From: Candidatus Nanoarchaeia archaeon
Lineage (GTDB): Archaea; Nanobdellota; Nanobdellia; Woesearchaeales; ARS49
Direction of reading: 5' to 3'
Length of the DNA stretch: 64,000 nucleotides
Assembly (NCBI GenBank): GCA_041488275.1
Contig: JBGPOY010000003.1
Location: forward strand, 14,092 to 78,091
The notes beneath the pieces were generated by a model. It saw nothing but the letters and a program-made list of their open reading frames with translations, did not search any database and had not been told where the DNA came from. Positions within the stretch are counted from its first letter, which is position 1, and every line of letters starts with the position of its first letter. Of this stretch, positions 1 through 64,000 are shown piece after piece. The position numbers and the translations under genes were made by a program.

Positions 1-145
1 ATGGTCTTCTGCTGCTGTTCAAATGACATCTCGTCGTTCGGCTGCGCTTTCCCGCGCCACGCGTTCAAACAGAAACCGCAATTAAGATTGCAGGCGTATT
101 TGACAAGAAAGGTTGCGCTTTTCAGTTCCCGTCCCGCCTGAGCGC

Positions 146-207
146 TGCCCCGGGGAGTTGGAAGCGGGTTGTGCAAGTCAGAATGCAAACCTACCATCCT
201 GCCTGGG
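146..207 (+). repeat. Copy A of dispersed palindromic intergenic repeat family (core GTTGTGCAAGTCAGAA; right end CCTGCCTGGG)
   Basis: gttgtgcaagtcagaa at 168-183 and cctgcctggg at 198-207 match copies at 22778, 31772, 33857 and 36663. It lies just 3' of the Vps4-like gene. Confidence 0.7.
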
Positions 208-228
208 CCGGACTCATGCGCAGCAGGG

Positions 229-1371
229 TTATTGAGGACGGGCAGCATGGGTCTCGAGCGCGGCGGAAAGTTCGTCGTCAGGGAGTGCGCGTAAGTGGCG
301 CTGCACGAGCGAAAACCAAGGCCGCGTGCTGGGCGTTTTCTTCGCCAGCGCGTCCTCGAAGTCGTCCATCGTGATATCGCGCGTGCGTTTGGTGACGAGG
401 AACTCCTTGAGCGGGATGTCCGTCGCGGCTTCTGCAAGAGAAACAATGTCGGCACCCGAGAAACTTTCTGTAACCTGCGCCAACTTGGCAAAATCGATGT
501 TCTTCGCCAGCGGGCGTTCTTTCATGCGGGACGCGAGAATGCTGGTGCGCGCTTCTTCGTCAGGGGGAGGAACAAAGACCGTCGTTCCGAAACGTCCTTC
601 GCGGCGGAGCGCGATGTCAATCGCCCAAGGCACGTTCGTCGCCGCGATGAGCAGAATACGTTGGTGCTTGTTGCCGACGCTGTCCATTTCCGTGAGCAGT
701 TGGCTGACAAAATTGCGCTCATGCACGCCTGCCGTGTCGCGCTCGCCCCCCAGCGCCTCAAATTCGTCGAAGAAAATAATGGCGCCGCGCGGCTGTTCGC
801 GCGCGGCTTTGAACAACGCGGCGATGTTTTGCTCGGTTTCACCGACGTATTTGCTTTTCAAGTCGGATGCCTTGACGTTGAAGAACGCGACGTCGGCTTC
901 TCCTGCGGTTGCCTCGGCGAGCAGCGATTTTCCGCAGCCGGGCGGCCCGAACATCAGAATACCGCCGCCGACTTTCTTGCCGTATTTCTTGAAAACTTCC
1001 GGGTGTTTGAACGGCTCGATGATTTTGAGGCGGATGTCCTGCTTAACTGACTCGAGTCCGGCGATGTCCTTGAACCGCGTCTGCGGCTTGGCAATCAGCA
1101 TGCCTTTGATGCGCTCGTCCACGGCGGACGCGCCGCTTTCGCCGGCGACCTGCACGCCGCCGTCAAGCGTTTGCGCGCGCCAGTAGAGCGCGTTCGCGAC
1201 GTCAACGTAACGGCTCTTCGCTTCGGTGACGGTGGACTGCTTGCTCGCGTCCACGAGCAGTTTGGCAGCGGTGAGAAACGAGCGTTTTGCATCAGGCGAG
1301 CCTTGCTGTTCGAGTTGCTGCGCGTGCACGATGTACTGTTTCGCGTTTGCAACGAGCGTCAGTTCGTCCAT
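229..1371 (-). CDS. Vps4/CdvC-like AAA+ ATPase with N-terminal MIT-like helical domain
   Basis: 380 aa. Walker A GPPGCGKS and Walker B IIFFDEFE. About 70 aa of helical N-terminus precede a single AAA module. The ATG lies 1 nt after the stop of the upstream ORF. Confidence 0.8.
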   Translation of the reverse strand: MDELTLVANAKQYIVHAQQLEQQGSPDAKRSFLTAAKLLVDASKQSTVTEAKSRYVDVANALYWRAQTLDGGVQVAGESGASAVDERIKGMLIAKPQTRFKDIAGLESVKQDIRLKIIEPFKHPEVFKKYGKKVGGGILMFGPPGCGKSLLAEATAGEADVAFFNVKASDLKSKYVGETEQNIAALFKAAREQPRGAIIFFDEFEALGGERDTAGVHERNFVSQLLTEMDSVGNKHQRILLIAATNVPWAIDIALRREGRFGTTVFVPPPDEEARTSILASRMKERPLAKNIDFAKLAQVTESFSGADIVSLAEAATDIPLKEFLVTKRTRDITMDDFEDALAKKTPSTRPWFSLVQRHLRALPDDELSAALETHAARPQ

Positions 1372-1372
1372 C

Positions 1373-1906
1373 TTAGCTCCTCAACACGTCGCTGATGCTT
1401 TGTGACGGCAGGAATGCCTGCGCGATTCTGTTTTCGAGCAGACGCTGCTTTGCGTAGACGTCGTCGAGCTGGGTAAGTTCACGGATTGCATCTCGCGAGT
1501 CATACCGTTCGACTCTTGCGATGGCATGCTCACTTTTTCCGACAACGCTTTCAATCGTTGTAGGGGAGAATGTGCGGGGAGCGTCTCGTGAAATCGAGTA
1601 CACGCGTTCCGGTTCCGCAATCGCGGGCGTGCTGACGTAGATGCGCTCCGCGGCGTAACTGCGCCCCGTCTGCGTTTTCGGCAGCGGCGAGTCGTTTCCC
1701 GCGTACCGCATCGATACGGCGTAGTTGAACGTCTGTCGGGCCGCGCCGTCGCTTCCTTTGTAGCTTTCGTGCGCACTGGTTCCGGGCGTGCAGCCGCAGG
1801 AGCCCAGATCGCCGTTCAGCAGCGCGCTGCCTCCGCACGACATCAGTTCCTCGGGACGGACAAGTTCGTCATACCTGGTAGGAAAGACGTCTAGAAACAA
1901 AAGCAA
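1373..1906 (-). CDS. Hypothetical protein translationally coupled to the Vps4-like ATPase
   Basis: 177-aa ORF. The codon at 1906 is TTG and the first ATG is at 1843. The junction reads TAA-G-ATG. No recognisable domain. Confidence 0.5.
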   Translation of the reverse strand: MLLFLDVFPTRYDELVRPEELMSCGGSALLNGDLGSCGCTPGTSAHESYKGSDGAARQTFNYAVSMRYAGNDSPLPKTQTGRSYAAERIYVSTPAIAEPERVYSISRDAPRTFSPTTIESVVGKSEHAIARVERYDSRDAIRELTQLDDVYAKQRLLENRIAQAFLPSQSISDVLRS

Positions 1907-1995
1907 TTGTGCGTTCCGCGCGACAGCGGTGGGACAAACGAATCATCGTCTCGACGATACTCATTTTTATAAACCCGCAGAACGACAGGAGCAGT

Positions 1996-2919
1996 ATGGG
2001 TGAGATGCCGAAGGGGCTGAAGCAGCATGAAATCCAGCAGCAGGTAGACTGGACGCTCACGGACGAGGTCAAACAGCGCGCCCAGCACTATTATGACCTG
2101 CACCTTATCACCGACCTCAACAAGTACACCCTGTTTCAGTGCTCGATGTTTTCCGTTCTTGCCGCGCGGCAGGATTACAAGAATCACGTCAAAACGTACG
2201 CGCGTCTGCTGAGCCACGGCTACGGCGACCCCGCAAAGATTGTGGCCGACCAGAAAACGCTGCACTGGCACCGTCTCACGTCAGGATTAAGCGCGCCCAA
2301 CCAAAAACGCAAGTACCTCATCGGTTTGGCGAATTACTTTCTCAAGTCTCCTTTACCTGCGGAAATTGTCGCAGACGCGACGAACGGGCAGCACCGCGAG
2401 TTTGAGCTCCGCGACCAGTTCGCGCGCGAGGCTCCGGGAATCGCGGACAAGGGCTCCTCGATGCTGCTCGGACACATTGGGTACGAAAATGTCGTGCCTA
2501 TTGACACGTGGATGGTCAAGTTCCTCCGCGAACACGGATTTCCCGAGGTCAAACAGCCCAATTACCGCACCACTTCAGGACCGAAACACGACGTCTACCT
2601 GCGTTTGGAGACCGCCATCACGGAGCACGCCGAAAAGAACGGGCTCACGCCGTTCCGATGCCAAGTGTCCCTCTGGGTTGCGGCAACGCGCTGGACGCCG
2701 CAGAAATTCATCAATCCTCAGGACTTCATGAACACGCAGCAGCACGAATTGTGGATGCCGCGCACGCTTGAAGACGTACTGCCTGACGGCAAAGTCCCGC
2801 CGAAACCGTTCGAACACTTCAAGACCGACCGAAAAATCCAGCGCGCGGGCATTGAGGAAAAGGTGAAGACCGTCGATGCGTCTGCATCACAATTATTATT
2901 ATATAGTTCTCTCGACTAA
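1996..2919 (+). CDS. HhH-GPD DNA glycosylase/lyase, archaeal Ogg2-like
   Basis: GIADKGSSMLLGHIGYENVVPIDTW matches the Ogg2 helix-hairpin-helix region, including the catalytic Lys and downstream Asp. I prefer the ATG at 1996 (TATA tttttataaa about 25 nt upstream, aggag before the ATG) over the ORF-track start at 1909. Confidence 0.6.
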   Translation: MGEMPKGLKQHEIQQQVDWTLTDEVKQRAQHYYDLHLITDLNKYTLFQCSMFSVLAARQDYKNHVKTYARLLSHGYGDPAKIVADQKTLHWHRLTSGLSAPNQKRKYLIGLANYFLKSPLPAEIVADATNGQHREFELRDQFAREAPGIADKGSSMLLGHIGYENVVPIDTWMVKFLREHGFPEVKQPNYRTTSGPKHDVYLRLETAITEHAEKNGLTPFRCQVSLWVAATRWTPQKFINPQDFMNTQQHELWMPRTLEDVLPDGKVPPKPFEHFKTDRKIQRAGIEEKVKTVDASASQLLLYSSLD

Positions 2920-2934
2920 ACAGGCGCGGGGCGT

Positions 2935-4998
2935 ATGTTACTCAAATCGCTGTCGCTAAAAAATATTCGGAGCTATGTCGAACAGCAGGTGGAGTTTCCG
3001 TCCGGCACGCTGCTGCTCGCCGGCGACATCGGCTCGGGCAAGTCAACGATTCTTCTCGCGATTGAGTTCGCGCTGTTCGGACTGCTCCGCGGCGACGTCG
3101 ATGGAAGCGCGCTGCTCCGCAACGGCAGCCGCGAGGGTTTTGTCGAGCTCACGTTCACGCTGGACAGCAAGGAGCACGTGCTGCACCGCGCGCTGAAGCG
3201 CCAGAAGGAGCGAGTCAGTCAGGAAGCGGGCTGGATGCAAACGGATGGCGTCCGCAAGGACGGCACCGCCCAAGAGCTGCGCGCGTGGGTGCTCGACCTG
3301 CTCGGCTATCCGAAGGAGTTTCTCACCAAGAGCAAGAGTATGCTGTTCCGCTATACGGTTTTCACGCCGCAGGAAGAGATGAAACGCATTCTGTTCGAGG
3401 AAAAAGACGCGCGCCTTGAGACGCTGCGCCGCGTGTTCAACGTCGATAAGTACAAGCGCATCAAGGAAAACGCCGCAATCTACGTGCGGGAACTCCGGGA
3501 AGAACGCCGCTCGCTGGAAGGGCAGACAATTGACCTCGAATCAAAACGCAACGCGCTGGCGCTGAAACGCGAAGAATCCGACGCGGTCAAAGAACGCTCG
3601 GAACGCGTCAAGCACGCGCTCGAGATTGCGCGGCAACAGACGCAGGCGCAAAGGACAGTCGTTGTGCAGCACGAAGAGAGCGTGAGAAACGCCCAGCGCA
3701 TCCGCACCGATCTTTCCGTCGTACAGACCAGCGTCCTGCACCAGGAACAAACGCTCCAGCGCGCGCAGGCCGACCGCCAACGGCTGCTTTCCCAGCAGGA
3801 AACACTTGCCAAGGAACTTCCCGCGTCGCTTCCGCCGATTGAGCACGCGCGAGCGGCTGTCGCGCAGAAGGACGCGCAGCTCGCCGAGTTGGAGAAGACG
3901 ATTCGCAACTTCCACGCGGCAATAGCCCAGATTAGCACGATGAAGAAAATGTCGGAAGACTTGAAGCAGAAAGTCGCGTCCATCTCCAATTGTCCGACAT
4001 GCCTGCAAGTGGTCACGCAGGAGCACAAGAACCGCATCGCGTTTGGCGAGGACCAGAAACTGCACGAGCACGAGAAGCACCTTACCTATAATACTGCGAC
4101 CAAGGAACAGCTCGAGACGCAGTTGGTCATCATGCGGCAGGAACTGCAAGGGTTGCGTCTGCAGGAACAGCAGGCGTTGCTCGCGCACGCCAAGCAAAAG
4201 GCGCTCGCGGACCTCGCGCAGCAGGTCGCGGCAAAGGCGGAGCAGATAACGCAGTTCCACGACGCGCTCGAAGGATTACGGCAGAAAAAGACCGAACTCA
4301 TATCGATGGTTGAAGCGAACGCCAATACGGAGCAGGCGGCGACAAAAGCGAAACAGGCGCTCGATGTTCTGCTTATCGAGGAACGGAAATATGACGTCGA
4401 TTTCGCGCGGCTGACGCAGGATTATCACAGCATTGAGAAATATATCGCGTCGCTTGCCGATGAGCTCAAGCTCAAGGAACAGGCGCGCGAGAAACTGCAG
4501 CGCATCGCCGGCGTGCAGGCGTGGCTCACCGACCAGTTCTCCAACTTAATGGACGTGATGGAAAAGCACGTGCTCTCGCGCGTGCATCACGAGTTCAACG
4601 ACTTGTTCCAGCGCTGGTTCGGCATTCTGGTCGAGGACGAACTGCTCTCGGCGCGGCTGGATGACGCGTTCAGTCCGATCGTGGTGCAGAATGGGTTTGA
4701 AGTTGACGTATCTCATCTGTCCGGCGGAGAAAAGACCGCATGCGCGCTCGCGTATCGTTTGGCGCTGAACAAGGTCATCAACGACGTCATCGGCAGCATC
4801 CGCACGCGGGACGTCCTCATTCTTGACGAGCCGACGGACGGCTTCTCGAGCGAACAGCTCGACAAGGTGCGCGACGTGCTGGAACAACTGCATCTGGGTC
4901 AGGTGATTCTGGTCAGCCACGAAAGCAAGATTGAGTCGATGGTTGACTCCGTGCTGCGCGTGCAGAAGGACGGGCACGTGTCCCGCATCGCTGCGTAG
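2935..4998 (+). CDS. rad50: Rad50-type SMC-like ATPase (short form)
   Basis: Walker A GDIGSGKST, central zinc hook CPTC within a long coiled coil, signature SGGEKT, Walker B LILDEPTDG, and an H-loop-like SHES. 687 aa. Confidence 0.85.
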   Translation: MLLKSLSLKNIRSYVEQQVEFPSGTLLLAGDIGSGKSTILLAIEFALFGLLRGDVDGSALLRNGSREGFVELTFTLDSKEHVLHRALKRQKERVSQEAGWMQTDGVRKDGTAQELRAWVLDLLGYPKEFLTKSKSMLFRYTVFTPQEEMKRILFEEKDARLETLRRVFNVDKYKRIKENAAIYVRELREERRSLEGQTIDLESKRNALALKREESDAVKERSERVKHALEIARQQTQAQRTVVVQHEESVRNAQRIRTDLSVVQTSVLHQEQTLQRAQADRQRLLSQQETLAKELPASLPPIEHARAAVAQKDAQLAELEKTIRNFHAAIAQISTMKKMSEDLKQKVASISNCPTCLQVVTQEHKNRIAFGEDQKLHEHEKHLTYNTATKEQLETQLVIMRQELQGLRLQEQQALLAHAKQKALADLAQQVAAKAEQITQFHDALEGLRQKKTELISMVEANANTEQAATKAKQALDVLLIEERKYDVDFARLTQDYHSIEKYIASLADELKLKEQAREKLQRIAGVQAWLTDQFSNLMDVMEKHVLSRVHHEFNDLFQRWFGILVEDELLSARLDDAFSPIVVQNGFEVDVSHLSGGEKTACALAYRLALNKVINDVIGSIRTRDVLILDEPTDGFSSEQLDKVRDVLEQLHLGQVILVSHESKIESMVDSVLRVQKDGHVSRIAA

Positions 4999-5003
4999 TC
5001 ATT

Positions 5004-5020
5004 CGTAATGTTTATAAATA
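5004..5020 (+). promoter_or_regulatory. BRE/TATA promoter for the 5043 gene
   Basis: gtttataaata lies about 25 nt upstream of the gaagaagg-ATG. Confidence 0.5.
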
Positions 5021-5042
5021 AAGACGCGCATACGGAAGAAGG

Positions 5043-6482
5043 ATGGCAAAGAGGGTGCTGCAGACAATTCTATTGCTTGCCACGGTTCTCGCTCTCGCCT
5101 CGGTTGCCTTCGCGTTTGAATTCCACGTGGACATCCAGCCCAGCGAAGCCAGCACCAAAATCGGGCAGTCCGCCAACTATACGCTCACCATCTCGCACGA
5201 CTCTCAGAAAACAGAATCGTTTGACATTTATTCTCCCGACGTTGAATGGGACATCACGACCGACGTGCTGCGTCCGGTCGCGGTCGCGAAAGGCGAAACC
5301 AAGATCGTGAAGCTGATGGTGCGCCCGCTGTACGCCACGCCCGGCTATTACGCGTTCGCGCTGCACGTCCGGCACGCCGGCACGGGCGACTTGATTAAGA
5401 ATGTCATCATCATCGGCGTTCAGCCGAAGAACTACGTTCCCGGACAGTACACTCCCGCCGTGCGCATCACGCCCGTCATCGCGCCTTCCGTTGACCCGCG
5501 CGAACCGATTGTCGTCACGCTGAACGTCAACAACGCCAACAACCGCGACCTCAAGACCGTCGCGTTCAAGATTCGCAGTAATCTTCTGAATACTGACACC
5601 ATCATCAATCTGAACGGACTGGAAAAGAAACAGCTCGTCTTCCCCATCAGGATTCCCGCCGACACGCCGCCGCAAAAGGACACGCTCCGCGTCACCGCGC
5701 TCGTGCCTGACGGCGACGAAATCATCCCGTTCACCGCAGAACCTGTCGACTATGCCGTGATGGAATACGGCGAGATTGCCTCTTCCGTCGCGGAGAAAGA
5801 CACGTTCCTCAAGCGCGAGTGGGTCTACACGCTCACGAACAACGGCAACGCGCCGAAAACGACCGAATACAAACTCCGCAGCAACTTCTTCCAGAGCTGG
5901 TTCACGACCGCACCCGGAAGCCACGAAATCAAGCTCGCTGACGGACGCTACAACGCATGGGACATCAGCCTCGGCGTCGGCGAACACACGACTGTCGCCG
6001 TCACGACCAACTATCGCCCGCTCCTGATTATTTTCCTCATCGTCGCCGTCGCGCTGGGCGCGTACTACCTGTTCCGCAGCCCGCTCGTCGTGCGCAAGAG
6101 CGCCGTCGTGATTGCCGCCCGCGAAGGCGGCATGAGCGAATTGAAAGTCCTGATTGAAGTCTCCAACCGCAGCGGACGCCCCGTCAAGAACGTCCAAGTG
6201 CTGGACAAAGTGCCGCACATCGCCTCGGTCGTGCGCGACTTTGACGTCGGCACCATCCGCCCGGTGAAAATCGCCCATGACGACAAGAAAGGAACGCTGA
6301 TGAAGTGGGCGTTCGAAGAACTCGACGCGGGCGAGGAACGAGTCATCGCGTACAAGATTCGCAGCAAGCTCAGCATCCTCGGTCAGATGAGGCTGCCTGT
6401 TTCCGTTACGAAGTGCGAGACGTCTCCCGGACACGAAAGAAGGACGAAGTCGAACATTTCTCAGATTGGGTTCGGGCAGTGA
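5043..6482 (+). CDS. Predicted cell-surface/membrane protein (signal peptide, Ig-like repeats, one TM helix)
   Basis: N-terminal hydrophobic signal LLLATVLALASVAFA and an internal TM segment LLIIFLIVAVALGAYYLF. No catalytic motifs. Confidence 0.65.
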   Translation: MAKRVLQTILLLATVLALASVAFAFEFHVDIQPSEASTKIGQSANYTLTISHDSQKTESFDIYSPDVEWDITTDVLRPVAVAKGETKIVKLMVRPLYATPGYYAFALHVRHAGTGDLIKNVIIIGVQPKNYVPGQYTPAVRITPVIAPSVDPREPIVVTLNVNNANNRDLKTVAFKIRSNLLNTDTIINLNGLEKKQLVFPIRIPADTPPQKDTLRVTALVPDGDEIIPFTAEPVDYAVMEYGEIASSVAEKDTFLKREWVYTLTNNGNAPKTTEYKLRSNFFQSWFTTAPGSHEIKLADGRYNAWDISLGVGEHTTVAVTTNYRPLLIIFLIVAVALGAYYLFRSPLVVRKSAVVIAAREGGMSELKVLIEVSNRSGRPVKNVQVLDKVPHIASVVRDFDVGTIRPVKIAHDDKKGTLMKWAFEELDAGEERVIAYKIRSKLSILGQMRLPVSVTKCETSPGHERRTKSNISQIGFGQ

Positions 6483-6706
6483 CCCTCTCGCAAAAAGAAT
6501 GGAACGAGCGCAGACAGCAGCTCTTGGATTCCATGACTATTTCGGTTCAGGAGAGCGGCGGAAAAATCGTCACGAAGACGGTCTACTTTCCCAACAACGA
6601 TGTGCCTGAATTTCTTGAACGGTTACAGGCATTTGAGCGGCGCAGCAGACGTTCCACGCTCCAAATCGGTCCGTGCTACGACCGCAACGGGAAGTATTTG
6701 CACTAG
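6479..6706 (+). CDS. Possible small hypothetical protein
   Basis: An in-frame GTG overlaps the stop of the upstream gene (GTGA). This is the downstream part of ORF 6305-6706. There is no homology signal. Confidence 0.3.
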   Translation: MTLSQKEWNERRQQLLDSMTISVQESGGKIVTKTVYFPNNDVPEFLERLQAFERRSRRSTLQIGPCYDRNGKYLH

Positions 6707-6716
6707 CTAGAAAATA

Positions 6717-7094
6717 TTATTTCTCCCAGCTCTTGAAAATGTCGTAGAAGACCAAAGGACCGCGCTTTTCTTTGCGGTCGTATTCCGCTCGCTGTGACTG
6801 AGACATTGCCGCCGTTTCTCGCTTGTGGTCTTTCACGAGCATATAGCCGATGCCGAGCCACATGCTTCCCAAGACCGCGCCGATGAACAGTGTTTCGGCA
6901 ATAGGGTTCCAAACGTATTCGCGCTTGGGCGCAGGAGCGCGAGTGACTGGAAGAGGAGCGGGCATCGCCGTTGCAACGCGCACTTCAAGCGCAGCATCGG
7001 GCGCAGAAGTCGCTTGTTCGCTCTGCCCCATCCCAAAATCTTCAGGACAACAGCACGGGTACCAATAATCCTCAACATGCCCCATAAAAATCAT
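6717..7094 (-). CDS. Hypothetical small membrane protein
   Basis: 125-aa ORF with one clear TM helix (LFIGAVLGSMWLGIGYML). Confidence 0.5.
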   Translation of the reverse strand: MIFMGHVEDYWYPCCCPEDFGMGQSEQATSAPDAALEVRVATAMPAPLPVTRAPAPKREYVWNPIAETLFIGAVLGSMWLGIGYMLVKDHKRETAAMSQSQRAEYDRKEKRGPLVFYDIFKSWEK

Positions 7095-7142
7095 GAAATG
7101 CCCTGAACATAATAAATCTTTTGACGAAAAAGGAAGAAAATA

Positions 7143-7270
7143 TCCCCTTGCCCGGATTTGAACCGGGAACCTTGCGGGTTCTGCTGACTCACTGTCATCC
7201 TTGGCGTTGCGCCACGTCGGTGAGTGACTCTCGTCTACAGCCGCACGCTCTGCCGTTGAGCTACAAGGGG
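7143..7270 (-). tRNA. tRNA-Tyr(GTA) with a ~53-nt intron 3' of the anticodon
   Basis: Acceptor CCCCTTG/CAAGGGG carries C1-G72, the archaeal Tyr identity pair. D arm GCTC..GAGC, anticodon stem TGCGG/CCGCA with loop CTGTAG interrupted, T arm CCCGG-TTCAAAT-CCGGG. No encoded CCA. Confidence 0.85.
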
Positions 7271-7293
7271 CTGAGTGCTGATTTCGGGGATTT

Positions 7294-7310
7294 CCTTTTA
7301 AAGGTTGCTA
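7294..7310 (-). promoter_or_regulatory. TATA promoter for tRNA-Tyr
   Basis: cctttaaaagg (minus-strand reading) lies about 28 nt upstream of the tRNA 5' end. Confidence 0.5.
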
Positions 7311-7322
7311 CGCGGAGTTACC

Positions 7323-7337
7323 ATAACGTTTATATAG
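7323..7337 (+). promoter_or_regulatory. BRE/TATA promoter for tRNA-Asp
   Basis: aacgtttatata lies about 25 nt upstream of position 7361. Confidence 0.55.
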
Positions 7338-7360
7338 CGTCTGCTGAAAACGAAGGTCAT

Positions 7361-7432
7361 GCTCTGGTAGTCTAGCGGTCAGGATGGGACCCTGTCGCGG
7401 TCCCGACCCGGGTTCGAATCCCGGCCAGGGCG
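7361..7432 (+). tRNA. tRNA-Asp(GTC)
   Basis: Full cloverleaf folded by hand. Acceptor GCTCTGG/CCAGGGC, anticodon stem GGACC/GGTCC, loop CTGTCGC, T arm CCGGG-TTCGAAT-CCCGG. Confidence 0.95.
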
Positions 7433-7451
7433 TTTTATTATTCTTCACACC

Positions 7452-7781
7452 ATGGCACTGCTCATCCGGGATGTCAACGATGAACGATTGGACGAGATTG
7501 TGAAGTCGTCGGCATCCACCGTGATTGGGATTGCGTTTCTCGGCTCGGAGTCCGAGCCGTGCAAGAAGTTCGTGCCGGAATTGGTCGCGGCGGCGCAGCG
7601 GCTGGAGCATTCGATGACGTTTTACCGCATCGATGCGCTTGAAAATCCGGACATTACGGATAAGCACGGCGTGAAGGCGGTGCCGACCCTGCTGATTTTC
7701 AAAAACGGAAAGGAAATAGGAAAATATGAGGGACCGTACAGCAGAGAAGCGCTTTACGCGCGCATCACAAAAATCTTGTAG
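7452..7781 (+). CDS. Thioredoxin-fold protein with monothiol SEPC site
   Basis: 109 aa. The Trx-like AVPTLLIFKNG cis-Pro region is present. The WCGPC position reads SEPCK, so the first Cys is replaced by Ser. Confidence 0.7.
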   Translation: MALLIRDVNDERLDEIVKSSASTVIGIAFLGSESEPCKKFVPELVAAAQRLEHSMTFYRIDALENPDITDKHGVKAVPTLLIFKNGKEIGKYEGPYSREALYARITKIL

Positions 7782-7789
7782 AGGAAACC

Positions 7790-8263
7790 ATGAAAACCGA
7801 ACTGGCGACGTTTGCGATGGGCTGTTTCTGGCACGTCCAGCTCGTGTTTGACCAGGTGCCGGGCGTCATCAAGACGCGCGTCGGCTACACGGGCGGCGCG
7901 ATGAAGAACCCGACGTACGAAAACGTTTGCTCCGACGAAACCGGCCATGCGGAAGCCGTCGAGGTCGAGTTCGACCCGTCAAAAGTTGATTACGGAAAAC
8001 TCCTTGACGTCTTTTGGCGCAATCACGACCCGACGACCGTCGACCGGCAGGGTCCTGACGAAGGTTCGCAGTACCGCAGCGCGATTTTCTATCACGGCGC
8101 CGCGCAAAAAGCTGCGGCGGAAAAGTCAAAGGCGGCCGCGCAAAAGAAGCTCGGCACGAAGAATGTCGTGACGCAAATCGTCGAGGCAGGGCAGTTCTAC
8201 GCCGCCGAGGAATATCACCAGAAGTATCTGGCGAAGCGCGGGCAGACGACCTGCCGCATTTAG
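7790..8263 (+). CDS. msrA: Peptide methionine-S-sulfoxide reductase
   Basis: GCFW active-site motif, and GYTGG...HAEAVEVEFDP typical of MsrA. Confidence 0.9.
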   Translation: MKTELATFAMGCFWHVQLVFDQVPGVIKTRVGYTGGAMKNPTYENVCSDETGHAEAVEVEFDPSKVDYGKLLDVFWRNHDPTTVDRQGPDEGSQYRSAIFYHGAAQKAAAEKSKAAAQKKLGTKNVVTQIVEAGQFYAAEEYHQKYLAKRGQTTCRI

Positions 8264-8329
8264 CCACCATTCGGCGATTACAGAGTATTATATAATGTCA
8301 AGACGTAGGACGAACCAAAGGTGGTATCT

Positions 8330-8557
8330 ATGCTCGGCTGTAGAAAATGTCAAGGAATTGCGGGATGCATGTTCCTCGTGCTCGGAGTCCTCTTCTTGCT
8401 GAGAGACTTCAACGTGTGGAACTTCTGGAACGTCTCGTGGTGGAGCGCAGTGCTCGTCGTGTACGGCATCACCGTGCTCGCCCAGCGTTCGTGCGGTGAC
8501 TGTCAGGCGTGCATGGGCTGCGGTCCGTCTGCCTCGATGGCCATGAAGAAGAAGTGA
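8330..8557 (+). CDS. Small Cys-rich membrane protein, hypothetical
   Basis: The ATG at 8330 is preceded by aaggtgg, with TATA tattatataa about 35 nt upstream. Two TM helices and a CGDCQACMGC tail. Confidence 0.5.
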   Translation: MLGCRKCQGIAGCMFLVLGVLFLLRDFNVWNFWNVSWWSAVLVVYGITVLAQRSCGDCQACMGCGPSASMAMKKK

Positions 8558-8560
8558 GCG

Positions 8561-8582
8561 TTCCTTCGTGTTTTTTATTTGG
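8561..8582 (+). terminator. Oligo-T terminator
   Basis: The T-runs ttttttattt lie directly after the stop codon. Confidence 0.4.
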
Positions 8583-8603
8583 CTTCTCCAAAACAACGGT
8601 TGG

Positions 8604-8621
8604 AACGAAACCTTTATAAAC
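8604..8621 (+). promoter_or_regulatory. Consensus BRE/TATA promoter (aacctttataaacaaccccc)
   Basis: Same ctttataaaC..cccc box as the L7Ae (40321) and EF-1alpha (46170) promoters. There is no ORF downstream before tRNA-Lys. Confidence 0.5.
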
Positions 8622-8639
8622 AACCCCCTTGTTTCCCGT

Positions 8640-8655
8640 ATTGCAGTTTATATAG
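8640..8655 (+). promoter_or_regulatory. Second TATA box upstream of tRNA-Lys
   Basis: gtttatata lies about 100 nt upstream of the mature tRNA-Lys 5' end. Confidence 0.4.
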
Positions 8656-8754
8656 ATTGAGTGCGCACACATGGAGGGAAGGTTCATCGGTTCTGGCAGG
8701 GGGAGTCGGCTCATTCGCAATCACGCAAAACTATCTGGCGTGGTTTGCATTAAA

Positions 8755-8828
8755 GGGCTGCTAGCTCAACCTGGCAGAGCAGCTGGCTTTTAACCAGCGG
8801 GTTAAGGGTTCAAATCCCTTGCAGCCCG
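8755..8828 (+). tRNA. tRNA-Lys(TTT)
   Basis: Acceptor GGGCTGC/GCAGCCC, anticodon stem GCTGG/CCAGC, loop CTTTTAA, T arm AAGGG-TTCAAAT-CCCTT. Confidence 0.95.
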
Positions 8829-8884
8829 TCAAGTGACGGGGTGCAAGCTCACCGAGCGCAACTCGGTGTTTGCTTGCAGCCCGT
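8818..8884 (+). repeat. 12-nt direct repeat of the tRNA-Lys 3' end bracketing a 43-nt hairpin-bearing insert
   Basis: cttgcagcccgt occurs at 8818-8829 and 8873-8884. The hairpin CACCGAG-CGCAA-CTCGGTG lies at 8850-8868. Confidence 0.7.
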
Positions 8885-8962
8885 TCCATTCATCGGCACA
8901 TCCGCGCGGGGCAAAAGGCCCAATAGTCCGTCAAGTTCATAGCAAGTGGGGAAGACACGCGA

Positions 8963-9205
8963 ATGAAAGCTAAATACGACGTGACCAAGCACATCCTGGT
9001 GCCAAAGCACGCCAAGGCCAGTGAAAAAGAGAAGAAAGACCTTCTTGAGTCCTACAAAATCACCATCCGCGAACTTCCGCGCATGGTCAAATCCGATCCC
9101 GCGCTCCAGCTTCTTGACATTGACGAGGGCGACGTCATCAAAATCACGCGCCCCTCCCCGACGTCGGGCGAGACCGTCTTCTATCGCCGCGTGGTGAACG
9201 GGTAA
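8963..9205 (+). CDS. rpoH: DNA-directed RNA polymerase subunit H (Rpo5)
   Basis: 80 aa. HILVPKH...LPRM..DP...G.VIKI.R.S motif set and the conserved position ahead of rpoB. Confidence 0.9.
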   Translation: MKAKYDVTKHILVPKHAKASEKEKKDLLESYKITIRELPRMVKSDPALQLLDIDEGDVIKITRPSPTSGETVFYRRVVNG

Positions 9206-10684
9206 ATGGCAAGCTACAGCAAGCTCCTCTTCGAGAAGTATTTCCAGGAGAACTCGCTCGTCGCCAGCGACATCGAGAGCTTCAACCACTTCCTCGAAAA
9301 GACTTTGCAGCGCGTCATTGACGAAAACAAGATTATCGAACCGACCATCATTCCGCCGAACGTCGAATCCTTCAAAATCCGTTTGGACAAAATCATCGTC
9401 GAGAAGCCGGAAATCACGGAAGCCGACGGCAGCAAGCGTCCGATTTATCCCATCGAAGCGCGCCTGAGAAAAATCAGTTACGCCGCTCCCATTTATCTCG
9501 AAGTCTCGAGCCACATCAACGAAGTCCAGCGCGAAAGCATCACGACGCAAATCGGCTCGATGCCCATCATGCTCAAGAGCAATCTCTGCCACCTCAGCAA
9601 GCTGTCGCACGACGAACTCATCGAAAAGGGCGAAGACCCCAACGACACGGGCGGCTACTTCATCATCAACGGCACCGAACGTGTCCTCGTCAACGTCGAA
9701 GACCTCGCGGCGAACCGCATGATGGTCGAAAAAGACGGAAGCGACACCATCGGCAAGATTTTCAGCGAGTTCGGCGCGTACAAGATTCCGCACACGTTCG
9801 AACGCCTCAAGGACGGACTGTTCTACATCAGCTTCACGCGCGTCAAGCGCGTCCCGCTCATCATGCTCATCAAGGCCCTTGGTCTGACGAAGGACGAAGA
9901 CATCGTCAACGCCATCAGCAAGGACCGTCAATTCGACGAAGTTCTCATCAACCTGTTCGAGTTTGTCAACCTCAAGGATCCGGAAGACGCGATTGACCAA
10001 ATCGCGAAACGCATCGGCATCACGCAGGCCAAGGACGTCCGCATGGAGCGCATGGACGAACTCATCGACAAGTTCCTGCTCCCGCACATCGGCACGACCA
10101 AGGATGCCCGCGCGAAGAAGGCGCTCAACCTGTGCAAGATGCTCAAGAAGATGATTCTCGTCAGCCTCAACGAAGCCCCTGTCGACGACAAGGACCACTA
10201 CTCGAACAAGCGCCTGAAGCTTTCCGGCGACTTGCTCGCAGACTTGTTCCGCGTCAACCTCAAGGTGCTCATCGGCGACCTGATGTACAACTTCCAGCGC
10301 ATCGTCAAGCGCGGCAAGTTCCCGAGCATCAAGGTCATCATCCGCGAGAAGCTCCTCACGTCGAGAATTTACAGCTCGATGGCGACCGGCAACTGGGTCG
10401 GTTCGCGCAAGGGAATCTCGCAGCGCATCCAGCGACTCAACCACTTGAACACGCTTTCACACTTGCAGCGCGTCGTTTCCCCGCTCAGCTCGAGCCAGGA
10501 AAACTTCGCCGCACGTGAACTCCACGCGACGCACCTCGGACGATTGTGCCCGTCGGAAACGCCGGAAGGTACGAACATCGGTCTGAGAAAGAACCTCGCC
10601 CTGCTCGCGCAAGTGTCGCGAGGCATGGAAGACGCTGAAGCCATCCAACTGCTCAAGCACGCCGGTCTCAAGGAGGCCCACTAA
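9206..10684 (+). CDS. rpoB2: RNA polymerase subunit B'' (N-terminal half of split Rpo2)
   Basis: 492 aa with GGYFIINGTERV and RLCPSETPEGTNIGL motifs. Its stop overlaps the next start. Confidence 0.95.
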   Translation: MASYSKLLFEKYFQENSLVASDIESFNHFLEKTLQRVIDENKIIEPTIIPPNVESFKIRLDKIIVEKPEITEADGSKRPIYPIEARLRKISYAAPIYLEVSSHINEVQRESITTQIGSMPIMLKSNLCHLSKLSHDELIEKGEDPNDTGGYFIINGTERVLVNVEDLAANRMMVEKDGSDTIGKIFSEFGAYKIPHTFERLKDGLFYISFTRVKRVPLIMLIKALGLTKDEDIVNAISKDRQFDEVLINLFEFVNLKDPEDAIDQIAKRIGITQAKDVRMERMDELIDKFLLPHIGTTKDARAKKALNLCKMLKKMILVSLNEAPVDDKDHYSNKRLKLSGDLLADLFRVNLKVLIGDLMYNFQRIVKRGKFPSIKVIIREKLLTSRIYSSMATGNWVGSRKGISQRIQRLNHLNTLSHLQRVVSPLSSSQENFAARELHATHLGRLCPSETPEGTNIGLRKNLALLAQVSRGMEDAEAIQLLKHAGLKEAH

Positions 10685-12483
10685 TGGCGAGCGAAGTCTA
10701 CCTGAACGGCCGTTTTGTCGGCGACATTGAAGACAAGGACGGATTTGTCAAGCACTTGCGCGCCGAGCGCAGAAAGACGCAGGGCACGATGAACGTCCGC
10801 TACGACGAAGCCCTCGACCAAGTGATGGTCGAGACGACGCACGGACGCCTCAGACGCCCGCTCATCATCATCAAGGACGGCATCCCGACGCTCACGGAGA
10901 AGCACATCAAGCAGCTCCAAAAGAACGAACTCGGCTGGAACGACCTCATCGAGCAGGGAGTCATCGAATTCCTCGACGCGGCTGAAGAAGAAAACGCGCT
11001 CGTCGCGTTTAACGAAGCCGACCTCACGCCGGAACACACGCACCTCGAAATCTCGCCGCTCGCGATGCTCGGCTTGACCGCGTCGTTGATGCCGTACGCA
11101 AACTATTGCCACGCTCCTCGCGTCATCATCAACGCGCGCAACCTGCGTCAATCGATTGGACTGTACACCGCGAACTACCACGTCCGCATGGACATGGACG
11201 TCAACCTGCTTCACTATCCGCAGTCGCCGATTGTGAAGAGCATCACGCACGACCTTGCCAAGTACGACAAGCACGCGGCGGGACAAAACATTGTCGTTGC
11301 GGTGATGAGCTACCGCGGCTACAACATGGAAGACGCCGTCATCATCAACAAGGGCAGCATCGAGCGAGGATTCGGACGCAGTAGCTATTTCCGCCCCGCG
11401 GCGACCGAAGAACTTCGTTACTCGGGCGGCCTGATGGACCAAATCGGGATTCCCGACAAGGAAGTCAAGGGCTACAAGTCCGAGAAAGACTACCGCCTCC
11501 TCGAAGAGGACGGCATTATCTATCCTGAAGCAAAAGTCAAGGAGGAAGACGTCATCATCGGCAAGTCCTCACCTCCGCGATTCCTCTCATCGCTCGAAGA
11601 ATACTCGCTCGCCGGCAACGTTCGACGCGAATCCAGCGTTGCGTTGCGACACGGCGAAGAAGGCATCGTTGACTTCGTCCTCATCACCGAAAACGAAGAA
11701 GGAAACAAGCTCGTGCAGGTCCGCTTGCGCGACCACAGAATTCCGGAAATCGGAGACAAGTTCACGTCCCGCCACGGACAGAAAGGAGTCGTCGGACTCA
11801 TCGTTCCGTCCTCGGACATGCCTTTCACGTCAAACGGTCACGTTCCTGACTTAATTTTCAGCCCGCACTCCGTTCCTTCGCGTATGACGTTCTCCCACTT
11901 GATTGAGCTCGTCGGCGCAAAGGCAGGCGCGCTGGGCGGACGCTACATCGACGGCACCGCGTTCGACGCCGAACCCGAAGAAGCGCTCCGCAAGGAATTG
12001 CTCACGCTCGGCTTCCGCGAAAACGGCGTCGAGACGATGCACAACGGCCTCACGGGCGAACAGTTCCAGGCCAAGATTTACGTCGGTCCGATGTACTACC
12101 TGCGCCTGAAGCATATGGTCGCCAACAAGATTCAGTCCCGCGCGCGCGGACCCATCCAGCTCCTCACCCGCCAGCCGACCGAAGGCCGCGCGAAAGAAGG
12201 CGGTCTCCGCTTCGGAGAGATGGAGAAGGACACGCTCGTCGCGCACGGCGCCTCGATGCTGCTCAAGGAGCGCTTCGACTCCGACAAGACGGTCGTTCCG
12301 GTCTGTGAAAACTGCGGCGTCATCGCGATTCACGACCCGTACAAGAACAAGCGGTACTGCCCGATTTGCGGCGAGAACACCGAAGTCAACGACATCGAAA
12401 TCAGCTACGCGTTCAAGCTCATCCTCGACGAATTCAAGTCGATGGGCATCTATCCGAAATTGATGCTGAAGAGCAAGTACTAA
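10684..12483 (+). CDS. rpoB1: RNA polymerase subunit B' (C-terminal half of split Rpo2)
   Basis: 599 aa with GYNMEDA, GDKF.SRHGQKGV, GGLRFGEME and a C-terminal Zn ribbon CENCG...CPICG. Confidence 0.95.
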   Translation: MASEVYLNGRFVGDIEDKDGFVKHLRAERRKTQGTMNVRYDEALDQVMVETTHGRLRRPLIIIKDGIPTLTEKHIKQLQKNELGWNDLIEQGVIEFLDAAEEENALVAFNEADLTPEHTHLEISPLAMLGLTASLMPYANYCHAPRVIINARNLRQSIGLYTANYHVRMDMDVNLLHYPQSPIVKSITHDLAKYDKHAAGQNIVVAVMSYRGYNMEDAVIINKGSIERGFGRSSYFRPAATEELRYSGGLMDQIGIPDKEVKGYKSEKDYRLLEEDGIIYPEAKVKEEDVIIGKSSPPRFLSSLEEYSLAGNVRRESSVALRHGEEGIVDFVLITENEEGNKLVQVRLRDHRIPEIGDKFTSRHGQKGVVGLIVPSSDMPFTSNGHVPDLIFSPHSVPSRMTFSHLIELVGAKAGALGGRYIDGTAFDAEPEEALRKELLTLGFRENGVETMHNGLTGEQFQAKIYVGPMYYLRLKHMVANKIQSRARGPIQLLTRQPTEGRAKEGGLRFGEMEKDTLVAHGASMLLKERFDSDKTVVPVCENCGVIAIHDPYKNKRYCPICGENTEVNDIEISYAFKLILDEFKSMGIYPKLMLKSKY

Positions 12484-12484
12484 C

Positions 12485-15265
12485 ATGCCAAAAGCAAAAG
12501 CAAGCGCGGAAACGAAGAAGGACATCGCCGAGATGACGCCTGACGTCGCCGAAACGGTTGACGAAGACGAAGTCATGCTGAAGTCCGGAGACGTCGGCGC
12601 GGGAATGACGTCCGAGGAAGCCGCGGCTCCGGTCGCGGAAGTCTCTACGGATGCGGTTGAAAGCGCGAGCGCCGCTCCTCGTCGAGAACTTCCGATTGCC
12701 GCGCCTCAATACATTTTCAAGCAGGTCAAGTCCTTGGTGTTCGGCGTTCTCTCGCCGAAGATGATTAAGAAGATGGCGAGCGCCAAGATTGTCACTCCTG
12801 AACTCTATGACAAGGAGGGGTATCCGGTCGACGGCGGCCTTATGGACATCCGCCTCGGCGTCATCGACCCCGGCCTGCGCTGCAAGACGTGCGGCTGCAA
12901 GTTGAAGGAGTGCATCGGTCACTTCGGCTACATCGAGCTTGCACGACCGGTCGTCCACATCAAGTTCGTTCCCGTTATCCTTTCATTGCTCCGCAGCACC
13001 TGCCACGAATGCGGCAAAGTCCTGATTCCGAAGGAAAAAATCGAGAAGGCGAAGAACGTCCTCTCCAAGATTGAGCGCGAAGGCGGCTTGCGCGCGCGCA
13101 GAAAGGCCATCAAGACGATTATTGATTCTCTCAAGGCGGGCGCGAAGTGCGCGCACTGCAACGCGAAGCAGGCGAAGGTCAACCTCGAAAAGCCCACGAC
13201 GTTTGTCGAGGGAGAACGCCGCGTCTCGCCCATCGAAGTCCGCGCCCGTTTGGAAAAGATTCCCGACGAAGACGCGGCGTTGTTCGGATTGAACCCGAAG
13301 ACCGCGCGTCCGGAATGGATGATTCTCACGGTCTTGCCCGTTCCGCCGGTCACGATGCGACCCAGCATCACGCTCGAAACCGGTGAGCGTTCGGAAGACG
13401 ACCTCACCCATAAGATGGGCGACATTGTCCGTATCAACCAGCGCCTGTTCGAAAACATCAACGCGGGCGCTCCCGAAATCATCATTGAAGACTTGTGGGA
13501 CCTCTTGCAGTATCACGTGACGACGTTCTTCGACAACGACGTCGCGCAGCTGCCTCCCGCCCGCCACCGCAGCGGTCAGCCGCTGAAGACGCTCACCGAG
13601 CGCATCAAGAGCAAGGAAGGACGCATCCGACACAACCTCGCCGGAAAGCGCACCAACTTCTGCGCCCGTACGGTTATCTCTCCTGACGCCCGCATCAAGG
13701 TCAACGAAGTCGGCGTTCCGAAGGTCATCGCGATGAAGGTCACCGTGCCCGAAGTCGTGCAAGCGTGGAACATGGTCTACTTGAAGAAGTTCATCGAGCG
13801 CGGTCCGCACACCTATCCTGGCGCGAACTACGTTGTCCGTCCTGACGGCAAGAAAAAGAAGATTACCGAGGAAACCAAGGAAGCCGCGATTGAGGAGCTC
13901 CAGCCCGGCTACGTCGTCGAACGCCACATGATGGACGGCGACATCACGATTTTCAACCGACAACCGTGCCTGCACCGCATGAGCACGATGTGCCACCGCG
14001 TCAAGGTCCTGCCTGGACGCACGCTGCGATTGAACCCGACCGTCTGTGCCCCGTACAACGCGGACTTCGACGGTGACGAAATGAACCTGCACGTTCCTCA
14101 GACCGAAGAATCGCGCGCCGAAGCCGAAATCCTGATGGACGTCCAGACGCAGATTATTTCTCCGCGTTACGGACTGCCGGTCATCGGCGGCTTGCAGGAC
14201 GCGCTGTCGGGCAACTTCGCGCTCACGCGCGGCGGGGAAATGCCCCGCGAGGAAGCCATCGAATTCCTGATTCACATCGGTCTCACCGACGTCAGCAAGC
14301 TGCCGCACAAGAAGACCGTCAACGGCCGCGAGATTTTCAGCGTGCTCATGCCGGACGACTTCAATTTCAACGGCACCTCGCGAGCCGGAACGCCCGTTGT
14401 CATCAAGGACGGCAAGCTCGTCGAAGGAGTCATTGACGAAAACTCGCTCGGCGAGGGTTCGGGACACTTGCTCCGCGCGCTCCACCGCCAGTACGGTTCG
14501 GAAAAGACGATTGACCTGCTCTACAAGATTTTCACGCTCGGCAACGAATTCCTGCAAAAGACGGGCTTCAGCTGTCACATCTCGGACTACGACCTGCCCT
14601 CGTTCGTGCAGGAACAGATTGAAGCGACCATCAACGAGGCCGAAAACGAGATTCAGGGCGTCATCCAGCAGTTCCACGACGGCAAACTGGAAGCGTTCCC
14701 CGGACGCTCGATCGGCGAGACGCTTGAGTTCAAGATTCTCGAATTGCTCAACAAGGCGCGTAACAAAGCCGGACAGATTGTCCGCGAGCACGCCAAGAAG
14801 GACACGGACACCCGAATCATGGTCGACTCCGGCGCCCGCGGTAACATTCTCCAGCTCTCGCAAATCTCCGCCATCGTCGGCCAGCAGGCATTGCGCGGCA
14901 AACGCATCGAGAAGGGCTACCGCGGACGCACGCTGTCGTGCTTCAAGCGCGGCGATATTTCGCCGTTGGCTCGCGGCTTCGTGCGCAACAACTTCAAGCG
15001 CGGCTTGACTGCCCAGGAGTTCTTCTTCTGCAGCATCACGGGTCGCGACTCGCTGATGGACACCGCCCTGCGTACGCCGAAGTCAGGTTATCTCTATCGC
15101 CGCTTGGCGAACGCCATGCAGGACTTGCGCGTCGAGTACGACGGCACGGTCCGCGACGCGACGGGCAAGATTATCCAGTTCGCCTACGGAGAAGACAACA
15201 TCGACGTCTCGCGCAGCGAGGCCGGCAAAATCAACATCAAACGCATCATCGAATCGGTGGACTAA
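12485..15265 (+). CDS. rpoA1: RNA polymerase subunit A' (Rpo1N), with a possible ~75-aa acidic/Ala-rich N-terminal extension
   Basis: CKTCG...GHFGYIEL zinc region and the NADFDGDEMN catalytic loop. Homology to A' starts near residue 76. The ATG lies 1 nt after the rpoB1 stop. Confidence 0.93.
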   Translation: MPKAKASAETKKDIAEMTPDVAETVDEDEVMLKSGDVGAGMTSEEAAAPVAEVSTDAVESASAAPRRELPIAAPQYIFKQVKSLVFGVLSPKMIKKMASAKIVTPELYDKEGYPVDGGLMDIRLGVIDPGLRCKTCGCKLKECIGHFGYIELARPVVHIKFVPVILSLLRSTCHECGKVLIPKEKIEKAKNVLSKIEREGGLRARRKAIKTIIDSLKAGAKCAHCNAKQAKVNLEKPTTFVEGERRVSPIEVRARLEKIPDEDAALFGLNPKTARPEWMILTVLPVPPVTMRPSITLETGERSEDDLTHKMGDIVRINQRLFENINAGAPEIIIEDLWDLLQYHVTTFFDNDVAQLPPARHRSGQPLKTLTERIKSKEGRIRHNLAGKRTNFCARTVISPDARIKVNEVGVPKVIAMKVTVPEVVQAWNMVYLKKFIERGPHTYPGANYVVRPDGKKKKITEETKEAAIEELQPGYVVERHMMDGDITIFNRQPCLHRMSTMCHRVKVLPGRTLRLNPTVCAPYNADFDGDEMNLHVPQTEESRAEAEILMDVQTQIISPRYGLPVIGGLQDALSGNFALTRGGEMPREEAIEFLIHIGLTDVSKLPHKKTVNGREIFSVLMPDDFNFNGTSRAGTPVVIKDGKLVEGVIDENSLGEGSGHLLRALHRQYGSEKTIDLLYKIFTLGNEFLQKTGFSCHISDYDLPSFVQEQIEATINEAENEIQGVIQQFHDGKLEAFPGRSIGETLEFKILELLNKARNKAGQIVREHAKKDTDTRIMVDSGARGNILQLSQISAIVGQQALRGKRIEKGYRGRTLSCFKRGDISPLARGFVRNNFKRGLTAQEFFFCSITGRDSLMDTALRTPKSGYLYRRLANAMQDLRVEYDGTVRDATGKIIQFAYGEDNIDVSRSEAGKINIKRIIESVD

Positions 15266-16414
15266 ATGCACGCTGACCTGAAAGAATACGAAGGCAAAGT
15301 TCCGGACAAGCTTCTCCGAGACCTCGAGGAACAGTGCCCGGCAGGCAAGCTGAAGAAGGCAGCAAAGAAGCTGCACGAGGAATATCTTCACGCGAAGATT
15401 GACGCCGGCGAAAGCGTCGGCATCGTCGCGGCCGAATCCATCGGCGAACCTTCCACGCAAATGACCCTCAACACGTTCCACTTCGCGGGCGCCGCTGAAA
15501 TGAACGTCACCGTCGGACTGCCGAGAGTCGTCGAACTGCTCGACGGCCGCAAGGAAATCAAGACGCCGATGATGGAAATCTATCTCAAAGCCCCGTACAA
15601 CAAGGGCAAAGACTTGAGAGAGCTCGCGCTGGCGCTCAAGGAAACGAGCTTCAACGAACTCGTCAGCGAATTCAACCTCAACGTCGTCGACCTCAAGATT
15701 GAGTGCAAGCTCAAGAACGACAAGATGAAGGAATTGAGCGTCACGGCGAACACGATTGCCAAGGCGCTCGAGAAGGCGGTCAAGGGCATCACGATTAAGG
15801 AAGGCGACGGCGAAATCACCATCAAGCTCAAGGGTGCGGAAGACAAGAGCCTCAACGAACTGTACAAGGTCAAGGAAGCCGTGCGCAAGGTGTACGTGTC
15901 GGGCATCAAGAGCATCTCGCAAGTCCTGCCCGTGCGCCGCAAGGAAGAATTCATCATCATCACCGCGGGCTCGAACCTCAAGAAGGTCCTCGAGCTCGAC
16001 TTTGTCGACGCAACCCGCACGACGACCAACGACGTGCAGGAAATCCGCGAAGTCCTCGGCATCGAAGCCGCCCGTCAGTCTGTCTTGAACGAAGTCACGC
16101 GCGTGTTCGAAGACCAGGGTATCGACATTGACATCCGCCACATCATGCTGGTCGTCGACACGATGACCGTCTCCGGCGACGTCAAGGGCGTCACGCGCTA
16201 CGGAGTCATCAGCGAAAAGAGCTCCGTCTTGGCCCGCGCGTCGTTCGAAACTCCCATTTTGCACATCATTGAAGCCGCGCTCGTCGGCGAAACGGATGAA
16301 CTCAACTCCGTCGTCGAGAACGTCATGCTCAACCAGCCCGTTCCGATTGGCACCGGTCTTCCGGGACTCGTGGCAAAGGTCGAGAAGAGCAAGCTCAAGG
16401 AAGCAAAGGAATAA
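15266..16414 (+). CDS. rpoA2: RNA polymerase subunit A'' (Rpo1C)
   Basis: 382 aa. [27 protein letters not shown] trigger-loop region. Confidence 0.93.
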
Positions 16415-16418
16415 TCTC

Positions 16419-16688
16419 ATGGCAACGCACACAACCGACATCAAGAAACTGCTCGACGCGGGCAAGCTCGTCATCGGCGGCGAGCGCACGCTCAAACTGC
16501 TCAAGCAGGGCCACGCGAAACACGTTTACCTTTCCAAGAATTGCAACGCGGACATGTGCGGCGACGTCAAACGCTACGCGCAGATGAGCGGCACCGAAGT
16601 CAGCCAGCTCAATGAGTCCAGCGAAGAGCTCGGCGCGCTGTGTCGAAGACCGTTCGGCATCAGCATCATCAGCGTCGCGAAGGAGTAA
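16419..16688 (+). CDS. rpl30e: Ribosomal protein eL30 (L30e)
   Basis: 89 aa from the internal ATG at 16419. GKLVIGGERTLKLLKQG...ELGALCRRPFGISIISV matches the L30e fold, and the gene sits in its conserved position after rpoA2. Confidence 0.85.
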   Translation: MATHTTDIKKLLDAGKLVIGGERTLKLLKQGHAKHVYLSKNCNADMCGDVKRYAQMSGTEVSQLNESSEELGALCRRPFGISIISVAKE

Positions 16689-16704
16689 GTCTTCTCGTGG
16701 TTGT

Positions 16705-16792
16705 CAGAAATTGCGTTAAGGAAAAAGAAGAGACGCAATTTCTGAACATGCTCCCAACTTGCTCCAATTGGGATGGCAGGTGAGCAAGTTGG
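16705..16792 (+). promoter_or_regulatory. Two tandem perfect hairpins in the L30e-nusA spacer
   Basis: cagaaattgcgt (16705-16716) pairs with acgcaatttctg (16733-16744), giving 12 bp. ccaacttgctc (16754-16764) pairs with gagcaagttgg (16782-16792), giving 11 bp. Confidence 0.6.
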
Positions 16793-16809
16793 GACATATC
16801 AAGTTCGGC

Positions 16810-17205
16810 ATGGACGAAATGAAGTTCATGGCGTTGCTTGAACAAATCTCCGGCGTCATTCCGAAAGACGTCATTGTTTCTGAAGAACGCATTGTCTTTA
16901 TCGTTCCCGCGCAAAGCATCGCCCGCTGCATCGGCAAGGGCGGTGTGATCGTGAAGAAGCTCGAGAACCTGTTGAAGAAGAAGGTCAAGTACATCGAGTA
17001 TTCGGACCAATTGCCGCAGTTCGTGCGCAACGCGGTTGCGCCGCTGGAGCTCGCGAATGTCGAGGAAGAAGACGGCGTCGTCACAATGCACGCAGCCGAC
17101 CACCAGACGCGCGGATTACTCATCGGACGCTCCGCAGGCAACCTTCGTTCGACGGAAGCCCTCGTGCAGCGCTATTTCCCTATCAAAGAGCTGAAGGTAG
17201 CGTAA
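16810..17205 (+). CDS. nusA: Archaeal NusA-like KH-domain protein
   Basis: Two KH-like modules (IGKGGVIVKKLE, IGRSAGNLRS). The ATG at 16810 is preferred because the longer ORF (16759) runs through the second hairpin. Confidence 0.8.
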   Translation: MDEMKFMALLEQISGVIPKDVIVSEERIVFIVPAQSIARCIGKGGVIVKKLENLLKKKVKYIEYSDQLPQFVRNAVAPLELANVEEEDGVVTMHAADHQTRGLLIGRSAGNLRSTEALVQRYFPIKELKVA

Positions 17206-17233
17206 TCTTTAAATACCCCCTCTCGGGGTGTGA

Positions 17234-17677
17234 ATGACAATGGCAAATAAGGCAAACGGACTGAACGTGGCGAAATCGCTTATTGCCAGGCGCCACGCCG
17301 GCCGTTGGCACTCGAAGAAGTACGTCAAGCGCATTCTCGATCTCAAGACCAAGGCCGACCCGCTCGAAGGCGCGTCGCAGGCAAAAGGAATCGTTCTGGA
17401 AAAGGTTCAGCTCGAAGCCAAGCAACCGAACTCCGCGATGAGAAAGTGCGCCCGCGTCCAGCTCATCAAGAACGGCCGCCAAGTGACTGCGTTCATGCCG
17501 GGCGACGGCGCGCAGAAGCTCATCGACGAACACGACGAAGTCATGATTGAATGCATCGGCGGAAAGAAAGGACGCGCGAAAGGCGACATCCCCGGAGTCC
17601 GCTGGCAGGTTATCAAAGTCAACGATCAAAGCCTCGACGCATTGCTCGACGGCAAGATCGAGAAGGCACGAAAGTAA
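17234..17677 (+). CDS. rps12: Ribosomal protein uS12
   Basis: [15 protein letters not shown] and GDIPGVRW motifs. 147 aa. Confidence 0.95.
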
Positions 17678-17678
17678 T

Positions 17679-18299
17679 ATGGCAGACGAAGTTGCAGCCC
17701 ACTCCGGAATTCTCGCGTTCAACACGTGGAACACCGAAGGTATCGTGGTCGAGGACCTGGGCTTGCAGCGCTACATCATCACCCAAGCGCGTATCGTTCC
17801 CAAGACCGGCGCGCGCTACGCGGGCCACAACTTCCACAAGAGCAAGGTCTTCATTGTCGAACGCCTGATTAACAAGGTCATGAACCCCGGCACGAAGTCG
17901 GGCAAGCACTGGCACAGCTCCGGCCACATGACGGGCATGGCTCCGCAGGCGTACGACATCGTCCGCCGCGCGTTCATCCTGATTGAACAGCGCCTGAAAG
18001 AAAACCCGATCAAGGTCTTCGTCAAAGCGTTGGAAAACGCGGCTCCGAGAGAAGAAATCGTCACGATTGAATACGGCGGCGCCCGCTATCCGAAAGCGGT
18101 CGAGTGCGCTCCGCAGCGACGCATTGACATCGCATTGCGGTACTTCACGCAGGGCGCGTACGGCAAGAGCTTCAACTCCAAAGTCTCCATCGAAAGCGCG
18201 CTCGCCGACGAAATCATTTCCGCGTACCGGCTCGACCAGAAGTCAACCGCCATCCAGAAAAAGCTGGAATTGGAACGACAAGCGGACGCGAGCAGATAA
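17679..18299 (+). CDS. rps7: Ribosomal protein uS7
   Basis: Starts at the internal ATG 17679, 1 nt after the S12 stop. REEIVTIEYGGARYPKAV and IDIALRY are typical of archaeal S7. Confidence 0.92.
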   Translation: MADEVAAHSGILAFNTWNTEGIVVEDLGLQRYIITQARIVPKTGARYAGHNFHKSKVFIVERLINKVMNPGTKSGKHWHSSGHMTGMAPQAYDIVRRAFILIEQRLKENPIKVFVKALENAAPREEIVTIEYGGARYPKAVECAPQRRIDIALRYFTQGAYGKSFNSKVSIESALADEIISAYRLDQKSTAIQKKLELERQADASR

Positions 18300-18445
18300 T
18301 TCTTGCGACTTCGTTGAACTAAGAGAAGAGTCTTAATCCTGACTGCGAAGCAGTCAGTTATGACCTGCTTCTCGCAGTGGAACGAGGAGCAATTTGCTCA
18401 AGCTTTTCGAAAGCTTGCGACATGCGGACGCGAGCAGATAATTCT
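18282..18445. repeat. 22-nt direct repeat of the rps7 3' end (gcggacgcgagcagataattct) flanking a 120-nt insert
   Basis: Exact copies at 18282-18303 and 18424-18445. Weaker similarity continues for about 15 nt beyond each copy. Confidence 0.8.
18309..18420 (+). repeat. Copy 1 of a ~110-nt structured repeat (second copy at 46053-46165)
   Basis: Collinear similarity to 46053-46165 with no gaps over the first 88 nt. Central hairpin CTGACTGC-GAA-GCAGTCAG at 18339-18357. Confidence 0.75.
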
Positions 18446-18493
18446 GACTCTTCGTGCATAACTCTTTAAAGACCACTCTTCGGCGCTTCTTCC

Positions 18494-19723
18494 ATGAAGT
18501 TTGGGAAGAAAGTCATCGCCGGCGCGCTCGTGGCCGCCGCAAGTCTCTTGTCGCCTGCCTACGCGCAGAATGAGCCGGAAGTCTACGACAAGAACCCGTC
18601 GATTTCCGTCCCGATAAAGAGCCCCGTCACCAACGCCGACGCGAACACGCTCTTCAACGCGGGCGCGAACACCGCAACAGGCCTGCTCCTCAAAACACTG
18701 TCCAATGCGATTGACGTGGACAGCCCATGGTACCGCGGCGGCGAAACACTGACGCAGGTGTCCATCGACTCGTTGACCGCGGCAGTCTTTCACGAATTAG
18801 CCCATTACCGCGAAGCAGGCAACTTGGATAACTCTCGGCCCGGATTGCACGTGACGCCGCAGTTCGACCTTCGCCCCTTCGCGTACGGCATCTTCAGCGG
18901 AGGCGAGACCTCAATGATTGCCCAATATGATACTCCTGCCGTCCTGCCCGTAAGCGCCGCTGAACTGCTGGGCGTCATCGTTGCGGGACCCAACCAGCAG
19001 CACTTGAACGCGGCGCACATCTGGCGCACGAGCCGCGCACCGACGCGCACGTATCAGGATTCGGCGTTCCTGCTGTCGCAGCTTGCGGAAACAACCAGCC
19101 TTTTCTTCGACCCGCTCGCCAACGATGTCGTCGTGTACGGCAGTTTGATGAACCAGACTGGCATCCCCGTCAGCACCGCGCGGCTCAAGCGCAGCTCCGA
19201 AATCATCACCTTGCTCAATCTGCCCGTCTATGAATCCATCGCGCACTTGGTGGATTTCATCGCGACCGGAGAGCGCGAACACACACCGCTCAGTTTAGAA
19301 TTGGGCGACTGGACCATCTACGCGCCGCTCTTCACCAAATACATGACCGCGAAAGGCGAATTCGCGAACATTGAATTGCTCATCGACGGACCGGTGAAGT
19401 TCGACATCTCGTTCGGGAGAGACCTGAAGTTTAACCAACCGAGTGCGCCGCTCGACTGGATGCGGTTTGGCGGCACGGTCACGATTCCGCTGGACGGCAT
19501 CAGGCCGGGATTGACCGTCGCTCCGTTTGTCTACCTCAACAGCAAACGTTCGCAGCTGACGTATGAAGGCATCGCGACCGGGTTCGGCGTGTCGTATCCT
19601 CTGGTGCCGCGGTTTATGATTGATGGAATGGTTGAATACCAGAATAAAGACATCATTGAGCGCGTCGTCAAGAACTACCAGCAGCACTTTCAGTTCTTGG
19701 CGGGGTTCAGCCTGCGCTTCTAA
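18494..19723 (+). CDS. Secreted protein with bacterial outer-membrane beta-barrel-like C-terminal signature
   Basis: Sec-type signal peptide ending AYA-Q. The C-terminus HFQFLAGFSLRF has alternating hydrophobics and a terminal Phe. TATA ctttaaag lies about 25 nt upstream of the ATG. Confidence 0.6.
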   Translation: MKFGKKVIAGALVAAASLLSPAYAQNEPEVYDKNPSISVPIKSPVTNADANTLFNAGANTATGLLLKTLSNAIDVDSPWYRGGETLTQVSIDSLTAAVFHELAHYREAGNLDNSRPGLHVTPQFDLRPFAYGIFSGGETSMIAQYDTPAVLPVSAAELLGVIVAGPNQQHLNAAHIWRTSRAPTRTYQDSAFLLSQLAETTSLFFDPLANDVVVYGSLMNQTGIPVSTARLKRSSEIITLLNLPVYESIAHLVDFIATGEREHTPLSLELGDWTIYAPLFTKYMTAKGEFANIELLIDGPVKFDISFGRDLKFNQPSAPLDWMRFGGTVTIPLDGIRPGLTVAPFVYLNSKRSQLTYEGIATGFGVSYPLVPRFMIDGMVEYQNKDIIERVVKNYQQHFQFLAGFSLRF

Positions 19724-19771
19724 AGGTTTAAATACGCCACGCGACAGAGCAGAGACCGCAAAGAGGTACTT

Positions 19772-20929
19772 ATGAAGTTCCAGGTCTTTTGGGAGAATCC
19801 GCAGTATCGCCCGCGAAAAAAACTCTCGGAAGATATCAGTTGTGATTACCTTATTGTCGGTGGCGGGCTCACGGGCGTGTCTCTTGCGTATTTCTTGCAC
19901 CGTTCCAAAAAGATTGTGCTGATCGAGAAAGACACCGTCGCAAGCGGTGCTACGGGCAGGGCGGCAGGAATCCTCACCCTGAAAGGCGAGCTGGATCTCC
20001 AGGACATCATCCAAAAATTCGGAAGAAAGCAGGGACTCATTTTTTGGAAGGGCAATCATCAGGGGCTGCGGCTCGTCAAGAATATCATCACGAAAGAGAA
20101 AATCTCTTGTGACTTTGAGCCCCAAAGCACCATTTACGCCTGTTCGGAGAGCCACGAAACGAGCCCGCACGTGCTGGACGAATACATCACCGAGAAAGAC
20201 ATCGAGCGGTCAACGAAGCTCGTGGTCGGCAAAGAGTTGGAAAAGGAAGTGAAGACGCCGGTGTTCCGCTACGCCATCCTGTCGAAAGGACACGCGGCAT
20301 CCATCAATCCCCTGAAACTGACGCAAAACTTATCCAAGGTCGTCGAGCGAAAGGGCGTCCGGATATACGAGCACACCCCGTTCACGCATCTTCTCGGGCA
20401 TACCGCCGTAACGCCCCGGGGCAAGATTCATTTCAAAAAAATCATCTTCGCGATGGACGCGGACACGCGCAACAAGAAAATCAAACGAATCGAGTCGACG
20501 ATTGTCGTCACCGAGCCGCTGACCCGCAAAGAACTGCACAGCATCCACCTCGACAAAAAGAAGATTATCTGGGACTCGAAGAAAATCTATAACTACCTGA
20601 AAGTCACTCCTGACCGCAGGATTCTTCTCGGCTACGGAGACCATCCGGTGGGCAGACACCATCACAACAAGGGACCGCACGCGCCGCATCTCGCGAGAAT
20701 CAAGCTCTTTTTGGCGCGGCTCTTTCCCGATCTGCACGAGCGCATCGAGTACGCCTGGTCCGGCACGTTCGGCAAAACCGACAACAAGGTGCCCATCATT
20801 GAATGGAAACGAGACCGCATCGTCGTTGCCGGTCCTGCTTCGCAAGTCGTCAGCGTGCTGACCGCAAAGCACGTCGCAGACCTGCTTCAAAACAAACGCT
20901 CCGTGCTGGAAGGATTTTTCAGGCGTTAG
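19772..20929 (+). CDS. FAD-dependent oxidoreductase (DAO/glycine oxidase-like)
   Basis: N-terminal dinucleotide fold DYLIVGGGLTGVSLAYFL. 385 aa. Confidence 0.75.
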   Translation: MKFQVFWENPQYRPRKKLSEDISCDYLIVGGGLTGVSLAYFLHRSKKIVLIEKDTVASGATGRAAGILTLKGELDLQDIIQKFGRKQGLIFWKGNHQGLRLVKNIITKEKISCDFEPQSTIYACSESHETSPHVLDEYITEKDIERSTKLVVGKELEKEVKTPVFRYAILSKGHAASINPLKLTQNLSKVVERKGVRIYEHTPFTHLLGHTAVTPRGKIHFKKIIFAMDADTRNKKIKRIESTIVVTEPLTRKELHSIHLDKKKIIWDSKKIYNYLKVTPDRRILLGYGDHPVGRHHHNKGPHAPHLARIKLFLARLFPDLHERIEYAWSGTFGKTDNKVPIIEWKRDRIVVAGPASQVVSVLTAKHVADLLQNKRSVLEGFFRR

Positions 20930-20932
20930 AAA

Positions 20933-21199
20933 CTACTTTCTCTTCCGCTCAAACGTCCACTTCATCGCCGCGAGGACGATGATGCAGACGCCGACGAACG
21001 CGTTCAGAAACGTGATGAAGAAGTCGCCGAGATGCAGTCCGTAAAAGAAGAACAGGGTTGCGCCGGTGATGCCGAAGAACGTCAAAAGCCAGTTGAGGTC
21101 CTTCAAATGCTTGGTTTTCCACGCCTGCCAGAGCTCGGGAATCCATTGGAGCAGGACACAGATGCTTCCCAGCGTGGCAACGACGTCCCAGACGTTCAT
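20933..21199 (-). CDS. PQ-loop / SemiSWEET-like three-helix transporter
   Basis: 88 aa with three TM helices. LLQWIPELWQAWKTKHLKDL resembles the PQ-loop motif followed by a basic stretch. TATA tatttatagg lies about 24 nt upstream, so the transcript is probably leaderless. Confidence 0.55.
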   Translation of the reverse strand: MNVWDVVATLGSICVLLQWIPELWQAWKTKHLKDLNWLLTFFGITGATLFFFYGLHLGDFFITFLNAFVGVCIIVLAAMKWTFERKRK

Positions 21200-21252
21200 G
21201 CTCCCAAAGGAGCGTTCTCCCTATAAATAGGCTTGGTTTGTTCGTGGAAAAC

Positions 21253-21270
21253 CGTAACCTTTATATATAA
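21253..21270 (+). promoter_or_regulatory. BRE/TATA promoter of the surface-protein gene
   Basis: aacctttatatataa lies about 50 nt upstream of the ATG at 21321. Confidence 0.5.
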
Positions 21271-21320
21271 ACCATCACTCCTGATGAATAACAACACTAG
21301 TATTAGTGGGGGTAACGCAC

Positions 21321-22688
21321 ATGAAGAATCTGACTCTGTTGTCCATCGTGATGCTCGTTGCCATCGCGCTCTTCTCCGTCGGCGCAAGCGCACAGCTTGC
21401 AGTCACGGGAACGACGCTCGGCAGTGACAGCACCAAGGCAGGACAAAACGTCACCGGCACGATTACGTTGACCAACAACGGCAACGTGACCATCAATAAC
21501 ATCGCACTCTCCAGCACCGCTGCGAGCAAGTACTTTATCGGCTTCACGGGAGCACCCACGAGCCTCGCTGCGGGCGCAAGCGCGACCATCAGCATTTCGG
21601 GATTCCTCTCGAAGGATCTCGACGCGGTTGACACCTCGTTCAACCCGCTGCAGCAAAACGTCGGCAACGTCGTCGCCACGGGCACCGGCTCCGCGACCGC
21701 GAGCGCTCCGATTTTGATGCAAATCCGCAACGTGCTCCACATCAAGAAAGTCGTGGTCACCGTCAACGGTCAGGACGACAAGAGCCTGAACGACGGAGAC
21801 ACCATCAAGGCCCTCAAGCCCGGCGACTCCTTGACCATCAAGGTTGAAGTCGAAAACCAGTTCAGCACCTCGAGCTCCGAGGACCGCGACCTGGAAAACG
21901 TCCGCGTCACGCTTGACAGCGAGAACGACATCGACCTCAGCGACACCGAACAGACGATTGACAGCATCTCCGCCGACAGCACCGAAGACCAAACCTTCGA
22001 CGCGACCGTCACGGACGCCGCCTCCGGCACCTACCGCTTGCAGGTTACTGCAGACGGCAACGGCCAGAGCCCGTTCACCGGACGCTACGCGGAACGCATC
22101 GTCGTCTTCCTCAAGGTTGAACGCGAAAGCCACGAGCTCGCCATCCGCTCGGCCTCAATCAGCCCGAGCATCCTCGCCTGCGGCGCAACCCGCAACGTCG
22201 ATGCCAAGGCGCACATCGTGAACACCGGCAAGAGCAACGAGAACGACGTCTCCGTCGAACTCGCCATCCCTGCGCTCGGCATCAGCGTCAGAAAGGACGC
22301 CATCAAGCTCGACAAGAGCGACGAAACGACCCGCACCATCAGCGCGACCCTCCCTGACTCCGTCAAGCCGGGCACGTATGAAGCGGACATCGTGACGTAC
22401 TTCGCCGGCACCAGCGAAAGCGACCGCAAGGCCCTGACCCTCAAGGTCGAGGACTGCGCCGCCCCTGCGACGACGCCGACGCCGGTTGTCACGCAGCCGA
22501 CGACGCCTACCACGCCTCCGGTCACCGCGACGCCTCCGACGGTTGTCTCGAGCACCAAGGCAAGCGCCACGTCGTCCTTCTGGGACAGCGGCGCGGGCAT
22601 CGCGACGCTCGTCATCGGCATCCTTGTTGCGGTTGCAGTCATCGTGCTTTTGGTCACGATGATTACCCGCAAGCCGACGGCTGAATAA
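21321..22688 (+). CDS. Cell-surface (S-layer-like) glycoprotein candidate with C-terminal membrane anchor
   Basis: Signal peptide MKNLTLLSIVMLVAIALFSVGASA, many N-x-S/T sites, a Pro/Thr linker TTPTPVVTQPTTPTTPPVTATPP, then a TM helix and a basic tail. Confidence 0.7.
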   Translation: MKNLTLLSIVMLVAIALFSVGASAQLAVTGTTLGSDSTKAGQNVTGTITLTNNGNVTINNIALSSTAASKYFIGFTGAPTSLAAGASATISISGFLSKDLDAVDTSFNPLQQNVGNVVATGTGSATASAPILMQIRNVLHIKKVVVTVNGQDDKSLNDGDTIKALKPGDSLTIKVEVENQFSTSSSEDRDLENVRVTLDSENDIDLSDTEQTIDSISADSTEDQTFDATVTDAASGTYRLQVTADGNGQSPFTGRYAERIVVFLKVERESHELAIRSASISPSILACGATRNVDAKAHIVNTGKSNENDVSVELAIPALGISVRKDAIKLDKSDETTRTISATLPDSVKPGTYEADIVTYFAGTSESDRKALTLKVEDCAAPATTPTPVVTQPTTPTTPPVTATPPTVVSSTKASATSSFWDSGAGIATLVIGILVAVAVIVLLVTMITRKPTAE

Positions 22689-22692
22689 GCAT

Positions 22693-22729
22693 CTCTTCTT
22701 TTTTCTTTTTCTTATTTCTCGTTTTTTAT
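22693..22729 (+). terminator. Oligo-T terminator tract
   Basis: cttcttttttctttttcttatttctcgttttttat lies directly after the stop codon. Confidence 0.55.
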
Positions 22730-22777
22730 CATACCAACGACGACTTGAATTCACTCCGTTGAGCGCTCCCGTTTCTT

Positions 22778-22840
22778 CCCAGGCAGTACGGCCGTAGGCG
22801 CCCGTCAAGAGTCGCACAACTAACGACAAACCTGCCTGCG
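22778..22840 (-). repeat. Copy E of the palindromic intergenic repeat family
   Basis: cccaggcagt ... gagtcgcacaac ... cctgcctgcg. This is the reverse orientation relative to copies A and B. Confidence 0.65.
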
Positions 22841-22938
22841 TCCCGGAAACGATTGCCCATCCTACGCATGACACTGCCGTGAAAACCACGGATTTCTCTC
22901 AGGAACGCATTTGAATCCTGTCCTGCGTCATTCAGGCA

Positions 22939-23679
22939 ATGAAAAACGCGGTGTGGGTGTTGGCGGCCTTGCTGGCGACGTCGTTCGTGACGGGCATCAC
23001 GGTTCCCTTGACGCTGGCCGTTGAGCCGGGACCGTTCTCCATCGTCAGCGCGAGCGTGAACATGCCGCGCGTGACGCTTGCAGCAGGGCAGGGCGCGGAC
23101 GTCACCGTGACGACGCAACTTTCGTCGCCCGGGACGGTCGTGATGACCGCGTTGAATACGGTGGCCGACTCGAACAGCACGACCGTCTTTACTGCCTCGT
23201 TCCACGTTCCGTTTACGTTTCCGTCCGGCAATTATACCGTGACGCTGACGGCAAGCAACGGCACGGACACCGTGACAGCCGCGCTGCCACTCGAGATTCT
23301 TCCCCTCACCGCGGTGGGCCTTGATGCGCCATCGCTTCTTCGGCATCTCACCCCGGGAAGCACCCTCGCCCTCGAGGGAGATGCCGATTTTTCCTCACCC
23401 AGCAAGCCGACGCTGCAGAACCTCGGCAACGTGCCGATTGATTTGACCATCAGCGCCGATACGCCCACAACAGGAAGCCAGAAAGTCGCGCTTTCCAACA
23501 TACTGCTGTCCGTGGACAACGCGACGTTCATCACGCTGAAAACGTCAACGCAAACGCTGAGCGTGAATCTGCTGCCTAATCAAACAATTCCTTTGTATTT
23601 GAGAATTACCGTACCGGACACGACATCGCCGGGGAACTACACCGGAGCCCTGCACGTGAGTGCGAAGCGCGCCGGATAG
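22939..23679 (+). CDS. Secreted hypothetical protein (signal peptide, beta-rich)
   Basis: N-terminal signal VWVLAALLATSFVTG. 246 aa. No catalytic motifs. Confidence 0.6.
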   Translation: MKNAVWVLAALLATSFVTGITVPLTLAVEPGPFSIVSASVNMPRVTLAAGQGADVTVTTQLSSPGTVVMTALNTVADSNSTTVFTASFHVPFTFPSGNYTVTLTASNGTDTVTAALPLEILPLTAVGLDAPSLLRHLTPGSTLALEGDADFSSPSKPTLQNLGNVPIDLTISADTPTTGSQKVALSNILLSVDNATFITLKTSTQTLSVNLLPNQTIPLYLRITVPDTTSPGNYTGALHVSAKRAG

Positions 23680-23684
23680 AAGAA

Positions 23685-23810
23685 TTACTTGCGGTTGCGG
23701 AAAGAAACCAGGCACGACTGCTTAATCCAGCATTGCGTGCATTGCTCAATCAGCTCGTGTTTCTTGCCGAAACACGGGTCGTTCACCAGCTTCAACATCT
23801 TCACTGCCAT
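23685..23810 (-). CDS. Possible 41-aa four-Cys mini-protein
   Basis: My own translation gives MAVKMLKLVNDPCFGKKHELIEQCTQCWIKQSCLVSFRNRK. It is below the ORF-track size cutoff and lies downstream of the 147-aa gene on the same strand. Confidence 0.25.
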   Translation of the reverse strand: MAVKMLKLVNDPCFGKKHELIEQCTQCWIKQSCLVSFRNRK

Positions 23811-23865
23811 GGTTCTCTTGTCGACGGGAGGCTATTTAAGTGTTTCGGCGTTGGGCACCAGAAAG

Positions 23866-24309
23866 CTATGCCGCGGTGCGGTACTCAGAATTCTTCGTGA
23901 AAACCTTGAACGGGTTCGGCGTGCCTTGCATCTCGAACGGCGAAGGAGCAACCACGTGTTTCGCGGCTTCGTTTTGGAACGTTTCGTCGACCGGCAGCAC
24001 CGGCTCCGCGTAGACAGTCGCGGGCGCGAGGCGGTGTTCCGCGGTTTCGTCGAACTTATTCGTGTCTTCGAAATGCGCGAACGAGCGCTTGATGCGAATT
24101 TCTCTCTGCGCTTCGCGGGCGGCGGGAATGTAGTCCATCAGCGCGCGGCGCAGGTAGGAACTTTCGTTGTCGAAGGTCAGCAATTTCTTTTCGCCGGTAG
24201 CTTTGACTTCAACATGCAACGATTTCAGAAATTCGGCGACGTCAGAGCGGCTGAGCGTTGATGTGTCCGAACGAACAATTGCGTCAATGGTTTTTGATTC
24301 CCCCGACAT
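23866..24309 (-). CDS. Hypothetical protein
   Basis: 147-aa ORF with ordinary composition and no motif recognised. Confidence 0.45.
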   Translation of the reverse strand: MSGESKTIDAIVRSDTSTLSRSDVAEFLKSLHVEVKATGEKKLLTFDNESSYLRRALMDYIPAAREAQREIRIKRSFAHFEDTNKFDETAEHRLAPATVYAEPVLPVDETFQNEAAKHVVAPSPFEMQGTPNPFKVFTKNSEYRTAA

Positions 24310-24397
24310 AGTTCTGACTCTCGCTGCGCCGTATTTAAGCTTTTATCTTTACGAAGCGTCACAAACATTTAAAACCGCAGACGCTCGCTTCCCTGCT

Positions 24398-24991
24398 ATG
24401 CGAACGTTCATCCTGCGCGCGCGGAAGTCCAGTACATCTCCCAACTTTAACCTCAGCGACCTGCCGAAGGCGGGAAGAATGGAGATTGTGGCGTCGTGCA
24501 TCGGCAACGCGCTGTGGGTGAGCAACAACGTGCGCAGCGACACCGTCATCCACGTCGTTCTGGAAGGACCGCCGACGCCGCCGAAGACCGTCACGTTCAC
24601 GGGCGGCAGCATCGAAGGCTTGAGCGTCGACGAGCGCGGCATCGCGTGGCTCGTGCAAAAGGCATTGCGGAAAGCCATCAAAATGGGCAGCAGCGAGACG
24701 AAGGACGTCGCGCCGGGCGTTATCGTGTCGTCCGCAAGCTTTGAGGAAATGGTCAAGCGTCACGCCGAGCACGGCACGGTGTACTATTTGCACCCGAAAG
24801 GAAAGGACATTCGCACTGCGGAGCTGCCGGAAGACGTCACGTTCGTGTTCGGCGACTACATCGGCATGCCGGAAAAATCAGAATCCTTTCTCGAAAAAAT
24901 CGGGGCGCAAAAACTCACGCTCGGACCCGTTACCGTTTTCGCGTCGCAGTGCGTCACGATTGTGCAGAATGAGTTGGACCGGAGAAATTAA
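24398..24991 (+). CDS. trmY: tRNA (pseudouridine54-N1)-methyltransferase, SPOUT family
   Basis: From the ATG at 24398, the sequence MRTFILRARKSSTSPNFNLSDLP...GPPTPPKTVTF...VYYLHPKGKDI...FVFGDYIGM is collinear with the Mj1640/TrmY family. TATA gtatttaag lies upstream. Confidence 0.8.
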   Translation: MRTFILRARKSSTSPNFNLSDLPKAGRMEIVASCIGNALWVSNNVRSDTVIHVVLEGPPTPPKTVTFTGGSIEGLSVDERGIAWLVQKALRKAIKMGSSETKDVAPGVIVSSASFEEMVKRHAEHGTVYYLHPKGKDIRTAELPEDVTFVFGDYIGMPEKSESFLEKIGAQKLTLGPVTVFASQCVTIVQNELDRRN

Positions 24992-25446
24992 CGCGCGGGC
25001 TTGAGTTCGGCGAGCCGCTTTTGGTAATCGCGAGTTGCCTGCCACACTTTCTTTTCTGCACGGAAATACGCTTTCAGCGTTTTTTCCAGTTCTCTTTCTT
25101 CAGGAGCAAGTTGGAATTGCGCGTGTTTTGCCGTGATCCGTTCATATTTAACGCCTGACGTACGGAGTAGTCCTTCAAGCGCACTGATTTCATCCTTGTT
25201 TCGTTCTGCAAAAGGAGTTGCCACGCTGACAAGTACGTATGGTTTCTGGTCCTTGAATCCGTAGAAGTGTTGCGCGCGAACCGTTGTTCCGCGCGACTCG
25301 GCTAGGCACATCGACTCGTGACCATAAATCTCTTTTCCATGCTTGTGCGGGCCGGTTGCGGACGTGACTTCGAGCGGCGCTTTGAGCGCGAGACGCACTT
25401 CTTTCTCCACAACTTCCTTCAGCCCTTTTTCCGTCGTAATCGTCAT
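24988..25446 (-). CDS. Hypothetical protein downstream of nreA
   Basis: 152-aa ORF on the same strand as dinB-nreA. No motif recognised. Confidence 0.45.
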   Translation of the reverse strand: MTITTEKGLKEVVEKEVRLALKAPLEVTSATGPHKHGKEIYGHESMCLAESRGTTVRAQHFYGFKDQKPYVLVSVATPFAERNKDEISALEGLLRTSGVKYERITAKHAQFQLAPEERELEKTLKAYFRAEKKVWQATRDYQKRLAELKPAR

Positions 25447-25493
25447 GCCGTTCCGATAGAGAACGCGCTATTAAATGATTTCTATCCTGCTGA

Positions 25494-26645
25494 CTAGAAT
25501 TCCCACAGCGTTTTCTGTTTGCCGATGGTGTTGACGAGCTGCATGCGGTCGGTGTGGTACTGGATGCCCATTTTGGTTTTGGTGTCGATGTAGTGCATGG
25601 CTTCGGAACGTGTTTTGAACGACAACGGTTCGGTTTGCATTGCTTTTCTCGTGAGTTCGCGGCACACCCAGACTCCCGTCGGAACGTAGCCGTTCGTGAC
25701 TTCGCGGAAGACGAATGCGCCGGCTTGCGCGTCCTGCTGGCGCAGATGGTCGGCGACGACCTGCCGCTGCGCGTAATAGCATCCGCCCATGCCGGAGTAC
25801 TGCTTGCGTCCGTAGTAGCTTTCGTAGTCGCTGAACGAGAAGGTCTTGTCACCGAGAATCTTGTCGAACACTTCGATGGCTTCGTACTGCCATTGCGACG
25901 GTGTCAGCATGACTGCGAAATAGTTGTTGAGTCCGGCGCTTTCGTACACGCGGTAGTCCTTGATGAGTTCGTTCTTGCGGACGTCCGCCATCGCGTCCTT
26001 GCCGATGATGTCATCGGTGGCCGTGATGCTCCAGCGCGTCGGGACAAGTTTGCGGTTTTTCGCCATGCCGAACGCGCCTGTGGAGAGTGCTTTCTGGATG
26101 GGCGTGAAGTCAAGTCCTTTCTGCGCGAGTTCGAGCACGGCGCCGCTCGCTTTCAGGTCGGTGTCGTAATGCGCCTTTTGCATGTCCTTCTGCCATTTTG
26201 CGGTTTCTGTTTCCAACTGCGTGAGTGTCGCGGACGGTCCGAACGGTGAGTGGTCTTCGTTGAATGTTACGCCTTGCGGGGCTTTCTCGAACTCGGCGTG
26301 CGTCATGAGCGAGGTTTTGGAGAGCGCTATTTCCTGCAATTGCTGGATGAATCTGCCGCCGACGTCCGTGACGGGAACGGGTTTCATTCCTCTGAGAAGC
26401 TGCATGCGAAAGTTGATGATGCTGTCGCGGTCGTACGTGCCGAGCCAGTGTTCCGGCGAGTCGTACGAAAAGCTGTCGGGCGCCTGCGCGAGCATCGGTC
26501 CGGCGAACACTTTCGGGTAGTTTGCCTGCCCGATAAACACCGACGGCGGAGAACTGCCCTCGAAGGAGTTGCCCTTGAGCGTGAGCGTCGGCATGTTGTA
26601 CTTGTTTGCCGTGATTTCCTTGAGGAACGCGTGTTTGCCGATCAT
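25494..26645 (-). CDS. nreA: Nre-family archaeal DNA repair protein with C-terminal PIP box
   Basis: 383 aa. PSVFIGQANYP, KLVPTRWSITATDD and GGCYYA motifs of the Nre family. The C-terminus QKTLWEF fits Qxx(L)xx(F). Overlaps the dinB stop by 4 nt. Confidence 0.75.
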   Translation of the reverse strand: MIGKHAFLKEITANKYNMPTLTLKGNSFEGSSPPSVFIGQANYPKVFAGPMLAQAPDSFSYDSPEHWLGTYDRDSIINFRMQLLRGMKPVPVTDVGGRFIQQLQEIALSKTSLMTHAEFEKAPQGVTFNEDHSPFGPSATLTQLETETAKWQKDMQKAHYDTDLKASGAVLELAQKGLDFTPIQKALSTGAFGMAKNRKLVPTRWSITATDDIIGKDAMADVRKNELIKDYRVYESAGLNNYFAVMLTPSQWQYEAIEVFDKILGDKTFSFSDYESYYGRKQYSGMGGCYYAQRQVVADHLRQQDAQAGAFVFREVTNGYVPTGVWVCRELTRKAMQTEPLSFKTRSEAMHYIDTKTKMGIQYHTDRMQLVNTIGKQKTLWEF

Positions 26646-27721
26646 ACCGCCTCGGGCTTGAAGTCGCGCACGCTGACGCCGACAAGCCGGATGTTTCTCG
26701 TGTCGGAAAGGAACGGCTGGAGCAGCGAGAACGCGGTGTTGCGCAGCGCTTCGATGTTGTCGAGGTGGTCGATGAGGTTGCGTTGTTTTGTTTTGGTGTC
26801 AAAGTCGTCGTAGCGGACTTTGACCGTGATGGTCTTGAAGCGGAGTTTTTCGGAGCGGATTTGCTCGTGGACGTCCTGAATCATCGCGTCGAGAAGTTCG
26901 CGGACGCGCTTCGTGTCTTTCGTGTCGTGCTCGAACGTGCGCTGGCGCCCGATGCTTTTCGCCTGCCATTCCTCGACGAGGTGCGTGCTTCCTTCGCCTC
27001 TTGCTTGCCAGTAAATGCTTTCGCCGAACGAGCCGAGCGTCTGGACGAGTTGCTCGCGCGTGAAGCGGTGCACGTCTTGCACTGTGTTGATGCCGAGCTG
27101 GTTCAGGATAGTCTTGGTTTTCGGTCCGACTCCGCGCAGCACGGAAATGTCCTGCGGCGCGAGGAATTCGATGGCTTTTTCCTGCGGAACAACCGTGAGC
27201 CCGTCGGGCTTTTGGAAGTCGGACGCGACTTTTGCGATAAGTTTGTTCGGACCGATACCGACGCTGCACGCCAATCCTTCCTTGGTCTTGATGTCATCCT
27301 TGATAGTTTGGGCGAGCGTCTTTGCGGCTGCGTAGCTTCCGGTCTGCGAAACGTCAAGGAACGCCTCGTCAATCGAGACTTGTTCGATGGCGTCGGTGTG
27401 CGTTCTGAGAATCTGCATGACTCGCTGTGAGGTTTCTGCGTAGAGTTTGTAGTTAACCGGCGTGAAGATGCCCTGCGGGCACAGCCGGTAGGCTTTGCTG
27501 ATGGGCATTGCCGAATGCACGCCGAACTTCCGCGCGGCGTAGTTGCACGTCGCGACGACGCCTCGTCCGCTGCCTGCCTTCGGGTCTGCCCCGACAATCA
27601 CGGGCTTGCCCGCGTACTCTGGGTGGTGGCGTTCCTCAACGGCTGCAAAGAACGCGTTTAAGTCCAGATGCAGAATGATGATTGGGGCAGGCTCCATACG
27701 AAGCGAAGAACAATCGGACAT
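26642..27721 (-). CDS. dinB: Y-family DNA polymerase IV (DinB/Dpo4)
   Basis: ILHLDLNAFFAAVE, SIDEAFLDV and HhH GVGPKT motifs. 359 aa. Confidence 0.9.
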   Translation of the reverse strand: MSDCSSLRMEPAPIIILHLDLNAFFAAVEERHHPEYAGKPVIVGADPKAGSGRGVVATCNYAARKFGVHSAMPISKAYRLCPQGIFTPVNYKLYAETSQRVMQILRTHTDAIEQVSIDEAFLDVSQTGSYAAAKTLAQTIKDDIKTKEGLACSVGIGPNKLIAKVASDFQKPDGLTVVPQEKAIEFLAPQDISVLRGVGPKTKTILNQLGINTVQDVHRFTREQLVQTLGSFGESIYWQARGEGSTHLVEEWQAKSIGRQRTFEHDTKDTKRVRELLDAMIQDVHEQIRSEKLRFKTITVKVRYDDFDTKTKQRNLIDHLDNIEALRNTAFSLLQPFLSDTRNIRLVGVSVRDFKPEAV

Positions 27722-27836
27722 TTAAAAGATTGCGAGCCCGTGTCCAGTGAAGCATTGGCTCGCGAGTGAAGTTCGTGAAGGAATAGACCGTCCGAGAAGG
27801 TAGGGGTTTTCAGACTTGTTTGAGCAGCAAAAAGTT

Positions 27837-28250
27837 CTAATAAATAATTCGGTTCTGATCATTTTTCAACGTCTTAATCAGGGATGCTGCCCTGACTATG
27901 GTGGGACATCTTTCACACCCGCCCAAAAGATGATGATAGACACCTTCTTTTACATCATTAAGGTGTGTTCTATCTTGCCAGTTCTGTTCAAGCAATGCTT
28001 TCAGTGCGTCATCACACTCCATGCTTTTTACGGGAGGGACGAGCGTGGCAAGATTTTTCGCAATAGCTTCCAATCCATCGAACTGCGTTCCACCGATGAC
28101 TCCACCGATGACAAGTTGTGGTCTTGGGGCAGGAATGTTGTCTTGGACGTACTGTACGTCAAGCTTTCTGCTCAAAGCATACGTGATAAGCCCTTGCACA
28201 ACATACGTTTCAAGCCCTTCAGGTCCAGGTCGAAAAATAATATTTGCCAT
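27837..28250 (-). CDS. Hypothetical protein in an AT-richer islet
   Basis: 137-aa ORF. The local base composition is visibly lower in GC than the flanks. No motif recognised. Confidence 0.45.
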   Translation of the reverse strand: MANIIFRPGPEGLETYVVQGLITYALSRKLDVQYVQDNIPAPRPQLVIGGVIGGTQFDGLEAIAKNLATLVPPVKSMECDDALKALLEQNWQDRTHLNDVKEGVYHHLLGGCERCPTIVRAASLIKTLKNDQNRIIY

Positions 28251-28339
28251 TTCAGCAAGCTATTTGCTTCATTTGTTTAATAATTTTCACCTTCTCAGCA
28301 AGTCTGAACAAAGCGTCGTCTCACTGCGCAGAATACGAG

Positions 28340-29152
28340 TTATTTATGCTTTTCAACCAATTTTCGCATGCGTTCGACGAAGTCTTCGGCCATGGCTTGG
28401 TACTTCGTGTACTCGTCGCCTTTGATTTCCTTGATTTCGTGGTGGATAATCATCTTGGACAGACTGTAGAGGTAGCGCATCACGTGTGTGTACTTGGGTT
28501 CGAGCTGGTGGGTTTTGACGAAGTGGGTTTCCAGCAGGTCGGCGACGTGGTCGGGGCTCGGCGGGATTTCGCCGGCGCTCATGAGCGCGGCGTGTGCCGA
28601 GTCGATGGCTGCCCAGTAGAGGTCGAGCGTGGCCTGCATCACGTGCCATTTGCTGTTGTGCAAGGTCGTGGGCGCGCGCATGTAGTAGTTCCAGATGCTT
28701 TCCTGTGACGGGCGGATTCTGCCCTGACGCAGCAGGAGTTGCAACGGGTCGAAGAAGCCCGTGTCGAGCAATGCGACGCCGTCGCGGAGAATGTTGATGC
28801 CGACGGGGTCGCCTGCGCGAACGTATTCCCAGAAGCTGGTGAGCCGGAGCGTCGTGACGTGAAAGCGAGGCGTAATGTCGGTCACGACCTTTTCCACGAT
28901 GACGCGGTAGGCGGTAATCATTTCGTGGCTGAGGTTGATGGTGACATCGTCCACGACGACGAGAATGTCGATGTCGCTCTTCGACGAACGTTTTTCGCGA
29001 GTTGCTGCGCTGCCGAACAGGACGACCGCCTTCAGAAAGTTGCCGAACTCCTTGTAGAGCCTTGTGGCAAACGTGCGCGCCAGCTCGCGGTCATCTTTGG
29101 AGTAAAGATTGATGGCTGGATTTTCTCGCGGGTAGATGTTGAATTCTGCCAT
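28340..29152 (-). CDS. Nucleotidyltransferase (Pol-beta/MNT fold) fused to a HEPN/KNTase-C-like helical domain
   Basis: GSAATREKRSSKSDIDILVVVDD (the GS...DxD NTase motif) at the N-terminus. The C-terminal half is helical. Confidence 0.7.
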   Translation of the reverse strand: MAEFNIYPRENPAINLYSKDDRELARTFATRLYKEFGNFLKAVVLFGSAATREKRSSKSDIDILVVVDDVTINLSHEMITAYRVIVEKVVTDITPRFHVTTLRLTSFWEYVRAGDPVGINILRDGVALLDTGFFDPLQLLLRQGRIRPSQESIWNYYMRAPTTLHNSKWHVMQATLDLYWAAIDSAHAALMSAGEIPPSPDHVADLLETHFVKTHQLEPKYTHVMRYLYSLSKMIIHHEIKEIKGDEYTKYQAMAEDFVERMRKLVEKHK

Positions 29153-29219
29153 TCCCAGCTCGCTAACGCCTTCGGCGCTTTAAGAACATTTATCACCATC
29201 GCAGAAGGGTAAAAACAGC

Positions 29220-31118
29220 TTATTCGAGCCCGAGTCCCGACCAGAACGGGCTGCCGCGGTATTCTTCAGACAACGCCATCTCGCCGAACAGGAAGTAGGG
29301 CGGATGGTTTTGGGCGAAGTAGGAGTGTTGGGCGGTGTTCCAGTCAATTCTCTTCCCGCCGGGAGCGGAAAGCCCGTAAATGCTGTGCCCGAAGAGCTTC
29401 CAGCCGCCGTAGAGAGCTTCGTACTGCTTCGCGGGGTCTTGCGCGCCGGGTTCGACGACTAAGTCGATGGGCTTGCCTTGCTTTTCGGCGGCGGCTTTCA
29501 TGAGTTGGACAAATTCCTTGATGGGCGCGCTGCCCATCCCCGGCGTCAGGTGTTCGTCTTGGTAGCCGAAGTTGTCGGAAATGTGCAGGTGCCCGACGAC
29601 CTTGTGCTTGTTGAGGTCGTCCATTTCGGACAGCAGCCACTTGTTGAAGCGCTTGTCCGAGTCAGCAATGCTTTCGCCGGGCTTGGACTGGAAGTACTTG
29701 CGCCAGACGTTCACGTGTCCGACGTCGACGGTCGCCTTGATGTGTTTCTCGGCTTCCGAATACGCAGCGTCGGGCGACATTCCTTTTTGGTCCTGCAACA
29801 GTTTTGCCATCCGCGAACGGGATTCGAGCACGAGCGTCTTGATTTCCTGCGGGTGCGAGCCGTACGTTTCGGGAAAAATGCCTTCGGGCGCGACGAACAA
29901 GTCCTTCTTGAGCTTCTTTTCCTTCTCGATGTTGTACGCGAACATACCCAGTTGAGCGATGGATTCTGCGCTCTTTTTCACGGCAAATTCGGTGATGGGT
30001 TTGAGCCGCTGGAATTGGTCGTCAAAGTCCTTGATTTGTTCCTGATAGGAAAGCGCGGACTGCTGGATGCGCGAGAGCTGGCGGTCGAGATGGTCTTTCG
30101 CAATCTTCAGTCGTTCTGTCGGGAGTCCTCGCTCGGGCATGACCAAGTCGGGAGGGACTCCTTCTTCGTGGAATTCCTTCATCAGGTGTTCCTTGTCCTT
30201 GCCCGCCATGTGCTCGAGCTTCTGCCACTTGGTCATCGCTTCTTCAACGCGCTTCTTCCTCTCAAGAAGACGGTCGTAGTCCTGCAAGTGCCAGAGGCGT
30301 TCGCCTTCCGCCTGCAGCGTGCGGGCGTTGACGAGTTCCTTGTAATAGATTTGTTCGGGCTTGAGCTTCTGGTCAGGATGCCCCGCGTTCCAGTCCTCGG
30401 TTTTCTTCTCGATGTCCTTCCATTCCAGCGTCTGGAGCTTGAACTTCTTGTTCTTGACATCGTATTCAGGAATCGGGTTGCCGAACGAGTCAGATTTCAG
30501 CGTGCCGTCGGGGTTTTTCTCGTACACGGGCGCGTTGATGGGGACGTTCTTGCGCACGGTCGTGACGACGTCGCCGGTGCGCTCGTCAACGAGGTACAGC
30601 GCGGCTTCGGTTTTTTCGTTCGGGTGCGCGAGGAACTCGACGTCGGCGCGTTTGTCCACGTCGAACAAAGGACGCGCGAATTCCTGCGCGTGAATCGTGA
30701 CGGCTCCGCCTTGCGCGGTGTCTGCCGCGAACTCGATGGCGCGCTTGATTTCCTGCATGTTTTGGACGCGCGAGTTCTCGTCAAAGCCGCGGTTGCCGAA
30801 GCCCGCGAAGCCTCCGGTTCCTACGGTAGCGTGCGTGCTCAGTTCGACCTTGTTGACTTTCGCGATTTCGCGAATCGTGCGGCGCTGTTCCGAGTCAATG
30901 CTTTCGGGAGTGATTTGCCCTGAGAAAATGCTGCCCTTGCCGGCTCCGAGAAAACCGATTTCGACTTTGCTCGCGCCCTCGCGGATTTTTGCGATGAGCG
31001 GCTGAACCGCGTCCTTGGTCGCGATGATGCTGATGCCGATGTCGCGGATGGGGATGAGCGCGTCTTCATTGTAGTCGCGGTCCATCGAGTGATAGTAGCC
31101 GCGGTCGGGACCCGCCAT
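29220..31118 (-). CDS. Xylose-isomerase/endonuclease-IV-like TIM-barrel protein interrupted by a ~250-aa helical insert
   Basis: N-terminal half: ELSTHA...GGAVTIHAQEF. C-terminal half: VDVGHVN...VGHLHISDNFGYQDEHLTPGMGSAPI...VVEPG. These are separated by a Lys/Glu-rich region. The ATG abuts the stop of the 203-aa ORF. Confidence 0.6.
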   Translation of the reverse strand: MAGPDRGYYHSMDRDYNEDALIPIRDIGISIIATKDAVQPLIAKIREGASKVEIGFLGAGKGSIFSGQITPESIDSEQRRTIREIAKVNKVELSTHATVGTGGFAGFGNRGFDENSRVQNMQEIKRAIEFAADTAQGGAVTIHAQEFARPLFDVDKRADVEFLAHPNEKTEAALYLVDERTGDVVTTVRKNVPINAPVYEKNPDGTLKSDSFGNPIPEYDVKNKKFKLQTLEWKDIEKKTEDWNAGHPDQKLKPEQIYYKELVNARTLQAEGERLWHLQDYDRLLERKKRVEEAMTKWQKLEHMAGKDKEHLMKEFHEEGVPPDLVMPERGLPTERLKIAKDHLDRQLSRIQQSALSYQEQIKDFDDQFQRLKPITEFAVKKSAESIAQLGMFAYNIEKEKKLKKDLFVAPEGIFPETYGSHPQEIKTLVLESRSRMAKLLQDQKGMSPDAAYSEAEKHIKATVDVGHVNVWRKYFQSKPGESIADSDKRFNKWLLSEMDDLNKHKVVGHLHISDNFGYQDEHLTPGMGSAPIKEFVQLMKAAAEKQGKPIDLVVEPGAQDPAKQYEALYGGWKLFGHSIYGLSAPGGKRIDWNTAQHSYFAQNHPPYFLFGEMALSEEYRGSPFWSGLGLE

Positions 31119-31730
31119 TTAGAACTCCTGCCGCTGTTTCGGGCGGTCTTCGTCGTCGAGCTTGCGCGTCTTGTACGCTTCGATTTGGTGAATTGCTTTT
31201 TCGGTGCGGGTCATGAGGTCTTTGGCTCGTTCGTCACGGATGTACGGCGCGGCTTTCTCGAATTCGTGCACGAGTTCGCCGTAGCGTTGCAATGATTCTG
31301 TTTCTGCGCGGGTCAACTGCTCGCCGGTCGCGACTTTGTCGCGCAGGTTGGCGATGCGGTCGTAGCCGTGGTGTTCGCGGAACTCGTACACGGCGGCGAC
31401 GATGTCGTGCCGGACGTAGTCCCGAGCGTGTTCGCGCGTTTCCGTACGAGGCGCGTTTTCGACGGCGGTTTCGAGCGTCTCTGCCTTTTTCGGGCGCCGG
31501 AACAATCGTTCGACTTCGACCGGGCGCGATTCGGGAACGCGGACGCGTTCGAGCGCTTCGAGTTCGCGATTGGTTTCGCGTTCCAGCGCGTCGAGCGAGG
31601 ACGTCGCCTTCTGCGCAGCCTGTTCGGCGTGCTTCAGCTCGTCGCTCACCCGCTTGCGGAGGGCGCGAATCTGGTCCAATCGCTCGTCGGGGGACGCTGC
31701 GCGGAGTGCCTGAATATCAATGGTGACCAT
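31119..31730 (-). CDS. Hypothetical coiled-coil protein coupled to the TIM-barrel gene
   Basis: 203 aa, charged and helical. Its stop is immediately followed by the next ATG. Confidence 0.5.
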   Translation of the reverse strand: MVTIDIQALRAASPDERLDQIRALRKRVSDELKHAEQAAQKATSSLDALERETNRELEALERVRVPESRPVEVERLFRRPKKAETLETAVENAPRTETREHARDYVRHDIVAAVYEFREHHGYDRIANLRDKVATGEQLTRAETESLQRYGELVHEFEKAAPYIRDERAKDLMTRTEKAIHQIEAYKTRKLDDEDRPKQRQEF

Positions 31731-31771
31731 TGATGTTCGTCAGTGAGTTTGAAGTAATAACCGTATCTACG

Positions 31772-31859
31772 CTCGCGTCGTGCCAGGCTCTCAGGCAGTT
31801 TTGTCGTAGGTGAAAGTTCTGACTCGCACAACCAACGACCATACTGCCGGGGACGCGAG
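31772..31859 (-). repeat. Copy C of the palindromic intergenic repeat family, with extended outer stem
   Basis: ccaggctctcaggcagt ... ttctgactcgcacaac ... actgccgggg, flanked by ctcgcgtc (31772) and gacgcgag (31852-31859), which are exact reverse complements. Confidence 0.7.
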
Positions 31860-31909
31860 ACACGGACATCATACAAGACTCCTTGCTTTTTCTATGTTTT
31901 GGGACAATT

Positions 31910-33508
31910 TCACCATGACTGCATGCCGTACGACTTCTTGAAGTTCTTGTAGTGGAGATAGCACAGTTTCTTGGAAATCTTGTTGACGGAATCGAACGCG
32001 CGCTTCATGTCGTCGCTGCCGGGCGCGCCTTTGGCAACGCCGGGCCAGAATGACTTCGCGATGTCGCCAGTGCCTCCGACCACGGCTCCGATGGCTTCGC
32101 GCGCGCCGGAAAAGACTGCAGCTGCGGGTTCGAAAAATCCTTCGAAGCTCGGGACGCGGGGCTTTTCCTCTTTCGGCGCGGGCTTGCCGAACGCTTCCTT
32201 GTCCGCCTCATCGAGAAATTTTTGCAGGTCTTCCTCGACGCCTTCGAGCGCGAATTTGAGTGTTTCGTTGATGCCTTTGAGCAGGTCGATGTCTTCTTGT
32301 TCTTTGAGGCGTTTGTACGCTGCGATGTGTTCTTCGCTCCACGCGTAGCTGCGCCACGTGACTTCTGCTTCGCCGACGTGAACCGGTCCTCGATGCTGGA
32401 AGTCTGACGTCGTGATGGACATGGACGGCTTGGTGCGGTACTGGAACGTCATGAGAATGCAGTTGTACGGCGCGCCCTTGCCGTACTTCTTGTCCGTGTC
32501 TTTCTCTGCCTTGCGCGCGAGGACTTCAATCTCGACGAGTGAGGTCTCGAACGCGCGAATCAGTTCCGCACGAGAATTACGCTCGATGTCGAGCCCGAGC
32601 CGTTTAACCGTGCGGAGGTACGGCTTGACCCATTGCATGTAGAGCTTGATGGTGCTGTAATACTGCCGCATGTACTTGAGCAGGTAGTTGCGACGCTGCA
32701 CGAGTTCGCGCTGCGAATGTTCCTTCCACGTGTAGTACTGCGTGAGCTTGCGCTTGAGCGTCGTTACGACCGAAGGGTTGAAGTCATTCTCGAGTTTGCC
32801 CACGCGCGCCCAGAACGTGTCGTCGCTTTCGCCGGGGAACTTGCGCGTCTGGAAGAAGAGGTCAGGCAGCACCGCGAAGCTGAGCTGTTGCGAAAGTCCG
32901 AAGACGCTTGCCGGGCTTTTCGCGCCGCCTTCCACGAGGTCGACGTACATTCCTTTCAACGTGATTTCGGCGCTGTCGGCGTTGGCGGGCTTCTTACCTT
33001 CTTCTGCCTTGATTCCGTCGGGGTCTTCCCACGGCGCGAACTTGCCCGAGCTATTGTAGTAGTAGCCGAGCCTCTCGCGGATGGCGCGCAACTCGCGGAC
33101 GTAGACGGGAATGCTGCGCACCATGTCGTGGATGATTCTGAGAAACTGCATGACTCTATCCTGCGTGAGCCCGAGCCGTTGCTGTCCTGCTCCGAACAGG
33201 CTGGATGATTCGGACGCGCTGAAGACGTCCGAGATTTTGTCCACCAACGGATAGCCGATTTGGCGGAATTGCGTGAGACTCCAGAAATAAATGCCTTCGA
33301 TGCTCGCGTTCGGTCCTTCGAGAATGACGCGGAACCGGTTGTTCGGCAGGGGGTACGCGCCCTGCGGCGGAATGCTGCCGTCCTTTGCGGGAGCGTAGGA
33401 AACGAACTGGTCTTTGGTGACCTCAGCGGAGTCCCATTTCTTGAAGACGTCCTTGGGGTCGCGCGGCTTGTCCGCTGCCGGTTTTCCCTCTTTTTTTGGC
33501 GCTGCCAT
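31910..33508 (-). CDS. Large hypothetical protein (532 aa), no recognisable domain
   Basis: Long ORF with ordinary composition. Basic AKP-rich N-terminus. Its own TATA (ctttaaatacc) overlaps the yhbY stop. Confidence 0.6.
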   Translation of the reverse strand: MAAPKKEGKPAADKPRDPKDVFKKWDSAEVTKDQFVSYAPAKDGSIPPQGAYPLPNNRFRVILEGPNASIEGIYFWSLTQFRQIGYPLVDKISDVFSASESSSLFGAGQQRLGLTQDRVMQFLRIIHDMVRSIPVYVRELRAIRERLGYYYNSSGKFAPWEDPDGIKAEEGKKPANADSAEITLKGMYVDLVEGGAKSPASVFGLSQQLSFAVLPDLFFQTRKFPGESDDTFWARVGKLENDFNPSVVTTLKRKLTQYYTWKEHSQRELVQRRNYLLKYMRQYYSTIKLYMQWVKPYLRTVKRLGLDIERNSRAELIRAFETSLVEIEVLARKAEKDTDKKYGKGAPYNCILMTFQYRTKPSMSITTSDFQHRGPVHVGEAEVTWRSYAWSEEHIAAYKRLKEQEDIDLLKGINETLKFALEGVEEDLQKFLDEADKEAFGKPAPKEEKPRVPSFEGFFEPAAAVFSGAREAIGAVVGGTGDIAKSFWPGVAKGAPGSDDMKRAFDSVNKISKKLCYLHYKNFKKSYGMQSW

Positions 33509-33537
33509 CGCTGAATACTCAGCGTCGTTGTTGGTAT

Positions 33538-33771
33538 TTAAAGCTTCGTGGTGCGCTTCAGAACGACGACAAACCCGACTTTGCTCGTCACGACCGCGCC
33601 CACTTTCGACGCGAGCCCCTCTACGAGCTCGCGGCGCTGTTCAGGCTCGCCCGCGCCGGGAAGGAGCTTCACGCGCACTTCGCCGTGGCGCTTCAGCTGT
33701 TTCTGGATTTCGGCGACCATGTTCTCAGTCAGGCCTGCCTTTCCGACGTTAATCGTGGGGAGCATAGTCAT
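33538..33771 (-). CDS. YhbY/CRM-domain RNA-binding protein
   Basis: 77 aa. VGKAGLTENMVAEIQKQLKRHGEVRVKL matches the CRS1/YhbY signature. Confidence 0.8.
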   Translation of the reverse strand: MTMLPTINVGKAGLTENMVAEIQKQLKRHGEVRVKLLPGAGEPEQRRELVEGLASKVGAVVTSKVGFVVVLKRTTKL

Positions 33772-33824
33772 GAATGGAGTTTTGACCCGTTTTTAAGCGT
33801 ATGCCTCGGAAACAGGCGTTCGTC

Positions 33825-33960
33825 GTGACCATGAGGCACGGCCGTCGTTCACCGTGCCCAGGGGCGTTGGAAGAGGGTTGTGCAAGTCAGAACGACAACC
33901 TACGACAATACTGCCTGAGAGCCTGGTACGACAGCCAAACGGCCTGTGCCTCATGGTTAC
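33825..33960 (+). repeat. Copy B of the palindromic repeat family, nested inside 21-bp terminal inverted repeats (MITE-like)
   Basis: Outer TIRs are gtgaccatgaggcacggccgt (33825-33845) and acggcctgtgcctcatggttac (33939-33960). The inner core is 33857-33926, with gttgtgcaagtcagaa at 33877-33892. Confidence 0.75.
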
Positions 33961-33965
33961 GGGGA

Positions 33966-34655
33966 TTAGATGATGTACCAAATCATCCAGATGCCGAGGG
34001 CGAGGAGCACGACGCCGGTGATGAGCCGCATCGCTTCCTTGTGCTTGTCGCGCCACTTGTGCATCTCTTTCGAGCTGACGCCCTTGTACATCGCGTAGAC
34101 GATGATGGCGAGCGGCAACACGAAGATGACGTTGTACAACAGCAACTGCGAGACGTTGCGCACGGTGAAGCCCGTGATGGACATGATGGCGAGCACGGCA
34201 AGATACACTGCGCCCGTGCACGGGAGCTCGACGAGCGCGACGAAGATGCCCAGCCCGAACGCCGTAAACAAGTTGTCCGAGATTTTTCGGACGTACATCT
34301 TGATTCTGACCGCGTCGTCAGGCGCGATTTGCAGGGAGAACCATTTCCCGTAAAAGAAATAGTCCTTGATTTCTAACAGTCCTGCGATGATAATCAGCGC
34401 CGCAATGATGATGTACGCGTAGACGCTGAACCTGCCCAGACTGCGGATGACGGGCAGCAACAAAAGCCCTGCGGAAAGATACGTCACGTAGACGCCGAAA
34501 ATATAGACGCCTCCGTGGATGAGCAGCTTGTTGGGCTGCTTGAACCGCTTGGTGAGATACGCGAGCAGGAAAATCAGGACGCCAAAGGCGCACGGGTTGA
34601 TGCTGTCGACGAGCGCGGCTCCGACGAGAATGGGGAGGCTGATTTCGGCGACCAT
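33966..34655 (-). CDS. ccdA: CcdA/DsbD-family transmembrane thiol-disulfide electron transporter
   Basis: Polytopic membrane protein with the two family Cys motifs: DSINPCAFGV in TM1 and ELPCTGAVY in a later helix. Confidence 0.8.
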   Translation of the reverse strand: MVAEISLPILVGAALVDSINPCAFGVLIFLLAYLTKRFKQPNKLLIHGGVYIFGVYVTYLSAGLLLLPVIRSLGRFSVYAYIIIAALIIIAGLLEIKDYFFYGKWFSLQIAPDDAVRIKMYVRKISDNLFTAFGLGIFVALVELPCTGAVYLAVLAIMSITGFTVRNVSQLLLYNVIFVLPLAIIVYAMYKGVSSKEMHKWRDKHKEAMRLITGVVLLALGIWMIWYII

Positions 34656-34656
34656 G

Positions 34657-34722
34657 TCAGCAGAACTCGCACGATTGTTTCTTGGGTTCCTTGGTTGATT
34701 TTGTCTTTTTCTTTGCAGCCAT
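34657..34722 (-). CDS. Possible 21-aa mini-ORF ending CEFC
   Basis: My own translation gives MAAKKKTKSTKEPKKQSCEFC. A GGTGA sits 5 nt upstream of the ATG, and the stop lies 1 nt before the ccdA ATG. Confidence 0.25.
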   Translation of the reverse strand: MAAKKKTKSTKEPKKQSCEFC

Positions 34723-34732
34723 CAGATTCACC

Positions 34733-35263
34733 TCATCCGAACGTCAGTTGAATAACATCGTGGTCGCTCCACACGTAGTCGGTATACTCCGTGGAAGCGT
34801 TGCCGTTGACCGTCATCGTGAGCTTGCCGGGGACGCCGTTGCACAAATCGCCGTTGCACTTGTCTGCGATGCACGTGCTCGTGAAGCGCACGCCCTGCAC
34901 CTTCATGAACTCGCCCAACTGCATCTTCGTTGTGTCGGTGACGCGCCCCGCGACCGGGTCGTAGGGAAGCGTGACGTGCAAGTGAATCTTGTTGCGCTCC
35001 TTGTGCGTGTGCGGTTCGTCGAGCGGGCCGGTTTCGAGCGGGAGCTTGTACGCGCTGCCGCAAATCGTGATGGGAACGTCCGCGTGGACGTGCACCGAGA
35101 GCTTGCAGTTCTGGTTGTTCGCGTCGCAGGTCATGATGCCGCCTTCGGCGTTCTCGCCGTAGAACTGCTGGAGACTGTACGCGAAGTAACCGATGATGGC
35201 GATGACAACGGCACCTATGAGAAACTGAAACAGGTGATTCTTGCGCGGGGTCTTGCGGGCCAT
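34733..35263 (-). CDS. Membrane-anchored Cys-rich extracytoplasmic protein, hypothetical
   Basis: N-terminal TM anchor LFQFLIGAVVIAIIGYFAY followed by several Cys. TATA gtttatata lies about 30 nt upstream. Confidence 0.55.
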   Translation of the reverse strand: MARKTPRKNHLFQFLIGAVVIAIIGYFAYSLQQFYGENAEGGIMTCDANNQNCKLSVHVHADVPITICGSAYKLPLETGPLDEPHTHKERNKIHLHVTLPYDPVAGRVTDTTKMQLGEFMKVQGVRFTSTCIADKCNGDLCNGVPGKLTMTVNGNASTEYTDYVWSDHDVIQLTFG

Positions 35264-35304
35264 CTCTTTTTCAATTCGTGTTCTGCGCGCGTGCTATATA
35301 AACG

Positions 35305-36090
35305 TTACGCGCCCGCCACTTTGACGTCTCCTGGAGGAAGGGCGCGGATAATCTCGTCAAGGTCTCCCCCGCCAAGGTGTTTTTGGACTTTCTTGGCGGC
35401 GTCGCTCGGTTTGTCGCTGCCGTGCGTCACAAGCATGACCTTGGCGCAGTGCTTCCTTACCGCTCGTTCCGGACCGCCCATGATTCTTCCATCAGGCAGC
35501 AACCCGATGGCAAGTTTCAGCGACACACGCAGCGTTTGGCGCTTGCCGCGCACCATAAAGCTGCCCTTGCTCATGAATTCGCCGGACTGCGCTTCCTTGC
35601 TCACTTGCTCAGGAGTGACGCAGTACGCGTCCATCACCGTGACGCCAAGCTTCCAGCCGCGGGAATAGCTTGCCGTCGCTTGACTTGCCTCTTCCACCGT
35701 TGCCGGCTGAGGCGGGTTGCCTTCGGTCTTGATGACGAAGAACGGACTGCCGGGAGCTTCAGTATGACAAAGAAGGTCGTGCGGCTCGGCGTGTTTTTTG
35801 ACAATCACTTCGTTCGAGCCGGCATCCCTGCCGCCGACGCACAAGTAACCTTCGCTCGAGAGAAACCAGCGGAACTTTTCGTACCAGAGCCGCGACTTTG
35901 TTTCTTTGATGGTGACGGTCTTTGTGGGCGCAGAAGCGGAAGGGCGGGATTCGCGCGCGGCGAGCTGCGCCTTGAATTTCGCGACGGCAACGCGCGCGCC
36001 TTTGGCTTTGTTCTTCAGTTTTTTGGCGTGCTCGAAATACTCTGCCGCATTCTGCTCAACAGTCTTGCGCAAATCGAGGACGATACGCAT
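35305..36090 (-). CDS. Stand-alone NFACT-R (DUF814)-type protein related to the RqcH/NEMF C-terminal part
   Basis: WYEKFRWFLSSEGYLCVGGRDAGSNEVIVKKH...H.E.PGSPFFVIK is the NFACT-R signature. At 261 aa it lacks the N-terminal NFACT-N domain. Confidence 0.7.
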   Translation of the reverse strand: MRIVLDLRKTVEQNAAEYFEHAKKLKNKAKGARVAVAKFKAQLAARESRPSASAPTKTVTIKETKSRLWYEKFRWFLSSEGYLCVGGRDAGSNEVIVKKHAEPHDLLCHTEAPGSPFFVIKTEGNPPQPATVEEASQATASYSRGWKLGVTVMDAYCVTPEQVSKEAQSGEFMSKGSFMVRGKRQTLRVSLKLAIGLLPDGRIMGGPERAVRKHCAKVMLVTHGSDKPSDAAKKVQKHLGGGDLDEIIRALPPGDVKVAGA

Positions 36091-36091
36091 A

Positions 36092-36574
36092 TCAGCAGGC
36101 GCGGACGTCCTCAGTGAGAATCGCTTTGTCCGGACAGAACACTTGCCCCGCGTCGGTGTTCAGCACGGGAGTAAGCTTGATTTGCTGCGGCGTGCCGACG
36201 CCGGCGATGGAGAACATCGTCTTGAGCGCGCCCGCGGGAGCGATCGGCTGCTTCAGAATGTTGGGTGTCAGCGCGATGTTGTCCGTACCGACGACTCTCG
36301 CTTGCAACGCGTCGATGCGCGCGCCCGGACCGTTGTCGAGCGAAAGTTCCACGTTGGCGCCGTTGACGCACAATTGCGGAACGCCCTTGACGTTGATGAG
36401 CTGGAGGTCGACGGATTCACAGACGTTGGAATTCACTTCCGGCGTGCCTTGCACGAACGTCGCTTGCTGTTCGACATAGTCCTGTCCGTAGCTCATCACG
36501 ACCGCGCCGAGCGCGATGGAGAACCCAATCAGGAGCAGTGTCGCGAACAGGGGAGAAATGCCTCGTTTGTTCAT
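36092..36574 (-). CDS. Archaeal type IV pilin-like protein (class III signal peptide)
   Basis: MNKRGISPLFATLLLIGFSIALGAVV is a canonical prepilin N-terminus. SD gggaggg and TATA ctttatata lie upstream. Confidence 0.8.
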   Translation of the reverse strand: MNKRGISPLFATLLLIGFSIALGAVVMSYGQDYVEQQATFVQGTPEVNSNVCESVDLQLINVKGVPQLCVNGANVELSLDNGPGARIDALQARVVGTDNIALTPNILKQPIAPAGALKTMFSIAGVGTPQQIKLTPVLNTDAGQVFCPDKAILTEDVRAC

Positions 36575-36662
36575 GGTCGCCTCTTTTCCCTCCCTGTTGA
36601 AATCGTGCTATATAAAGATTGCTTCAGGTAGAGTGTAGCGTCTGAGCTCTCCACACGTTCAG

Positions 36663-36764
36663 CCCAGGCAGGATTGCCGTAGGTAGTAGTTTTGAACCGC
36701 GCAACGAACGATCAGACTGCCTGTGCCTCATGGTGACGACGAACCAAACTGCCTGAGAGCCTGG
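36663..36764 (-). repeat. Copy D (composite) of the palindromic repeat family in a divergent promoter region
   Basis: cccaggcagg...gcgcaac (reverse core), then actgcctgtgcctcatggtgac (matches the outer TIR of copy B), then actgcctgagagcctgg. Confidence 0.65.
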
Positions 36765-36819
36765 CACGGCGACACATTTGAGGCAACATTTATAACCCTC
36801 GACAAAACAAATCGGAGTG

Positions 36820-37521
36820 ATGGCTGCCGACGAGCTTCCTGAGGAATTGCGCAATCTCAGTCCTGAGCAGCTGCGCGACCTGCAGAAAAAGCAGTGCGTC
36901 TTCTGCCGCATCGCTGAAGGGGCAGTCCAAGCAAGAAAAATCTACGAAGATGACAGCTTCCTCGCGGTGCTGGACATCAATCCCGCGACGCCCGGTCACA
37001 TTCTTGTGCTGCCGAAGGAGCACTACAGCATTCTTCCGCAGTTTCCCGAAGAACAAATCGCGCATCTTGGGATGCTGGCGAAGCATCTTGCGCAGGCCGC
37101 GCTGCCCGCGTTGAAAGCGCACGGCATCTCCATCGTCGCTGCGAACGGGCTTGCCGCAGGACAGCGCGCGAGCCACTTCCTGCTCCATATCATCCCGCGC
37201 ATGGAAGACGACGGCGCCGGAATCACGCTTCCCGAAAACAAAATCTCTGGCGCGGACTTGCAAAAACTGCGCGTTCAGCTGCAGCCGTTTGTCAACCGCG
37301 CGCTCGGCAAGGACGTCGAGCAGGAACCGACACTTTCTCCTGCGGAACTTCCGCTGCTCGAAAAGAAATCAGCACAGAAAGAAGAGAAGCCCGCGAAAAA
37401 GACCGAACCGAAAACCGAGAAACGCACCGAACAGAAAGAATCCGACTCCAAAAAGGCATCCAAGCCCAAAAAATCCAACCTTGACGAGATTGCGGACTTC
37501 CTCGCAGGTGACAGGAAATGA
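36820..37521 (+). CDS. HIT-superfamily protein with non-canonical HxLxH triad and Lys/Glu-rich tail
   Basis: CVFCRI...TPGHILVLPKEH...AAGQRASHFLLHIIPR. The middle His of HxHxH is Leu. Confidence 0.75.
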   Translation: MAADELPEELRNLSPEQLRDLQKKQCVFCRIAEGAVQARKIYEDDSFLAVLDINPATPGHILVLPKEHYSILPQFPEEQIAHLGMLAKHLAQAALPALKAHGISIVAANGLAAGQRASHFLLHIIPRMEDDGAGITLPENKISGADLQKLRVQLQPFVNRALGKDVEQEPTLSPAELPLLEKKSAQKEEKPAKKTEPKTEKRTEQKESDSKKASKPKKSNLDEIADFLAGDRK

Positions 37522-38045
37522 GCTGCTCCCTGTGCGACCGGATTCAGAAAAAGGAAGGGCTGCTGTTCGAGGACAGCGATGTCGCAGCATTGCTCGCTCC
37601 GGCGCCGGCAAGCGCCGGTCACATCGTGGTCGCGCCGAAGCAGCACAGCGTTCTGCTGACGCAAGTGCCGGACTGGATTACGGGCAAACTGTTCACGCTC
37701 GCCAACAAGCTCAGCATCTCGCTCTTTGAAGGGCTCGGCGTGCACGGCACCAACCTGCTCATCCCGATGGGCGAGCCTGCAGGACAAACATCGCCGCACG
37801 TCGGCGTCCACGTCGTTCCCCGCACGGAAAACGACGGCATCAACCTCCTCTGGCAGCCCCGACAGCTTTCGGAAGAAGAAATGAGCGCGGTCGAACTGAA
37901 ACTGAAAGACGAAGTCAAATCCGTCGGCAGTTTCCAGAAAGAACCGCCCAAACCGAAAACCGAGCCGCCGAAAGCAAAGAAAGTCGAGCTCAAAATGAGC
38001 GAAGAAGAAAATCATTTGATTCGCAGTCTGAAAAGGATACCGTAA
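37518..38045 (+). CDS. Second HIT-superfamily paralog with HxGxH triad
   Basis: CSLCDRI...SAGHIVVAPKQH...GQTSPHVGVHVVPR. The middle His is Gly. Overlaps the upstream HIT gene by 4 nt. Confidence 0.75.
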   Translation: MSCSLCDRIQKKEGLLFEDSDVAALLAPAPASAGHIVVAPKQHSVLLTQVPDWITGKLFTLANKLSISLFEGLGVHGTNLLIPMGEPAGQTSPHVGVHVVPRTENDGINLLWQPRQLSEEEMSAVELKLKDEVKSVGSFQKEPPKPKTEPPKAKKVELKMSEEENHLIRSLKRIP

Positions 38046-38231
38046 TTATTGTTCGGTCTTGCGTTCTAAATCGCGGGCGTACACAATGCGTTCCGTACCG
38101 TTTTTGAAGTCGTAGATGATGGTCGCGATGAGCTTGCCTTCAGAACGTATCGGCGTTTCCGTGGGCGGAAGACATGCCGGACTTCGATACGGCCGCTCGA
38201 ATGCCCGAGTTCCTTCGTACAAGTCAAACAT
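38046..38231 (-). CDS. Small hypothetical protein, probably leaderless
   Basis: 61-aa ORF. TATA tttttatatt ends about 20 nt upstream of the ATG. Confidence 0.4.
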   Translation of the reverse strand: MFDLYEGTRAFERPYRSPACLPPTETPIRSEGKLIATIIYDFKNGTERIVYARDLERKTEQ

Positions 38232-38271
38232 ACATCGCCCGAGGAAGCTCGAATATAAAAATTATTGGATA

Positions 38272-39192
38272 CTAAAGAAGCAGCAGCGGATTGCCCATCA
38301 GCAGCGTCGCGACGAACGCGAGCAGGAACGACGGCACGAACGGAATGCCGTACTTGACCGGCACGAGAATTTTGTGGTGTTTCGCGAGTGTTTGTAATTC
38401 AGCGATTTGTTTTTTCGTGATGCCCAAGTCTTTCGGTCCGGCGATGCGTTTGCCCGCGACAACGACGTCGGTGACAATCCAGTCGCCTTCCATCAGCTGG
38501 TCGGGAGTAATCTGTTTCACCATGCACGCTTTCTCGACGGTGCGGACGATCATGAAGAACCAGAGCGTTGACCAGCCGATGGCGCCCAGCACCACGACCA
38601 AGAGTTTCGTGCGGGTATCGGGCATCAGCGTCAAGGCAATCACGACGCTGCCGAAAAGAAACACGTACGCGCCGATACGCATCAGCCGGAACGTCAGCGT
38701 TTTCGCGTTTTTCTCAAACGCAGAGGAAAATTCTTTGCCGTTTCGGACCGCGATGATAATCACCGCGACGACGCCGTAAATCGCGCCCCAGATGAGCGCG
38801 TTTATCAGAAATGAAATGGAAAAGTCCGTGAGCGAGAACTGCAGTCCAAAGATGCTGCCGAGCGCCATCATCATTTTGCTGTCGCCGCCGCCCCATTGTC
38901 CGGCGTAATACATCGCGAAGCCGAGCGCGACAAACGCAACAAGCCCGAGCGCGCAGTCCAGCAGCGGATGCCAGTCCCAAGCAACGATTGCCTGAATCAG
39001 ATGCAACCCGACTCCTGCGGCGATGCCCGCGAAGTTGAGCCAGTCCGGCACTTCGGTCGTTCGCAAATCAGTGATGGTGCCGATAACGAGAATGACTCCC
39101 GCGATGATGAGCGCCAGTTCGAGCATACCCGCACGCAAGCAGGCGCGTTTATAAACTCTGCGTTCCGGTTTTTCCGTCGCTATCGTCCTCAA
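38272..39192 (-). CDS. A24-family prepilin/preflagellin peptidase
   Basis: Polytopic membrane protein with both catalytic Asp motifs (ITDLRTTEVPD and GGGDSKMM). 306 aa. Confidence 0.8.
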   Translation of the reverse strand: MRTIATEKPERRVYKRACLRAGMLELALIIAGVILVIGTITDLRTTEVPDWLNFAGIAAGVGLHLIQAIVAWDWHPLLDCALGLVAFVALGFAMYYAGQWGGGDSKMMMALGSIFGLQFSLTDFSISFLINALIWGAIYGVVAVIIIAVRNGKEFSSAFEKNAKTLTFRLMRIGAYVFLFGSVVIALTLMPDTRTKLLVVVLGAIGWSTLWFFMIVRTVEKACMVKQITPDQLMEGDWIVTDVVVAGKRIAGPKDLGITKKQIAELQTLAKHHKILVPVKYGIPFVPSFLLAFVATLLMGNPLLLL

Positions 39193-39224
39193 AGTTTATT
39201 AATGATGAGCGCATAGAAACGCCT

Positions 39225-39944
39225 GTGCTGAAGGGGTTGGTGGCAGGATTACGGAAGCGTCCGAAGGCCGCGAACTTCCCGCGCCACATCGCCATCGCGG
39301 GTTCGGGTTCTCGTGCGTTCGCGCAGTCGCATCGCTTGAGTTTTGAGCAGGCGAGCGCGCTGAAGTTCCGCAACATCAAGGGCTGCATCGAAACGTGCGT
39401 CAAGCACCAAATTCCGATGCTCACGATTCATCTGCTGCCGCTGAACAGCGAGACCAACACCCTGTTTCCGCGCCTCATGGACGCGCTTGCCGTGTTCTTC
39501 GCCGATTTGAAATCGTGGGCGCCGGTGCACGCGCACCAAATCCGCATCAGCGTGCTCGGCAAATGGTACGATTTGCCCGGGCGAGTCGTGGAAAGCATCA
39601 AGGACGCGGTGCAGTCGACGCGCGACTACGACGCGTTCCACGTGAACTTCTGCGTGAACTATGACGGGCACGAGGAAATCGTGGACGCGTGCAAAATCGT
39701 CGCGCGGCAAGTGCTTGCAGGCAAGCTCGACCCCGACCACATCGACGCGCGGCTCATCAAGGAAAATAGTTACAGCTCAAACTTCGTTCCTCCCGACTTG
39801 CTCGTGAGGATGGGCACGCCGAAACTCGGCAGTCTCTTGCTATGGGACGCGCCCAGCGCGAAAATCTACGTTTCTTCTCACGCGTGGCAGGAATTCACTG
39901 CAAGGGATTTGCTTGCCGCCGTTGCGTGGTGGCAGAAAAATTAA
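39225..39944 (+). CDS. cis-Prenyltransferase (UppS)-fold protein lacking catalytic residues
   Basis: Collinear with UppS (HIAIAGSGSRAFA versus HVAIIMDGNGRWA; VNYDGHEEI; DLLVRMGTPKLGSLLLW versus DLVIRTGGEHRISNFLLW). The Asp, Arg and Ser positions are substituted. Confidence 0.65.
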   Translation: MLKGLVAGLRKRPKAANFPRHIAIAGSGSRAFAQSHRLSFEQASALKFRNIKGCIETCVKHQIPMLTIHLLPLNSETNTLFPRLMDALAVFFADLKSWAPVHAHQIRISVLGKWYDLPGRVVESIKDAVQSTRDYDAFHVNFCVNYDGHEEIVDACKIVARQVLAGKLDPDHIDARLIKENSYSSNFVPPDLLVRMGTPKLGSLLLWDAPSAKIYVSSHAWQEFTARDLLAAVAWWQKN

Positions 39945-40273
39945 GGGAACGGTCCTTCTGATGCGGGGCTTTGTTTGAGCAGTTCTTCCAGATTGATGTT
40001 GATGTACTCAACTTCGTACGTGGAGTTCTTTGTCTTGAAAATAAGCGTGTTGTCTTTGAGGTCAACAGCAACAACTGACGAAGTGCGCAGGGGCGCCTGG
40101 TTCTCGCGCAGGATGCACAGCTGGTCGCCCACTTTCGTGTTGTGCTGGAAGTACCGGAGATGGTCCGCGAGCGAGCCGCCCGCGCCGGAACGGCGGCTGA
40201 CCCGCGCGATTTCTTCGCCGTTCTTGCGGTACACGATTTCCTGACCGTCCCTAAAGATTTCCCCCACGAACAA
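39941..40273 (-). CDS. Hypothetical protein
   Basis: 110-aa ORF with a TTG or GTG start. TATA ttattatag lies nearby. No motif recognised. Confidence 0.4.
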   Translation of the reverse strand: MFVGEIFRDGQEIVYRKNGEEIARVSRRSGAGGSLADHLRYFQHNTKVGDQLCILRENQAPLRTSSVVAVDLKDNTLIFKTKNSTYEVEYININLEELLKQSPASEGPFP

Positions 40274-40313
40274 CAGAGAGAATAACGTCTATAATAATGT
40301 TGCACGCCTCCAG

Positions 40314-40330
40314 CCGTAAGCTTTATAAAC
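40314..40330 (+). promoter_or_regulatory. BRE/TATA promoter of the L7Ae-S28e-L24e-ndk cluster
   Basis: gtaagctttataaaccacccc lies about 110 nt upstream of the L7Ae ATG. Confidence 0.6.
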
Positions 40331-40354
40331 CACCCCTCTGGAACAAAGGTATCT

Positions 40355-40369
40355 CTGATGAGATGATGA
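40355..40369 (+). promoter_or_regulatory. K-loop-like D'/C' motif (CUGA-UGAGA-UGAUGA) in the L7Ae 5' leader
   Basis: ctga tgaga tgatga, followed by the 8-bp hairpin ccctcggc-aat-gccggggg. Confidence 0.5.
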
Positions 40370-40437
40370 CCCTCGGCAATGCCGGGGGGAATTGAGGGGG
40401 ATTGCGTTTCTACGTATTCCTCAGGAGGAATCAACTT

Positions 40438-40764
40438 ATGGCAAATGAAATGGCCGACAACGCGTTGCAGGCGATTGAAGTCGCCAAGACGACCGGCAAA
40501 ATCCGCAAGGGCGCGAACGAAGCGACCAAGGCAGTCGAGCGAGGCATCGCCAAGCTCGTCGTCATCGCCAAGGACGTCCAGCCCGCAGAAGTCGTGATGC
40601 ACATCCCGTTGATTGCGAAGGAGAAAGGCATTCCCTGCGTCATCGTTGACAGCAAGGAAGAGCTCGGTCAGGCAGCCGGCATCGGCGTCCCGACCTCCGC
40701 CATCGCGATTGTCGAGGAAGGCGACGCGAAGAAACTGATTGCAGAGATTAAGGCAAAGGCATAA
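40438..40764 (+). CDS. rpl7ae: Ribosomal protein L7Ae (eL8 family, K-turn binder)
   Basis: [31 protein letters not shown]...EKGIP. SD caggagg lies 8 nt upstream of the ATG at 40438. Confidence 0.93.
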
Positions 40765-40768
40765 TCCT

Positions 40769-41128
40769 ATGGCAGACGACAAAGCCAAAAAACCGGACGC
40801 GGCAGCGAAACCGGCCGCAGCTCCTGCGGCAAAACCCGCAGTTGGCGCTCCCGCGGGCAAGCCCGGCGCGAAGCAGACCGAACAGCGCGGCGCGGAAGCG
40901 GTGCGCTTCACGATGAGCTTCCCCTCGCGGGTTGAAGAAATCGTTGGTCGTACCGGCTCGCGCGGCGAAGCCATCCAAGTGCGTGTCCGTGTCCTGACGG
41001 GACGCGACCAGGACAAGGTCCTGCGGCGCAACGTCAAGGGTCCTGTCCAAAAGGACGACATCCTGATGCTCCGCGAAACGGAAATGGAAGCGCGGCCGCT
41101 CGGCAAGGGCGGACGCGGAAGCGTGTAA
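40769..41128 (+). CDS. rps28e: Ribosomal protein eS28 (S28e), possibly with a 48-aa Ala/Lys/Pro-rich N-terminal extension
   Basis: The [23 protein letters not shown]...RRNVKGPV...[13 protein letters not shown] core is present. An alternative canonical start, ATG 40913 (MSFPSRV), would remove the extension. Confidence 0.85.
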
Positions 41129-41130
41129 CC

Positions 41131-41352
41131 ATGGCAAAATGTTCCTTTTGCAGAAACACCATTGAGCTCGGCACGGGCAAGATGCTTATCCTGAAGGACG
41201 GACGCACGTTCAACTTCTGCTCGCGCAAGTGCGAGAAGAACCAGGTCAAGCTCGGGCACGTCGGCCGCGAGACCAAGTGGACGCTCTCCTACCGCCTCGA
41301 AAGGAAAGCTGCGGGAAAGAAGCACGAAGTAAAGAAAGAAGCTGCAAAGTAA
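41131..41352 (+). CDS. rpl24e: Ribosomal protein eL24 (L24e)
   Basis: MAKCSFCRNTIELGTGKM....DGR...FCSRKC zinc-ribbon signature. Confidence 0.9.
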   Translation: MAKCSFCRNTIELGTGKMLILKDGRTFNFCSRKCEKNQVKLGHVGRETKWTLSYRLERKAAGKKHEVKKEAAK

Positions 41353-41365
41353 GGTCTGCTCGACC

Positions 41366-41929
41366 ATGATTGAACGAACACTCATCCTTGCGAAACCCGA
41401 CGCGGTACAGCGCGGGCTCGTGGGCGAGATTCTGAAACGTTTCGAGCAGCGCGGCTTCCGCATTGTCGCCTTGAAGCTCATCAACCCGACCGAACAGCAT
41501 CTCGGCATGCATTACGCCGACGATCCGGTCTGGAAAAGGAGCGTCGGCACCAAAACACGCGCGTCAATGCTCGCGAAGGGCATCGTGATGAAGGAAACGG
41601 ACGAAGAAATCGGGGCTCGCGTGCGGCGCTGGAACATGGAATGTCTGCGCGCGCCGATTGCGGCGATGGTCTTCGAGGGCGAATCCGCGATTGAGGGCGG
41701 CAGAAAACTTGTCGGTTCAACGGAACCGAAGTCCGCGGCACCGGGAACGATTCGCGGCGATTACTCCAACGACAGCTACGGATTGGCGGACAAGCAGCAG
41801 CGCGTGTTGCGCAACCTCGTCCACGCGTCCGGCAGCGTCGAGGAAGCGAACAAGGAAATCACGGTCTGGTTTACGGACAAAGAATTGTACAATTACGAGA
41901 AACACGATACCAAAGTACTCTACGGGTGA
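41366..41929 (+). CDS. ndk: Nucleoside diphosphate kinase with an internal ~45-aa insert
   Basis: ERTLILAKPDAVQRGLVGEI..RFE.RGF.IVALK, TIRGDY, and NLVHASGS containing the catalytic His. Confidence 0.8.
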   Translation: MIERTLILAKPDAVQRGLVGEILKRFEQRGFRIVALKLINPTEQHLGMHYADDPVWKRSVGTKTRASMLAKGIVMKETDEEIGARVRRWNMECLRAPIAAMVFEGESAIEGGRKLVGSTEPKSAAPGTIRGDYSNDSYGLADKQQRVLRNLVHASGSVEEANKEITVWFTDKELYNYEKHDTKVLYG

Positions 41930-41935
41930 TACGAC

Positions 41936-44131
41936 ATGGCAGAAGATACAAAACTCCAACGCGCGCAAAAACTCTCACGAGAGCAGAAGAACATCCGCAA
42001 CATCGCGACTTCTGCGCACATTCACCACGGCAAGACCGCGTTCACCGACAACCTGCTCTCTGCAGCGGGCTTCATGTCCAACACCGCCGCGGGCGACCTC
42101 GACAAGGGCATGGCCACGTGGCAGCACAAAGACGAGCAAGAACGCCTGATGACGGTCGACGCCGCGAACGTCTCCATGGTTCACACGTTTGACAATCAGG
42201 AATATTTGATTAACTTAATCGACACGCCCGGACACATCGACTTCGGCGGCAACGTCACGCGCGCGATGCGCGCCATTGACGGCACCGTCGTTCTCGTCTG
42301 CGCGTCGGAAGGCATCATGCCGCAGACCGAAACCGTGCTGAAGCAGGCCTTGCGAGAACGTGTCAAGCCCGTGTTGTTCATCAACAAAGTGGACCGCCTC
42401 ATCAAGGAGATGCAGTACACGCCGGAACAGATTCAGGCGCGCTTTGTCAAAGTCATTCTGGAATTCAACCGCCTTATCGAGCAGATTGCGGAAGGAGAAT
42501 TCAAGCAGAAGTGGAAGGTCAACATCCAGGACGGCAGCGTCGCGTTCGGAAGCGCGCGCGACAACTGGGCGCTCTCGCTCCAATACATGCAGAAGAAGGG
42601 AGTCTCGTTCAAGGACATCCTGAAGCTCTACGACATGGACGAGAAAACGCGCCAGGACTGGGTCTGGAAGAACGCTCCCCTGCACGAAGTCATTCTCGAC
42701 ATGGTCATCAAGCATTTGCCCGACCCGGTGGAAGCGCAGAAGTACCGCATCCCGAAGATTTGGCACGGCGACCAGGAAAGCCCGCTCGGCAAGAGCCTCA
42801 TGACGTGCGACCCGAACGGAAAACTCGCGTTCGTCATTACGCGCATTTTGATTGAACCGAAATCCGGAAGAGAAATCTCCGCCGGAAGATTGTACAGCGG
42901 CACGATGCGCGAAGGCATGACCGTCTACCTGAACAACGCAAAGCAAGAACAGCGCGTCGGACAGGTGTTCCTCTATCAGGGCATCAAGCCCGAACTCATT
43001 GACTCCGTTCCGGCGGGAAACGTCCTCGCGATTGCAGGAGTCACCGGATTCGCGGGCGAGACCATCACGATGGAGCCCGACCAGCCGTTCGAGGAATTGA
43101 AGCACATCTTCGAACCCGTCATCTCGAAGGCAATCCTGCCCGTCAAGCCGCAGGACTTGTCGAAACTTGTTGAGGTTCTGAGAAAAGTCAGCAAGGAAGA
43201 CCCGTCGGTCAAGATTGAAATCAACCAGGAAACCGGCGAAAACCTCCTGCACGGCATGGGCGAACTTCACCTCGAAATCATCGAGAACAGAATCATCACG
43301 GAAAAGGGAGTCCAAATCAAGACGTCGCCTCCGATTGTTGTCTACCGAGAAACCGTCTCGAAGGCGAGCGCGGAAGTCGAAGGAAAGTCGCCGAACAAGC
43401 ACAACAAGCTCTACTTCAAGGTCGAACCGCTGGAACCGCACATTTCCGAACTGATTCGGAAGGGCGACATTTCGGAAGGCAGAATCAAGAAGAAAGACTT
43501 GGTCTTGCGAGACACGCTCGTGGACGCGGGCTACGACAGCGATACGGCGTTGTCCATCAAGGACATTTACAAGGGCAGCATCTTCATGGACGCCACGCGC
43601 GGAAACGTGCAGCTCTCTGAATGTATCCAGCTCGTCATTGAAGGATTCGAGCAAGTGATGGACGCGGGTCCGCTCGCGCGCGAACCGTGCTTCGGCATCA
43701 AGGTCACGCTCACCGACGCTCGCTTGCACGAAGACGCGATTCACCGCGGCCCCGCCCAGATGTACCCCGCCGTGCGCGAGGGCGTCCGAGGCGCGATGAT
43801 GCAGGCAGGTCCCGTCATCTTCGAACCTATCCAAACGCACTTGCTGGAAGCTCCGATTGAATTCACGGGCGACCTCACGAAGCTCGTGATGAACAAGCGC
43901 GGACAGATTTTGGAGATTAACGAAGTCGGCACGCAAACGAACGTCAAAGCGAAGCTGCCGGTCGGCGAAATGCTTGGCTGGAGCTCGGACTTGCGTTCCG
44001 CGACCGGCGGACGCGGACAAAGCTCGCTCGTCGACCAGACCTTCGAGAAACTCCCGAACGAACTGCAGAACAAGATCACCGCGCAAATCGTGCAGCGGAA
44101 AGGCTTGACTGCGGGACAATTGGGCGCGTAA
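41936..44131 (+). CDS. fusA: Translation elongation factor 2 (aEF-2)
   Basis: G-domain AHIHHGKT, DTPGH, NKVD, and the diphthamide-loop DAIHRG. 731 aa. Confidence 0.95.
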   Translation: MAEDTKLQRAQKLSREQKNIRNIATSAHIHHGKTAFTDNLLSAAGFMSNTAAGDLDKGMATWQHKDEQERLMTVDAANVSMVHTFDNQEYLINLIDTPGHIDFGGNVTRAMRAIDGTVVLVCASEGIMPQTETVLKQALRERVKPVLFINKVDRLIKEMQYTPEQIQARFVKVILEFNRLIEQIAEGEFKQKWKVNIQDGSVAFGSARDNWALSLQYMQKKGVSFKDILKLYDMDEKTRQDWVWKNAPLHEVILDMVIKHLPDPVEAQKYRIPKIWHGDQESPLGKSLMTCDPNGKLAFVITRILIEPKSGREISAGRLYSGTMREGMTVYLNNAKQEQRVGQVFLYQGIKPELIDSVPAGNVLAIAGVTGFAGETITMEPDQPFEELKHIFEPVISKAILPVKPQDLSKLVEVLRKVSKEDPSVKIEINQETGENLLHGMGELHLEIIENRIITEKGVQIKTSPPIVVYRETVSKASAEVEGKSPNKHNKLYFKVEPLEPHISELIRKGDISEGRIKKKDLVLRDTLVDAGYDSDTALSIKDIYKGSIFMDATRGNVQLSECIQLVIEGFEQVMDAGPLAREPCFGIKVTLTDARLHEDAIHRGPAQMYPAVREGVRGAMMQAGPVIFEPIQTHLLEAPIEFTGDLTKLVMNKRGQILEINEVGTQTNVKAKLPVGEMLGWSSDLRSATGGRGQSSLVDQTFEKLPNELQNKITAQIVQRKGLTAGQLGA

Positions 44132-44140
44132 AACGTAGTG

Positions 44141-44162
44141 TTATTCTCTTATTTTTTTCTTC
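44141..44162 (+). terminator. Oligo-T terminator after EF-2
   Basis: ttattctcttatttttttcttc. Confidence 0.5.
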
Positions 44163-44203
44163 CCAGCACAACCTATTAATATGCGTCTGCCGGTCGAGCG
44201 AGT

Positions 44204-44662
44204 ATGACCACCGCGAAATTGAAGGAGTTTCTCGCGACGCACGCGATTCCTCACGAATTGAAGGAGTTCCCTATGTCCGTGCACACCGTCGAGATGGCCG
44301 CCGGAGCCGTGCACGTCGCGCTGGACCGCATGGTCAAGACGTTGATTCTGATTGACAAGAAAGACGACCTGTACTCTGTGCTCGTGCGCGGCGACGACCG
44401 CGTCTCCATCATCCGCGTCGGGTTTAACCTGAAGCTCGACAATCTGCGCTTGGCGAAAGCCGATGAAGTGTTCGCGCGCACGGGTTACTCTATTGGCGGC
44501 GTGCCTCCGCTCGGGTTCCCGGCAAAGTTCGTGATGGACATGAAAGTCAAGGAAATGCCGTTCTTCTGGGCGGGCGGCGGCAGCGACAAGGCGCTCGTGA
44601 AGCTCATTCCCGCGGACGTCATCAAGGCGACGAACGCCGCCGTGACGCGAGTGACCGTGTGA
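44204..44662 (+). CDS. YbaK/ProX-type aminoacyl-tRNA trans-editing deacylase domain protein
   Basis: 152 aa. KTLILIDKKDDLY.VLV.GD.RV....GY.IGGVPPLGF pattern. TATA cctattaatat lies about 22 nt upstream. Confidence 0.65.
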   Translation: MTTAKLKEFLATHAIPHELKEFPMSVHTVEMAAGAVHVALDRMVKTLILIDKKDDLYSVLVRGDDRVSIIRVGFNLKLDNLRLAKADEVFARTGYSIGGVPPLGFPAKFVMDMKVKEMPFFWAGGGSDKALVKLIPADVIKATNAAVTRVTV

Positions 44663-45339
44663 CGCTCGCGGCGCTACGAAATGAACTTAAGGCGAACGTC
44701 GAACAGCCATACAAGAAAGGCGCAACGAATTTCTTCAAGGAGCCGATTAAGCCGTATGGAGTTCGTACGCCTATCGTGAGGAAGATTGCCCGAAAATATT
44801 TTCCGAGACATCTCCCCCCATCCTCCATCCTGAAACTCTGCGACGAACTGTGGAAGTCCGGCTGGTTCGAGGAAGGCGTCGTGGCGATTGAGTGGGCGCA
44901 CCGCGCAAAAGTCGAAGACCTTGCCGTGTTCGAGTCGTGGCTGCACAACTATATCTCCAACTGGGCGCACGTGGACGGCACGTGCGGGCAGCTTATCGGA
45001 CCGTTGCTGGAACAGAAGCCGGAATGGATTCCCCGCATCAGGACGTGGATAACGTCAAAGAATCGCTGGGTGCGACGAGCGTCCGCGGTCGCGTTCGTCG
45101 TTCCGGGCAGGCACGGCAAGTACTTGGACGAGATTTTCTCGACGGCAAAGAAACTGATGCGCGACCCCGACGACCTCGTGCAAAAGGGTTACGGCTGGAT
45201 GCTGAAGGAAGCCGCCAACGCGCACCAGCACAAAGTGTTTGAATTCGTGATGCAGCACAAGAAGCAGATGACGCGCACCGCGTTGCGGTACGCTATCGAG
45301 AAGATGCCGAAGGCAATGAAGCAACGGGCGATGGCGTAG
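44659..45339 (+). CDS. AlkD-like HEAT-repeat DNA alkylation repair protein
   Basis: 226 aa. W.HVD...NRWVRRASAVAFV...KGYGWMLKEA resembles the DNA alkylation repair enzyme family. Confidence 0.55.
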   Translation: MTLAALRNELKANVEQPYKKGATNFFKEPIKPYGVRTPIVRKIARKYFPRHLPPSSILKLCDELWKSGWFEEGVVAIEWAHRAKVEDLAVFESWLHNYISNWAHVDGTCGQLIGPLLEQKPEWIPRIRTWITSKNRWVRRASAVAFVVPGRHGKYLDEIFSTAKKLMRDPDDLVQKGYGWMLKEAANAHQHKVFEFVMQHKKQMTRTALRYAIEKMPKAMKQRAMA

Positions 45340-45386
45340 TCTCCAGACGATAAAAGTTATTATAGATGTACAACTCGCATCTCCGC

Positions 45387-45980
45387 ATGGAACTCAAACC
45401 TCAAAAGATTGTCTTCGTGAACTACGACATCGCAAAGCGGCTTCTTGATGACACGCACGCGCTCACCCAGAACCCGCTGGACATCCAGTACAGCGCGCTG
45501 CTTCCGCCCGCGACGCTCGAGACCGCTTCGAAGGCAGCAATGGGCGCCGCATACGCCGTCATCGCGGATGCACTGCACCTGAAGCCTGAGGACATCCCGC
45601 AGCCGCTGCCGCACAAAATACAGAACGCGCTAACCGATCACTGGGTTGTTGAAAAGGATTTCTTTGCCGGCACGAACAAGACCGACCGCTGGGTACGCAT
45701 CAAGACGCCTGCAAACAAGTCCCCGATTGAAATCATCACGCAGGGCGCCATCCGCGCCGAAATCTGTTATTCTTCGCCTCATCGGTTCAAGCAGAACGAT
45801 GCGTACCGCCTGTTTGAAGTGCTGGGCGTGCGCGAAAACAGCGAGTTCCAGATACGCCTCGCGCCTTCCGGCCAGCGTCTCGCGGACTCCCGCTTCCTTG
45901 ACAACGAACTGGACGCCACGATGTCCCAGCTCGAAGTCGCGCTGGACAAGTACGTGATGCCGTTTGCGGTTACGCGCTGA
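45387..45980 (+). CDS. Hypothetical protein
   Basis: The ORF-track start is 45366. TATA ttattatag ends at 45365, so the leaderless ATG at 45387 is preferred. No motif recognised. Confidence 0.45.
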   Translation: MELKPQKIVFVNYDIAKRLLDDTHALTQNPLDIQYSALLPPATLETASKAAMGAAYAVIADALHLKPEDIPQPLPHKIQNALTDHWVVEKDFFAGTNKTDRWVRIKTPANKSPIEIITQGAIRAEICYSSPHRFKQNDAYRLFEVLGVRENSEFQIRLAPSGQRLADSRFLDNELDATMSQLEVALDKYVMPFAVTR

Positions 45981-46052
45981 GTCGTTCGTCGTTTTCCAAC
46001 TCAATCCGAGCTGCGACTCGGATGAGCCACAGGACGCATTGCGTCCTGTGTG

Positions 46053-46165
46053 CTTCGTGAAGCAGAAAGAAGGGTCTCAATCCTGCTTGCGAAGCAGGCA
46101 GTTATGGCTTGCTTCTTGATGCTGAACGAGAAGGAATTTGGCCAAACTTTACCAAAGGTTGAGCG
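46053..46165 (+). repeat. Copy 2 of the ~110-nt structured repeat (first copy at 18309-18420)
   Basis: Hairpin CTGCTTGC-GAA-GCAGGCAG at 46083-46101 has paired substitutions relative to copy 1. It lies immediately upstream of the tuf promoter. Confidence 0.75.
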
Positions 46166-46179
46166 GAAGCTTTATAAAC
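46164..46179 (+). promoter_or_regulatory. BRE/TATA promoter of tuf-rps10
   Basis: gaagctttataaaccccc. SD ggagggg sits before the ATG at 46232. Confidence 0.6.
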
Positions 46180-46231
46180 CCCCTACTTGTTCTCGAATAT
46201 CACTACCAATCATAGTTTTGGAGGGGCATAT

Positions 46232-47515
46232 ATGGCAAAAGCAAAACCGCACATTAACGTTGTTTTCGTCGGTCACGTTGACCACGGCAAGTCCACGACT
46301 GTTGGACGACTCTTGTTCGATGCTGGCGCAGTTCCTGAACAGGAAATGCGCAAGCTGAAGGAAAAGGCAGAGGAAATGGGCAAGGGCGGATTCGAGTTCG
46401 CCTTCGTCATGGACAACCTCAAGGAAGAGCGCGAACGCGGCGTCACCATCGACTTGAGCCACAAGAAGTTCTCGACTCCGAAGTACGACTTCACCATCAT
46501 CGACGCGCCCGGTCACCGTGACTTCATCAAGAACATGATTACCGGCGCCTCGCAGGCAGACGCGGCAGTCATCGTCATCGGCTCTGAAGGAGTTCAGGCC
46601 CAGACGAAGGAACACGCGTTCCTCGCCAAGACCTTCGGCGTCGGCCAGGTTATCATCCTCTGTAACAAGCAGGACCTCAACAAGTACGACCAGGCCAAGT
46701 TCAACGCGACCAAGGCTCAGGCAGAACAGCTCTTGAAGAGCGTCGGTTACAAGACCGAAAACGTCAAAATCATTCCGGCAGCATCGTACCTTGGCGAAAA
46801 CATCGTCAAGCGCTCGCCGAACATGCCGTGGTACACCGGCCCGACGTTGATTGAAGCGTTGGACCTGCTCACGGTACCGGTCAAGCCGACCAACCTTCCG
46901 TTGCGCATGCCGATCCAGGATGTCTACAGCATCACGGGCATCGGCCTCGTTCCGGTTGGCAAAATCGAAACGGGCATTTTGAAGGCTGGCGACAAGGTCA
47001 TCATTGTTCCCGGCCGTGAAGGCAAGGGAGTCAGTGGAGAAGTCAAGAGTATCGAAATGCACCACGAAATGATTACGGAAGCTGAGCCCGGCGACAACGT
47101 CGGCATCAACTTGCGCGGTCCCGAAAAGAAGGACCTCGCGCGCGGCGACGTCTTGGGTCACCCCAACAACGTCCCGACCGTCTCGACCGAGTTCACCGCG
47201 AACATCATCGTGCTGAACCACCCGACCGTCATCACCGTCGGCTACACGCCCGTGTTCCACATCCACACGGCGCAGGTCGCTTGCCAAATCACCGAGATTG
47301 TCAAGAAGATCAACCCTGCGAATGGAGAAACCATCCAGGAACACCCGGACTTCATCAAGAACGGAGACGCTGCGGTCGTCAAGATCAAGCCGATGCAGCC
47401 CCTCGTCATTGAGAAGAACAAGGACATCCCGCAGATGAGCCGATTCGCAATCCGAGACAGCGGCGTCACCGTCGCGGCCGGCATGTGCATCGACCTCGTC
47501 AAGAAGGCGATGTAA
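46232..47515 (+). CDS. tuf: Translation elongation factor 1-alpha (aEF-1A)
   Basis: [17 protein letters not shown] and NKQD G-motifs. 427 aa from the internal ATG. Confidence 0.95.
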
Positions 47516-47521
47516 GTCGTA

Positions 47522-47539
47522 TTGATTTTTATTTTTTCC
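47522..47539 (+). terminator. T-rich tract between tuf and rps10 (possible attenuating terminator)
   Basis: ttgatttttattttttcc. Confidence 0.35.
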
Positions 47540-47584
47540 ACGGCGAGCCGGGCGTCGTCGTGAGCAGCACACCGCACAACCACC

Positions 47585-47899
47585 ATGCAAAAAGCACGCA
47601 TCAAACTGGCAAGCACCGACATCGACAAGTTGAACCAGGTCTGTGCCTACATCAAGGACATCGCCGACAAGACCGGCGTTGACATGCGTGGTCCGATTCC
47701 GTTGCCGACCAAGAAGTTGAGAATGGCGACGCGAAGATGCCCGTGCGGTGACGGTTCTGCGACGTGGGAGCGCTTCGAAATGCGCATCCACAAGCGCCTG
47801 ATTGACTTGGGCATTGACGAACGTGCCCTCAGACTCGTCATGAAGGTTCCTATTCCTGAAAGTCTCAACATTGAGATTGAAATGATTGACCAAGCATAA
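47585..47899 (+). CDS. rps10: Ribosomal protein uS10
   Basis: 104 aa. RIKL.S.D...L......I.....G....GPIPLPTK...RMEIHKRLID pattern. Confidence 0.92.
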
Positions 47900-47901
47900 G
47901 G

Positions 47902-48312
47902 GTGATTTCTGTGAGTGAAGAATTACGAAACCCGAAGTTGCACGACTTTTACAACGCGATTATGAAAGTCGGCGTGCCCGGTTACGACCGGGAATCGTTT
48001 GCGGTTGACTCGATTCACGTCGAGCACTCGCGCGGCAGCATTGCGCTGAGCAAGTCCGAGCTGACGACGCTGGACACGCTGGCGGGCGCCGTCGCTCGCT
48101 GGCGCGACATCGAAACGCTCCGCGCCGACAGCCCGAAGGAAGCGAAGCACATCGAAGACACGCTCGTTCCCACGGGACTTGTCGAACGCGATCCGACTGC
48201 GGTGCGCGGCACCATCTACCGCGTGACGCGGTTCGCGCTGAAGCAGGTGCGTTATGTCGCCGTGCTGTCGGAAAAGCCGGCTGCCGTGAAAACGGAAGTC
48301 AGCACGGTTTAG
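47902..48312 (+). CDS. Hypothetical protein downstream of rps10
   Basis: 136-aa ORF with a GTG start 3 nt after the S10 stop. No motif recognised. Confidence 0.45.
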   Translation: MISVSEELRNPKLHDFYNAIMKVGVPGYDRESFAVDSIHVEHSRGSIALSKSELTTLDTLAGAVARWRDIETLRADSPKEAKHIEDTLVPTGLVERDPTAVRGTIYRVTRFALKQVRYVAVLSEKPAAVKTEVSTV

Positions 48313-48344
48313 AACGCATGTTTTATTTTTCAAACCGGTGAATC

Positions 48345-48851
48345 ATGACTGAAATGCTTGACGTTGTTGACAAAAAGGGACGCTTTCTCAAGGCAATGCC
48401 CCGCGCGGAAGTGCATGCGAAGGGTTTGCTGCACCGCGGCGTGCGCGTCCTGATTTTCAACCGCGCGGGCGAGATGTTTATCCAGCAACGAGCGTTAAGC
48501 AAAGACGTCAATCCCGGATTGTGGGAGGGCTCGCTTGCCGGTCATCAGGATTTTGGCGAGAAGCCGCTGCAGACCGCGATGCGCGAGACCAAAGAAGAGC
48601 TCGGCCTGAACGTGTCGCCGAAGCGCTTCCGCACGCTGGGCAACTTCCGGACGAACAACGCGCGCGAGCGAATGTTCTACACGCTCTTTGTCGTTCATAA
48701 TGTCAAGAAAACGCCCACGCTTGACGCGCAGGAAGTCCTGCAAGGACACTGGGAGACTCCTGTTGCCGTGTCGCGCCATCTGCGCGAGCACCCGGAGAAG
48801 TACACGCCCGGCTTCCGGCTCGCGTGGCAGATATTCTCGAAAAAGCGCTGA
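48345..48851 (+). CDS. NUDIX hydrolase
   Basis: Nudix box GHQDFGEKPLQTAMRETKEELGL. Confidence 0.8.
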   Translation: MTEMLDVVDKKGRFLKAMPRAEVHAKGLLHRGVRVLIFNRAGEMFIQQRALSKDVNPGLWEGSLAGHQDFGEKPLQTAMRETKEELGLNVSPKRFRTLGNFRTNNARERMFYTLFVVHNVKKTPTLDAQEVLQGHWETPVAVSRHLREHPEKYTPGFRLAWQIFSKKR

Positions 48852-48914
48852 GTGCGACGTTCGCATCATACAGAACCATAACCTTTATATACGAATCTTA
48901 ACGATAGTTAAGAA

Positions 48915-49286
48915 ATGGGGTTGAAGGTACTGCATCCGCAAGAGTTGGAAGTGTTCTACCTGCTTCCAGCACTCAGAAAGGAGTTCGCCGCCTGCCTGAA
49001 AGCGCAGGGAACCAGCCAAACCGTGATTGCCGGCATTCTCGGCGTCACCGATGCGGCGGTCAGCCAGTACTTCAGCCAAAAACGCGCCCAAGACGTTTCG
49101 TTCCCTGCCGAAGAAAAGAAGCTCATCGCGAGCGCGGCAAAGAACCTCACCACGCAGGCGCAATTCATTTTCGAATCGCAAAAACTGCTCGATCATTTTG
49201 TCAAGACGAAGTTCACGTGCCAGCTGCACAAACAAGTGAACGCGGACACACCGTCCAACTGCAACGTCTGTTTTGAGGGCAACTAA
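48915..49286 (+). CDS. HTH transcriptional regulator with C-terminal Cys cluster, upstream of suf
   Basis: HTH segment SQTVIAGILGVTDAAVSQYF. The C-terminus reads CQLHK...NCNVC. TATA ctttatata lies about 23 nt upstream, so the transcript is probably leaderless. Confidence 0.6.
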   Translation: MGLKVLHPQELEVFYLLPALRKEFAACLKAQGTSQTVIAGILGVTDAAVSQYFSQKRAQDVSFPAEEKKLIASAAKNLTTQAQFIFESQKLLDHFVKTKFTCQLHKQVNADTPSNCNVCFEGN

Positions 49287-49287
49287 C

Positions 49288-50067
49288 ATGCAAACCACTA
49301 CAACTACTTGGAATTGCGCCGACTGCGGCTGGGAATTCGATGAAAGCAAAGGAAATGATGCCATCGGCATCTCCGCAGGAACCGACTTCGCCGCAATCAA
49401 AGGCGTCCAGTGCCCGGACTGCGGCAACCGTCATTTTGAACAGAAATCATCGGAGGAACATACCATGACCGTCAAGAAACAGGAAACCGTCACCACGACG
49501 GAAGGACCGATTACGCGCGAGACCAACATCCAGCACCTCGCGAACACGTATCCGGAAGCTGTCATCGTGATGATGGAACGCGGACTGCACTGCTTCGGAT
49601 GCCACGCGAGCGCGTACGACACCGTCGAAGCCGGCTCCAAAGGGCACGGCTTGCCTGACGAGGAAATTGATAAGATGGTCAGCGAAATGAACCAGATTGT
49701 CGCGACCCGTCAGACCGCGAAAGCAAGTCCGCAGGAAATCAAGAAAGACGTCACGCTGACCGAAAAGGCGGCAAAGAAGCTCGTCGAGCTGATGGCCGCG
49801 GAACAGAAGCAGGGCTACGGACTTCGCGTCCAAGTGGTTCCGGGCGGCTGCTCGGGGTTCAGTTACGGCTTGGACTTTGACAACAAGGCGAACAAGGACG
49901 ACACCGTTCTTGACCGCCACGGCGTCAAGGTCTACATCGACGCAGAAAGCATGAGCCAGCTCACGGGCGCAACTATCGACTACGTTGACGGCTTGCAGGG
50001 TTCGGGCTTCAAGGTTGAAAACCCGAACGCGCACTCTTCGTGCGGGTGCGGGAAGAGCTTCGCATGA
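49288..50067 (+). CDS. Three-domain fusion: rubredoxin-like Zn ribbon + DUF1858-like redox-disulfide domain + A-type Fe-S carrier (SufA/IscA)
   Basis: WNCADCGW...CPDCG, then ERGLHCFGCHAS...HGL.DEEIDKMV, then GLRVQVVPGGCSGFSY...SSCGCGKSF. Confidence 0.75.
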   Translation: MQTTTTTWNCADCGWEFDESKGNDAIGISAGTDFAAIKGVQCPDCGNRHFEQKSSEEHTMTVKKQETVTTTEGPITRETNIQHLANTYPEAVIVMMERGLHCFGCHASAYDTVEAGSKGHGLPDEEIDKMVSEMNQIVATRQTAKASPQEIKKDVTLTEKAAKKLVELMAAEQKQGYGLRVQVVPGGCSGFSYGLDFDNKANKDDTVLDRHGVKVYIDAESMSQLTGATIDYVDGLQGSGFKVENPNAHSSCGCGKSFA

Positions 50068-50792
50068 CCTTGGAAATTAGGGATTTGCACGTCACGGCAA
50101 ACGGCGTGCCTATCCTCAAGGGTGTGAATCTCACGCTCCGGAACGGCGAACTCCACGCGCTGATGGGACCGAACGGCTCGGGCAAGAGCACCCTCAGCTG
50201 CGTCATCGCGGGACATCCGGGCTACCGCGTCGAGCAGGGAGACATTCTTGTCGACGGCAAAAGCATCCTCGCGATGAAGCCCGAAGACCGGGCAAAGGCA
50301 GGCTTGTTCCTCGCGTTCCAGCATCCGGTCGAGATTCCGGGCGTGACGCTCGGAACGTTCCTGTTCACGCTCTTCAAACAAAAATTTCCGAAAGGCAGCG
50401 CCGCGACGTTCCAGAAAGAACTCGCCGCGCTCCGCGCGCAACTGGGACTCGACGCTGCGTTCACCGACCGACCGCTCAATGCCGGCTTGTCCGGCGGCGA
50501 AAAGAAGCGCGCCGAAATGCTCCAAATGCTCCTGCTTCGTCCGAGCATCGCAATCCTCGATGAAACCGACTCGGGGCTGGACATCGACAGCCTGAAAATC
50601 GTCTCGAACGCCATCAACGCGCTCCGCTCTCCGCAGTTTTCGGGGCTCGTCATCACCCACTACAACCGCATCCTCGAATACGTCAAGCCTGACCACGTGC
50701 ACGTCCTCGTAGACGGCAAAGTCGTGCGCAGCGGCGACGCGACGCTCTCGCTGGAGCTCGAAAAGAAGGGATACGCCAAGGTGGGCGCGTGA
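50064..50792 (+). CDS. sufC: Fe-S cluster assembly ATPase SufC
   Basis: [17 protein letters not shown] and [10 protein letters not shown] motifs. Overlaps the upstream stop (ATGA). Confidence 0.93.
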
Positions 50793-52189
50793 ACGCGGAA
50801 ACCATCAACGCAGGATACGCGGAAAAATACGGCTTCCACGACGAGGAACGCGCGATGTTTAAGACGCCGAAAGGGCTGTCCGAAGACGTCGTCCGCCAGA
50901 TTTCAGCCAGAAAGAACGAGCCTGCGTGGATGCTCGACCTCAGACTCAAAGGATTGCAGGCGTTTCTGGATAAGCCGATGCCTGCGTGGGGCGGCGACTT
51001 GAGCACGATTGATTTTGACAACATCACCTATTATTTCAGTTCAAACGAAAAGACCGAGCACACGTGGGACAAAGTTCCCGCCGATATTAAGCGCACGTTC
51101 GAAAAACTCGGCATTCCGGAAGCGGAGCAAAAATTCCTCGGGGGCGTCGGCGCGCAATACGAATCCGAAACGGTTTATCACAAGTTGCGCGACGACCTCG
51201 CGGCGCGCGGCGTTGTCTTCCTCGACACGGACACCGCACTCAAAGAACACCCTGAAATTTTCAAGAAGTACTTCGCAAGCGTTGTCCCGATTGACGACAA
51301 CAAGTTCGCAGCCCTGAACAGCGCGATGTGGAGCGGCGGCTCGTTCATCTACATTCCTCCCGGAGTCAACGTCGAAGTTCCGCTCCAAGCCTATTTCCGT
51401 ATCAACGCGAAGAACGTCGGACAGTTCGAGCGCACGCTTATCGTCGTCGACAAAGACGCAAGCATCACCTACATCGAGGGCTGCACGGCTCCGGTGTACA
51501 GCACAGACTCACTGCACGCAGCCGTCGTCGAACTTGTCGCCCTCCCGGGCAGCAAGGTCCGCTACGTCACGATTCAGAACTGGAGCAGCAACGTCTACAA
51601 CCTCGTCACCAAGCGCGCCATTGCGCACGAGAACTCGGTCGTGGAATGGATTGACGGCAATCTCGGCAGCAAGCTCACGATGAAGTATCCTGCGGTCATT
51701 CTCAAGGGCGACAACTCTCGCGCGGACATCCTCAGCATCGCGTACGCGGGCAAGGGACAACACCAAGACGCGGGCGGTAAAATCACGCATCTCGGCAAGA
51801 ACACGCAGTCCCGCATCGTTTCCAAATCCATCAGCAAAGACGGAGGCCGCACGAGTTACCGCGGCCTGCTCCGCGTCGCGAAGGGATGCACCGGCGTGAA
51901 GAGCACGGTGCGCTGCGACGCGCTCCTGCTGGACGACCATTCGCGCTCGGACACGTATCCAACGATGCAAATCGACGAACAGACTGCAACGGTCGCGCAC
52001 GAAGCCACCGTCGGCAAAATCGGAGAAGACCAGCTGTTCTACCTCACGAGCCGCGGCCTGAGCGAAAGCGAAGCGATGGCAATGATTGTGCTCGGCTTCA
52101 TTTCCGATTTCACCAAGGAACTCCCGATGGAGTACGCGGTCGAGCTGAACAAGCTTATCAGGCTGGAAATGGACGGTTCGGTGGGATAA
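50789..52189 (+). CDS. sufB: Fe-S cluster assembly scaffold SufB
   Basis: 466 aa. The conserved SufB C-terminal beta-helix region is present (IEGCTAPVY...[14 protein letters not shown]...HEATVGKI). Confidence 0.92.
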
Positions 52190-52980
52190 TGGCAGTCGTC
52201 CTTTCGCTGACGGATGAAGCCCGCGCCGCAGGCGTTTTGTGGGATAACCGCACGCTCCGCGTGCCGAAGAACACGCGCCTCACGGAACCGCTGACCTACA
52301 CCGCGACCGGCGACACGCCGTTCACCGTCGAGCTTGACGCGAACGCGCGGCTCACACTTATTGAAACGCTGACCAAGGACAAGAGCGTCAACCTCAGCAC
52401 GACGCTGACGCTCGGCGAGAAAGCGCAGCTCCAACTTATCAGCGTCGGCACGGAGAGCAACATCAACGTGCAGCGCTCCGTGAAACTCGCGGGCGCGGAC
52501 AGCGCGTACCGCGAACACGACGTCTTTGTCGGCACCGGGCAACAGGGGTTTAGTATCGCAACGACCGTCGAGAATGCCGCCCCCCGCACATCGGCAGAAG
52601 TACAGATGCACGGCGTGCTCGACAACGCCGCCACTGCCTCGTGCACCGGACGCATGACGATTCCGAAAGGCGCCGTGAAAGCGCGTTCACGCCTCGCCCA
52701 GCACGTGCTCCTGCTCAGCCCGAACGCCAAGGCAGAAACGTTTCCCTATCTTGAGATTGAAGAGAACGACGTGCAGGCGGGCCACGCCGCAACGGTTCGG
52801 CCGCTCGACGCCGACAGCCTGTTTTACTTGCGTTCGCGCGGCTTGCCTGACGGCGAAGCGCGCGCACTCCTCATCAAGGGCTTCCTCGCGCCGTTCCTCG
52901 CCGCGCTCACGCCTGAAGCGCAAACGCTCATCTTGAGCCACATCAACCAGAAACTCGACCATGCACTCGCAACTCAGTAA
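52189..52980 (+). CDS. sufD: SufD-like protein (short)
   Basis: From the ATG overlapping the sufB stop (TAATG). The C-terminus ...HAATVRPLD...LFYLRSRGL....A..LL..GF is typical of SufB/D. Confidence 0.75.
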   Translation: MAVVLSLTDEARAAGVLWDNRTLRVPKNTRLTEPLTYTATGDTPFTVELDANARLTLIETLTKDKSVNLSTTLTLGEKAQLQLISVGTESNINVQRSVKLAGADSAYREHDVFVGTGQQGFSIATTVENAAPRTSAEVQMHGVLDNAATASCTGRMTIPKGAVKARSRLAQHVLLLSPNAKAETFPYLEIEENDVQAGHAATVRPLDADSLFYLRSRGLPDGEARALLIKGFLAPFLAALTPEAQTLILSHINQKLDHALATQ

Positions 52981-54190
52981 GAACCCAAAGACGGAATTGA
53001 ACGTCCGCGCAGATTTCCCTATCCTCGCGCAGCCGGTAGTCTATCTCGACAGTGCTGCAACGAGCCAGAAACCTGCTGCAGTCATCCGCACGCTCGAACA
53101 GTTTTACAAAACAACGAACGCCAACGTGCACCGTGGCGTGTACCAATGGAGCGCGCAGGCGACTTCCCTCTACGAAGGCGCGCGCAAGAAAGTGGCGGGC
53201 TTCATCAACGCGCAGCCGCACGAAATCGTGTTTGTCCGCAACGCGACCGAAGCAGTCAACCTCGTCAGTCACAGCTGGGCAGGATATCGCCTCAATAAAG
53301 GCGACCGAATCCTTTTGACGGCAATGGAACACCACAGCAACATCGTCCCGTGGCAAATTGCAGCAAAGTGGAAAGGCGCAGAAATCGACTATATCCCTCT
53401 CACGAAAGAAGGCACGCTCGACATGACTGAAGCGAAGAAGCTGCTCGCCAAGAAACCGAAACTGCTCGCACTCACGCACGTTTCGAACGTGCTCGGCACC
53501 ATTAACCCTATCAACGAGCTCATTACGCTGGCGCATGCGCAGGGAACAAAGGTTCTCATCGACGCGTGCCAGAGCGTTCCGCACCTTCCTATCGACGTGA
53601 AGGCGCTTGACGCTGATTTCCTTGTCTTTTCGGGGCATAAGCTGTTCGCGCCCAGCATCGGCGTCCTGTACGCCAAGGAAGCGCTCCTCGAAAGCATGGA
53701 GCCGTTCCTGACGGGCGGCGATATGGTCAAGGAAGTCACGCTCGCGAACGCGACGTGGAACGCAATCCCGTGGAAGTTCGAGGCAGGCACGCCCGCCGTT
53801 GCCGAAGCGGTCGCGCTCGGAAGCGCGGTTGACTATCTCAACGCAGCGGGAATGGAAAATGTCCAGCAACACGATCAAGCACTTATTCGCTACGCGCAAG
53901 AACAGCTTGCGCAGATTCCAGGCATCACTATCTACGGTCCTCGCGATGCCTCTCAGCGTTGCGGTGTCGTCGCGTTCAACCTCGCGGACGTGCACCCGCA
54001 CGACCTCGCGAGCGTGCTTGACGAGCGCGGCGTTGCCGTGCGTTCGGGACATCATTGCGCCATGCCGCTCCACGCAGCTCTTGGAGCTCCGGCCACGTGC
54101 CGCATGAGCATCGCACTCTATAACACTCACGAAGACATTGATGCGCTGGTTACAGCGCTGCGCGAAGCGCGGAGCGTCTTCAAACTATGA
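52961..54190 (+). CDS. sufS: Cysteine desulfurase SufS (class V aminotransferase)
   Basis: 409 aa. Collinear throughout with SufS/CsdA, including the SGHK PLP-lysine and RSGHHCA active-site Cys loop. Confidence 0.9.
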   Translation: MHSQLSKNPKTELNVRADFPILAQPVVYLDSAATSQKPAAVIRTLEQFYKTTNANVHRGVYQWSAQATSLYEGARKKVAGFINAQPHEIVFVRNATEAVNLVSHSWAGYRLNKGDRILLTAMEHHSNIVPWQIAAKWKGAEIDYIPLTKEGTLDMTEAKKLLAKKPKLLALTHVSNVLGTINPINELITLAHAQGTKVLIDACQSVPHLPIDVKALDADFLVFSGHKLFAPSIGVLYAKEALLESMEPFLTGGDMVKEVTLANATWNAIPWKFEAGTPAVAEAVALGSAVDYLNAAGMENVQQHDQALIRYAQEQLAQIPGITIYGPRDASQRCGVVAFNLADVHPHDLASVLDERGVAVRSGHHCAMPLHAALGAPATCRMSIALYNTHEDIDALVTALREARSVFKL

Positions 54191-54591
54191 GCGAGATGTT
54201 CACCGAGATTATCTTGGACTATTACCGGCACCCGCGCAACCGCGGAGTCATTGCGAACGCTGACGCGAGCGCGCGCGACACGAATCCGCTGTGCGGCGAC
54301 GTGCTCACGATGAGCCTGAAGCTCGACGGAACGACGGTCGCGGACGCGAAGTTTGACGGGCATGGCTGCGCCATTTCGCAGGCGGCGGCAAGCATGCTCG
54401 CCGAGCACGCACAAGGCAAGCCGCTCGACGCAATTCGCACGCTTGCGAAGCAGGACGTGCTCACGATGCTCAACATCCCGATTTCGCCGGTGCGGCTGAA
54501 GTGCGCGCTGCTCGGACTTAAAGTACTGAAGCTCGCCGCCTACCAAAAACTGGGCGCGCAGCTGACGCGAGAGGAGGCAGAACTCGTATGA
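54187..54591 (+). CDS. sufU: SufU/IscU-like sulfur acceptor
   Basis: NPLCGD, GHGCAIS and LKCALLG Cys motifs. Confidence 0.85.
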   Translation: MSEMFTEIILDYYRHPRNRGVIANADASARDTNPLCGDVLTMSLKLDGTTVADAKFDGHGCAISQAAASMLAEHAQGKPLDAIRTLAKQDVLTMLNIPISPVRLKCALLGLKVLKLAAYQKLGAQLTREEAELV

Positions 54592-54776
54592 CTGACGAAA
54601 AGAAAGACACGAAGAAACGGAAAGTCGAAGTAAAGGTCGCCGGCCCGAATTATCAGGAAAAGGACCCGATGCTGGCGATTATCGAACAGCTCGACCAATA
54701 CGACGAAGGCACGCCGAAACGCAAGCACGAGTCGATGTGCAACAACCCCCATCATGACCACGCCGACGTATCTTGA
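54588..54776 (+). CDS. Small charged hypothetical ORF between sufU and the second desulfurase
   Basis: 62 aa. Overlaps both neighbours. No motif recognised. Confidence 0.25.
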   Translation: MTDEKKDTKKRKVEVKVAGPNYQEKDPMLAIIEQLDQYDEGTPKRKHESMCNNPHHDHADVS

Positions 54777-55884
54777 CGCAAGCGCCACGACTCCGGTCGA
54801 CCCCGGCGTTCGCACGGCGATGGAACCGTTCCTCTCGCGCGAGTTCGCAAACCCTTCTTCGCTGCACGAGGCAGGACAGCATGCGCGTGATGCGGTTGAG
54901 CTCAGCCGGCTCGCGATTGCGCGCATCCTGAACTGCAGTCCGAGCGAGATTTTCTTCACGTCCGGCGGCACGGAAAGCATCAACTGGGCGCTCAAGGGCG
55001 CGCTGAAGGCTTCCGCGAAGAAGCACATCATCACAACGGCGATTGAGCACCACGCCGTTTTGGAAACGTGCGCGTATTTGAAAGCGCACGAAAGCGCGAG
55101 CGTCACGATTGTTCCCGTCGACAAAGATGGCAGAGTCACGCTCTCCACGATTGAACAGGCAATTACTCCCCACACGCTTCTGATTTCCGCGATGTACGTC
55201 AACAACGAGCTCGGCACGATTCAGCCCGTGCAGGACATCGGCGCGCTGGCGCGCAAGCACAAGGTATTGTTCCACGTTGATGCCTGCCAAGCAGGGCTGC
55301 TCGACCTTGATGTCAAGAAACTGAACTGTGATTTGCTTTCGCTCAACGCGAGCAAGCTCGAAGGGCCGAAAGGTGTCGGCTTGCTGTACGTTCGCAGCGG
55401 CGTGAAACTGGTTCCGTTGCTGCACGGCGGCGGGCAGGAACACGGACAGCGTTCCGGCACCGAGAACGTGCCCGGCATTGTCGGGTTTGCGAAAGCGCTT
55501 GAGCTCGCGCAGGCGCACCGCGGCAGGGAACTGACGCGTATGAAGCAGCTGCAGCAGACGCTTGAGCAGGGGCTCGCCGAAGCGGGCGCGACCATCAACG
55601 GCGCAGCCGCTCCTCGCACGGCAATCACGAGCGCGACGTTCACGGGGAGCGAAGCAGAATCTTTGCTCTTGCAGTTGAGCGACCGCAAGGTGTTCGTGTC
55701 AACCGGCAGCGCGTGCGCGACCAAGCAGCGCGAACCTTCTCACGTGCTCCGCGCCATCGGTCTGTCGCCGAAGGACGCCCACGCGACGCTCCGCTTCTCG
55801 CTGAGCAGGAACACGACCGTGCAGGACATCGAGCGCGCAGTAAATGCTGTGAAGGACGTTCTGCTTGTTCGTAACGTTTATTAA
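54754..55884 (+). CDS. Second cysteine desulfurase (NifS/IscS-like)
   Basis: YLDASATTPVDP, the SLNASKLEGPKG PLP-Lys region, and STGSACA active-site Cys. Confidence 0.88.
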   Translation: MTTPTYLDASATTPVDPGVRTAMEPFLSREFANPSSLHEAGQHARDAVELSRLAIARILNCSPSEIFFTSGGTESINWALKGALKASAKKHIITTAIEHHAVLETCAYLKAHESASVTIVPVDKDGRVTLSTIEQAITPHTLLISAMYVNNELGTIQPVQDIGALARKHKVLFHVDACQAGLLDLDVKKLNCDLLSLNASKLEGPKGVGLLYVRSGVKLVPLLHGGGQEHGQRSGTENVPGIVGFAKALELAQAHRGRELTRMKQLQQTLEQGLAEAGATINGAAAPRTAITSATFTGSEAESLLLQLSDRKVFVSTGSACATKQREPSHVLRAIGLSPKDAHATLRFSLSRNTTVQDIERAVNAVKDVLLVRNVY

Positions 55885-55906
55885 GTCCTGATTCTCTTTT
55901 CGGTGT

Positions 55907-56377
55907 ATGTTCGACCGTCTCGCGTCGCATGGCGTATTGCACGCCGCAGCCCACGTCGGGTTCTTCTCAGGCATGGGCATGCTCCTGCCGCTCATCACGA
56001 ACGCGTGGACCAAGCACGTCCAGCCGTGGCTGTACTCGCCGTACGGGTTCTACGTCGCGATTGGCTTAATCGTGTTCAGCCTGCTCATTATCGGTTTTCT
56101 TGCCGGCAGCGCGAGCAAGCTGCTCAAGAGCGTCGGCTGGCTGGTCATCGTGCCCGGAGTCCTCGCCATCATGTTTACCGCGTTCGGGCAGGCGACGGTC
56201 GGGGGCTGGGCGCAGGCGCACATTACGGGCTTTACCACCGTCCAGCCGCTGTTTGACGTCTTTGTGGCGCATACGGTTCCCAGTACTGCGGTCGTCGGCG
56301 GGATGTACATCCTTATCGGCATGTCCTGCCTCTGGCTGGGCGGAAAAATCAAGCACGCCGCAAGCCTGATTGGATAA
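55907..56377 (+). CDS. Hypothetical polytopic membrane protein
   Basis: 156 aa with four or five hydrophobic helices. Confidence 0.5.
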   Translation: MFDRLASHGVLHAAAHVGFFSGMGMLLPLITNAWTKHVQPWLYSPYGFYVAIGLIVFSLLIIGFLAGSASKLLKSVGWLVIVPGVLAIMFTAFGQATVGGWAQAHITGFTTVQPLFDVFVAHTVPSTAVVGGMYILIGMSCLWLGGKIKHAASLIG

Positions 56378-56454
56378 CTACAACACCGTTGCAGTTCTCG
56401 CGTGCGCAATGATTATCCTTTCTACAACTCCTTCTGTTGTCTGAGGTGGTCATC

Positions 56455-57282
56455 ATGGCCCGATCCGCATTGAAACCCGCACCGCAACCGACGTTCCAAG
56501 AACTGTTAAAGTCGCACACGCTCCAATCGCCGCCGAACCTTGACGACGAGATTGCCAAGACGCTCGACGGAATGGGGCGTCTGGCGACGCGCGGATTTAT
56601 GCACCAGAACGATGCCAACTACTGGACCTCCATGTCGATGCTCGTTGAGCACTATTTCTCGCTGCAAATCGCGAAGCGAGGGTATGCACCCATCAATAAC
56701 GAGCTGTTCAACATCACGCGGTACGCGACCGTGGACGTGACGTACGAGAAGGACAACCGCGGCGCGATGATGACGCACGCGCATTCTCTTGAACTGCCCT
56801 TGTTCCTCGCCGCGTCGATGGGCGCCGAAAACTGGGAATGGACTCGCCAAGTCAGCCACCAATTCGACGAGTACAACCGCGAGCACGTAGCGCAAGTCAA
56901 GATTACGGCGCCGGTTCCCGCACCGACGAGCGCAGTCCAGCAGAAAGCGCTGGAAGCGAGCGCGGCAGTGCACGAAATCATTGCGCAGTCCCGCCGGGAA
57001 AAAGTGCTGTCAGACTTGCTGATGTTTTCCAAGCAGAAACTTCCGCAGCCGACCGAAGACCTCTGCACCATCTGGATTCCCCGCGATGAGGACGTGAGCG
57101 TCAGCTATTCCGTGACGCGCAAACCCGAACGCGACCCCGCGCTGACGCTGTGGTACCAGAAACGCCACTTTGTCATCACCACGTGGAACGTTCCGGAAGA
57201 GAAGCCGTTCGAGCGCATCCTGCAGGAATACGCAGGGATGCAGAACCTGCAGCCGTTCAAGGACGAACTGAAGCTATCCTGA
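56455..57282 (+). CDS. Hypothetical protein, first gene of the ATPase/CYTH operon
   Basis: The ATG at 56455 is preceded by gaggtgg. Its stop overlaps the next ATG (TGATG). No motif recognised. Confidence 0.5.
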   Translation: MARSALKPAPQPTFQELLKSHTLQSPPNLDDEIAKTLDGMGRLATRGFMHQNDANYWTSMSMLVEHYFSLQIAKRGYAPINNELFNITRYATVDVTYEKDNRGAMMTHAHSLELPLFLAASMGAENWEWTRQVSHQFDEYNREHVAQVKITAPVPAPTSAVQQKALEASAAVHEIIAQSRREKVLSDLLMFSKQKLPQPTEDLCTIWIPRDEDVSVSYSVTRKPERDPALTLWYQKRHFVITTWNVPEEKPFERILQEYAGMQNLQPFKDELKLS

Positions 57283-57851
57283 TGCCCGACTACATCATTG
57301 CAGGCCCGCCGTGCTGCGGCAAGAGCTCCGTCGTGGAGGGGTTGTACTGGCGAGGCTATGGCGTCGTGCTCGAATCCGCACGAGAAGTCATACGCGAGCA
57401 GCAGCCGCTGAAGAACCCTATCCTGCCCGATACGTGCATCGTCGCGTTCCAAGTGCTCGTGTATCAGCATCATCTGCGGGCGTTGGAAAAGTCGCGCAAG
57501 CCGCTGCGATTCCTCGACCGCGCTCCCGCGATTGAAAGTGAAGTGTATTGCCAGATGCAAGGGCAGCGGCTTCCCGAGCACTTCAAGCACGTGCTGGACC
57601 GCCACGTGCGCGGGCGGTACGAAAAGATTTTCTTTTTGGACCCGCTGCCGCATTACGAGAACGACGCCGAGCGCAGGGAAACGCGCGAGCAGGCGTGCCG
57701 GCTGGGAACGTGTCTGGAAGAGGCGTACGTCGCGTCAGGCTGCGATGTGGTTCGCGTCCCGTTATTCCCCGGCACGCCCGAACAATCAATTGATAAACGG
57801 ATACGGTTTATCCTCGACCATGTACGAACACGAACTGAAGTTCCGCGTTGA
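57282..57851 (+). CDS. Small P-loop NTPase/kinase-like protein
   Basis: N-terminal Walker A IIAGPPCCGKSS. 189 aa. Confidence 0.6.
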   Translation: MPDYIIAGPPCCGKSSVVEGLYWRGYGVVLESAREVIREQQPLKNPILPDTCIVAFQVLVYQHHLRALEKSRKPLRFLDRAPAIESEVYCQMQGQRLPEHFKHVLDRHVRGRYEKIFFLDPLPHYENDAERRETREQACRLGTCLEEAYVASGCDVVRVPLFPGTPEQSIDKRIRFILDHVRTRTEVPR

Positions 57852-58299
57852 CGACCTCGCAGCGGTTGAAAAGAAAATTCTGGCGCGCGGCGGCGTCGCG
57901 CACGGCACCCGGAACGAGGACAATTACTTCATCCGGTTCGGCGGCTGGCTGCTTCGCCTGCGCACCGACCCGCCGACGCTCACCGTGAAAGGACCGCAAC
58001 AGAAGAACTCTCCCGTGCGTTCGGCGCTTGAATTCAACGTTCCCGTTCCGCGTTTCTTGCTCGGGCTTGCGGTCGCGCTTTTCCCGAAACGCCACCATTA
58101 CGCCAAAATCAGGAAAGTATTCACGCTCGCGAAGACCGAAGTCGTGCTGGACACGCTCGTTTTCGGCACGTTTGTCGAGATTGAAGGCGCCATTAAGGAC
58201 GTTTTGGCAGTTCAGAAATTGCTCGGACTGAAAACTCCCACCCGCGAAACGTATTCTCGGCTTGCAGAAAGCGCTACGCGTGCTTCTTCGGCGTCTTAG
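57820..58299 (+). CDS. CYTH-domain (triphosphate tunnel metalloenzyme) protein
   Basis: The N-terminal EHELKF carries the ExExK signature. About 159 aa, beta-rich. Overlaps the ATPase gene by 32 nt. Confidence 0.65.
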   Translation: MYEHELKFRVDDLAAVEKKILARGGVAHGTRNEDNYFIRFGGWLLRLRTDPPTLTVKGPQQKNSPVRSALEFNVPVPRFLLGLAVALFPKRHHYAKIRKVFTLAKTEVVLDTLVFGTFVEIEGAIKDVLAVQKLLGLKTPTRETYSRLAESATRASSAS

Positions 58300-59734
58300 T
58301 CGGCAGCGTGAACGTAAACGTGCTGCCCTTGCCCAGTCCTTTGCTGGCCGCGTGGATGGTGCCGCCGTGCGCATCAACGATGATTTTGCACGTGTAAAGC
58401 CCCAATCCGGTTCCGATGCCGGTCTGTTCCTGCACGCGGAAGAATTCAGTGAAAAGCTCGGAAAGCACGTCAGGAGCAATCCCGATGCCGGTGTCCTTGA
58501 ATTCAACCGCCACTGAACCTGCCTTACGGCGGGCAGTAATCGTGATGCTGCCTCCTTGCACATTGTACTTGATGGCATTGTTGAGGAGGTTTGAAATGAC
58601 ATCAGTCATCAGCGATTCATCAACGCGAATGGGCGGCAGAGACGCAAGATTGAGGGTGACCAGCAAGCCCTTTCCTCGCGCAACCTCTTCTTGCCGATTT
58701 ACTTCATTATGGATAATCTGTGGCAGTGAAACCAACGTGCGATTGACGACGACGCCCGTCCTGCGGATTTTTGCGATGTTGAGGAACCGCTGGATGAGCT
58801 CGCGGAGCCTGCGGCTGTCGGACATGATGAGGTTGACCGCTTCCTGCTGACGCGGGGAAAGCTCGCCGTATTTTCCATCAGTCAATAAATCAGCAAACCC
58901 CAAGATGCTCGTGATGGGCGTCGCGAACTGGTGCACGACCGACGCGACGAGCGTTTCCTTGAATGTCTCGGCGCGCTTGCGTTCGGTGATGTCGCGCATC
59001 GTCGCTTGAAGAGTCCCGTCGGGCAGTCGACGCCCGCTGACTTCCGCAGTAAAAACCGAGCCGTCCTTGCGAAGAACGTGCCGCTCGAACCGGACCGGTT
59101 CTCCTGCATTAACTTGGGCGAGGCGTTGTTTCCCTGTGGGAATTTCTGAGGGAAGGTACGTGGCAAATGCAGACATTTTGTACAGCTCCTCCTGCGAATA
59201 GCCAAGCATGGCACAAAACTGTTTGTTGACGAGCAGAAAGTTCGCCTTGGAATCCACCAAATAGATGCCGTCCGCAGCCTGCTCGATAAAGATGCGGTAT
59301 CGCTGTTCGCTTTCCCGTATCTTCTGCTCTGTCTTTTTTTGCTCCGTGATGTCATGGAATAGCTGCTGGATCAAGAGCTTGCCGTCTTCCAGAAAAGGGA
59401 ATGACGTAAACTGCACCATGCGCACGCCTCCATCGAGCTGTTGAATCTGCTGTTCAGTCGCTGGCGCGGGCTGGAAGTTCCGCGACATTTTGCGCCAGCG
59501 GGCATGAAGCACATCGCGGAACCCTTTGCCAAAAAACAAGTGTTCAGGTTTTCCGACAACCTGTCTCAGAGATGAAGCGCCCAGCATCCGCAGCCCCGCA
59601 CGGTTAATGAACACAATCTTGTCTCCGTCCCTAAAGATGACGGGTTCGGAAAAAGTCTCGAGCAGCTTGCGGTACGCGCTTCCGGTGTGAAGAAGTTGCT
59701 CAGACTTTTCGAAAGACGACGTTGAGCGCGCCAT
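58274..59734 (-). CDS. Cytoplasmic PAS-domain sensor histidine kinase
   Basis: Two PAS-like segments, H-box VVHQFATPITSI, and HATPase N/G boxes (NLLNNAIKY, DTGIGI, GTGLGL). Confidence 0.88.
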   Translation of the reverse strand: MARSTSSFEKSEQLLHTGSAYRKLLETFSEPVIFRDGDKIVFINRAGLRMLGASSLRQVVGKPEHLFFGKGFRDVLHARWRKMSRNFQPAPATEQQIQQLDGGVRMVQFTSFPFLEDGKLLIQQLFHDITEQKKTEQKIRESEQRYRIFIEQAADGIYLVDSKANFLLVNKQFCAMLGYSQEELYKMSAFATYLPSEIPTGKQRLAQVNAGEPVRFERHVLRKDGSVFTAEVSGRRLPDGTLQATMRDITERKRAETFKETLVASVVHQFATPITSILGFADLLTDGKYGELSPRQQEAVNLIMSDSRRLRELIQRFLNIAKIRRTGVVVNRTLVSLPQIIHNEVNRQEEVARGKGLLVTLNLASLPPIRVDESLMTDVISNLLNNAIKYNVQGGSITITARRKAGSVAVEFKDTGIGIAPDVLSELFTEFFRVQEQTGIGTGLGLYTCKIIVDAHGGTIHAASKGLGKGSTFTFTLPTKTPKKHA

Positions 59735-60129
59735 CAGCCGAGCGCTTTCTTGACGCGCTTCACCAAGTCCTTGTTGTCAAAGGGTTTGGGAACATAGTCG
59801 CTGATGCGGAGGCGCTTCATTTCCTGCATTGCCTGCAGTCCGAACTCGGCCACGGTCACGAAGATGAGCTTGACCTTGTCCCACTTCTCGTTCTTGCGGA
59901 TGCGCTCGCAGAGCTCGCGCCCGTTCATGTCCGGCATGAAGAAATCGACCAAGACCAAATCAAAGGAACTCTTGCGCATGGCGGCAAGCGCCTCGGCGCC
60001 GCCGAGAACCATCATCGCATCGTACCCTTCATTATCGAACAACGTTTTGAGAAGCTTCAAGACGTTCGGCTCGTCATCGACGAGGAGGATACGTTTTCTG
60101 GTCACCGTTTTTGCCACAGACTGCCTCAA
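59734..60129 (-). CDS. CheY-like response regulator receiver (stand-alone)
   Basis: ILLVDDEP...LVLVDFFMPDMNG...K receiver motifs. TTG or GTG start. TATA tttataaa lies at about 60166. Confidence 0.85.
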   Translation of the reverse strand: MRQSVAKTVTRKRILLVDDEPNVLKLLKTLFDNEGYDAMMVLGGAEALAAMRKSSFDLVLVDFFMPDMNGRELCERIRKNEKWDKVKLIFVTVAEFGLQAMQEMKRLRISDYVPKPFDNKDLVKRVKKALG

Positions 60130-60216
60130 AGGAATACTGTGATTTATCGAAAGGTCGTGAGGCGTATTTATAAACTTTTGCGACGGAAAGTTGACGAAGA
60201 CCGATGCGCCGGACGC

Positions 60217-60708
60217 TCACTCGAACAGTGCCGCGACTGCGCTGAAAAGTCCGCGCATCATCCGCCGCGTCTTTGAGAACATCGGTCCGGAATACATGAA
60301 CGCGAAGAGCAGTCCCAGAATGATGAGACTGGCGTCGTAGGTCTGCCGCGCGAAGTAGTCGCACGCGAGCGCGGGGCTGCTCGTGCACGTCAGGAGCAAG
60401 CCAAACTCATCCATAAACAATCCCATGCCGATGCCGAACAACACGGCGGCCACGTTGAACATGCGCGGACGGTTGGTCGTCAGCGCAATCCAGTTCGCGA
60501 TGGCAATGAGGAAAAAGCCGTAATAAAAATGGTGGATATGGTAACTGCGAATGAACAACCGCAGCCAGGACGGACCGTACATCACCGTCATCCGCGAAAC
60601 AATGAACGACAGGCTGAACGAGACGGCGATGAGGAACGGCGTCATCTTCCTGCGTCGGAGAATATCCTCATAGAAGACGCTTCTCAGCTCGCGAATCCAG
60701 TCCAACAT
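60217..60708 (-). CDS. Hypothetical membrane protein whose ATG lies 1 nt after tRNA-Ser(CGA)
   Basis: 163 aa with about four TM helices. The ATG at 60708-60706 follows the discriminator at 60710 after a single T. Confidence 0.55.
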   Translation of the reverse strand: MLDWIRELRSVFYEDILRRRKMTPFLIAVSFSLSFIVSRMTVMYGPSWLRLFIRSYHIHHFYYGFFLIAIANWIALTTNRPRMFNVAAVLFGIGMGLFMDEFGLLLTCTSSPALACDYFARQTYDASLIILGLLFAFMYSGPMFSKTRRMMRGLFSAVAALFE

Positions 60709-60709
60709 A

Positions 60710-60792
60710 CGCCGCCGGCAGGATTTGAACCTGCAGCCCCTTGCGGGAACGGTTTTCGAGACCGTCGCACTACCGGATTATGCGACAGCGGC
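60710..60792 (-). tRNA. tRNA-Ser(CGA)
   Basis: Acceptor GCCGCTG/CGGCGGC, anticodon stem ACGGT/ACCGT with loop CTCGAAA, long variable arm TCCCGCAAGGGGC, T arm GCAGG-TTCAAAT-CCTGC. Confidence 0.88.
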
Positions 60793-60891
60793 ATTGAAAG
60801 TGTGTACATGCGCCACGGAGGCTCGCTCCCTGACGACTGCCGATGTCGCGACCGCCGAGCGGCCTCGGCGTGGATGCGACAGCGGCATTGA
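60780..60891 (-). repeat. 18-nt direct repeat of the tRNA-Ser(CGA) 5' end plus leader, bracketing a 76-nt hairpin-bearing insert
   Basis: atgcgacagcggcattga occurs at 60780-60797 and 60874-60891. The hairpin gccgag-cggc-ctcggc lies at 60854-60869. Confidence 0.8.
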
Positions 60892-60897
60892 GTGTGG

Positions 60898-61047
60898 TCA
60901 AAATTCCGAGAGCGCTCTATTTGTTCCTTGCGCCTTTGCTTTTCTCAGCTCAGGAACGTTCTTTACGGCATTCGCAACGACGACCTGCTTGATGTCTTCG
61001 AACTGCGTAAGACGCGTGTTTTTCTTGGCTTCTTCGGAACTGACCAT
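60898..61047 (-). CDS. Possible 49-aa protein whose ATG lies 1 nt after tRNA-Glu
   Basis: My own translation gives MVSSEEAKKNTRLTQFEDIKQVVVANAVKNVPELRKAKAQGTNRALSEF. It is below the ORF-track cutoff. Confidence 0.35.
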   Translation of the reverse strand: MVSSEEAKKNTRLTQFEDIKQVVVANAVKNVPELRKAKAQGTNRALSEF

Positions 61048-61048
61048 A

Positions 61049-61123
61049 TGCACCCGGCGGGATTCGAACCCGCGTCGCCGCCGCGAGAGGGCAGCATCCT
61101 TGACCGGACTAGACTACAGGTGC
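61049..61123 (-). tRNA. tRNA-Glu(CTC)
   Basis: Acceptor GCACCTG/CGGGTGC, anticodon stem CTGCC/GGCGG, loop CTCTCGC, T arm GCGGG-TTCGAAT-CCCGC. Confidence 0.9.
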
Positions 61124-61145
61124 GCTCCTCGTTCGTCCTGAGAAG

Positions 61146-61162
61146 GCATTTAAAAAGGTTAC
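61146..61162 (-). promoter_or_regulatory. TATA promoter for tRNA-Glu
   Basis: cctttttaaatg (minus-strand reading) lies about 27 nt upstream of 61123. Confidence 0.5.
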
Positions 61163-61207
61163 TAAGAAAAAAAAGGCGCGCACGAAGCGCGCAAAAAGGA
61201 AGAACAA

Positions 61208-61360
61208 TTACTTTCCCTTGTGGGACATGTGGTGCCATCCTGAGAGCAGGAACAGCAGGGCAAGAACATACAGGCTCCACAAACTGTTGCCGGAGTACGC
61301 GAAGTACCCTGCAACAATACCGCCGATAATGTTCAGCCATCCACGGCTTTTTGAGTCCAT
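61208..61360 (-). CDS. Possible 50-aa two-helix membrane protein
   Basis: My own translation gives MDSKSRGWLNIIGGIVAGYFAYSGNSLWSLYVLALLFLLSGWHHMSHKGK. SD gaggtga and TATA tttatata lie upstream. Confidence 0.45.
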   Translation of the reverse strand: MDSKSRGWLNIIGGIVAGYFAYSGNSLWSLYVLALLFLLSGWHHMSHKGK

Positions 61361-61445
61361 ATCAAATCACCTCTTTCACTCGTAAAATGATTATTCTGTA
61401 TATAAATTAAAGGGTTTTTTGAGAGGGCGCAGCGAGGAGAGAAAA

Positions 61446-61527
61446 GACGCCACCGCCCGGACAAACACCGAGACCGCTCGGTGAGCCCGTGCGGGGCAAT
61501 GTACTTTATGAGACGCCACCGCCCGGA
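61446..61527 (+). repeat. Two 16-nt copies of the tRNA-Ser(GGA) 3'-end sequence bracketing a 50-nt hairpin-bearing insert
   Basis: gacgccaccgcccgga occurs at 61446-61461 and 61512-61527. The last 14-15 nt equal 63378-63391 inside tRNA-Ser(GGA). The hairpin caccgag-accg-ctcggtg lies at 61466-61483. Confidence 0.8.
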
Positions 61528-61638
61528 GCACTAGCGTTCAACGCAGACGCTTACAGGCTGTGACATGATCTAAGTTCTTGAAAACACCCGTGGATGGGAG
61601 CTTCCAGGTCTACTGAGTTTCACAGACGAGAAGTTCTA

Positions 61639-62301
61639 TTAAAGTCTTTTGGCCAGCTCTTGATACGCGACAGTGATGTATGGCAGAGCGAGATTAACAG
61701 TCTTTAGGGGAACGTTAATCATCGGATTATGCACGCCAGTATCCCCGAGGAATTTGACTCCGTTGAGTTCTTCCGCAGTCTTTGGCATCAAATACGGCTT
61801 TGTACCCACTGGATGGCTGCTTGCCATGCCAATCATCGCACCCAAGCCAAGAAGGTGTCCCTTAGCATTCTTCAGCGTATCGAGCTGTTTGTCTCGTGCG
61901 AAGACGTGGAAGATCAATTTTTCCAAGATTTTCCGCAACAAAAAGGCCGTGCAATCCCCACTCACTCCTGCGTTGTGCTTCAAATCGCGTAATTCCGAAG
62001 GACAAATCTTCTGAAGCACGGGAAGCACGTCATCAGGAATAACATCCTGCACAACAACCACTTTTGGCGGATATCTTTGTGCGTATTGCTCTCTATATTG
62101 CCGCAAGTACTTCGCCCTCTTCAGAGCCATGCGCAAGCTGGACGCTGTCGGATGACAGCCGTCCTTGGAAAGAGCTTCGACAATCTGTTGCCTCACCTTC
62201 TCACTCTTGAAGAAGCCGCCGTGCCAAAGACGCACCAAAGATGTCGGTACCGAGTTACTCTTCATCTTCTTCCTCATCCACGTACGGATGCTTCTGGACA
62301 T
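61639..62301 (-). CDS. Hypothetical protein with N-terminal wHTH-like segment (islet gene)
   Basis: 220 aa. IVEALSKDGCHPTASSLRMALKRAKYL resembles the neighbouring 86-aa protein. Confidence 0.5.
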   Translation of the reverse strand: MSRSIRTWMRKKMKSNSVPTSLVRLWHGGFFKSEKVRQQIVEALSKDGCHPTASSLRMALKRAKYLRQYREQYAQRYPPKVVVVQDVIPDDVLPVLQKICPSELRDLKHNAGVSGDCTAFLLRKILEKLIFHVFARDKQLDTLKNAKGHLLGLGAMIGMASSHPVGTKPYLMPKTAEELNGVKFLGDTGVHNPMINVPLKTVNLALPYITVAYQELAKRL

Positions 62302-62515
62302 ACGCGTATTTACCGGGCTTCCCTTTCCGCGTAAGGAACTTAGCTCTCTGCAGGGCCTTCATCAGCCCTTTGTCCGTGAAGTTATAGCCGTCGGCTTCCA
62401 AGGCCTCCTGTATCTCGCCGACATTCTTCAACTTCAGAAATTTCTTTGCCTTCCACAACATCTTGAGCGCATCGGGTGCTGTTTTCGCAATCGTCATCTT
62501 CGCACGTACCTCCAT
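62255..62515 (-). CDS. Small wHTH-like protein (islet gene)
   Basis: 86 aa. IQEALEADGYNFTDKGLMKALQRAKFL, with an acidic tail. Confidence 0.5.
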   Translation of the reverse strand: MEVRAKMTIAKTAPDALKMLWKAKKFLKLKNVGEIQEALEADGYNFTDKGLMKALQRAKFLTRKGKPGKYAYVQKHPYVDEEEDEE

Positions 62516-62883
62516 AACTTATTTTCCTCCATTCTTCGCAGTTCCTTGCGGCGCGTCAGGCCGAGCAATACTCCTGACAACGTTGTAATCGGTACGAACA
62601 CGCCTCTGGATTCGAGTGTTCGCTTTACGTCAACAATACCGATAGGCTTGTCGAATTCACCGTCGACAAGAAGTTCGCGAACATAATCAGTTACCGAATG
62701 CTTTGATTTTCCTGCTTCCGATTTGTGCGGCTTCGTGCTTGGTTTGCTCGCGGTTTCTTCAACTTCAGGTGCGGCGTACTCGCGCATGATTCTTGCGACT
62801 TCGTCGTGGCTTCCCTCGACGACAATGGTCGTACCGTTCTTTGTTTTAATGTGTGCTTTTACCATGTGATAACCACCAAGCAA
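62494..62883 (-). CDS. Hypothetical protein with C-terminal wHTH-like segment (islet gene)
   Basis: 129 aa. VDVKRTLESRGVFVPITTLSGVLLGLTRRKEL. Confidence 0.45.
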   Translation of the reverse strand: MLGGYHMVKAHIKTKNGTTIVVEGSHDEVARIMREYAAPEVEETASKPSTKPHKSEAGKSKHSVTDYVRELLVDGEFDKPIGIVDVKRTLESRGVFVPITTLSGVLLGLTRRKELRRMEENKLWRYVRR

Positions 62884-62986
62884 TATCGCGATAGTGCGAT
62901 ATAAAAACCTTTCGGATTACGAGGGTCAGCAGCCAAGAATAAAGCTCACGCTAGAAGAATCGCAGCCTTCTCCCCTCAGAAGTGCC

Positions 62987-63214
62987 TTAGATGTTTTCCA
63001 GCACTGCGACTACAACGGCCATCACTAGGCAGATGAAAATGACTGCTGCGATGTCCGCCGACGGTGCTATCGCTTGCGCGAGTTGCCAAAATGCGTCGAG
63101 TATTTGGGTAATTGCCGACATTTCTTGTTGTGTACCTCCTTTAATGTAGACCTGAGCCAAACTCAAGCTAACCAACGCAGCGCTATGGCAGGCTTTTAAC
63201 TGTTGAGAATCCAT
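62987..63214 (-). CDS. Small hypothetical membrane protein (islet gene)
   Basis: 75 aa with a C-terminal TM helix AAVIFICLVMAVVVAVL. Confidence 0.4.
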   Translation of the reverse strand: MDSQQLKACHSAALVSLSLAQVYIKGGTQQEMSAITQILDAFWQLAQAIAPSADIAAVIFICLVMAVVVAVLENI

Positions 63215-63377
63215 GTCCAGTGTCCACTGTCGAGCAGCAAGAATCTCTACCCTGAACGCCGCACCCTGACGTTAGGGTGAAAACAGGCAGAAAAACGTGT
63301 GGCGTCTATGGTTGAGACAGGACGCTCACCGTAGAACTGGACCAAAACGCGTCAGGCGTTTGTGGTTCAAAATAGAA

Positions 63378-63461
63378 CGCCACCGCCCGGATTTGAACCG
63401 GGAAATCCTTGCGGAAACAAGCTTTCCAGGCTTGCGCCTTACCAGGTTGGGCCACGGTGGC
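63378..63461 (-). tRNA. tRNA-Ser(GGA)
   Basis: Acceptor GCCACCG/CGGTGGC, 3-bp D stem, anticodon stem CAAGC/GCTTG with loop CTGGAAA, long variable arm, T arm CCCGG-TTCAAAT-CCGGG. Confidence 0.9.
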
Positions 63462-63561
63462 ATGAATGTCAGTGTGAAATGCACAGGCGCGCCGGCGCCG
63501 TGCACGCTGCCGCTGGCCTAGCCCGAGCGGACTCGGGCGTGGGTCACGGTGGCATGAATGT
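63453..63561 (-). repeat. 17-nt direct repeat of the tRNA-Ser(GGA) 5' end plus leader, bracketing a 75-nt hairpin-bearing insert
   Basis: cacggtggcatgaatgt occurs at 63453-63469 and 63545-63561. The hairpin gcccgag-cgga-ctcgggc lies at 63521-63538, and an imperfect palindrome at 63480-63504. Confidence 0.8.
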
Positions 63562-63572
63562 GTACTGGCAAA

Positions 63573-63646
63573 TGGCGGTGGGGAGATTTGAACTCTCGAC
63601 CTGCGGGTTATGAATCCGCCGCTCTACCAGGCTGAGCTACACCGCC
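63573..63646 (-). tRNA. tRNA with CAT anticodon (elongator Met or Ile2 type)
   Basis: Acceptor GGCGGTG/CACCGCC, D arm GCTC/GAGC, loop TTCATAA. There are two A:C mismatches, at 31:39 and 50:64. TATA ctttttaaag lies about 25 nt upstream. Confidence 0.75.
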
Positions 63647-63708
63647 GAGAGAACGCTCTCGAAGGTGCTTTAAAAAGCTTATTATAGAAGTGACAATAGG
63701 ATTCCCGC

Positions 63709-64000
63709 ATGGCAATGCCGAAAGAAGGCGATCCCGCACCGGCGTTTGAGGCGCAGGACCAGAACGGTAAACTGCATTCGTTGAAGCAATACCGCGGCAA
63801 AAAGGTCGTGCTCTACTTCTATCCCAAGGACATGACGACCGGATGCACCGTTGAAGCGTGCCAGTTCCGCGACCGCAAGGCGGACATCGCGAAAGAGGGA
63901 GCCGTTGTCTTGGGTGTGAGCGCGGATTCGGTCGCGAATCACAAGAAATTCGAGGCAAAAGAGAAACTGAACTTCACGTTACTGAGCGACCCCAAGAAAG
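63709..64000 (+). CDS. bcp: Peroxiredoxin Bcp-type (3'-truncated by the window end)
   Basis: My own translation gives MAMPKEGDPAPAFEAQDQNGKLHSLKQYRGKKVVLYFYPKDMTTGCTVEAC..., containing the PxxxTxxC peroxidatic motif. TATA ttattatag lies about 20 nt upstream. Confidence 0.8.
   Translation, partial: MAMPKEGDPAPAFEAQDQNGKLHSLKQYRGKKVVLYFYPKDMTTGCTVEACQFRDRKADIAKEGAVVLGVSADSVANHKKFEAKEKLNFTLLSDPKK

Follow-up and report, generated by a model that had tools for sequence, protein, structure and literature searches.

The DNA inserted immediately downstream of the ribosomal protein S7 gene in a 64,000-nt stretch (the window) of contig JBGPOY010000003.1, from a Candidatus Nanoarchaeia archaeon, is a member of a family of clade-restricted, non-coding and strongly structured repeats that is previously undescribed. 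The hallmark of this family is a duplication of the end of the neighboring gene, which looks like the scar of recombination between lineages and not of classical transposition. To this explanation as a whole, namely a structured repeat, a stranded second gene end and displacement by recombination, we would assign a probability of roughly 0.55.

The insert downstream of S7

The rps7 gene closes the rpoA''-NusA-S12-S7 block, with S12, NusA-KH and RpoA'' as its upstream neighbors, and it is not followed by EF-2, which according to the sequence-only reading occupies exactly this place in many other archaea; an EF-G/EF-2 C-terminal ORF is located elsewhere (43550-44131). That reading had also described an exact 22-nt repeat of the end of S7 on either side of 120 nt of inserted DNA with a conserved hairpin element. 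This is borne out: the 22-mer GCGGACGCGAGCAGATAATTCT has two exact occurrences in the window (18282-18303 and 18424-18445), with matches in 0/100 shuffles; its first copy takes in the final codons of S7 with the TAA stop (18297-18299), plus 4 nt beyond it, and the insert can be aligned with 6 other copies of a multi-copy family in the same genome (Table 1). With one mismatch allowed, the repeat reaches 28 nt (18276-18303 versus 18418-18445, hereinafter X1 and X2). The Gln codon CAA of S7 (18279-18281), which is CAA or CAG in all 6 same-genus S7 genes, is replaced by CAT in X2. A looser similarity that had been seen for about 15 nt past the repeat is at the level of chance (561/2000 shuffles score as high). 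The element is oriented along the coding strand, directly 3' of the S7 stop codon, and its 5' junction is ambiguous by 2-3 nt (CT/TCT). The TTTAAAG beyond X2 is a possible native promoter of the downstream gene B, and is not among the 24 consensus TTTAWAWACCC promoter sites. The second element copy in the window precedes the TATA box of the EF-1alpha promoter by 9 nt; the identity of EF-1alpha is confirmed by Pfam.

Table 1. Coordinates of the S7 locus and of the second element copy within the window
Feature	Position	Strand	Remarks
rps7 (ribosomal protein S7)	17679..18299	+	Pfam Ribosomal_S7 1.6e-37; intact anchor gene
Repeat copy X1, native S7 3' end	18276..18303	+	Contiguous with the S7 ORF
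Inserted element copy, 114 nt	18304..18417	+	Covariance model R1 132 bits, E 2.8e-29
Rod-like imperfect hairpin	18303..18392	+	Three conserved tandem G·A/A·G internal loops; covarying consensus structure
3' terminal hairpin CAAGCTTT-TCG-AAAGCTTG	18399..18417	+	Hairpin base is the precise right element boundary
Repeat copy X2, S7 gene-end remnant	18418..18445	+	Displaced or duplicated; no ORF upstream
TATA-like TTTAAAG	18465..18471	+	29 nt 5' of the gene B start codon (ATG); read from sequence
Downstream gene B, 409 aa	18494..19723	+	Signal-peptide-like N-terminus; no Pfam family
Second element copy in the window	46045..46163	+	R1 117.2 bits

Comparison of the region downstream of S7 in relatives recovered the element in 0/6 other same-genus genomes; hence, it is not a conserved S7 3' UTR, and a repeat lying within a 3' UTR common to all relatives is excluded. 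As the DNA downstream of S7 is non-syntenic across these 6 genomes, there is no clean empty site at this locus, and an element-less allele joining S7 to gene B was not found in the same-genus genomes, the contigs of two runs or the metagenome collection. Likewise, the contigs of the two runs displayed no alternative joint when compared with the S7 locus, and a scan of the metagenome collection with the S7 22-mer recovered 0 records. The notion that the arrangement is a local artefact, or that the S7 end was simply duplicated in tandem without any mobility or recombination in its past, is effectively refuted. In its favor, the genome is a MAG and the sole run with the region is probably the source sample. 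However, the repeat is shorter than the usual assembly k-mers, the joint offers no common sequence for mis-joining, and the 114 nt belong to a family represented by at least 89 copies across numerous independent assemblies. Furthermore, the Logan assembly of that run, produced by a different assembler, gives the same layout over 17900-18900 with 0 differences and no alternative joint, which rules out an artefact of one assembler, yet does not constitute independent data.

Structure and distribution of the element

The element comprises a rod-like imperfect hairpin of ~90 nt, which contains three tandem G·A loops, and, 3' of this rod, an 8-bp hairpin. In the S7 copy the rod folds with a minimum free energy of -47.7 kcal/mol (z -3.9), and the hairpin CTGACTGC-GAA-GCAGTCAG, which had been noted earlier, is indeed present at its apex (18339-18357). 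In the consensus structure 91.5% of cells are paired, versus 34-48% with partners slid, and double changes indicative of covariation are seen in 33/38 base pairs, the observed values being reached by 0/500 shuffles; helix 8 is 99% paired, with double changes in 7/8 pairs. On the + strand G·U pairs outnumber A·C pairs (60 versus 33), which only weakly favors this strand as the folding strand. An overlapping alternative pairing of GAAGCAG (18347-18353) with CTGCTTC (18365-18371) had been placed correctly, but receives no support from covariation (81.3% of cells paired across 63 copies versus 80.2% in shuffles). Similarly, the palindrome aagcttttcgaaagctt exists, but occupies 18400-18416, one base to the left of the 18401-18417 originally assigned, and spans 18399-18417 with its closing C-G pair. 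The element lacks terminal inverted repeats: the pairing partner of its 5' end is position ~90 of the rod and not the 3' end, which forms a separate, self-contained hairpin. Rfam 15 yielded no match overlapping the element at E<=10 (positions 17000-19500) and no element match at E<=1 in 10 further loci, and a search of a library of open-access papers found no description of it.

The source genome (0.92 Mb) contains 7 copies, and at least 89 distinct copies were collected from one family of Woesearchaeota-type DPANN archaea. Within this family the element is found in 14 of 36 other genomes, with 1-11 copies in each, and its copy number within the genus ranges from 0 to 11; it was recovered in 0/24 genomes from the sister families of the order. 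A further 38 matches to the covariance model, 27 of which are new copies, all come from records titled Woesearchaeota, Nanoarchaeota, Nanoarchaeia or similar archaeal MAGs. A gapped DNA pattern proved unspecific for the element: all 4 pattern matches in viral contigs (4/4) and many bacterial ones in genome contigs failed the covariance model. The copies are scattered singletons, two adjacent copies being seen only in the loci L065 and L095, and their sequence is 70-80% conserved across genera. Their placement recurs at the ends of core genes (S7, gyrB, GINS, LigT and tRNAs) and also directly before the strongest promoters (EF-1alpha, L44e and S2). Two copies mark places where the str operon is broken, at its S7 / EF-2 ... 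EF-1alpha junctions.

Duplicated gene ends beside the element

The end of the neighboring gene is duplicated in 28 of the 89 copies (17/63 and 11/26 further copies, each with 0/100 in shuffles), and no repeat was detected in the rest. The repeats are 13-103 nt long, the longest pairs being those of L053 (103 nt), L027 (67 nt), L031 (62 nt) and L010 (61 nt), and at least 25 different repeat sequences accompany the one ~115-nt element family. The upstream copy extends to the stop codon of the gene or to the end of the tRNA (tRNA-end repeats were mapped with ARAGORN), and the intact gene is the one 5' of the element, with the exceptions of L024 and L065. The 3' junction is precise, with the downstream copy starting within -5 to +4 nt of the 3' end of the model in 26/28 cases, and the 5' spacer between the gene-end repeat and the element is variable (-3 to 163 nt). 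In 19 coding cases the upstream copy is the 3' end of a long same-strand ORF; in 17 of these a stop codon terminates both copies in the same register, and in 10 of the 17 the identity of the stop differs between them. The test for coding repeats covered same-strand ORFs, reverse-strand ORFs being checked for the 11 remaining cases only, with one weak candidate (L104). As crude ORF calls are unreliable in the GC-rich genomes of the element family, we make no family-wide claim on the orientation of the element relative to neighboring genes.

Some repeats are perfect, including their non-coding trailers (35/35 in L063, 44/44 in L024 and 62/62 in L031), and L095 has the layout [X][E1][identical X][E2], with an X of 48 nt and two different element variants. 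An element-less contiguous arrangement A-X-B was recovered at one locus in the genomes G092 and G062, and no microhomology was evident at the element/X2 joints that were inspected.

The codon differences between X1 and X2 comprise 33 synonymous and 7 non-synonymous changes, where 8.5 synonymous of 40 would be expected at random and 33 was reached in 0/5000 simulations. At the gyrB copy of the source genome, X2 is identical at 23/23 positions to the functional gyrB end of G003, and X1 has derived states and a TAG stop in common with G004. This synonymous bias, taken together with the in-register swaps of stop codons and the gyrB remnant, indicates that the repeats are most likely orthologous gene ends and not staggered-cut duplications, and suggests that an element-bearing allele recombined with an element-less one. 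The long target duplication envisaged in the sequence-only reading, which implies the scar of a staggered cut, hence finds no support across the family, whose flanking repeats have the character of two orthologous gene ends that are both functional. The S7 copy, with X1 and X2 identical over 22 nt, cannot by itself decide between recombination and target duplication.

Possible origins and implications

Most likely, the flanking repeats are the ends of two orthologous genes, brought together by homology-anchored recombination ('3'-end displacement'). X1 finishes the working S7 gene and is followed by the element, and X2 is a leftover gene end stranded between the 3' hairpin of the element and the next gene. 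We infer that the incoming side would be a segment comprising a gene 3' end and the element, which would recombine with an element-less allele of the same gene. The left join would be made via homology within the gene and the right join would be non-homologous, exactly at the base of the 3' hairpin, so that the resident gene end would be displaced, not replaced. In spreading between lineages, the element would hitch-hike on conserved anchor genes such as those for ribosomal proteins, gyrB and tRNAs, with no transposase of its own. Two signs of such a displacement are present: the end of the anchor gene is repeated, with the intact gene on one side and the orphan on the other, and the two copies stem from different functional alleles, as seen in the 33:7 codon differences and in the match of the gyrB X2 to G003. 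This is reminiscent of the C-terminal (3'-end) displacement by homology-facilitated illegitimate recombination that was proposed for rhs, CDI and T6SS effector-immunity loci (Kirchberger et al. 2017, PMC5361080). There, the incoming module is similarly anchored by homology in a conserved upstream gene, its other end joins illegitimately, and the resident 3' end is shifted downstream, where it persists as an orphan copy of part of the gene. In contrast to the toxin/immunity genes described there, the cargo in these archaea is a 115-nt non-coding structured element, the anchors are archaeal housekeeping genes and tRNAs, the orphan is only 13-103 nt long, and the illegitimate joint lies at one fixed nucleotide, the hairpin base.

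Several observations count against recombination. X1 and X2 of S7 agree throughout 22 nt, 4 of them non-coding, which a fresh staggered-cut duplication would fit equally well, no element-less allele of S7 and gene B was recovered, several other repeats are perfect through their non-coding trailers, and L095 is most simply a second insertion with a 48-nt target duplication. Moreover, nothing accounts for a non-homologous join exactly at the hairpin base, and the element, being found in dozens of contexts that are unrelated to one another, must still have some means of arriving at new loci. A classical mobile element, which we consider unlikely though a serious contender, would be a non-autonomous transposon inserting near gene ends by means of an enzyme with long, variable staggered cuts. 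Its repeats would be true target-site duplications, as in the IS1634/IS1549-type insertion sequences with their long, variable direct repeats, and the synonymous bias would result from later allelic exchange in the functional copy. The precise 3' end, the variable length of the repeats (13-103 nt), the many perfect ones with non-coding sequence included, the two variants of L095 each preceded by the same 48 nt, and the dispersal over unrelated loci with a within-genus copy number of 0 to 11 would all fit this mechanism. However, 17/19 coding repeats run to the stop of the gene in the same register, a position at which a cut would not be expected. The 33:7 ratio, the stop codons swapped in register and a remnant identical to the functional gene end of another species beside a diverged working copy also speak against it, and a later allelic replacement of X1 is an unlikely source of the bias, since differences are found as far as the stop codon itself. 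Terminal inverted repeats are absent, and DDE_Tnp_1 and TnpB are found in 2/5 and 0/5 element-rich genomes, respectively; on these grounds, and with repeats of 13-103 nt that are not fixed, a MITE in the sense of a non-autonomous DDE transposon was rejected. MITEs and REP/BIME-type bacterial repeats are short, non-coding, multi-copy, hairpin-forming, intergenic and often at 3' ends, all of which the element shares. Unlike them, it has neither terminal inverted repeats nor a short fixed target duplication, displays covariation along the whole rod, and is accompanied by long gene-end repeats with predominantly synonymous differences (33:7).

Improbable, too, is a small circle of gene end, spacer and element that would integrate into the matching gene end via a tyrosine recombinase or general homologous recombination, as do archaeal integrative plasmids and viruses carrying a copy of a tRNA or gene 3' end. 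Those of the SSV, pNOB8 and pT26-2 types insert into tRNA or protein-gene 3' ends, which are likewise the targets here; in both a duplicated target gene end flanks the insert, the element-side copy restores the gene, and the two copies can differ as orthologues do, as in attL/attR. The genome G017, with 8 tyrosine-recombinase matches, has fresh repeats at 5/5 copies. Nevertheless, the element carries no integrase, and no PF00589 match is detectable in the source genome, G000 (93.8% complete), or in G004 and G005, which are all element-bearing. The insert is only ~115 nt long, one conserved family is paired with at least 25 target sequences in many unrelated genes, and the 5' spacer of -3 to 163 nt contrasts with the two precise joints given by a site-specific reaction; accordingly, an integrase-type integrative element was rejected. 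A circle of 135-250 bp would also be very small for double-stranded DNA. Very improbable is a SINE-like retroelement, for which target-primed reverse transcription would generate a precise 3' junction, a variable 5' junction and duplications of variable length. Such junctions are observed, the structure is RNA-like and covarying with G·U over A·C pairs on the + strand (60 versus 33), and A-rich runs follow several copies in G003 and G006. However, these runs appear, by eye and on crude ORF calls, to adjoin convergent ORF ends, orthologue-like repeats would be unexpected, and an RT (PF00078) was not found in six genomes (G000, G003, G006, G010, G013 and G015), being present in 6/14 element-bearing versus 5/22 element-free genomes of the family. 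Indeed, no RT, tyrosine recombinase (PF00589), TnpB or DDE_Tnp_1 tracks the element across the genomes searched. A search of 5 genomes for an autonomous partner with the same 3' hairpin recovered only the known element positions and three extra places, one in G011 and an overlapping pair in G010.

Integron attC sites, which have R'' (RYYYAAC) and R' (GTTRRRY) boxes at the hairpin base, were also considered. Both boxes of this consensus are present in 0/63 copies on either strand, on which basis an attC site was rejected; unlike cassette arrays, the copies are singletons beside housekeeping genes, and their sequence is well conserved across genera. The attC sites reported from archaeal integrons, including those of Nanoarchaeota (Ghaly et al. 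2022, PMC9668308), do resemble the element in being imperfect hairpins of 60-140 nt directly after the ORF stop on the same strand, with a structure better conserved than expected.

Returning to displacement by recombination, it is conceivable, though rather doubtful, that the element is a self-promoting recombination signal, the 3' hairpin of which marks a fixed DNA end, such as a processing, nicking or uptake site. Any fragment of DNA transferred would thus have its end at the element and require only a single homologous anchor, the adjacent conserved gene, for integration. If so, a 115-nt element would spread between lineages and walk between loci without a transposase, and gene order would be re-shuffled at conserved genes. 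In addition, the element may function as a structured 3'-UTR or insulator RNA before the strongest promoters.

The genomes of DPANN archaea are tiny and contain few mobile elements that can be recognised, yet their gene order is heavily shuffled. Described here is a well-defined, covarying 115-nt element absent from Rfam, with a reproducible scar beside it, a displaced gene end of orthologous origin. If the recombinational reading is true, the element would be a concrete and testable mark of DNA exchange between lineages of uncultivated archaea, and would define a route by which non-coding DNA can spread without a transposase; if it acts as an RNA, it would represent a new class of structured 3' UTRs or insulators in archaea.

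The gene-end repeat downstream of rps7

The 3' end of rps7 recurs on the far side of one copy of the element, a structured non-coding repeat of about 115 nt. The 22-mer GCGGACGCGAGCAGATAATTCT, on which the sequence-only reading was based, occurs at both of these sites and at no third site in the window, with none of 100 shuffles matching it, and grows to 28 nt if one mismatch is allowed. The hairpin described within the insert and the two heptamers of a proposed alternative pairing were likewise recovered where they had been placed, and the palindrome had to be shifted by one base. The looser similarity said to continue beyond the repeat does not exceed chance (equally high scores arise in 561 of 2000 shuffles), and the alternative pairing is without covariation (81.3% paired versus 80.2% in shuffles). 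The layout itself is reproduced by a Logan contig that covers 17900-18900 without a single difference and shows no other joint; its run is the sole one holding the region and is probably the source sample.

The copy ending the intact gene (X1) and the displaced gene-end remnant 3' of the element (X2) agree throughout a 22-nt stretch that takes in the TAA stop and 4 nucleotides of non-coding sequence, the single difference being a CAA to CAT change at the repeat edge in X2, which would be non-synonymous. Given this identity, the lack of a spacer (the element begins directly after X1) and an insert of 114 nt, the shortest repeat-to-repeat insert seen, the S7 copy is young or of same-lineage origin. 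By itself it fits a displaced gene end and a fresh target duplication alike. Of the remaining 62 aligned copies, not one has this flank.

The usual archaeal gene order is S12-S7-EF-2-EF-1alpha-S10. In G000, the genome holding the window, this str operon is split: S12-S7 ends at the element copy, the C-terminal domains of EF-2 lie 25 kb downstream, and these are followed by three ORFs, an element copy, EF-1alpha and S10. Both break points, at the S7 end and directly before EF-1alpha, are thus marked by element copies.

Coordinates of the features in the window
Feature	Position	Remarks
S12-S7	17234-18299	first part of the split str operon
rps7	17679-18299	Pfam Ribosomal_S7 at 1.6e-37; 3' end is repeat copy 1; upstream S12, NusA-type KH protein, RpoA''
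Repeat copy 1 (X1)	18282-18303	18276-18303 with one mismatch
Hairpin	18339-18357	
Palindrome	18400-18416	
Repeat copy 2 (X2)	18424-18445	18418-18445 with one mismatch
EF-2 C-terminal domains	43550-44131	
Second element copy	46045-46163	9 nt upstream of the EF-1alpha promoter TATA box
tRNA 5'-end duplications with inserts	60780-60891; 63453-63561	inserts of 75-76 nt, duplications of 17-18 nt

Distribution and fold of the element family

G000 (917 kb, 13 contigs, 57% G+C) contains exactly seven full copies by BLAST, nhmmer and R1, a covariance model of the element built from alignment A3. Among 60 relatives searched, the element is present in 14 of the 36 genomes of the same family, with 1-11 copies each, and in 0 of the 24 from other families of the order; within the genus it occurs in four of six genomes (11, 10, 4 and 1 copies) and is absent from two. 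BLAST of one copy against 77 family genomes listed element matches in 17. A gapped pattern scan of genome contigs followed by R1 recovered 38 further matches, 27 of them copies new to the set, all 38 lying in records titled Candidatus Woesearchaeota, Nanoarchaeota, Nanoarchaeia, 'uncultured Methanosarcinales archaeon' (TPA assemblies) or 'uncultured archaeon'. These titles agree with assigning the family to Woesearchaeota-type DPANN archaea. No bacterial pattern hit and none of the four on viral contigs holds an R1 match, and a search of Rfam 15 at 11 loci left the element unmatched. Twelve of the 38 matches were set aside from the flank analysis, ten as duplicates and two with too little flank, one of the latter (in locus L095) being a real further copy. 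Two of the genomes are unpublished: G015 supplies 2 of 63 aligned rows, L027 among the 17 copies with a repeat, and L012 in the gyrB orthology, and G030 was used solely in the RT and integrase tallies.

RNAalifold folds the seven G000 copies into a rod of about 90 nt and a separate 8-bp 3' hairpin, which is CAAGCUUU-NNN-AAAGCUUG in this genome and CAAACUUU-NNN-AAAGUUUG in most relatives. The consensus has three symmetric internal loops with conserved tandem G·A/A·G, and 3-5-bp helices between them. In A4, the alignment of 63 copies to the model, 91.5% of cells are paired, versus 34-48% with partners slid by 1-3 columns, and 33 of 38 pairs show both-side changes; 0 of 500 shuffles reach the observed pairing values, in an alignment fitted to the same structure. 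On the given strand G·U and U·G amount to 60 as against 33 for A·C and C·A, a weak pointer to folding of the plus strand. At orthologous sites, copies differ by 6-8 compensatory pairs with the fold kept, both in L052/L018/L064, where the flanking proteins agree on either side, and in the gyrB pair L006/L012; L005/L009 show eight such pairs, their orthology (LigT–S2) being our own reading of loci that flank comparison did not link. The compensatory pairs at orthologous sites therefore indicate that the fold is maintained in place or that folded copies take the place of others. Immediately 3' of the element at L018, L052 and L064, an orthologous locus in three species (G005, G003, G006), lies a second conserved motif, a GC hairpin GAATCCGCC...GGCGGA followed by CCCGTCAGTGAGTGAAGAC.

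Flanking gene ends and their origin

Comparison of the two 250-nt flanks of each copy, with a threshold reached by 0 of 100 shuffles, revealed a direct repeat of 13-103 nt around 17 of the 63 copies and 11 of 26 further ones. The share differs between genomes, with 5/5 copies in G017, 5/11 in G010, 2/3 in both G011 and G028, 1/3 in G013, 1/2 in G015, 1/7 in G000 (plus a borderline gyrB copy) and none in G003 (0/11), G006 (0/9) and G004 (0/4). X2 starts within -5 to +4 nt of the model 3' end in 26 of 28 cases and is flush with the hairpin base in 13, and the distance from the X1 end to the conserved 5' start ranges from -3 to 163 nt. In every case the repeated segment is the end of a neighboring gene, 19 times the 3' end of an ORF on the same strand and in the remainder mostly a tRNA end. 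The latter comprise same-strand tRNA 3' ends (L013, L061, L063), opposite-strand 5' ends with promoter (L010, L016, L154) and an almost complete tRNA (L027), and at L024 and L065 the intact tRNA is on the element's 3' side. At L065 (G010; locus positions 564-781) ARAGORN reports a tRNA whose 146-nt intron contains an antisense element copy, and a second copy adjoins the 3' end of the same tRNA with a 13-nt repeat. The two tabulated tRNA-associated inserts of the window belong to another sequence family, with the same theme of a tiny insert and a duplicated gene end.

The sequence-only reading took the S7 arrangement for a long target duplication, which that copy taken alone fits; the divergence of gene ends across the family argues against it. 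If the repeats were ordinary target duplications, X2 would be a non-functional duplicate, which under neutral decay would collect mostly non-synonymous-type changes and evolve faster than the working copy. X1 and X2 reach the stop in the same register in 17 of 19 coding cases, and stop identity differs in 10 of these 17 (TGA/TAG/TAA swaps), at L109 and L119 despite full identity over the 23-29 nt before the stop. The codon count for the 19 coding cases, which takes in neither G015 nor G030, is 33 synonymous to 7 non-synonymous differences over 12 loci; random substitution would make 8.5 of the 40 synonymous, and none of 5000 simulations gets to 33. At L036 and L030 protein-level similarity runs past the nucleotide repeat as far as the stop. 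At gyrB of G000, X1 (GAAGTCAAAGAGCTCGACGTTTAG) and X2 ((G)AAGTCAAGGAATTGGACGTTTAA) each encode EVKELDV-stop; X2 matches the functional gyrB end at 23/23 positions in G003 and closely in G001, G002 and G006, and X1 has derived codons and a TAG stop in common with G004, which has no element at this site. Here X2 is therefore the gene end of a different allelic lineage and not a drifted copy of X1. At L053 (G017), the genomes G092 and G062 have gene, single gene end and downstream gene contiguous without the element, so that the insert-plus-duplication is derived; with G092 as the reference, 5-6 of the differing positions retain the outgroup state in X2 and 2-3 in X1. Thus, an origin as ordinary target duplications is not supported.

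The repeats are best read as products of recombination in which an allele bearing the element met another allele of that gene lacking it. The element-bearing allele would consist of gene end, spacer and element; one joint would be made by homology inside the gene and the other, non-homologous, at the hairpin base that closes the element on its 3' side, displacing the resident gene end downstream. Recombination between alleles would explain why X1 ends at the stop codon, where allele similarity stops, why stops differ and X1/X2 differences are synonymous, and why conserved genes and tRNAs serve as anchors. It agrees with the logic put forward for orphan 3' ends at rhs, CDI and T6SS loci (PMC5361080). 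Allelic recombination does not account for the fixed right-hand breakpoint, at which no microhomology was seen, for the element's first arrival at a new gene, or for L095, where two different element variants are each preceded by the same 48 nt. Of the four enzyme families covered (RT, tyrosine recombinase, TnpB and DDE_Tnp_1), none follows the distribution of the element. G000, G003, G006, G010, G013 and G015 lack RT. Tyrosine recombinase (PF00589, Phage_integrase) has no match at E<=0.001 in G000 (93.8% complete), G004 or G005, and hence no XerA-type recombinase was detected in G000. Of 5 genomes, none has TnpB and two have DDE_Tnp_1. Contigs C15 and C20 of G017 each begin with a partial RT match at 47-325, with the same model range, which would be consistent with assembly breaks at a multi-copy retroelement.

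Promoter contexts and a putative RNA-level role

Contexts of the seven G000 copies
Upstream	Element	Downstream
S7	copy	X2, then 409-aa exported-looking protein
204-aa ORF	copy	promoter, EF-1alpha
GINS51	copy	promoter, L44e
GATase	copy	promoter, 139-aa ORF
LigT	copy	promoter, S2
GyrB	copy	X2, then convergent ORF
PEP synthase/PPDK gene (divergent)	antisense	between that gene's apparent promoter and ATG

In five G000 copies the element starts 0-12 nt past a same-strand stop codon or includes the stop. Four of the 24 strong promoters of the type TTTAWAWACCC in G000 directly follow an element copy, with 9-10 nt from hairpin base to TATA box, and the 9-nt spacing is seen again in relatives. The EF-1alpha and L44e copies are followed by about 45 nt that the two loci have in common, covering the promoter and the first transcribed stretch. 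Some element-free strong promoters (G000:C1:57456 and C2:113657) have an 8-bp hairpin directly before them, the 3' arm of which extends into the sequence immediately 5' of the TATA box. The antisense copy at PEP synthase/PPDK (L004, G000:C4) has an ortholog in G006 (L011), and from its position between apparent promoter and ATG it would belong to the 5' leader of that gene.

A role at the RNA level is putative and judged less likely than not. Some observations do not fit a canonical terminator: one of the copies lies antisense within a 5' leader and one in G010 is antisense inside a tRNA intron, and no run of at least four T follows the hairpin in G000 copies as read by eye. The fold conserved in place, the coding-strand position after stop codons and the fixed spacing to strong promoters are each compatible with the element acting as a transcribed 3'-UTR or insulator structure.

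Follow-up and report, generated by a model that had tools for sequence, protein, structure and literature searches.

A predicted outer-membrane-type beta-barrel with a candidate HExxH zinc-hydrolase head, encoded by an accessory gene of a woesearchaeal genome

The stretch of DNA analysed here (the window, 64,000 nucleotides) comes from a Candidatus Nanoarchaeia archaeon of the order Woesearchaeales (GenBank assembly GCA_041488275.1, contig JBGPOY010000003.1, forward strand, positions 14,092 to 78,091), and all coordinates below count from its first nucleotide. The reading frame of interest lies directly 3' of the archaeal operon rpoA'-rpoA''-L30e-nusA-S12-S7 and is followed, in order, by genes for a DAO oxidoreductase, a SemiSWEET, and a CARDB surface protein. 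The features of the locus are these:

17676 to 18299, forward strand: rps7, last gene of the operon and conserved left border of a variable slot (Pfam Ribosomal_S7, E 1.6e-37).
18282 to 18445, no strand: exact 22-nt duplication of the rps7 3' end (18282-18303 and 18424-18445), read from the sequence.
18464 to 18471, forward strand: TATA-like box, ctttaaag, whose TTTAAA begins 29 nt 5' of the ATG.
18494 to 19723, forward strand: complete coding sequence including the stop codon, 409 aa; HExxH domain and predicted beta-barrel in one unnamed family.
19772 to 20929, forward strand: FAD-dependent oxidoreductase (DAO family), second gene of the variable slot, missing from the same slot in congeners.
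20933 to 21199, reverse strand: SemiSWEET (MtN3/PQ-loop), conserved right border of the slot (Pfam and congener comparison).

An earlier note on this DNA had drawn attention to the reading frame at 18494-19723 (forward strand, 409 aa), which it described as having a Sec-type signal peptide ending AYA-Q, a terminal Phe, and archaeal surroundings. Inspection of the sequence finds all of these elements in place, and the archaeal character of the flanks holds, with a split Rpb1 (A'/A''), a KH-only NusA, S12, and S7 identified upstream by Pfam. The archaeal TATA box that had been reported upstream of the ATG is also present, and it sits at the genome's own promoter position: TATA-like hexamers genome-wide show a sharp peak from -32 to -27 relative to the ATG, with 201 occurrences in those two bins versus about 10 per bin elsewhere. 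The location of TTTAAA at -29 implies that the mRNA is leaderless or near-leaderless.

In four congeners, whose rps7 genes are 80-87% identical, the slot between S7 and SWEET is occupied by other genes; the 409-aa barrel/HExxH gene is an accessory gene. Immediately 5' of the promoter, where the slot begins on its left side, a 120-nt hairpin-bearing insert separates the two 22-nt rps7 repeats. The same genome contains no paralogue of the protein, and across 10 loci of the family no neighbouring gene is conserved, which makes this a stand-alone gene; no eCIS genes were seen near it.

A bacterial-looking gene in such a setting could arise by chimeric assembly, as the earlier note had allowed. That option falls with a 5,563-bp Logan contig, independent yet probably derived from the same sample, that covers positions 17600-20400 with zero differences. 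In addition, the GC content of the gene (0.584) is close to that of the genome (0.578), and its codon-usage distance is at the 11th percentile. The gene is native to the archaeal genome and is not a misjoined bacterial fragment, and it is probably expressed. The related proposal of an acquired bacterial OMP gene stands in part: the gene is accessory and its slot holds other genes in four congeners, but its composition is not foreign, its promoter is of the native leaderless type, and the searches, which are no census of bacteria, identified no bacterial carrier. A separate reading, in which the gene would be an artefact or relic (either a misjoin or an OMP gene that arrived recently from bacteria and is decaying without function), can point to a fold type that is otherwise bacterial and to the duplication and insert at 18282-18445, which mark a rearrangement-prone spot. 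However, it has to contend with the bridging contig, with native composition, codon usage, and promoter, with an intact reading frame that keeps every family-invariant residue, and with homologues in archaeal contexts of at least eight other genomes, including one on a 1.47-Mb contig. It is already largely refuted, and we regard it as very improbable.

The protein itself can be divided as follows:

18494 to 18565, forward strand: Sec-type signal peptide, aa 1-24, predicted cleavage between AYA and Q (by inspection of the sequence).
18599 to 18613, forward strand: predicted barrel strand 1, aa 36-40 (DSSP on the AF2 model; alignments to outer-membrane barrels begin at residues 33-37).
18614 to 18850, forward strand: long loop 1, aa 41-119, two long predicted helices with HELAH at aa 100-104, nt 18791-18805 (alignment and AF2).
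18851 to 18922, forward strand: predicted beta-hairpin, aa 120-143, barrel strands 2 and 3 with a 2-residue turn (AF2 model and structural alignment).
18923 to 19291, forward strand: long loop 2, aa 144-266, five predicted helices, with invariant G165, N167, and Q168 (AGPNQ) and D211 (alignment and AF2).
19292 to 19720, forward strand: predicted C-terminal barrel strands, aa 267-409, 9-10 strands including the loop helix 387-392 (AF2, Foldseek, VIA-align, and strand hydropathy).
19685 to 19720, forward strand: last strand and beta-signal, aa 398-409, HFQFLAGFSLRF (G at -6, hydrophobic at -5 and -3, terminal F).

Outer-membrane-type beta-barrels and the beta-signal are regarded as hallmarks of diderm bacteria and their organelles. 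Read by eye, the N-terminus, MKFGKKVIAGALVAAASLLSPAYA followed by QNEP, begins with a basic n-region, continues with a hydrophobic h-region, and carries Ala at both -3 and -1, and an N-terminus of similar type is found in most full-length relatives. The tail of the protein, LAGFSLRF, belongs to a pattern that runs through the family. Of 100 aligned family tails, 73 end in an aromatic residue (61 F, 8 Y, 4 W) and 26 in L, I, or M; 78 have Gly at -6, and 85 and 95 have a hydrophobic residue at -3 and -5, respectively; and 89 of the 100 proteins stop exactly at that terminal residue. This is the canonical OMP beta-signal and is not due to chance. A role as BAM signal does not follow from the motif, since a clade in which the domain is fused to DUF4157, and which has no signal peptide, keeps the terminal Phe.

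Structure prediction with AF2 using 104 relatives gave a model with pLDDT 91.1 and pTM 0.88. (A single-sequence AF2 model, at pLDDT 30, was discarded.) The model predicts, with high confidence, a barrel-like fold of about 12 antiparallel strands, and its DSSP segments are compatible with either 12 or 13. In the model, one face carries both termini and the short turns (of 2, 2, 3, 8, and 2 residues), and the opposite face carries the long loops. The top Foldseek matches are all outer-membrane barrels, with NanC the best at E 9e-4. Using VIA-align, 47 of the 50 best chains are outer-membrane or mitochondrial barrels, with alignments that cover residues 35-409; Z scores are 10.1 for KdgM (139 aa), 9.9 for V. 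cholerae OmpT, and 9.8 for NanC, compared with 7.9 and 7.6 for the barrel enzymes OMPLA and LpxR, and the model aligns with barrels of 12-16 strands at Z 8-10. By sequence, the 409-aa protein has no Pfam or NCBIfam match even at E 10 and no match in the PDB, and a profile search of the PDB gave nothing significant; Pfam OMP_b-brl (PF13505) weakly matches 3 of the 104 relatives (best E 4e-4). The bacterial-style outer-membrane barrel signature that had been described in this archaeon is thus borne out, in that the predicted fold and the family-wide conservation of the beta-signal agree.

The strands carry a further family-wide signal. Across 104 sequences, 11 of the 12 predicted strands alternate, the exception being strand 267-276, which shows no contrast. 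The hydrophobic face has a mean hydropathy of +0.8 to +3.4 and is 1-13% charged, while the polar face has a hydropathy of -0.1 to -2.0 and is 2-40% charged. By itself, this alternation fits a lipid-facing exterior as well as a hydrophobic interior.

On one face of the predicted barrel, the two long loops together form a helical domain of about 200 aa that bears an invariant HExxH, an element that had been overlooked in the earlier note. In 44 sequences H100, E101, H104, G165, N167, Q168, and D211 are invariant, and in the full set of 104 sequences, which includes fragments, conservation of both HExxH His residues is 90% or higher. The HExxH is positioned within helix 78-114 of the AF2 model. 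D386, which is next to the loop helix 387-392, is more than 90% conserved, and D211, N167/Q168, or D386/E389 may supply a third zinc ligand. The head helices are amphipathic and not transmembrane, with a family mean hydropathy of -0.6 to +0.4. The helical head is probably a zinc-binding hydrolase site, and the presence of this domain shifts the proposed function from porin to enzyme anchored by a barrel. Neither Pfam nor the solved structures searched offered a counterpart of this architecture, in which two barrel loops form a helical HExxH unit.

The family comprises 103 clusters among 1.84 billion representatives and has no Pfam model. Its members share 25-38% identity, and divergence is very fast. 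Carriers are patchy: the gene was found in 15 of 401 genomes sampled from the phylum, in 7 of 401 sampled from the order (Woesearchaeales), in 4 of 29 genomes in the source's own taxonomic family, and in none of four congeners. Loci of two unpublished genomes, which enter the tallies alone, were kept out of the alignments, and nothing claimed here depends on them. All identified carriers are Candidatus Nanoarchaeia or Woesearchaeota genomes, and consequently no bacterial donor is in sight; the bacterial genome covered, that of E. coli K-12, gave no match. A tblastn search of 72,556 plasmids with the family members P0001 and P0100 likewise returned nothing. A locus search with a narrow alignment, which is no census of bacteria, matched one Nanoarchaeia MAG and one metagenome contig, and a word-indexed homologue search returned the query alone when given the protein and the query plus P0084 when given the profile. 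In the ESM Atlas, the nearest clusters (scores 0.96-0.97) are unnamed hypothetical proteins of 394-424 aa that are labelled bacterial, labels that we judge unreliable, and none of the named clusters matched.

Omp85/BamA (PF01103) was not found in this genome, which is 94% complete, or in five other carriers, whereas seven diderm control genomes were positive. No archaeon is known, as far as we are aware, to make, insert, or assemble outer-membrane-type barrels, and we know of no report of an outer membrane or double membrane in Woesearchaeota. Unaided passage of the 80- and 120-residue loops across a bilayer would be hard.

Taken together, these results suggest a Sec-exported outer-membrane-type barrel with a zinc-hydrolase head, embedded in a lipid layer outside the cytoplasmic membrane, a reading whose chances we put a little short of even. 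The signal peptide would direct export across the cytoplasmic membrane and be cleaved after AYA, and the mature protein would then fold as an antiparallel barrel of about 12 strands, with loops 1 and 2 (aa 41-119 and 144-266), and probably the short helix of the last loop, forming the helical head. For the lipid layer in which the barrel would embed, the favoured candidate is the membrane of a partner or host cell at a contact site, with an undescribed outer layer of the archaeon as the alternative, and insertion would be either independent of Omp85 or accomplished by the partner's own machinery. At the membrane surface, the zinc head may cut a surface protein or a lipid-linked envelope component. 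(It should be noted that zinc binding, catalysis, membrane residence, and the choice of membrane are points that we only infer.) A broader version of the proposal is that woesearchaeal DPANN make true transmembrane beta-barrels without Omp85, and that this one is a barrel enzyme of a new class, whose zincin-like head is formed from two loops, and is placed either in an outer layer that has gone unrecognised in the archaeon or in a partner cell's membrane, as part of a symbiotic or parasitic interface; we advance it tentatively, as a possibility that we would not bet on.

Several other readings have to be weighed against a membrane-embedded barrel enzyme. The protein might instead be a soluble exported metalloprotease, acting in the S-layer space or the medium, whose barrel serves as scaffolding only, perhaps packed against the helices or wrapped around them, and whose C-terminal motif is structural and has no targeting role. 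The amphipathic, non-transmembrane character of the head helices, the failure to find an insertase in six carriers, and the terminal Phe retained by the signal-less DUF4157-fused clade all fit this idea. However, the near fold neighbours are all membrane barrels, and the asymmetry of short turns and long loops, with both termini on one face of the model, is the OMP rule. Furthermore, the near-charge-free face on almost every strand in 104 sequences would be hard to accommodate in a barrel of about 12 strands unless it faces lipid; we think this alternative rather unlikely. The alternative that the protein is a resident barrel of an archaeon with an outer membrane of its own, inserted by a machine other than Omp85, meets the same lack of detected Omp85 in six carriers and the unreported double membrane; moreover, a family present in about 2-4% of sampled relatives, and in none of the four congeners, is unlike a core envelope component. 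Its attractions are that the genome encodes two more exported beta-rich candidates, of 514 aa (C6, 12740-14281) and 543 aa (C9), one of which ends GVGIHF, and that other archaeal lineages include diderm members (Ignicoccus, ARMAN, and Altiarchaeum; PMC8871954), and on balance it appears quite improbable.

A role in conflict draws on different evidence. Here the protein would be secreted as an effector that kills or permeabilises competitors or the host, either as a monomeric pore that inserts itself or as a toxin that damages membranes, and the HExxH head would serve in maturation or target recognition instead of routine surface remodelling. In one clade without a signal peptide, the whole domain is fused behind DUF4157/eCIS_core (P0098, E 4e-31), and DUF4157 is known to sit N-terminal to toxin domains in eCIS cargo (PMC8213781). 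The patchy accessory distribution, the very fast divergence, and the variable slot are also what such an effector would lead one to expect. Nevertheless, a complete DUF4157 domain (PF13699) occurs in just 1 of 104 members, P0098 itself, and no immunity-like neighbour is conserved. In addition, HExxH, NQ, and D are strictly conserved, which suggests that selection acts on catalysis. We consider an effector of this kind unlikely.

The significance of the locus lies in the combination of its parts. A native, promoter-equipped, family-conserved barrel gene in genomes in which no Omp85 is detected points to an insertion route not yet described, a membrane not yet seen, or delivery into the membrane of another cell, and each of the three would inform how DPANN cells touch their partners. 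If the model is right, the construction of a helical HExxH domain from a pair of barrel loops is a new architecture. As a single protein of 409 aa, it is also an experimentally tractable object.

Among known systems, the 12-stranded specific porins KdgM and NanC of Proteobacteria (PDB 4pr7, 2wjq/2wjr, and 8xua) provide the best structural match, with Z 9.1-10.1 over 139-154 residues. They share with the model a similar barrel size and the placement of short turns and both termini on one face, and with the protein an aromatic C-terminal end of the last strand and a Sec signal peptide. Sequence identity, however, is just 7-16%, and Pfam KdgM is not matched. Unlike these porins, the 409-aa protein has two loops that are enlarged into the helical HExxH domain, no pore function is implied for it, and it is found in an archaeal host in which no Omp85 was detected. 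It differs from the DUF4157/eCIS_core cargo toxins as well, having a signal peptide in place of DUF4157.

With the M50 site-2 proteases (RseP, 7w6z; MJ0392, 3b4r), the protein shares an HExxH on a long helix and an M50-like order in which the HExxH helix is followed by a beta-hairpin and then by a helix with AG(P/L)N. RseP is the sole protease among the 50 best folds (aa 79-222, Z 6.8); the PDB profile search ranks MJ0392 first, at a non-significant E of 0.27; and of the non-self matches to the N-terminal profile, the M50 protein encoded by this genome is the best, at E 0.1. On the other hand, the NxxPxxxxDG motif is absent, the helices are not hydrophobic, and Pfam M50 is unmatched; in a comparison of motifs, the HExxH and the AGP-like motif align and nothing else does. 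Kinship with M50 was downgraded on finding an hhalign probability of 27%, hardly above the 20% of an M48 control, so that nothing is established beyond the HExxH motif itself.

The remaining comparison is with the enzymes OMPLA (1fw2), LpxR (3fid), PagL/PagP, and the omptins, to which the 409-aa protein has no sequence similarity. They carry their catalytic residues on short loops or on the wall of the barrel, and we know of none with a helical HExxH domain. Nevertheless, in each of them a small barrel anchors a hydrolytic site at the membrane surface, which is the arrangement proposed here.

The earlier note had remarked on an open reading frame whose product bears a bacterial-style outer-membrane signature in an archaeal setting, and the follow-up has both confirmed and extended this observation: judged by its predicted model, the product is probably a Sec-exported OMP-type barrel, and it carries a built-in HExxH head. 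The N-terminus, MKFGKKVIAGALVAAASLLSPAYA-QNEP, reads by inspection as a Sec signal peptide, and the protein ends ...HFQFLAGFSLRF. The archaeal character of the flanks also holds, with RNA polymerase A' and A'' (split Rpb1 domains), L30e, a KH-only NusA, S12 and S7 lying 5' and a DAO-type oxidoreductase, a SemiSWEET and CARDB-type surface proteins lying 3'. The window belongs to a 148.8-kb contig of a 917-kb genome (13 contigs, 94% complete), and same-family relatives are labelled Candidatus Nanoarchaeia and Candidatus Woesearchaeota. Shortly 3' of the gene are two exported surface-type proteins, both conserved in the four same-genus species (congeners), which places the barrel gene at the margin of a neighbourhood of cell-surface genes:

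18494-19723, + strand: barrel gene, ORF of 409 aa
Within 21306-23679: CARDB/DUF7507 protein, 460 aa; Thr/Pro-rich stalk, membrane anchor at the C-terminus
Within 21306-23679: secreted protein, 246 aa

The gene is real and native to its genome. A 5,563-bp contig, assembled independently from a sediment-metagenome run, spans 17600-20400 with 0 differences and so bridges the junction between S7 and the barrel gene, which argues against the chimeric or misjoined assembly that had been raised; since that run probably derives from the source sample, this match tests the assembly and not the biology. The GC and GC3 of the gene are 0.584 and 0.77, compared with genome ORF means of 0.578 and 0.738, and its codon-usage distance to the genome mean lies at the 11th percentile among ORFs of similar length. 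Positioned relative to the start codons of long ORFs throughout the genome, TATA-like hexamers number 201 at -32 to -27 (two bins) versus about 10 per bin elsewhere, a sharp peak implying that the mRNAs of this genome are, as a rule, leaderless. The TTTAAA of the barrel gene begins at -29, within the peak; thus, the gene has the genome's own leaderless-type promoter.

The barrel gene is also accessory to its genome, in which no paralogue was found. All four congeners have S12-S7 and SWEET-CARDB-p246 conserved yet vary in the content of the slot that S7 and SWEET enclose, from which both the barrel gene and the DAO gene are absent. In three of them the slot is occupied by a protein of about 320 aa, anchored in the membrane, whose ASLMK (SxxK) motif suggests, by eye, a serine hydrolase of the class-A beta-lactamase or penicillin-binding type; the fourth has a single slot ORF:

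Locus L030, 5620-6597, - strand: ASLMK protein
Locus L032, 5818-6816, - strand: ASLMK protein
Locus L033, 782-1735, + strand: ASLMK protein
Locus L031, 5873-6214, + strand: 113-aa ORF, the only one in the slot

Exported enzymes that act on the envelope seem to accumulate in this slot. At its left edge (18282-18445), the 3' terminal 22 nt of rps7 are exactly duplicated (18282-18303 and 18424-18445) around a 120-nt hairpin-bearing insert, an arrangement suggestive of either a MITE-type insertion, for which the target duplication would be unusually long, or a cassette-exchange scar.

The fold was predicted by AlphaFold2 from a 104-sequence alignment (mean pLDDT 91.1, pTM 0.88), with the following elements:

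aa 36-40: strand
aa 48-73 and 78-114: helices, the second bearing HELAH
aa 120-131 and 134-143: hairpin
Between aa 155 and 258: helices
aa 267 to 408: strands

Among the chains listed by Foldseek against the PDB, 48 of 49 are outer-membrane barrels (best NanC 2wjq, E 9e-4). In a second, independent structural search, all against representatives, bacterial or mitochondrial barrels make up 47 of the 50 chains listed: KdgM (Z 10.1; 139 aa, rmsd 4.6), V. cholerae OmpT (9.9), NanC (9.8), OmpG (9.2), FapF (8.5), OMPLA (7.9) and LpxR (7.6) are found, as are autotransporter beta-domains. The model and these neighbours thus bear out the proposed barrel signature at the level of prediction. Because the top alignments span residues ~35-409, the barrel would be built of strand 1, the hairpin and the C-terminal strands, probably about 12 in all, although the DSSP segments allow 13. 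If 267-276 is taken as one strand, the connections in the model comprise 2, 2, 3, 8 and 2 residues on one face and 79, 123, 2, 11, 5 and 14 on the other. Loops 1 and 2 would thus form the helical HExxH domain, and the last loop, with its conserved ND..E helix, falls on that side of the model too. With the strand so taken, the model has both termini at the short-turn face, in keeping with the classical OMP rule.

No match to the protein was found among Pfam and NCBIfam models or PDB sequences. When 1.84 billion cluster representatives were searched exhaustively with phmmer, 103 proteins were recovered (E up to 1e-3), mostly of about 400 aa, the best at 35% identity; four of the 103, the query included, are identical to proteins from sampled DPANN genomes. 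Invariant in an alignment of 44 full-length members are H100, E101 and H104 (HExxH), G165, N167, Q168, D211, P278 and G288, and at least 90% conserved are R81, G259, G326, P344, G359, G363, D386 and G398; tail statistics indicate that the beta-signal is family-wide. The nearest relative in the tree, P0004 (586 aa), shows a large insertion within its helical domain and, at the N-terminus, a twin-arginine motif followed by a lipobox-like LGAC, so that some members may be Tat-exported lipoproteins. Woesearchaeales homologues in two other genomes (G405, loci L007/L017, 534 aa; G507, loci L022/L024, 508 aa) match the profile in two separate stretches, the helical domain being followed by at least 25-45 extra residues before the C-terminal strands begin.

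The family profile matched 15 of 401 genomes in a phylum sample, 7 of 401 in an order sample, 4 of 29 in the same family and none of the 4 congeners. In a FastTree phylogeny built from 96 sequences, the DPANN-labelled rows, 11 in number (10 from sampled genomes and one from the metagenome contig L019), spread over most clades, with 10 label changes for 11 rows, the same as in shuffles; given this scatter, the known carriers are Woesearchaeales throughout. This range is that of the sampled archaeal genomes, and no absence from bacteria is claimed. Gene neighbours differ among all 10 carrier loci, the readable ones being archaeal (MetAP2-type, M50, Lrp- and AbrB-type proteins). The family is thus an unnamed, fast-evolving and patchily distributed one of Woesearchaeales.

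There are weak hints that the helical domain is kin to M50 site-2 proteases. RseP, aligned over residues 79-222 at Z 6.8, is the sole protease in the top 50 folds, and the best non-self match of the N-terminal profile in the source genome is its own M50 (E 0.1); a PDB profile search gave MJ0392 as its top, non-significant match (E 0.27). Alignment to M50 with hhalign pairs HExxH and AG(P/L)N at matching spacing with 27% probability, but M48 proteases of the same genomes, used as a control, reach 20% on the HExxH motif alone; consequently, no class is named, and the claim is limited to a putative zincin-like HExxH site.

One family clade (P0098, P0076, P0051, P0100 and P0044) lacks signal peptides and has an amino-acid composition unlike the remaining alignment; the terminal Phe is mostly retained, P0044 ending instead in LRLP. 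In P0098 a complete DUF4157/eCIS_core domain (E 4e-31) precedes the whole HExxH-barrel module, and P0076 has a remnant of it there. Since DUF4157 stands ahead of toxin domains in eCIS loci (PMC8213781), this fusion links the module, through a single clade, to a possible action on other cells.

The most likely working model, given a little under an even chance, is that of a barrel-anchored zinc hydrolase: the exported barrel would anchor in a lipid layer beyond the cytoplasmic membrane, preferably that of a partner cell, where the HExxH head would work. A conflict toxin or pore, which would also act on other cells, is considered improbable. Family-wide, hydrophobic and polar faces alternate in 11 of the 12 predicted strands, with 1-13% charged residues on the hydrophobic one, strand 267-276 showing no such alternation, and the helices are amphipathic, not transmembrane; a soluble scaffold protein, akin to the beta-rich mimic of the earlier note, is the strongest rival, though an unlikely one. 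An artefact or relic can hardly be credited, given the native composition, the genome-type promoter and the independently bridged junction.

Residence in an outer membrane of the archaeon's own is less probable again than a toxin or pore. Omp85 (PF01103) was not found in the source genome and five other carriers, whereas seven diderm control genomes were positive. The source genome encodes two more exported, beta-rich proteins, each with a signal peptide, a linker rich in Pro and a long body that is beta-rich, and neither with a Pfam family, which are candidates for additional barrels:

Contig C6, 12740-14281 (L072:1740-3281), + strand: candidate of 514 aa, signal SSAFA-Q, with a beta-signal-like end, GVGIHF
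Contig C9 (L073:1010-2641), - strand: candidate of 543 aa, signal SNAYA-Q, sub-threshold PF13505 (12.8 bits)

A literature search found no report of barrels of such kind in Woesearchaeota. Diderm archaea are known solely from a few other lineages (PMC8871954), and a possible distant PopA-like relative in Altiarchaeales was mentioned in 2025 (PMC12228718).

Follow-up and report, generated by a model that had tools for sequence, protein, structure and literature searches.

Short palindromic repeats scattered between the genes of an archaeon raise the question of whether they belong to one family and, if they do, whether that family is best understood as mobile DNA, as regulatory hairpins, as protein-binding sites or as RNA genes. 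We addressed this question in a 64 kb stretch of DNA, here called the window, from an uncultivated Woesearchaeota (DPANN) archaeon with a GC content of 57%. Its genes include those for split RpoB and RpoA subunits, for EF-2, EF-1alpha and Nre, and for one tRNA with an intron, and DNA identical to the window is present on the metagenome contigs JGI 3300052990 and Logan SRR29604914. Among cellular genomes, those of DPANN archaea rank with the smallest and most compact, and repeats would be expected to be purged from them. A preliminary description of the window had reported five copies of a palindromic element, which it took to be either a MITE/REP-like family or an orientation-independent hairpin motif.

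Five copies of one modular family in the window

When the five claimed copies were made into a profile HMM, nhmmer returned exactly those five, with E-values from 2e-17 to 9e-21, and no sixth; the matches that followed were these loci read on the other strand, and the remainder had E > 0.1. A degenerate pattern equivalent to 24 bases matched four copies in the window, against 0.00 expected from shuffles. Pairwise identity among the five was 57–81% over 63 core columns, and the aligned copies share the blocks GTTG(T/C)GC(A/G)…TCAGAA, CCTACG(A/G)C and CTGCCTG(A/G)G. The homology thus exceeds the short GGCAG/CTGCC strings and spans GTTGTGCRAGTCAGAA and CCTACGRC, so that the five are copies of one family with extended similarity, as had been proposed.

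Copy A lies at 142–213 on the plus strand (E = 2e-17), with the 5′ end CCCCGGGGAG and the 3′ end CTGCCTGGG, and copy E at 22772–22847 on the minus strand (E = 4e-19). Copy C, also on the minus strand, occupies 31772–31859 (HMM match 31789–31859, E = 9e-21) and has a long 3′ end, CTGCCTGAGAGCCTGGCACG. The core of copy B, together with its long 3′ end, extends over 33851–33932 on the plus strand (HMM match 33851–33920, E = 1e-19), and the core of copy D over 36656–36727 on the minus strand (E = 2e-19). The copies divide into two subtypes, A and B, with GGGG(A/C)G at the 5′ end and TTGGAAG, versus C, D and E. Because GGGG(A/C)G replaces GGCAG at their 5′ ends, the termini of A and B are less complementary than had been noted, and the claim of mutually complementary ends stands to a lesser degree than it was made.

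The finer structure seen earlier was recovered. Copy B is enclosed by an outer inverted repeat of 16 nt with 94% complementarity, whose left arm, CGTGACCATGAGGCAC, lies at 33824–33839 (plus strand) and whose right arm, GTGCCTCATGGTTACG in plus-strand letters, lies at 33946–33961 (minus strand). This outer-arm module has three matches in the window, against 0.08 expected. The third is the recurrence of the B arm that had been noticed at copy D, a solo module, GTCACCATGAGGCAC, abutting the core at 36723–36737 on the minus strand. Copy C carries the described stem extension, an 8 bp inverted repeat, CTCGCGTC / GACGCGAG, at 31772–31779 and 31852–31859. The long 3′ end CTGCCTGAGAGCCTGGYACG was found in three places: in copy B, in copy C and, at 36749–36768, in a solo 3′-end fragment, D′ (…AAACTGCCTGAGAGCCTGGCACG), which runs from 36738 to 36768 on the plus strand. 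Since D′ is oriented opposite to copy D, the locus is a mosaic of core, outer-arm module and inverted fragment, in agreement with its description as composite.

All five copies fall within the first 37 kb of the window. The 27 kb with the EF-2, EF-1alpha, SUF and tRNA genes contains none.

Genomic context of the copies

The copies are placed between the stop codon of the upstream gene and the TATA box that follows, and most gaps between genes in the window have no copy. The preliminary description placed every copy in an intergenic gap, which holds except for copy A, the only one that touches a coding region. Copy A separates an AAA ATPase gene (229–1371, minus strand) from a radical-SAM gene; in the open reading frame as read it overlaps the 5′ coding end of the latter. 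From copy A to the CxxxCxxC motif of the radical-SAM protein no ATG, GTG or TTG is in frame, which places the start codon of this gene within the element or before it. In radical-SAM orthologues the N-terminal linker at this position is non-conserved and of varying length. The corresponding site is found at 3994–4160 in L003, 9943–10013 in L111 and about 10060–10100 in L112 (L numbers refer to loci of our collection). Both automatic and naive gene calls push start codons into the elements, as in the call at L003 3994–5031.

Copy E occupies a tandem gap, antisense to the plus-strand genes at 21306–22688 and 22939–23679, and the T-rich tract upstream of it already resembles an archaeal terminator. 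Copy C is in the sense orientation relative to its minus-strand flanking genes. Copy B is antisense to its minus-strand neighbours, an SfLAP-like gene (33966–34655) and YhbY (33538–33771), and copy D lies in a divergent gap between a 160-aa gene (36092–36574, minus strand) and a HIT gene (36817–37521, plus strand). The open reading frames between pairs of copies are all housekeeping genes. Copies in tandem gaps were sense in 9 cases and antisense in 7, with 6 more in convergent and 3 in divergent gaps. Thus the family shows no strand bias, and the two orientations relative to genes reported for the window recur in all three kinds of gap.

The gene at 31910–33508 (minus strand) encodes a 532-aa protein with no Pfam domain and more than 500 homologues, of which those with names are nearly all from Woesearchaeota or Nanoarchaeota MAGs. 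It adjoins YhbY in every locus that was fetched. The product is a conserved DPANN-specific protein with no assigned function.

Distribution and site occupancy in related species

Additional copies beyond the window, for which a census had been proposed, were readily found, and the family is present in at least five related species. Syntenic loci of relatives, obtained via the 532-aa protein and via the radical-SAM protein, contain 6 copies in 21.5 kb (L007), 7 in 16 kb (L008) and 5 in 16 kb (L009). Another 21 kb of the L008 genome, from a second region, contains 2 copies. L112, which represents a further species, has about 3 with weak matches, and L108 and L110 have decayed remnants only. Five copies in 64 kb had been called a high density; that count is correct, yet the window species has the lowest density seen in the clade, far below L007, L008 and L009.

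A pattern for the L009-type arm picked out 20 contigs of a single JGI soil metagenome (Ga0307473), and these contigs contain 36 copies. Several of these copies are at contig ends, which indicates that the family is genome-wide there and breaks assemblies. Contigs that terminate inside copies include L089 at its start and L091, L102 and L103 at their ends.

Outside this clade the family was not seen. No copy was detected in about 76 loci of other Woesearchaeota species (L010–L087), and there was no match in L005, a relative with 45% GC. Patterns made from the window copies had no match in the genome-contig or metagenome-contig collections, the window's genome being apparently absent from both. 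Three family-specific patterns found nothing in IMG/VR, so a viral or plasmid origin is unsupported.

Occupancy of individual sites is partly conserved and partly variable. Site D, the gap between the HIT gene and the 160-aa gene, contains an element or a remnant in six species, including L007, L008, L009, L108 and L110. Site A, from the AAA ATPase to the radical-SAM gene, is occupied in three (the window, L111 and L112). Both sites are filled in every species examined. The copy at 4398–4479 of L008 has no counterpart in L007, a sister species with about 85% DNA identity, where the flanking genes overlap. The gap between a 632-aa gene and an NTP-transferase gene is filled in L007, L008 and L009 and empty in the window. 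Insertion polymorphism, suggested earlier as a check, thus exists between sister species, although either loss or gain could account for the differences in occupancy. The flanking genes are housekeeping genes (FtsZ, GAPDH, Kae1, PGI, SepF, PTH2 and ribosomal proteins). The presence of elements at sites A and D throughout the species examined is as compatible with long-term retention, and possibly function, as with selfish spread.

Two further observations concern these loci. A correspondence between the arm of copy A and that at L089:5708 through orthology of their sites was considered and rejected, as tblastn finds neither the AAA ATPase nor the radical-SAM protein on L089. Between the peptidase A24 and HIT genes, L007 (3726–5414) and L008 (about 2700–4355) encode a protein of 562 aa whose DnaA_N and Bac_DnaA domains are of the bacterial type, a gene that is missing at this place in the window.

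Unit architecture and sequence evolution

In the relatives the unit is a nested palindrome of 110–120 nt with exchangeable arms. Two inverted arms enclose a variable interior of about 45 nt, and their inner termini, CCCNGGCAG-NTTTG ... CAAAN-CTGCCNGGG, are conserved across species. In the Ga0307473 species the full unit measures about 115–120 nt, and its order is CGTCGTTGAGT, an arm of type S or L, CCCNGGCAG-TTTTG, the ~45-nt interior, CAAAN-CTGCCTGGG and AACGGCACTCACCAACACTCAACGACG. The arm types are interchangeable, with S-L, L-L and other combinations observed. The L009 type has the outer repeats GTCGTTGAGT/ACTCAACGAC. In L007 and L008 a second, similar CCCCNGC / GGGAAC motif lies about 15 nt further outward in the arms, giving four motifs per unit. 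Each arm has GGCAG-TTTT on its own strand and most have CGTC at the outer end. Over the whole family, units measure 70–120 nt and contain no open reading frame of their own.

Some units in the relatives contain an additional module of about 55 nt, M2, which consists of two hairpins, CTTGAAGG…CCTTCAAG and CAGAGGAC…GTCCTCTG. Its insertion point is invariably CAAACCT^GCYNGGG of the main element's terminus. M2 was found at L008 8750 and 8943, L095 3267, L097 3244 and L101 6107; it is nearly identical in two species, with compensatory changes in both hairpins, and it is absent from the window. The B and D mosaics of the window are the local version of this modularity of arms and modules.

Termini and interiors evolve differently. 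Between orthologous copies of L007 and L008, the termini are 70–100% identical, the non-coding flanks 63–70% and the interiors 55–59%, so that the interiors diverge at least as fast as the flanking non-coding DNA. The type of interior is species-specific, HMM scores being at most 30 bits in other species versus 47–114 at home. Interiors are flipped relative to their arms in L088:1939 and L103:2969, with alignment scores of 22–27 flipped versus 4–6 unflipped. In the corresponding comparison of L007 with L008, site x scored 23 flipped versus 10 unflipped, and site C scored 16 flipped versus 10, with an identity of 0.70 flipped versus 0.75 unflipped. Site D scored 18 in the same orientation versus 6 flipped. 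On these alignments one or two of the orthologous L007/L008 pairs may have flipped in situ, and interior flips are clear only within the L009-type family.

The copies are not young. Within the L009-type set the median identity is 69% and the highest 92%, and identity in the window is 57–81%, values that do not establish recent transposition. The termini are conserved among species whose proteins are only about 60% identical, which argues for some constraint, and this constraint could be host-derived.

Alternatively, the CCCNGGCAG / CTGCCNGGG pairs might be binding sites of a host DNA-binding protein, such as a nucleoid, boundary or regulatory factor, the palindrome reflecting binding by a dimer and not mobility. 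The termini are the most conserved part of the element across species, the units of L007 and L008 carry four copies of the motif, and orientation is unbiased. However, the two sites lie some 45–55 nt apart and the variable interior between them still keeps its hairpin potential, while swapped arms, nested insertions and fragments on their own are what one typically sees in mobile or recombining repeats, not in operators. No candidate protein was identified. We consider this explanation improbable.

Orientation, folding and covariation

We examined whether the repeats bear the marks of selection as DNA or as RNA. In the terminal stem of 14–15 bp, scored over 35 copies, 399 of 525 cells were Watson-Crick pairs, with 22 G·T and 16 A·C. 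An RNA selected on one strand would be expected to show a bias of G·U over A·C; that bias is absent, and there is no sign of selection on an RNA strand. RNAalifold, run on 22 copies, kept only the invariant 8-bp terminal stem and gave no covariation in the main element, so the covariation in the stems for which the preliminary description had proposed a test did not appear. The core hairpins of the window copies are no more stable than shuffles (z from −0.2 to −1.2), and only copy B with its outer repeat stands out among them (z = −5.3 as RNA, −3.9 as DNA). Some full units in the relatives fold as single long hairpins, with z from −2.4 to −5.0.

Searches of Rfam gave only tRNAs in the window at gathering score, nothing in window positions 22000–37500 at E ≤ 5, and nothing in five related loci at E ≤ 1. 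One of the window matches, at 7143–7270 on the minus strand (128 nt, 55 bits), was unreported by ARAGORN; it is presumably an archaeal, intron-containing tRNA.

One alternative is that the repeats are a family of small structured RNA genes. Their intergenic position and the hairpin potential of some copies would suit an sRNA. Against this, Rfam gave no match even at E ≤ 5, the copies have no strand bias relative to genes, G·T is not in excess of A·C, the interiors flip and diverge faster than the flanks, and reading the GC-rich units by eye revealed no archaeal promoter motif within them. An sRNA family is therefore a very improbable explanation, and membership in a known Rfam family was rejected, there being no covariance-model match in the window other than tRNAs and none in the five related loci.

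The same data can be read in terms of cis-acting hairpins that the host selects irrespective of orientation, as transcript-end or read-through barriers or for mRNA stability. They would punctuate a very compact genome, with copies kept alike by concerted evolution and not by selfish spread. Several features speak for such hairpins: the position of copies from the upstream stop codon to the downstream TATA box, the filling of sites A and D across all species examined, the long hairpins formed by full units in the relatives, the compensatory changes in both M2 hairpins, and GGCAG-TTTT on the own strand of each arm. Yet the window cores fold like shuffles and the main element is without covariation. 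Divergent promoter gaps are also occupied (copy D), and copy E follows a tract that could already terminate transcription. Most window gaps are empty, the five copies all being in the first 37 kb, and related species L108 and L110 have decayed remnants only. On balance we think selection for cis-acting hairpins unlikely, although less so than binding sites for a host protein. What keeps both explanations alive is that sites A and D are retained and that the termini stay conserved over deep divergence.

Evidence for mobility and tests of element class

Neither Pfam searches of about 50 window and flanking proteins nor precomputed gene calls contained a transposase, integrase or nuclease, and there was no RAYT (Y1 HUH) gene in the 16–21 kb pieces of the relatives' genomes. 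The cognate transposase that the preliminary description had recommended searching for was thus not among the genes examined. The occupied site at L008 4398 and the empty site in L007 do not align cleanly, and the flanks of L009-type copies, anchored by regular expressions, contain no consistent direct repeat.

Other properties are those expected of MITEs and REPINs. The elements are small, non-coding, dispersed and multi-copy (five in the window and 5–7 per 16–21 kb in the relatives), and they have terminal inverted repeats, namely the ~14 bp inner-terminus stem and the outer repeats. Occupancy is polymorphic in L008 versus L007 and in the relatives versus the window. As in REPINs, inverted doublets can form one long hairpin, two arms flanking a spacer. 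The proposal of a MITE/REP-like family is upheld by this combination of dispersal, restriction to one clade, multiple copies, conserved terminal inverted repeats, placement in both orientations and variable occupancy, together with the absence of an Rfam match and of covariation outside the terminal stem.

Two other classes were considered and rejected. The 7-mers GTTGAGT/ACTCAAC had suggested integron attC sites. Such sites have the form RYYYAAC…GTTRRRY, lie in a single orientation after cassette ORFs and have an integrase nearby. In our elements the order of the motifs is the opposite, GTTGAGT…ACTCAAC, orientations are mixed, the neighbours are core genes and there is no integrase. A CRISPR array, in which direct repeats alternate at regular spacing with unique spacers, does not fit copies that are 2–22 kb apart, in mixed orientation and between genes.

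Interpretation

The reading we favour, with appreciable room for doubt, is that these elements are a chromosomal, non-coding family of palindromic repeats that acts at the level of DNA, is of the REP/REPIN/ERIC/MITE kind, and belongs to one high-GC clade of Woesearchaeota. The family would be maintained as DNA by a trans-acting protein that recognises the conserved termini or the hairpin and that copies units, or seeds them anew, at the small number of places that tolerate them, from the end of one gene to the promoter of the next. Recombination between arms and between copies would flip interiors, swap arms and build mosaics such as B and D. Effects on the host would be secondary, such as hairpins in read-through transcripts or a new start codon for the radical-SAM gene at copy A. 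The data establish family membership, distribution, architecture, the lack of strand bias and variable occupancy; a mobilising enzyme, a mechanism of transposition and the neutrality of the insertions are what we infer under this scheme.

A more specific version is that the family is an archaeal equivalent of the REPIN-RAYT system, in which a long-lived, vertically inherited population of repeats would depend on a single-copy host protein that recognises the CCCNGGCAG hairpin termini, with some copies co-opted by the host. We offer this only tentatively, as a doubtful extension of the favoured reading. If it were true, co-option could include the supply of a start codon at site A and of hairpins at gene boundaries.

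A repeat family of this kind in DPANN genomes matters for two reasons. It makes up about 4% of the sequence in some regions (L008) and persists across species that are only about 60% identical in protein, which makes it a convenient system for asking how REP-like repeats survive in streamlined genomes and whether archaea have a RAYT-like maintenance enzyme. In practical terms, the elements break metagenome assemblies and mislead gene callers, which extend open reading frames into the copies.

Comparison with known repeat systems

Among prokaryotic MITEs (Correia elements and those of Sulfolobus and haloarchaea), the likeness lies in small, non-coding, dispersed and mostly intergenic elements with inverted termini and variable occupancy. 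In contrast to MITEs, no target-site duplication could be defined, a parent insertion sequence sharing the ends did not turn up among the genes examined, and the copies are old (57–92% identity), with some sites conserved across species. A census of MITEs already lists one 'Woesearchaea genome' at 105 MITEs/Mb (PMC11602168), which puts the general phenomenon on record.

The woesearchaeal family resembles ERIC in size, conservation across species, variable copy number, insertion in either orientation and internal indel variants, but its sequence is unrelated and its host belongs to another domain. ERIC elements, or IRUs, are imperfect palindromes of about 120 nt in enterobacteria and are thought to be mostly transcribed. 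Rickettsia palindromic elements (RPE) occur in a reduced, host-dependent genome and can insert in frame into coding regions. Our family is likewise palindromic, with copy A reaching into the N-terminal coding end of the radical-SAM gene; however, only 1 of the 5 window copies touches a coding region, and there is no sequence relationship.

The closest functional analogue is the REP/REPIN/BIME group. Like REPs, the woesearchaeal elements are short, GC-rich, imperfect palindromes, present in high copy number in the gaps between core genes and in both orientations (PMC3733652, PMC3116915), and they are inherited vertically, with lineage-specific sequence types. Like REPINs, they form inverted pairs that can fold into one long hairpin, and like BIMEs they are mosaics of exchangeable modules. 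The CGTC at most outer arm ends recalls the CGTC-tagged REP superfamily, a resemblance of a 4-mer only. REPs are imperfect palindromes of 20–40 nt tagged at one end by GTAG or CGTC. REP stem-loops have stems of 8–9 bp and loops of 4–5 nt (PMC3733652), whereas the woesearchaeal arms are not themselves stem-loops and the unit is 70–120 nt long with an interior of about 45 nt. In the REPIN-RAYT system the repeats flank a single-copy RAYT gene; no RAYT gene was seen in the 16–21 kb genome pieces. The survey of REPs lists bacterial phyla only (PMC3733652), while the host here is an archaeon, and we found no published description of this woesearchaeal family.
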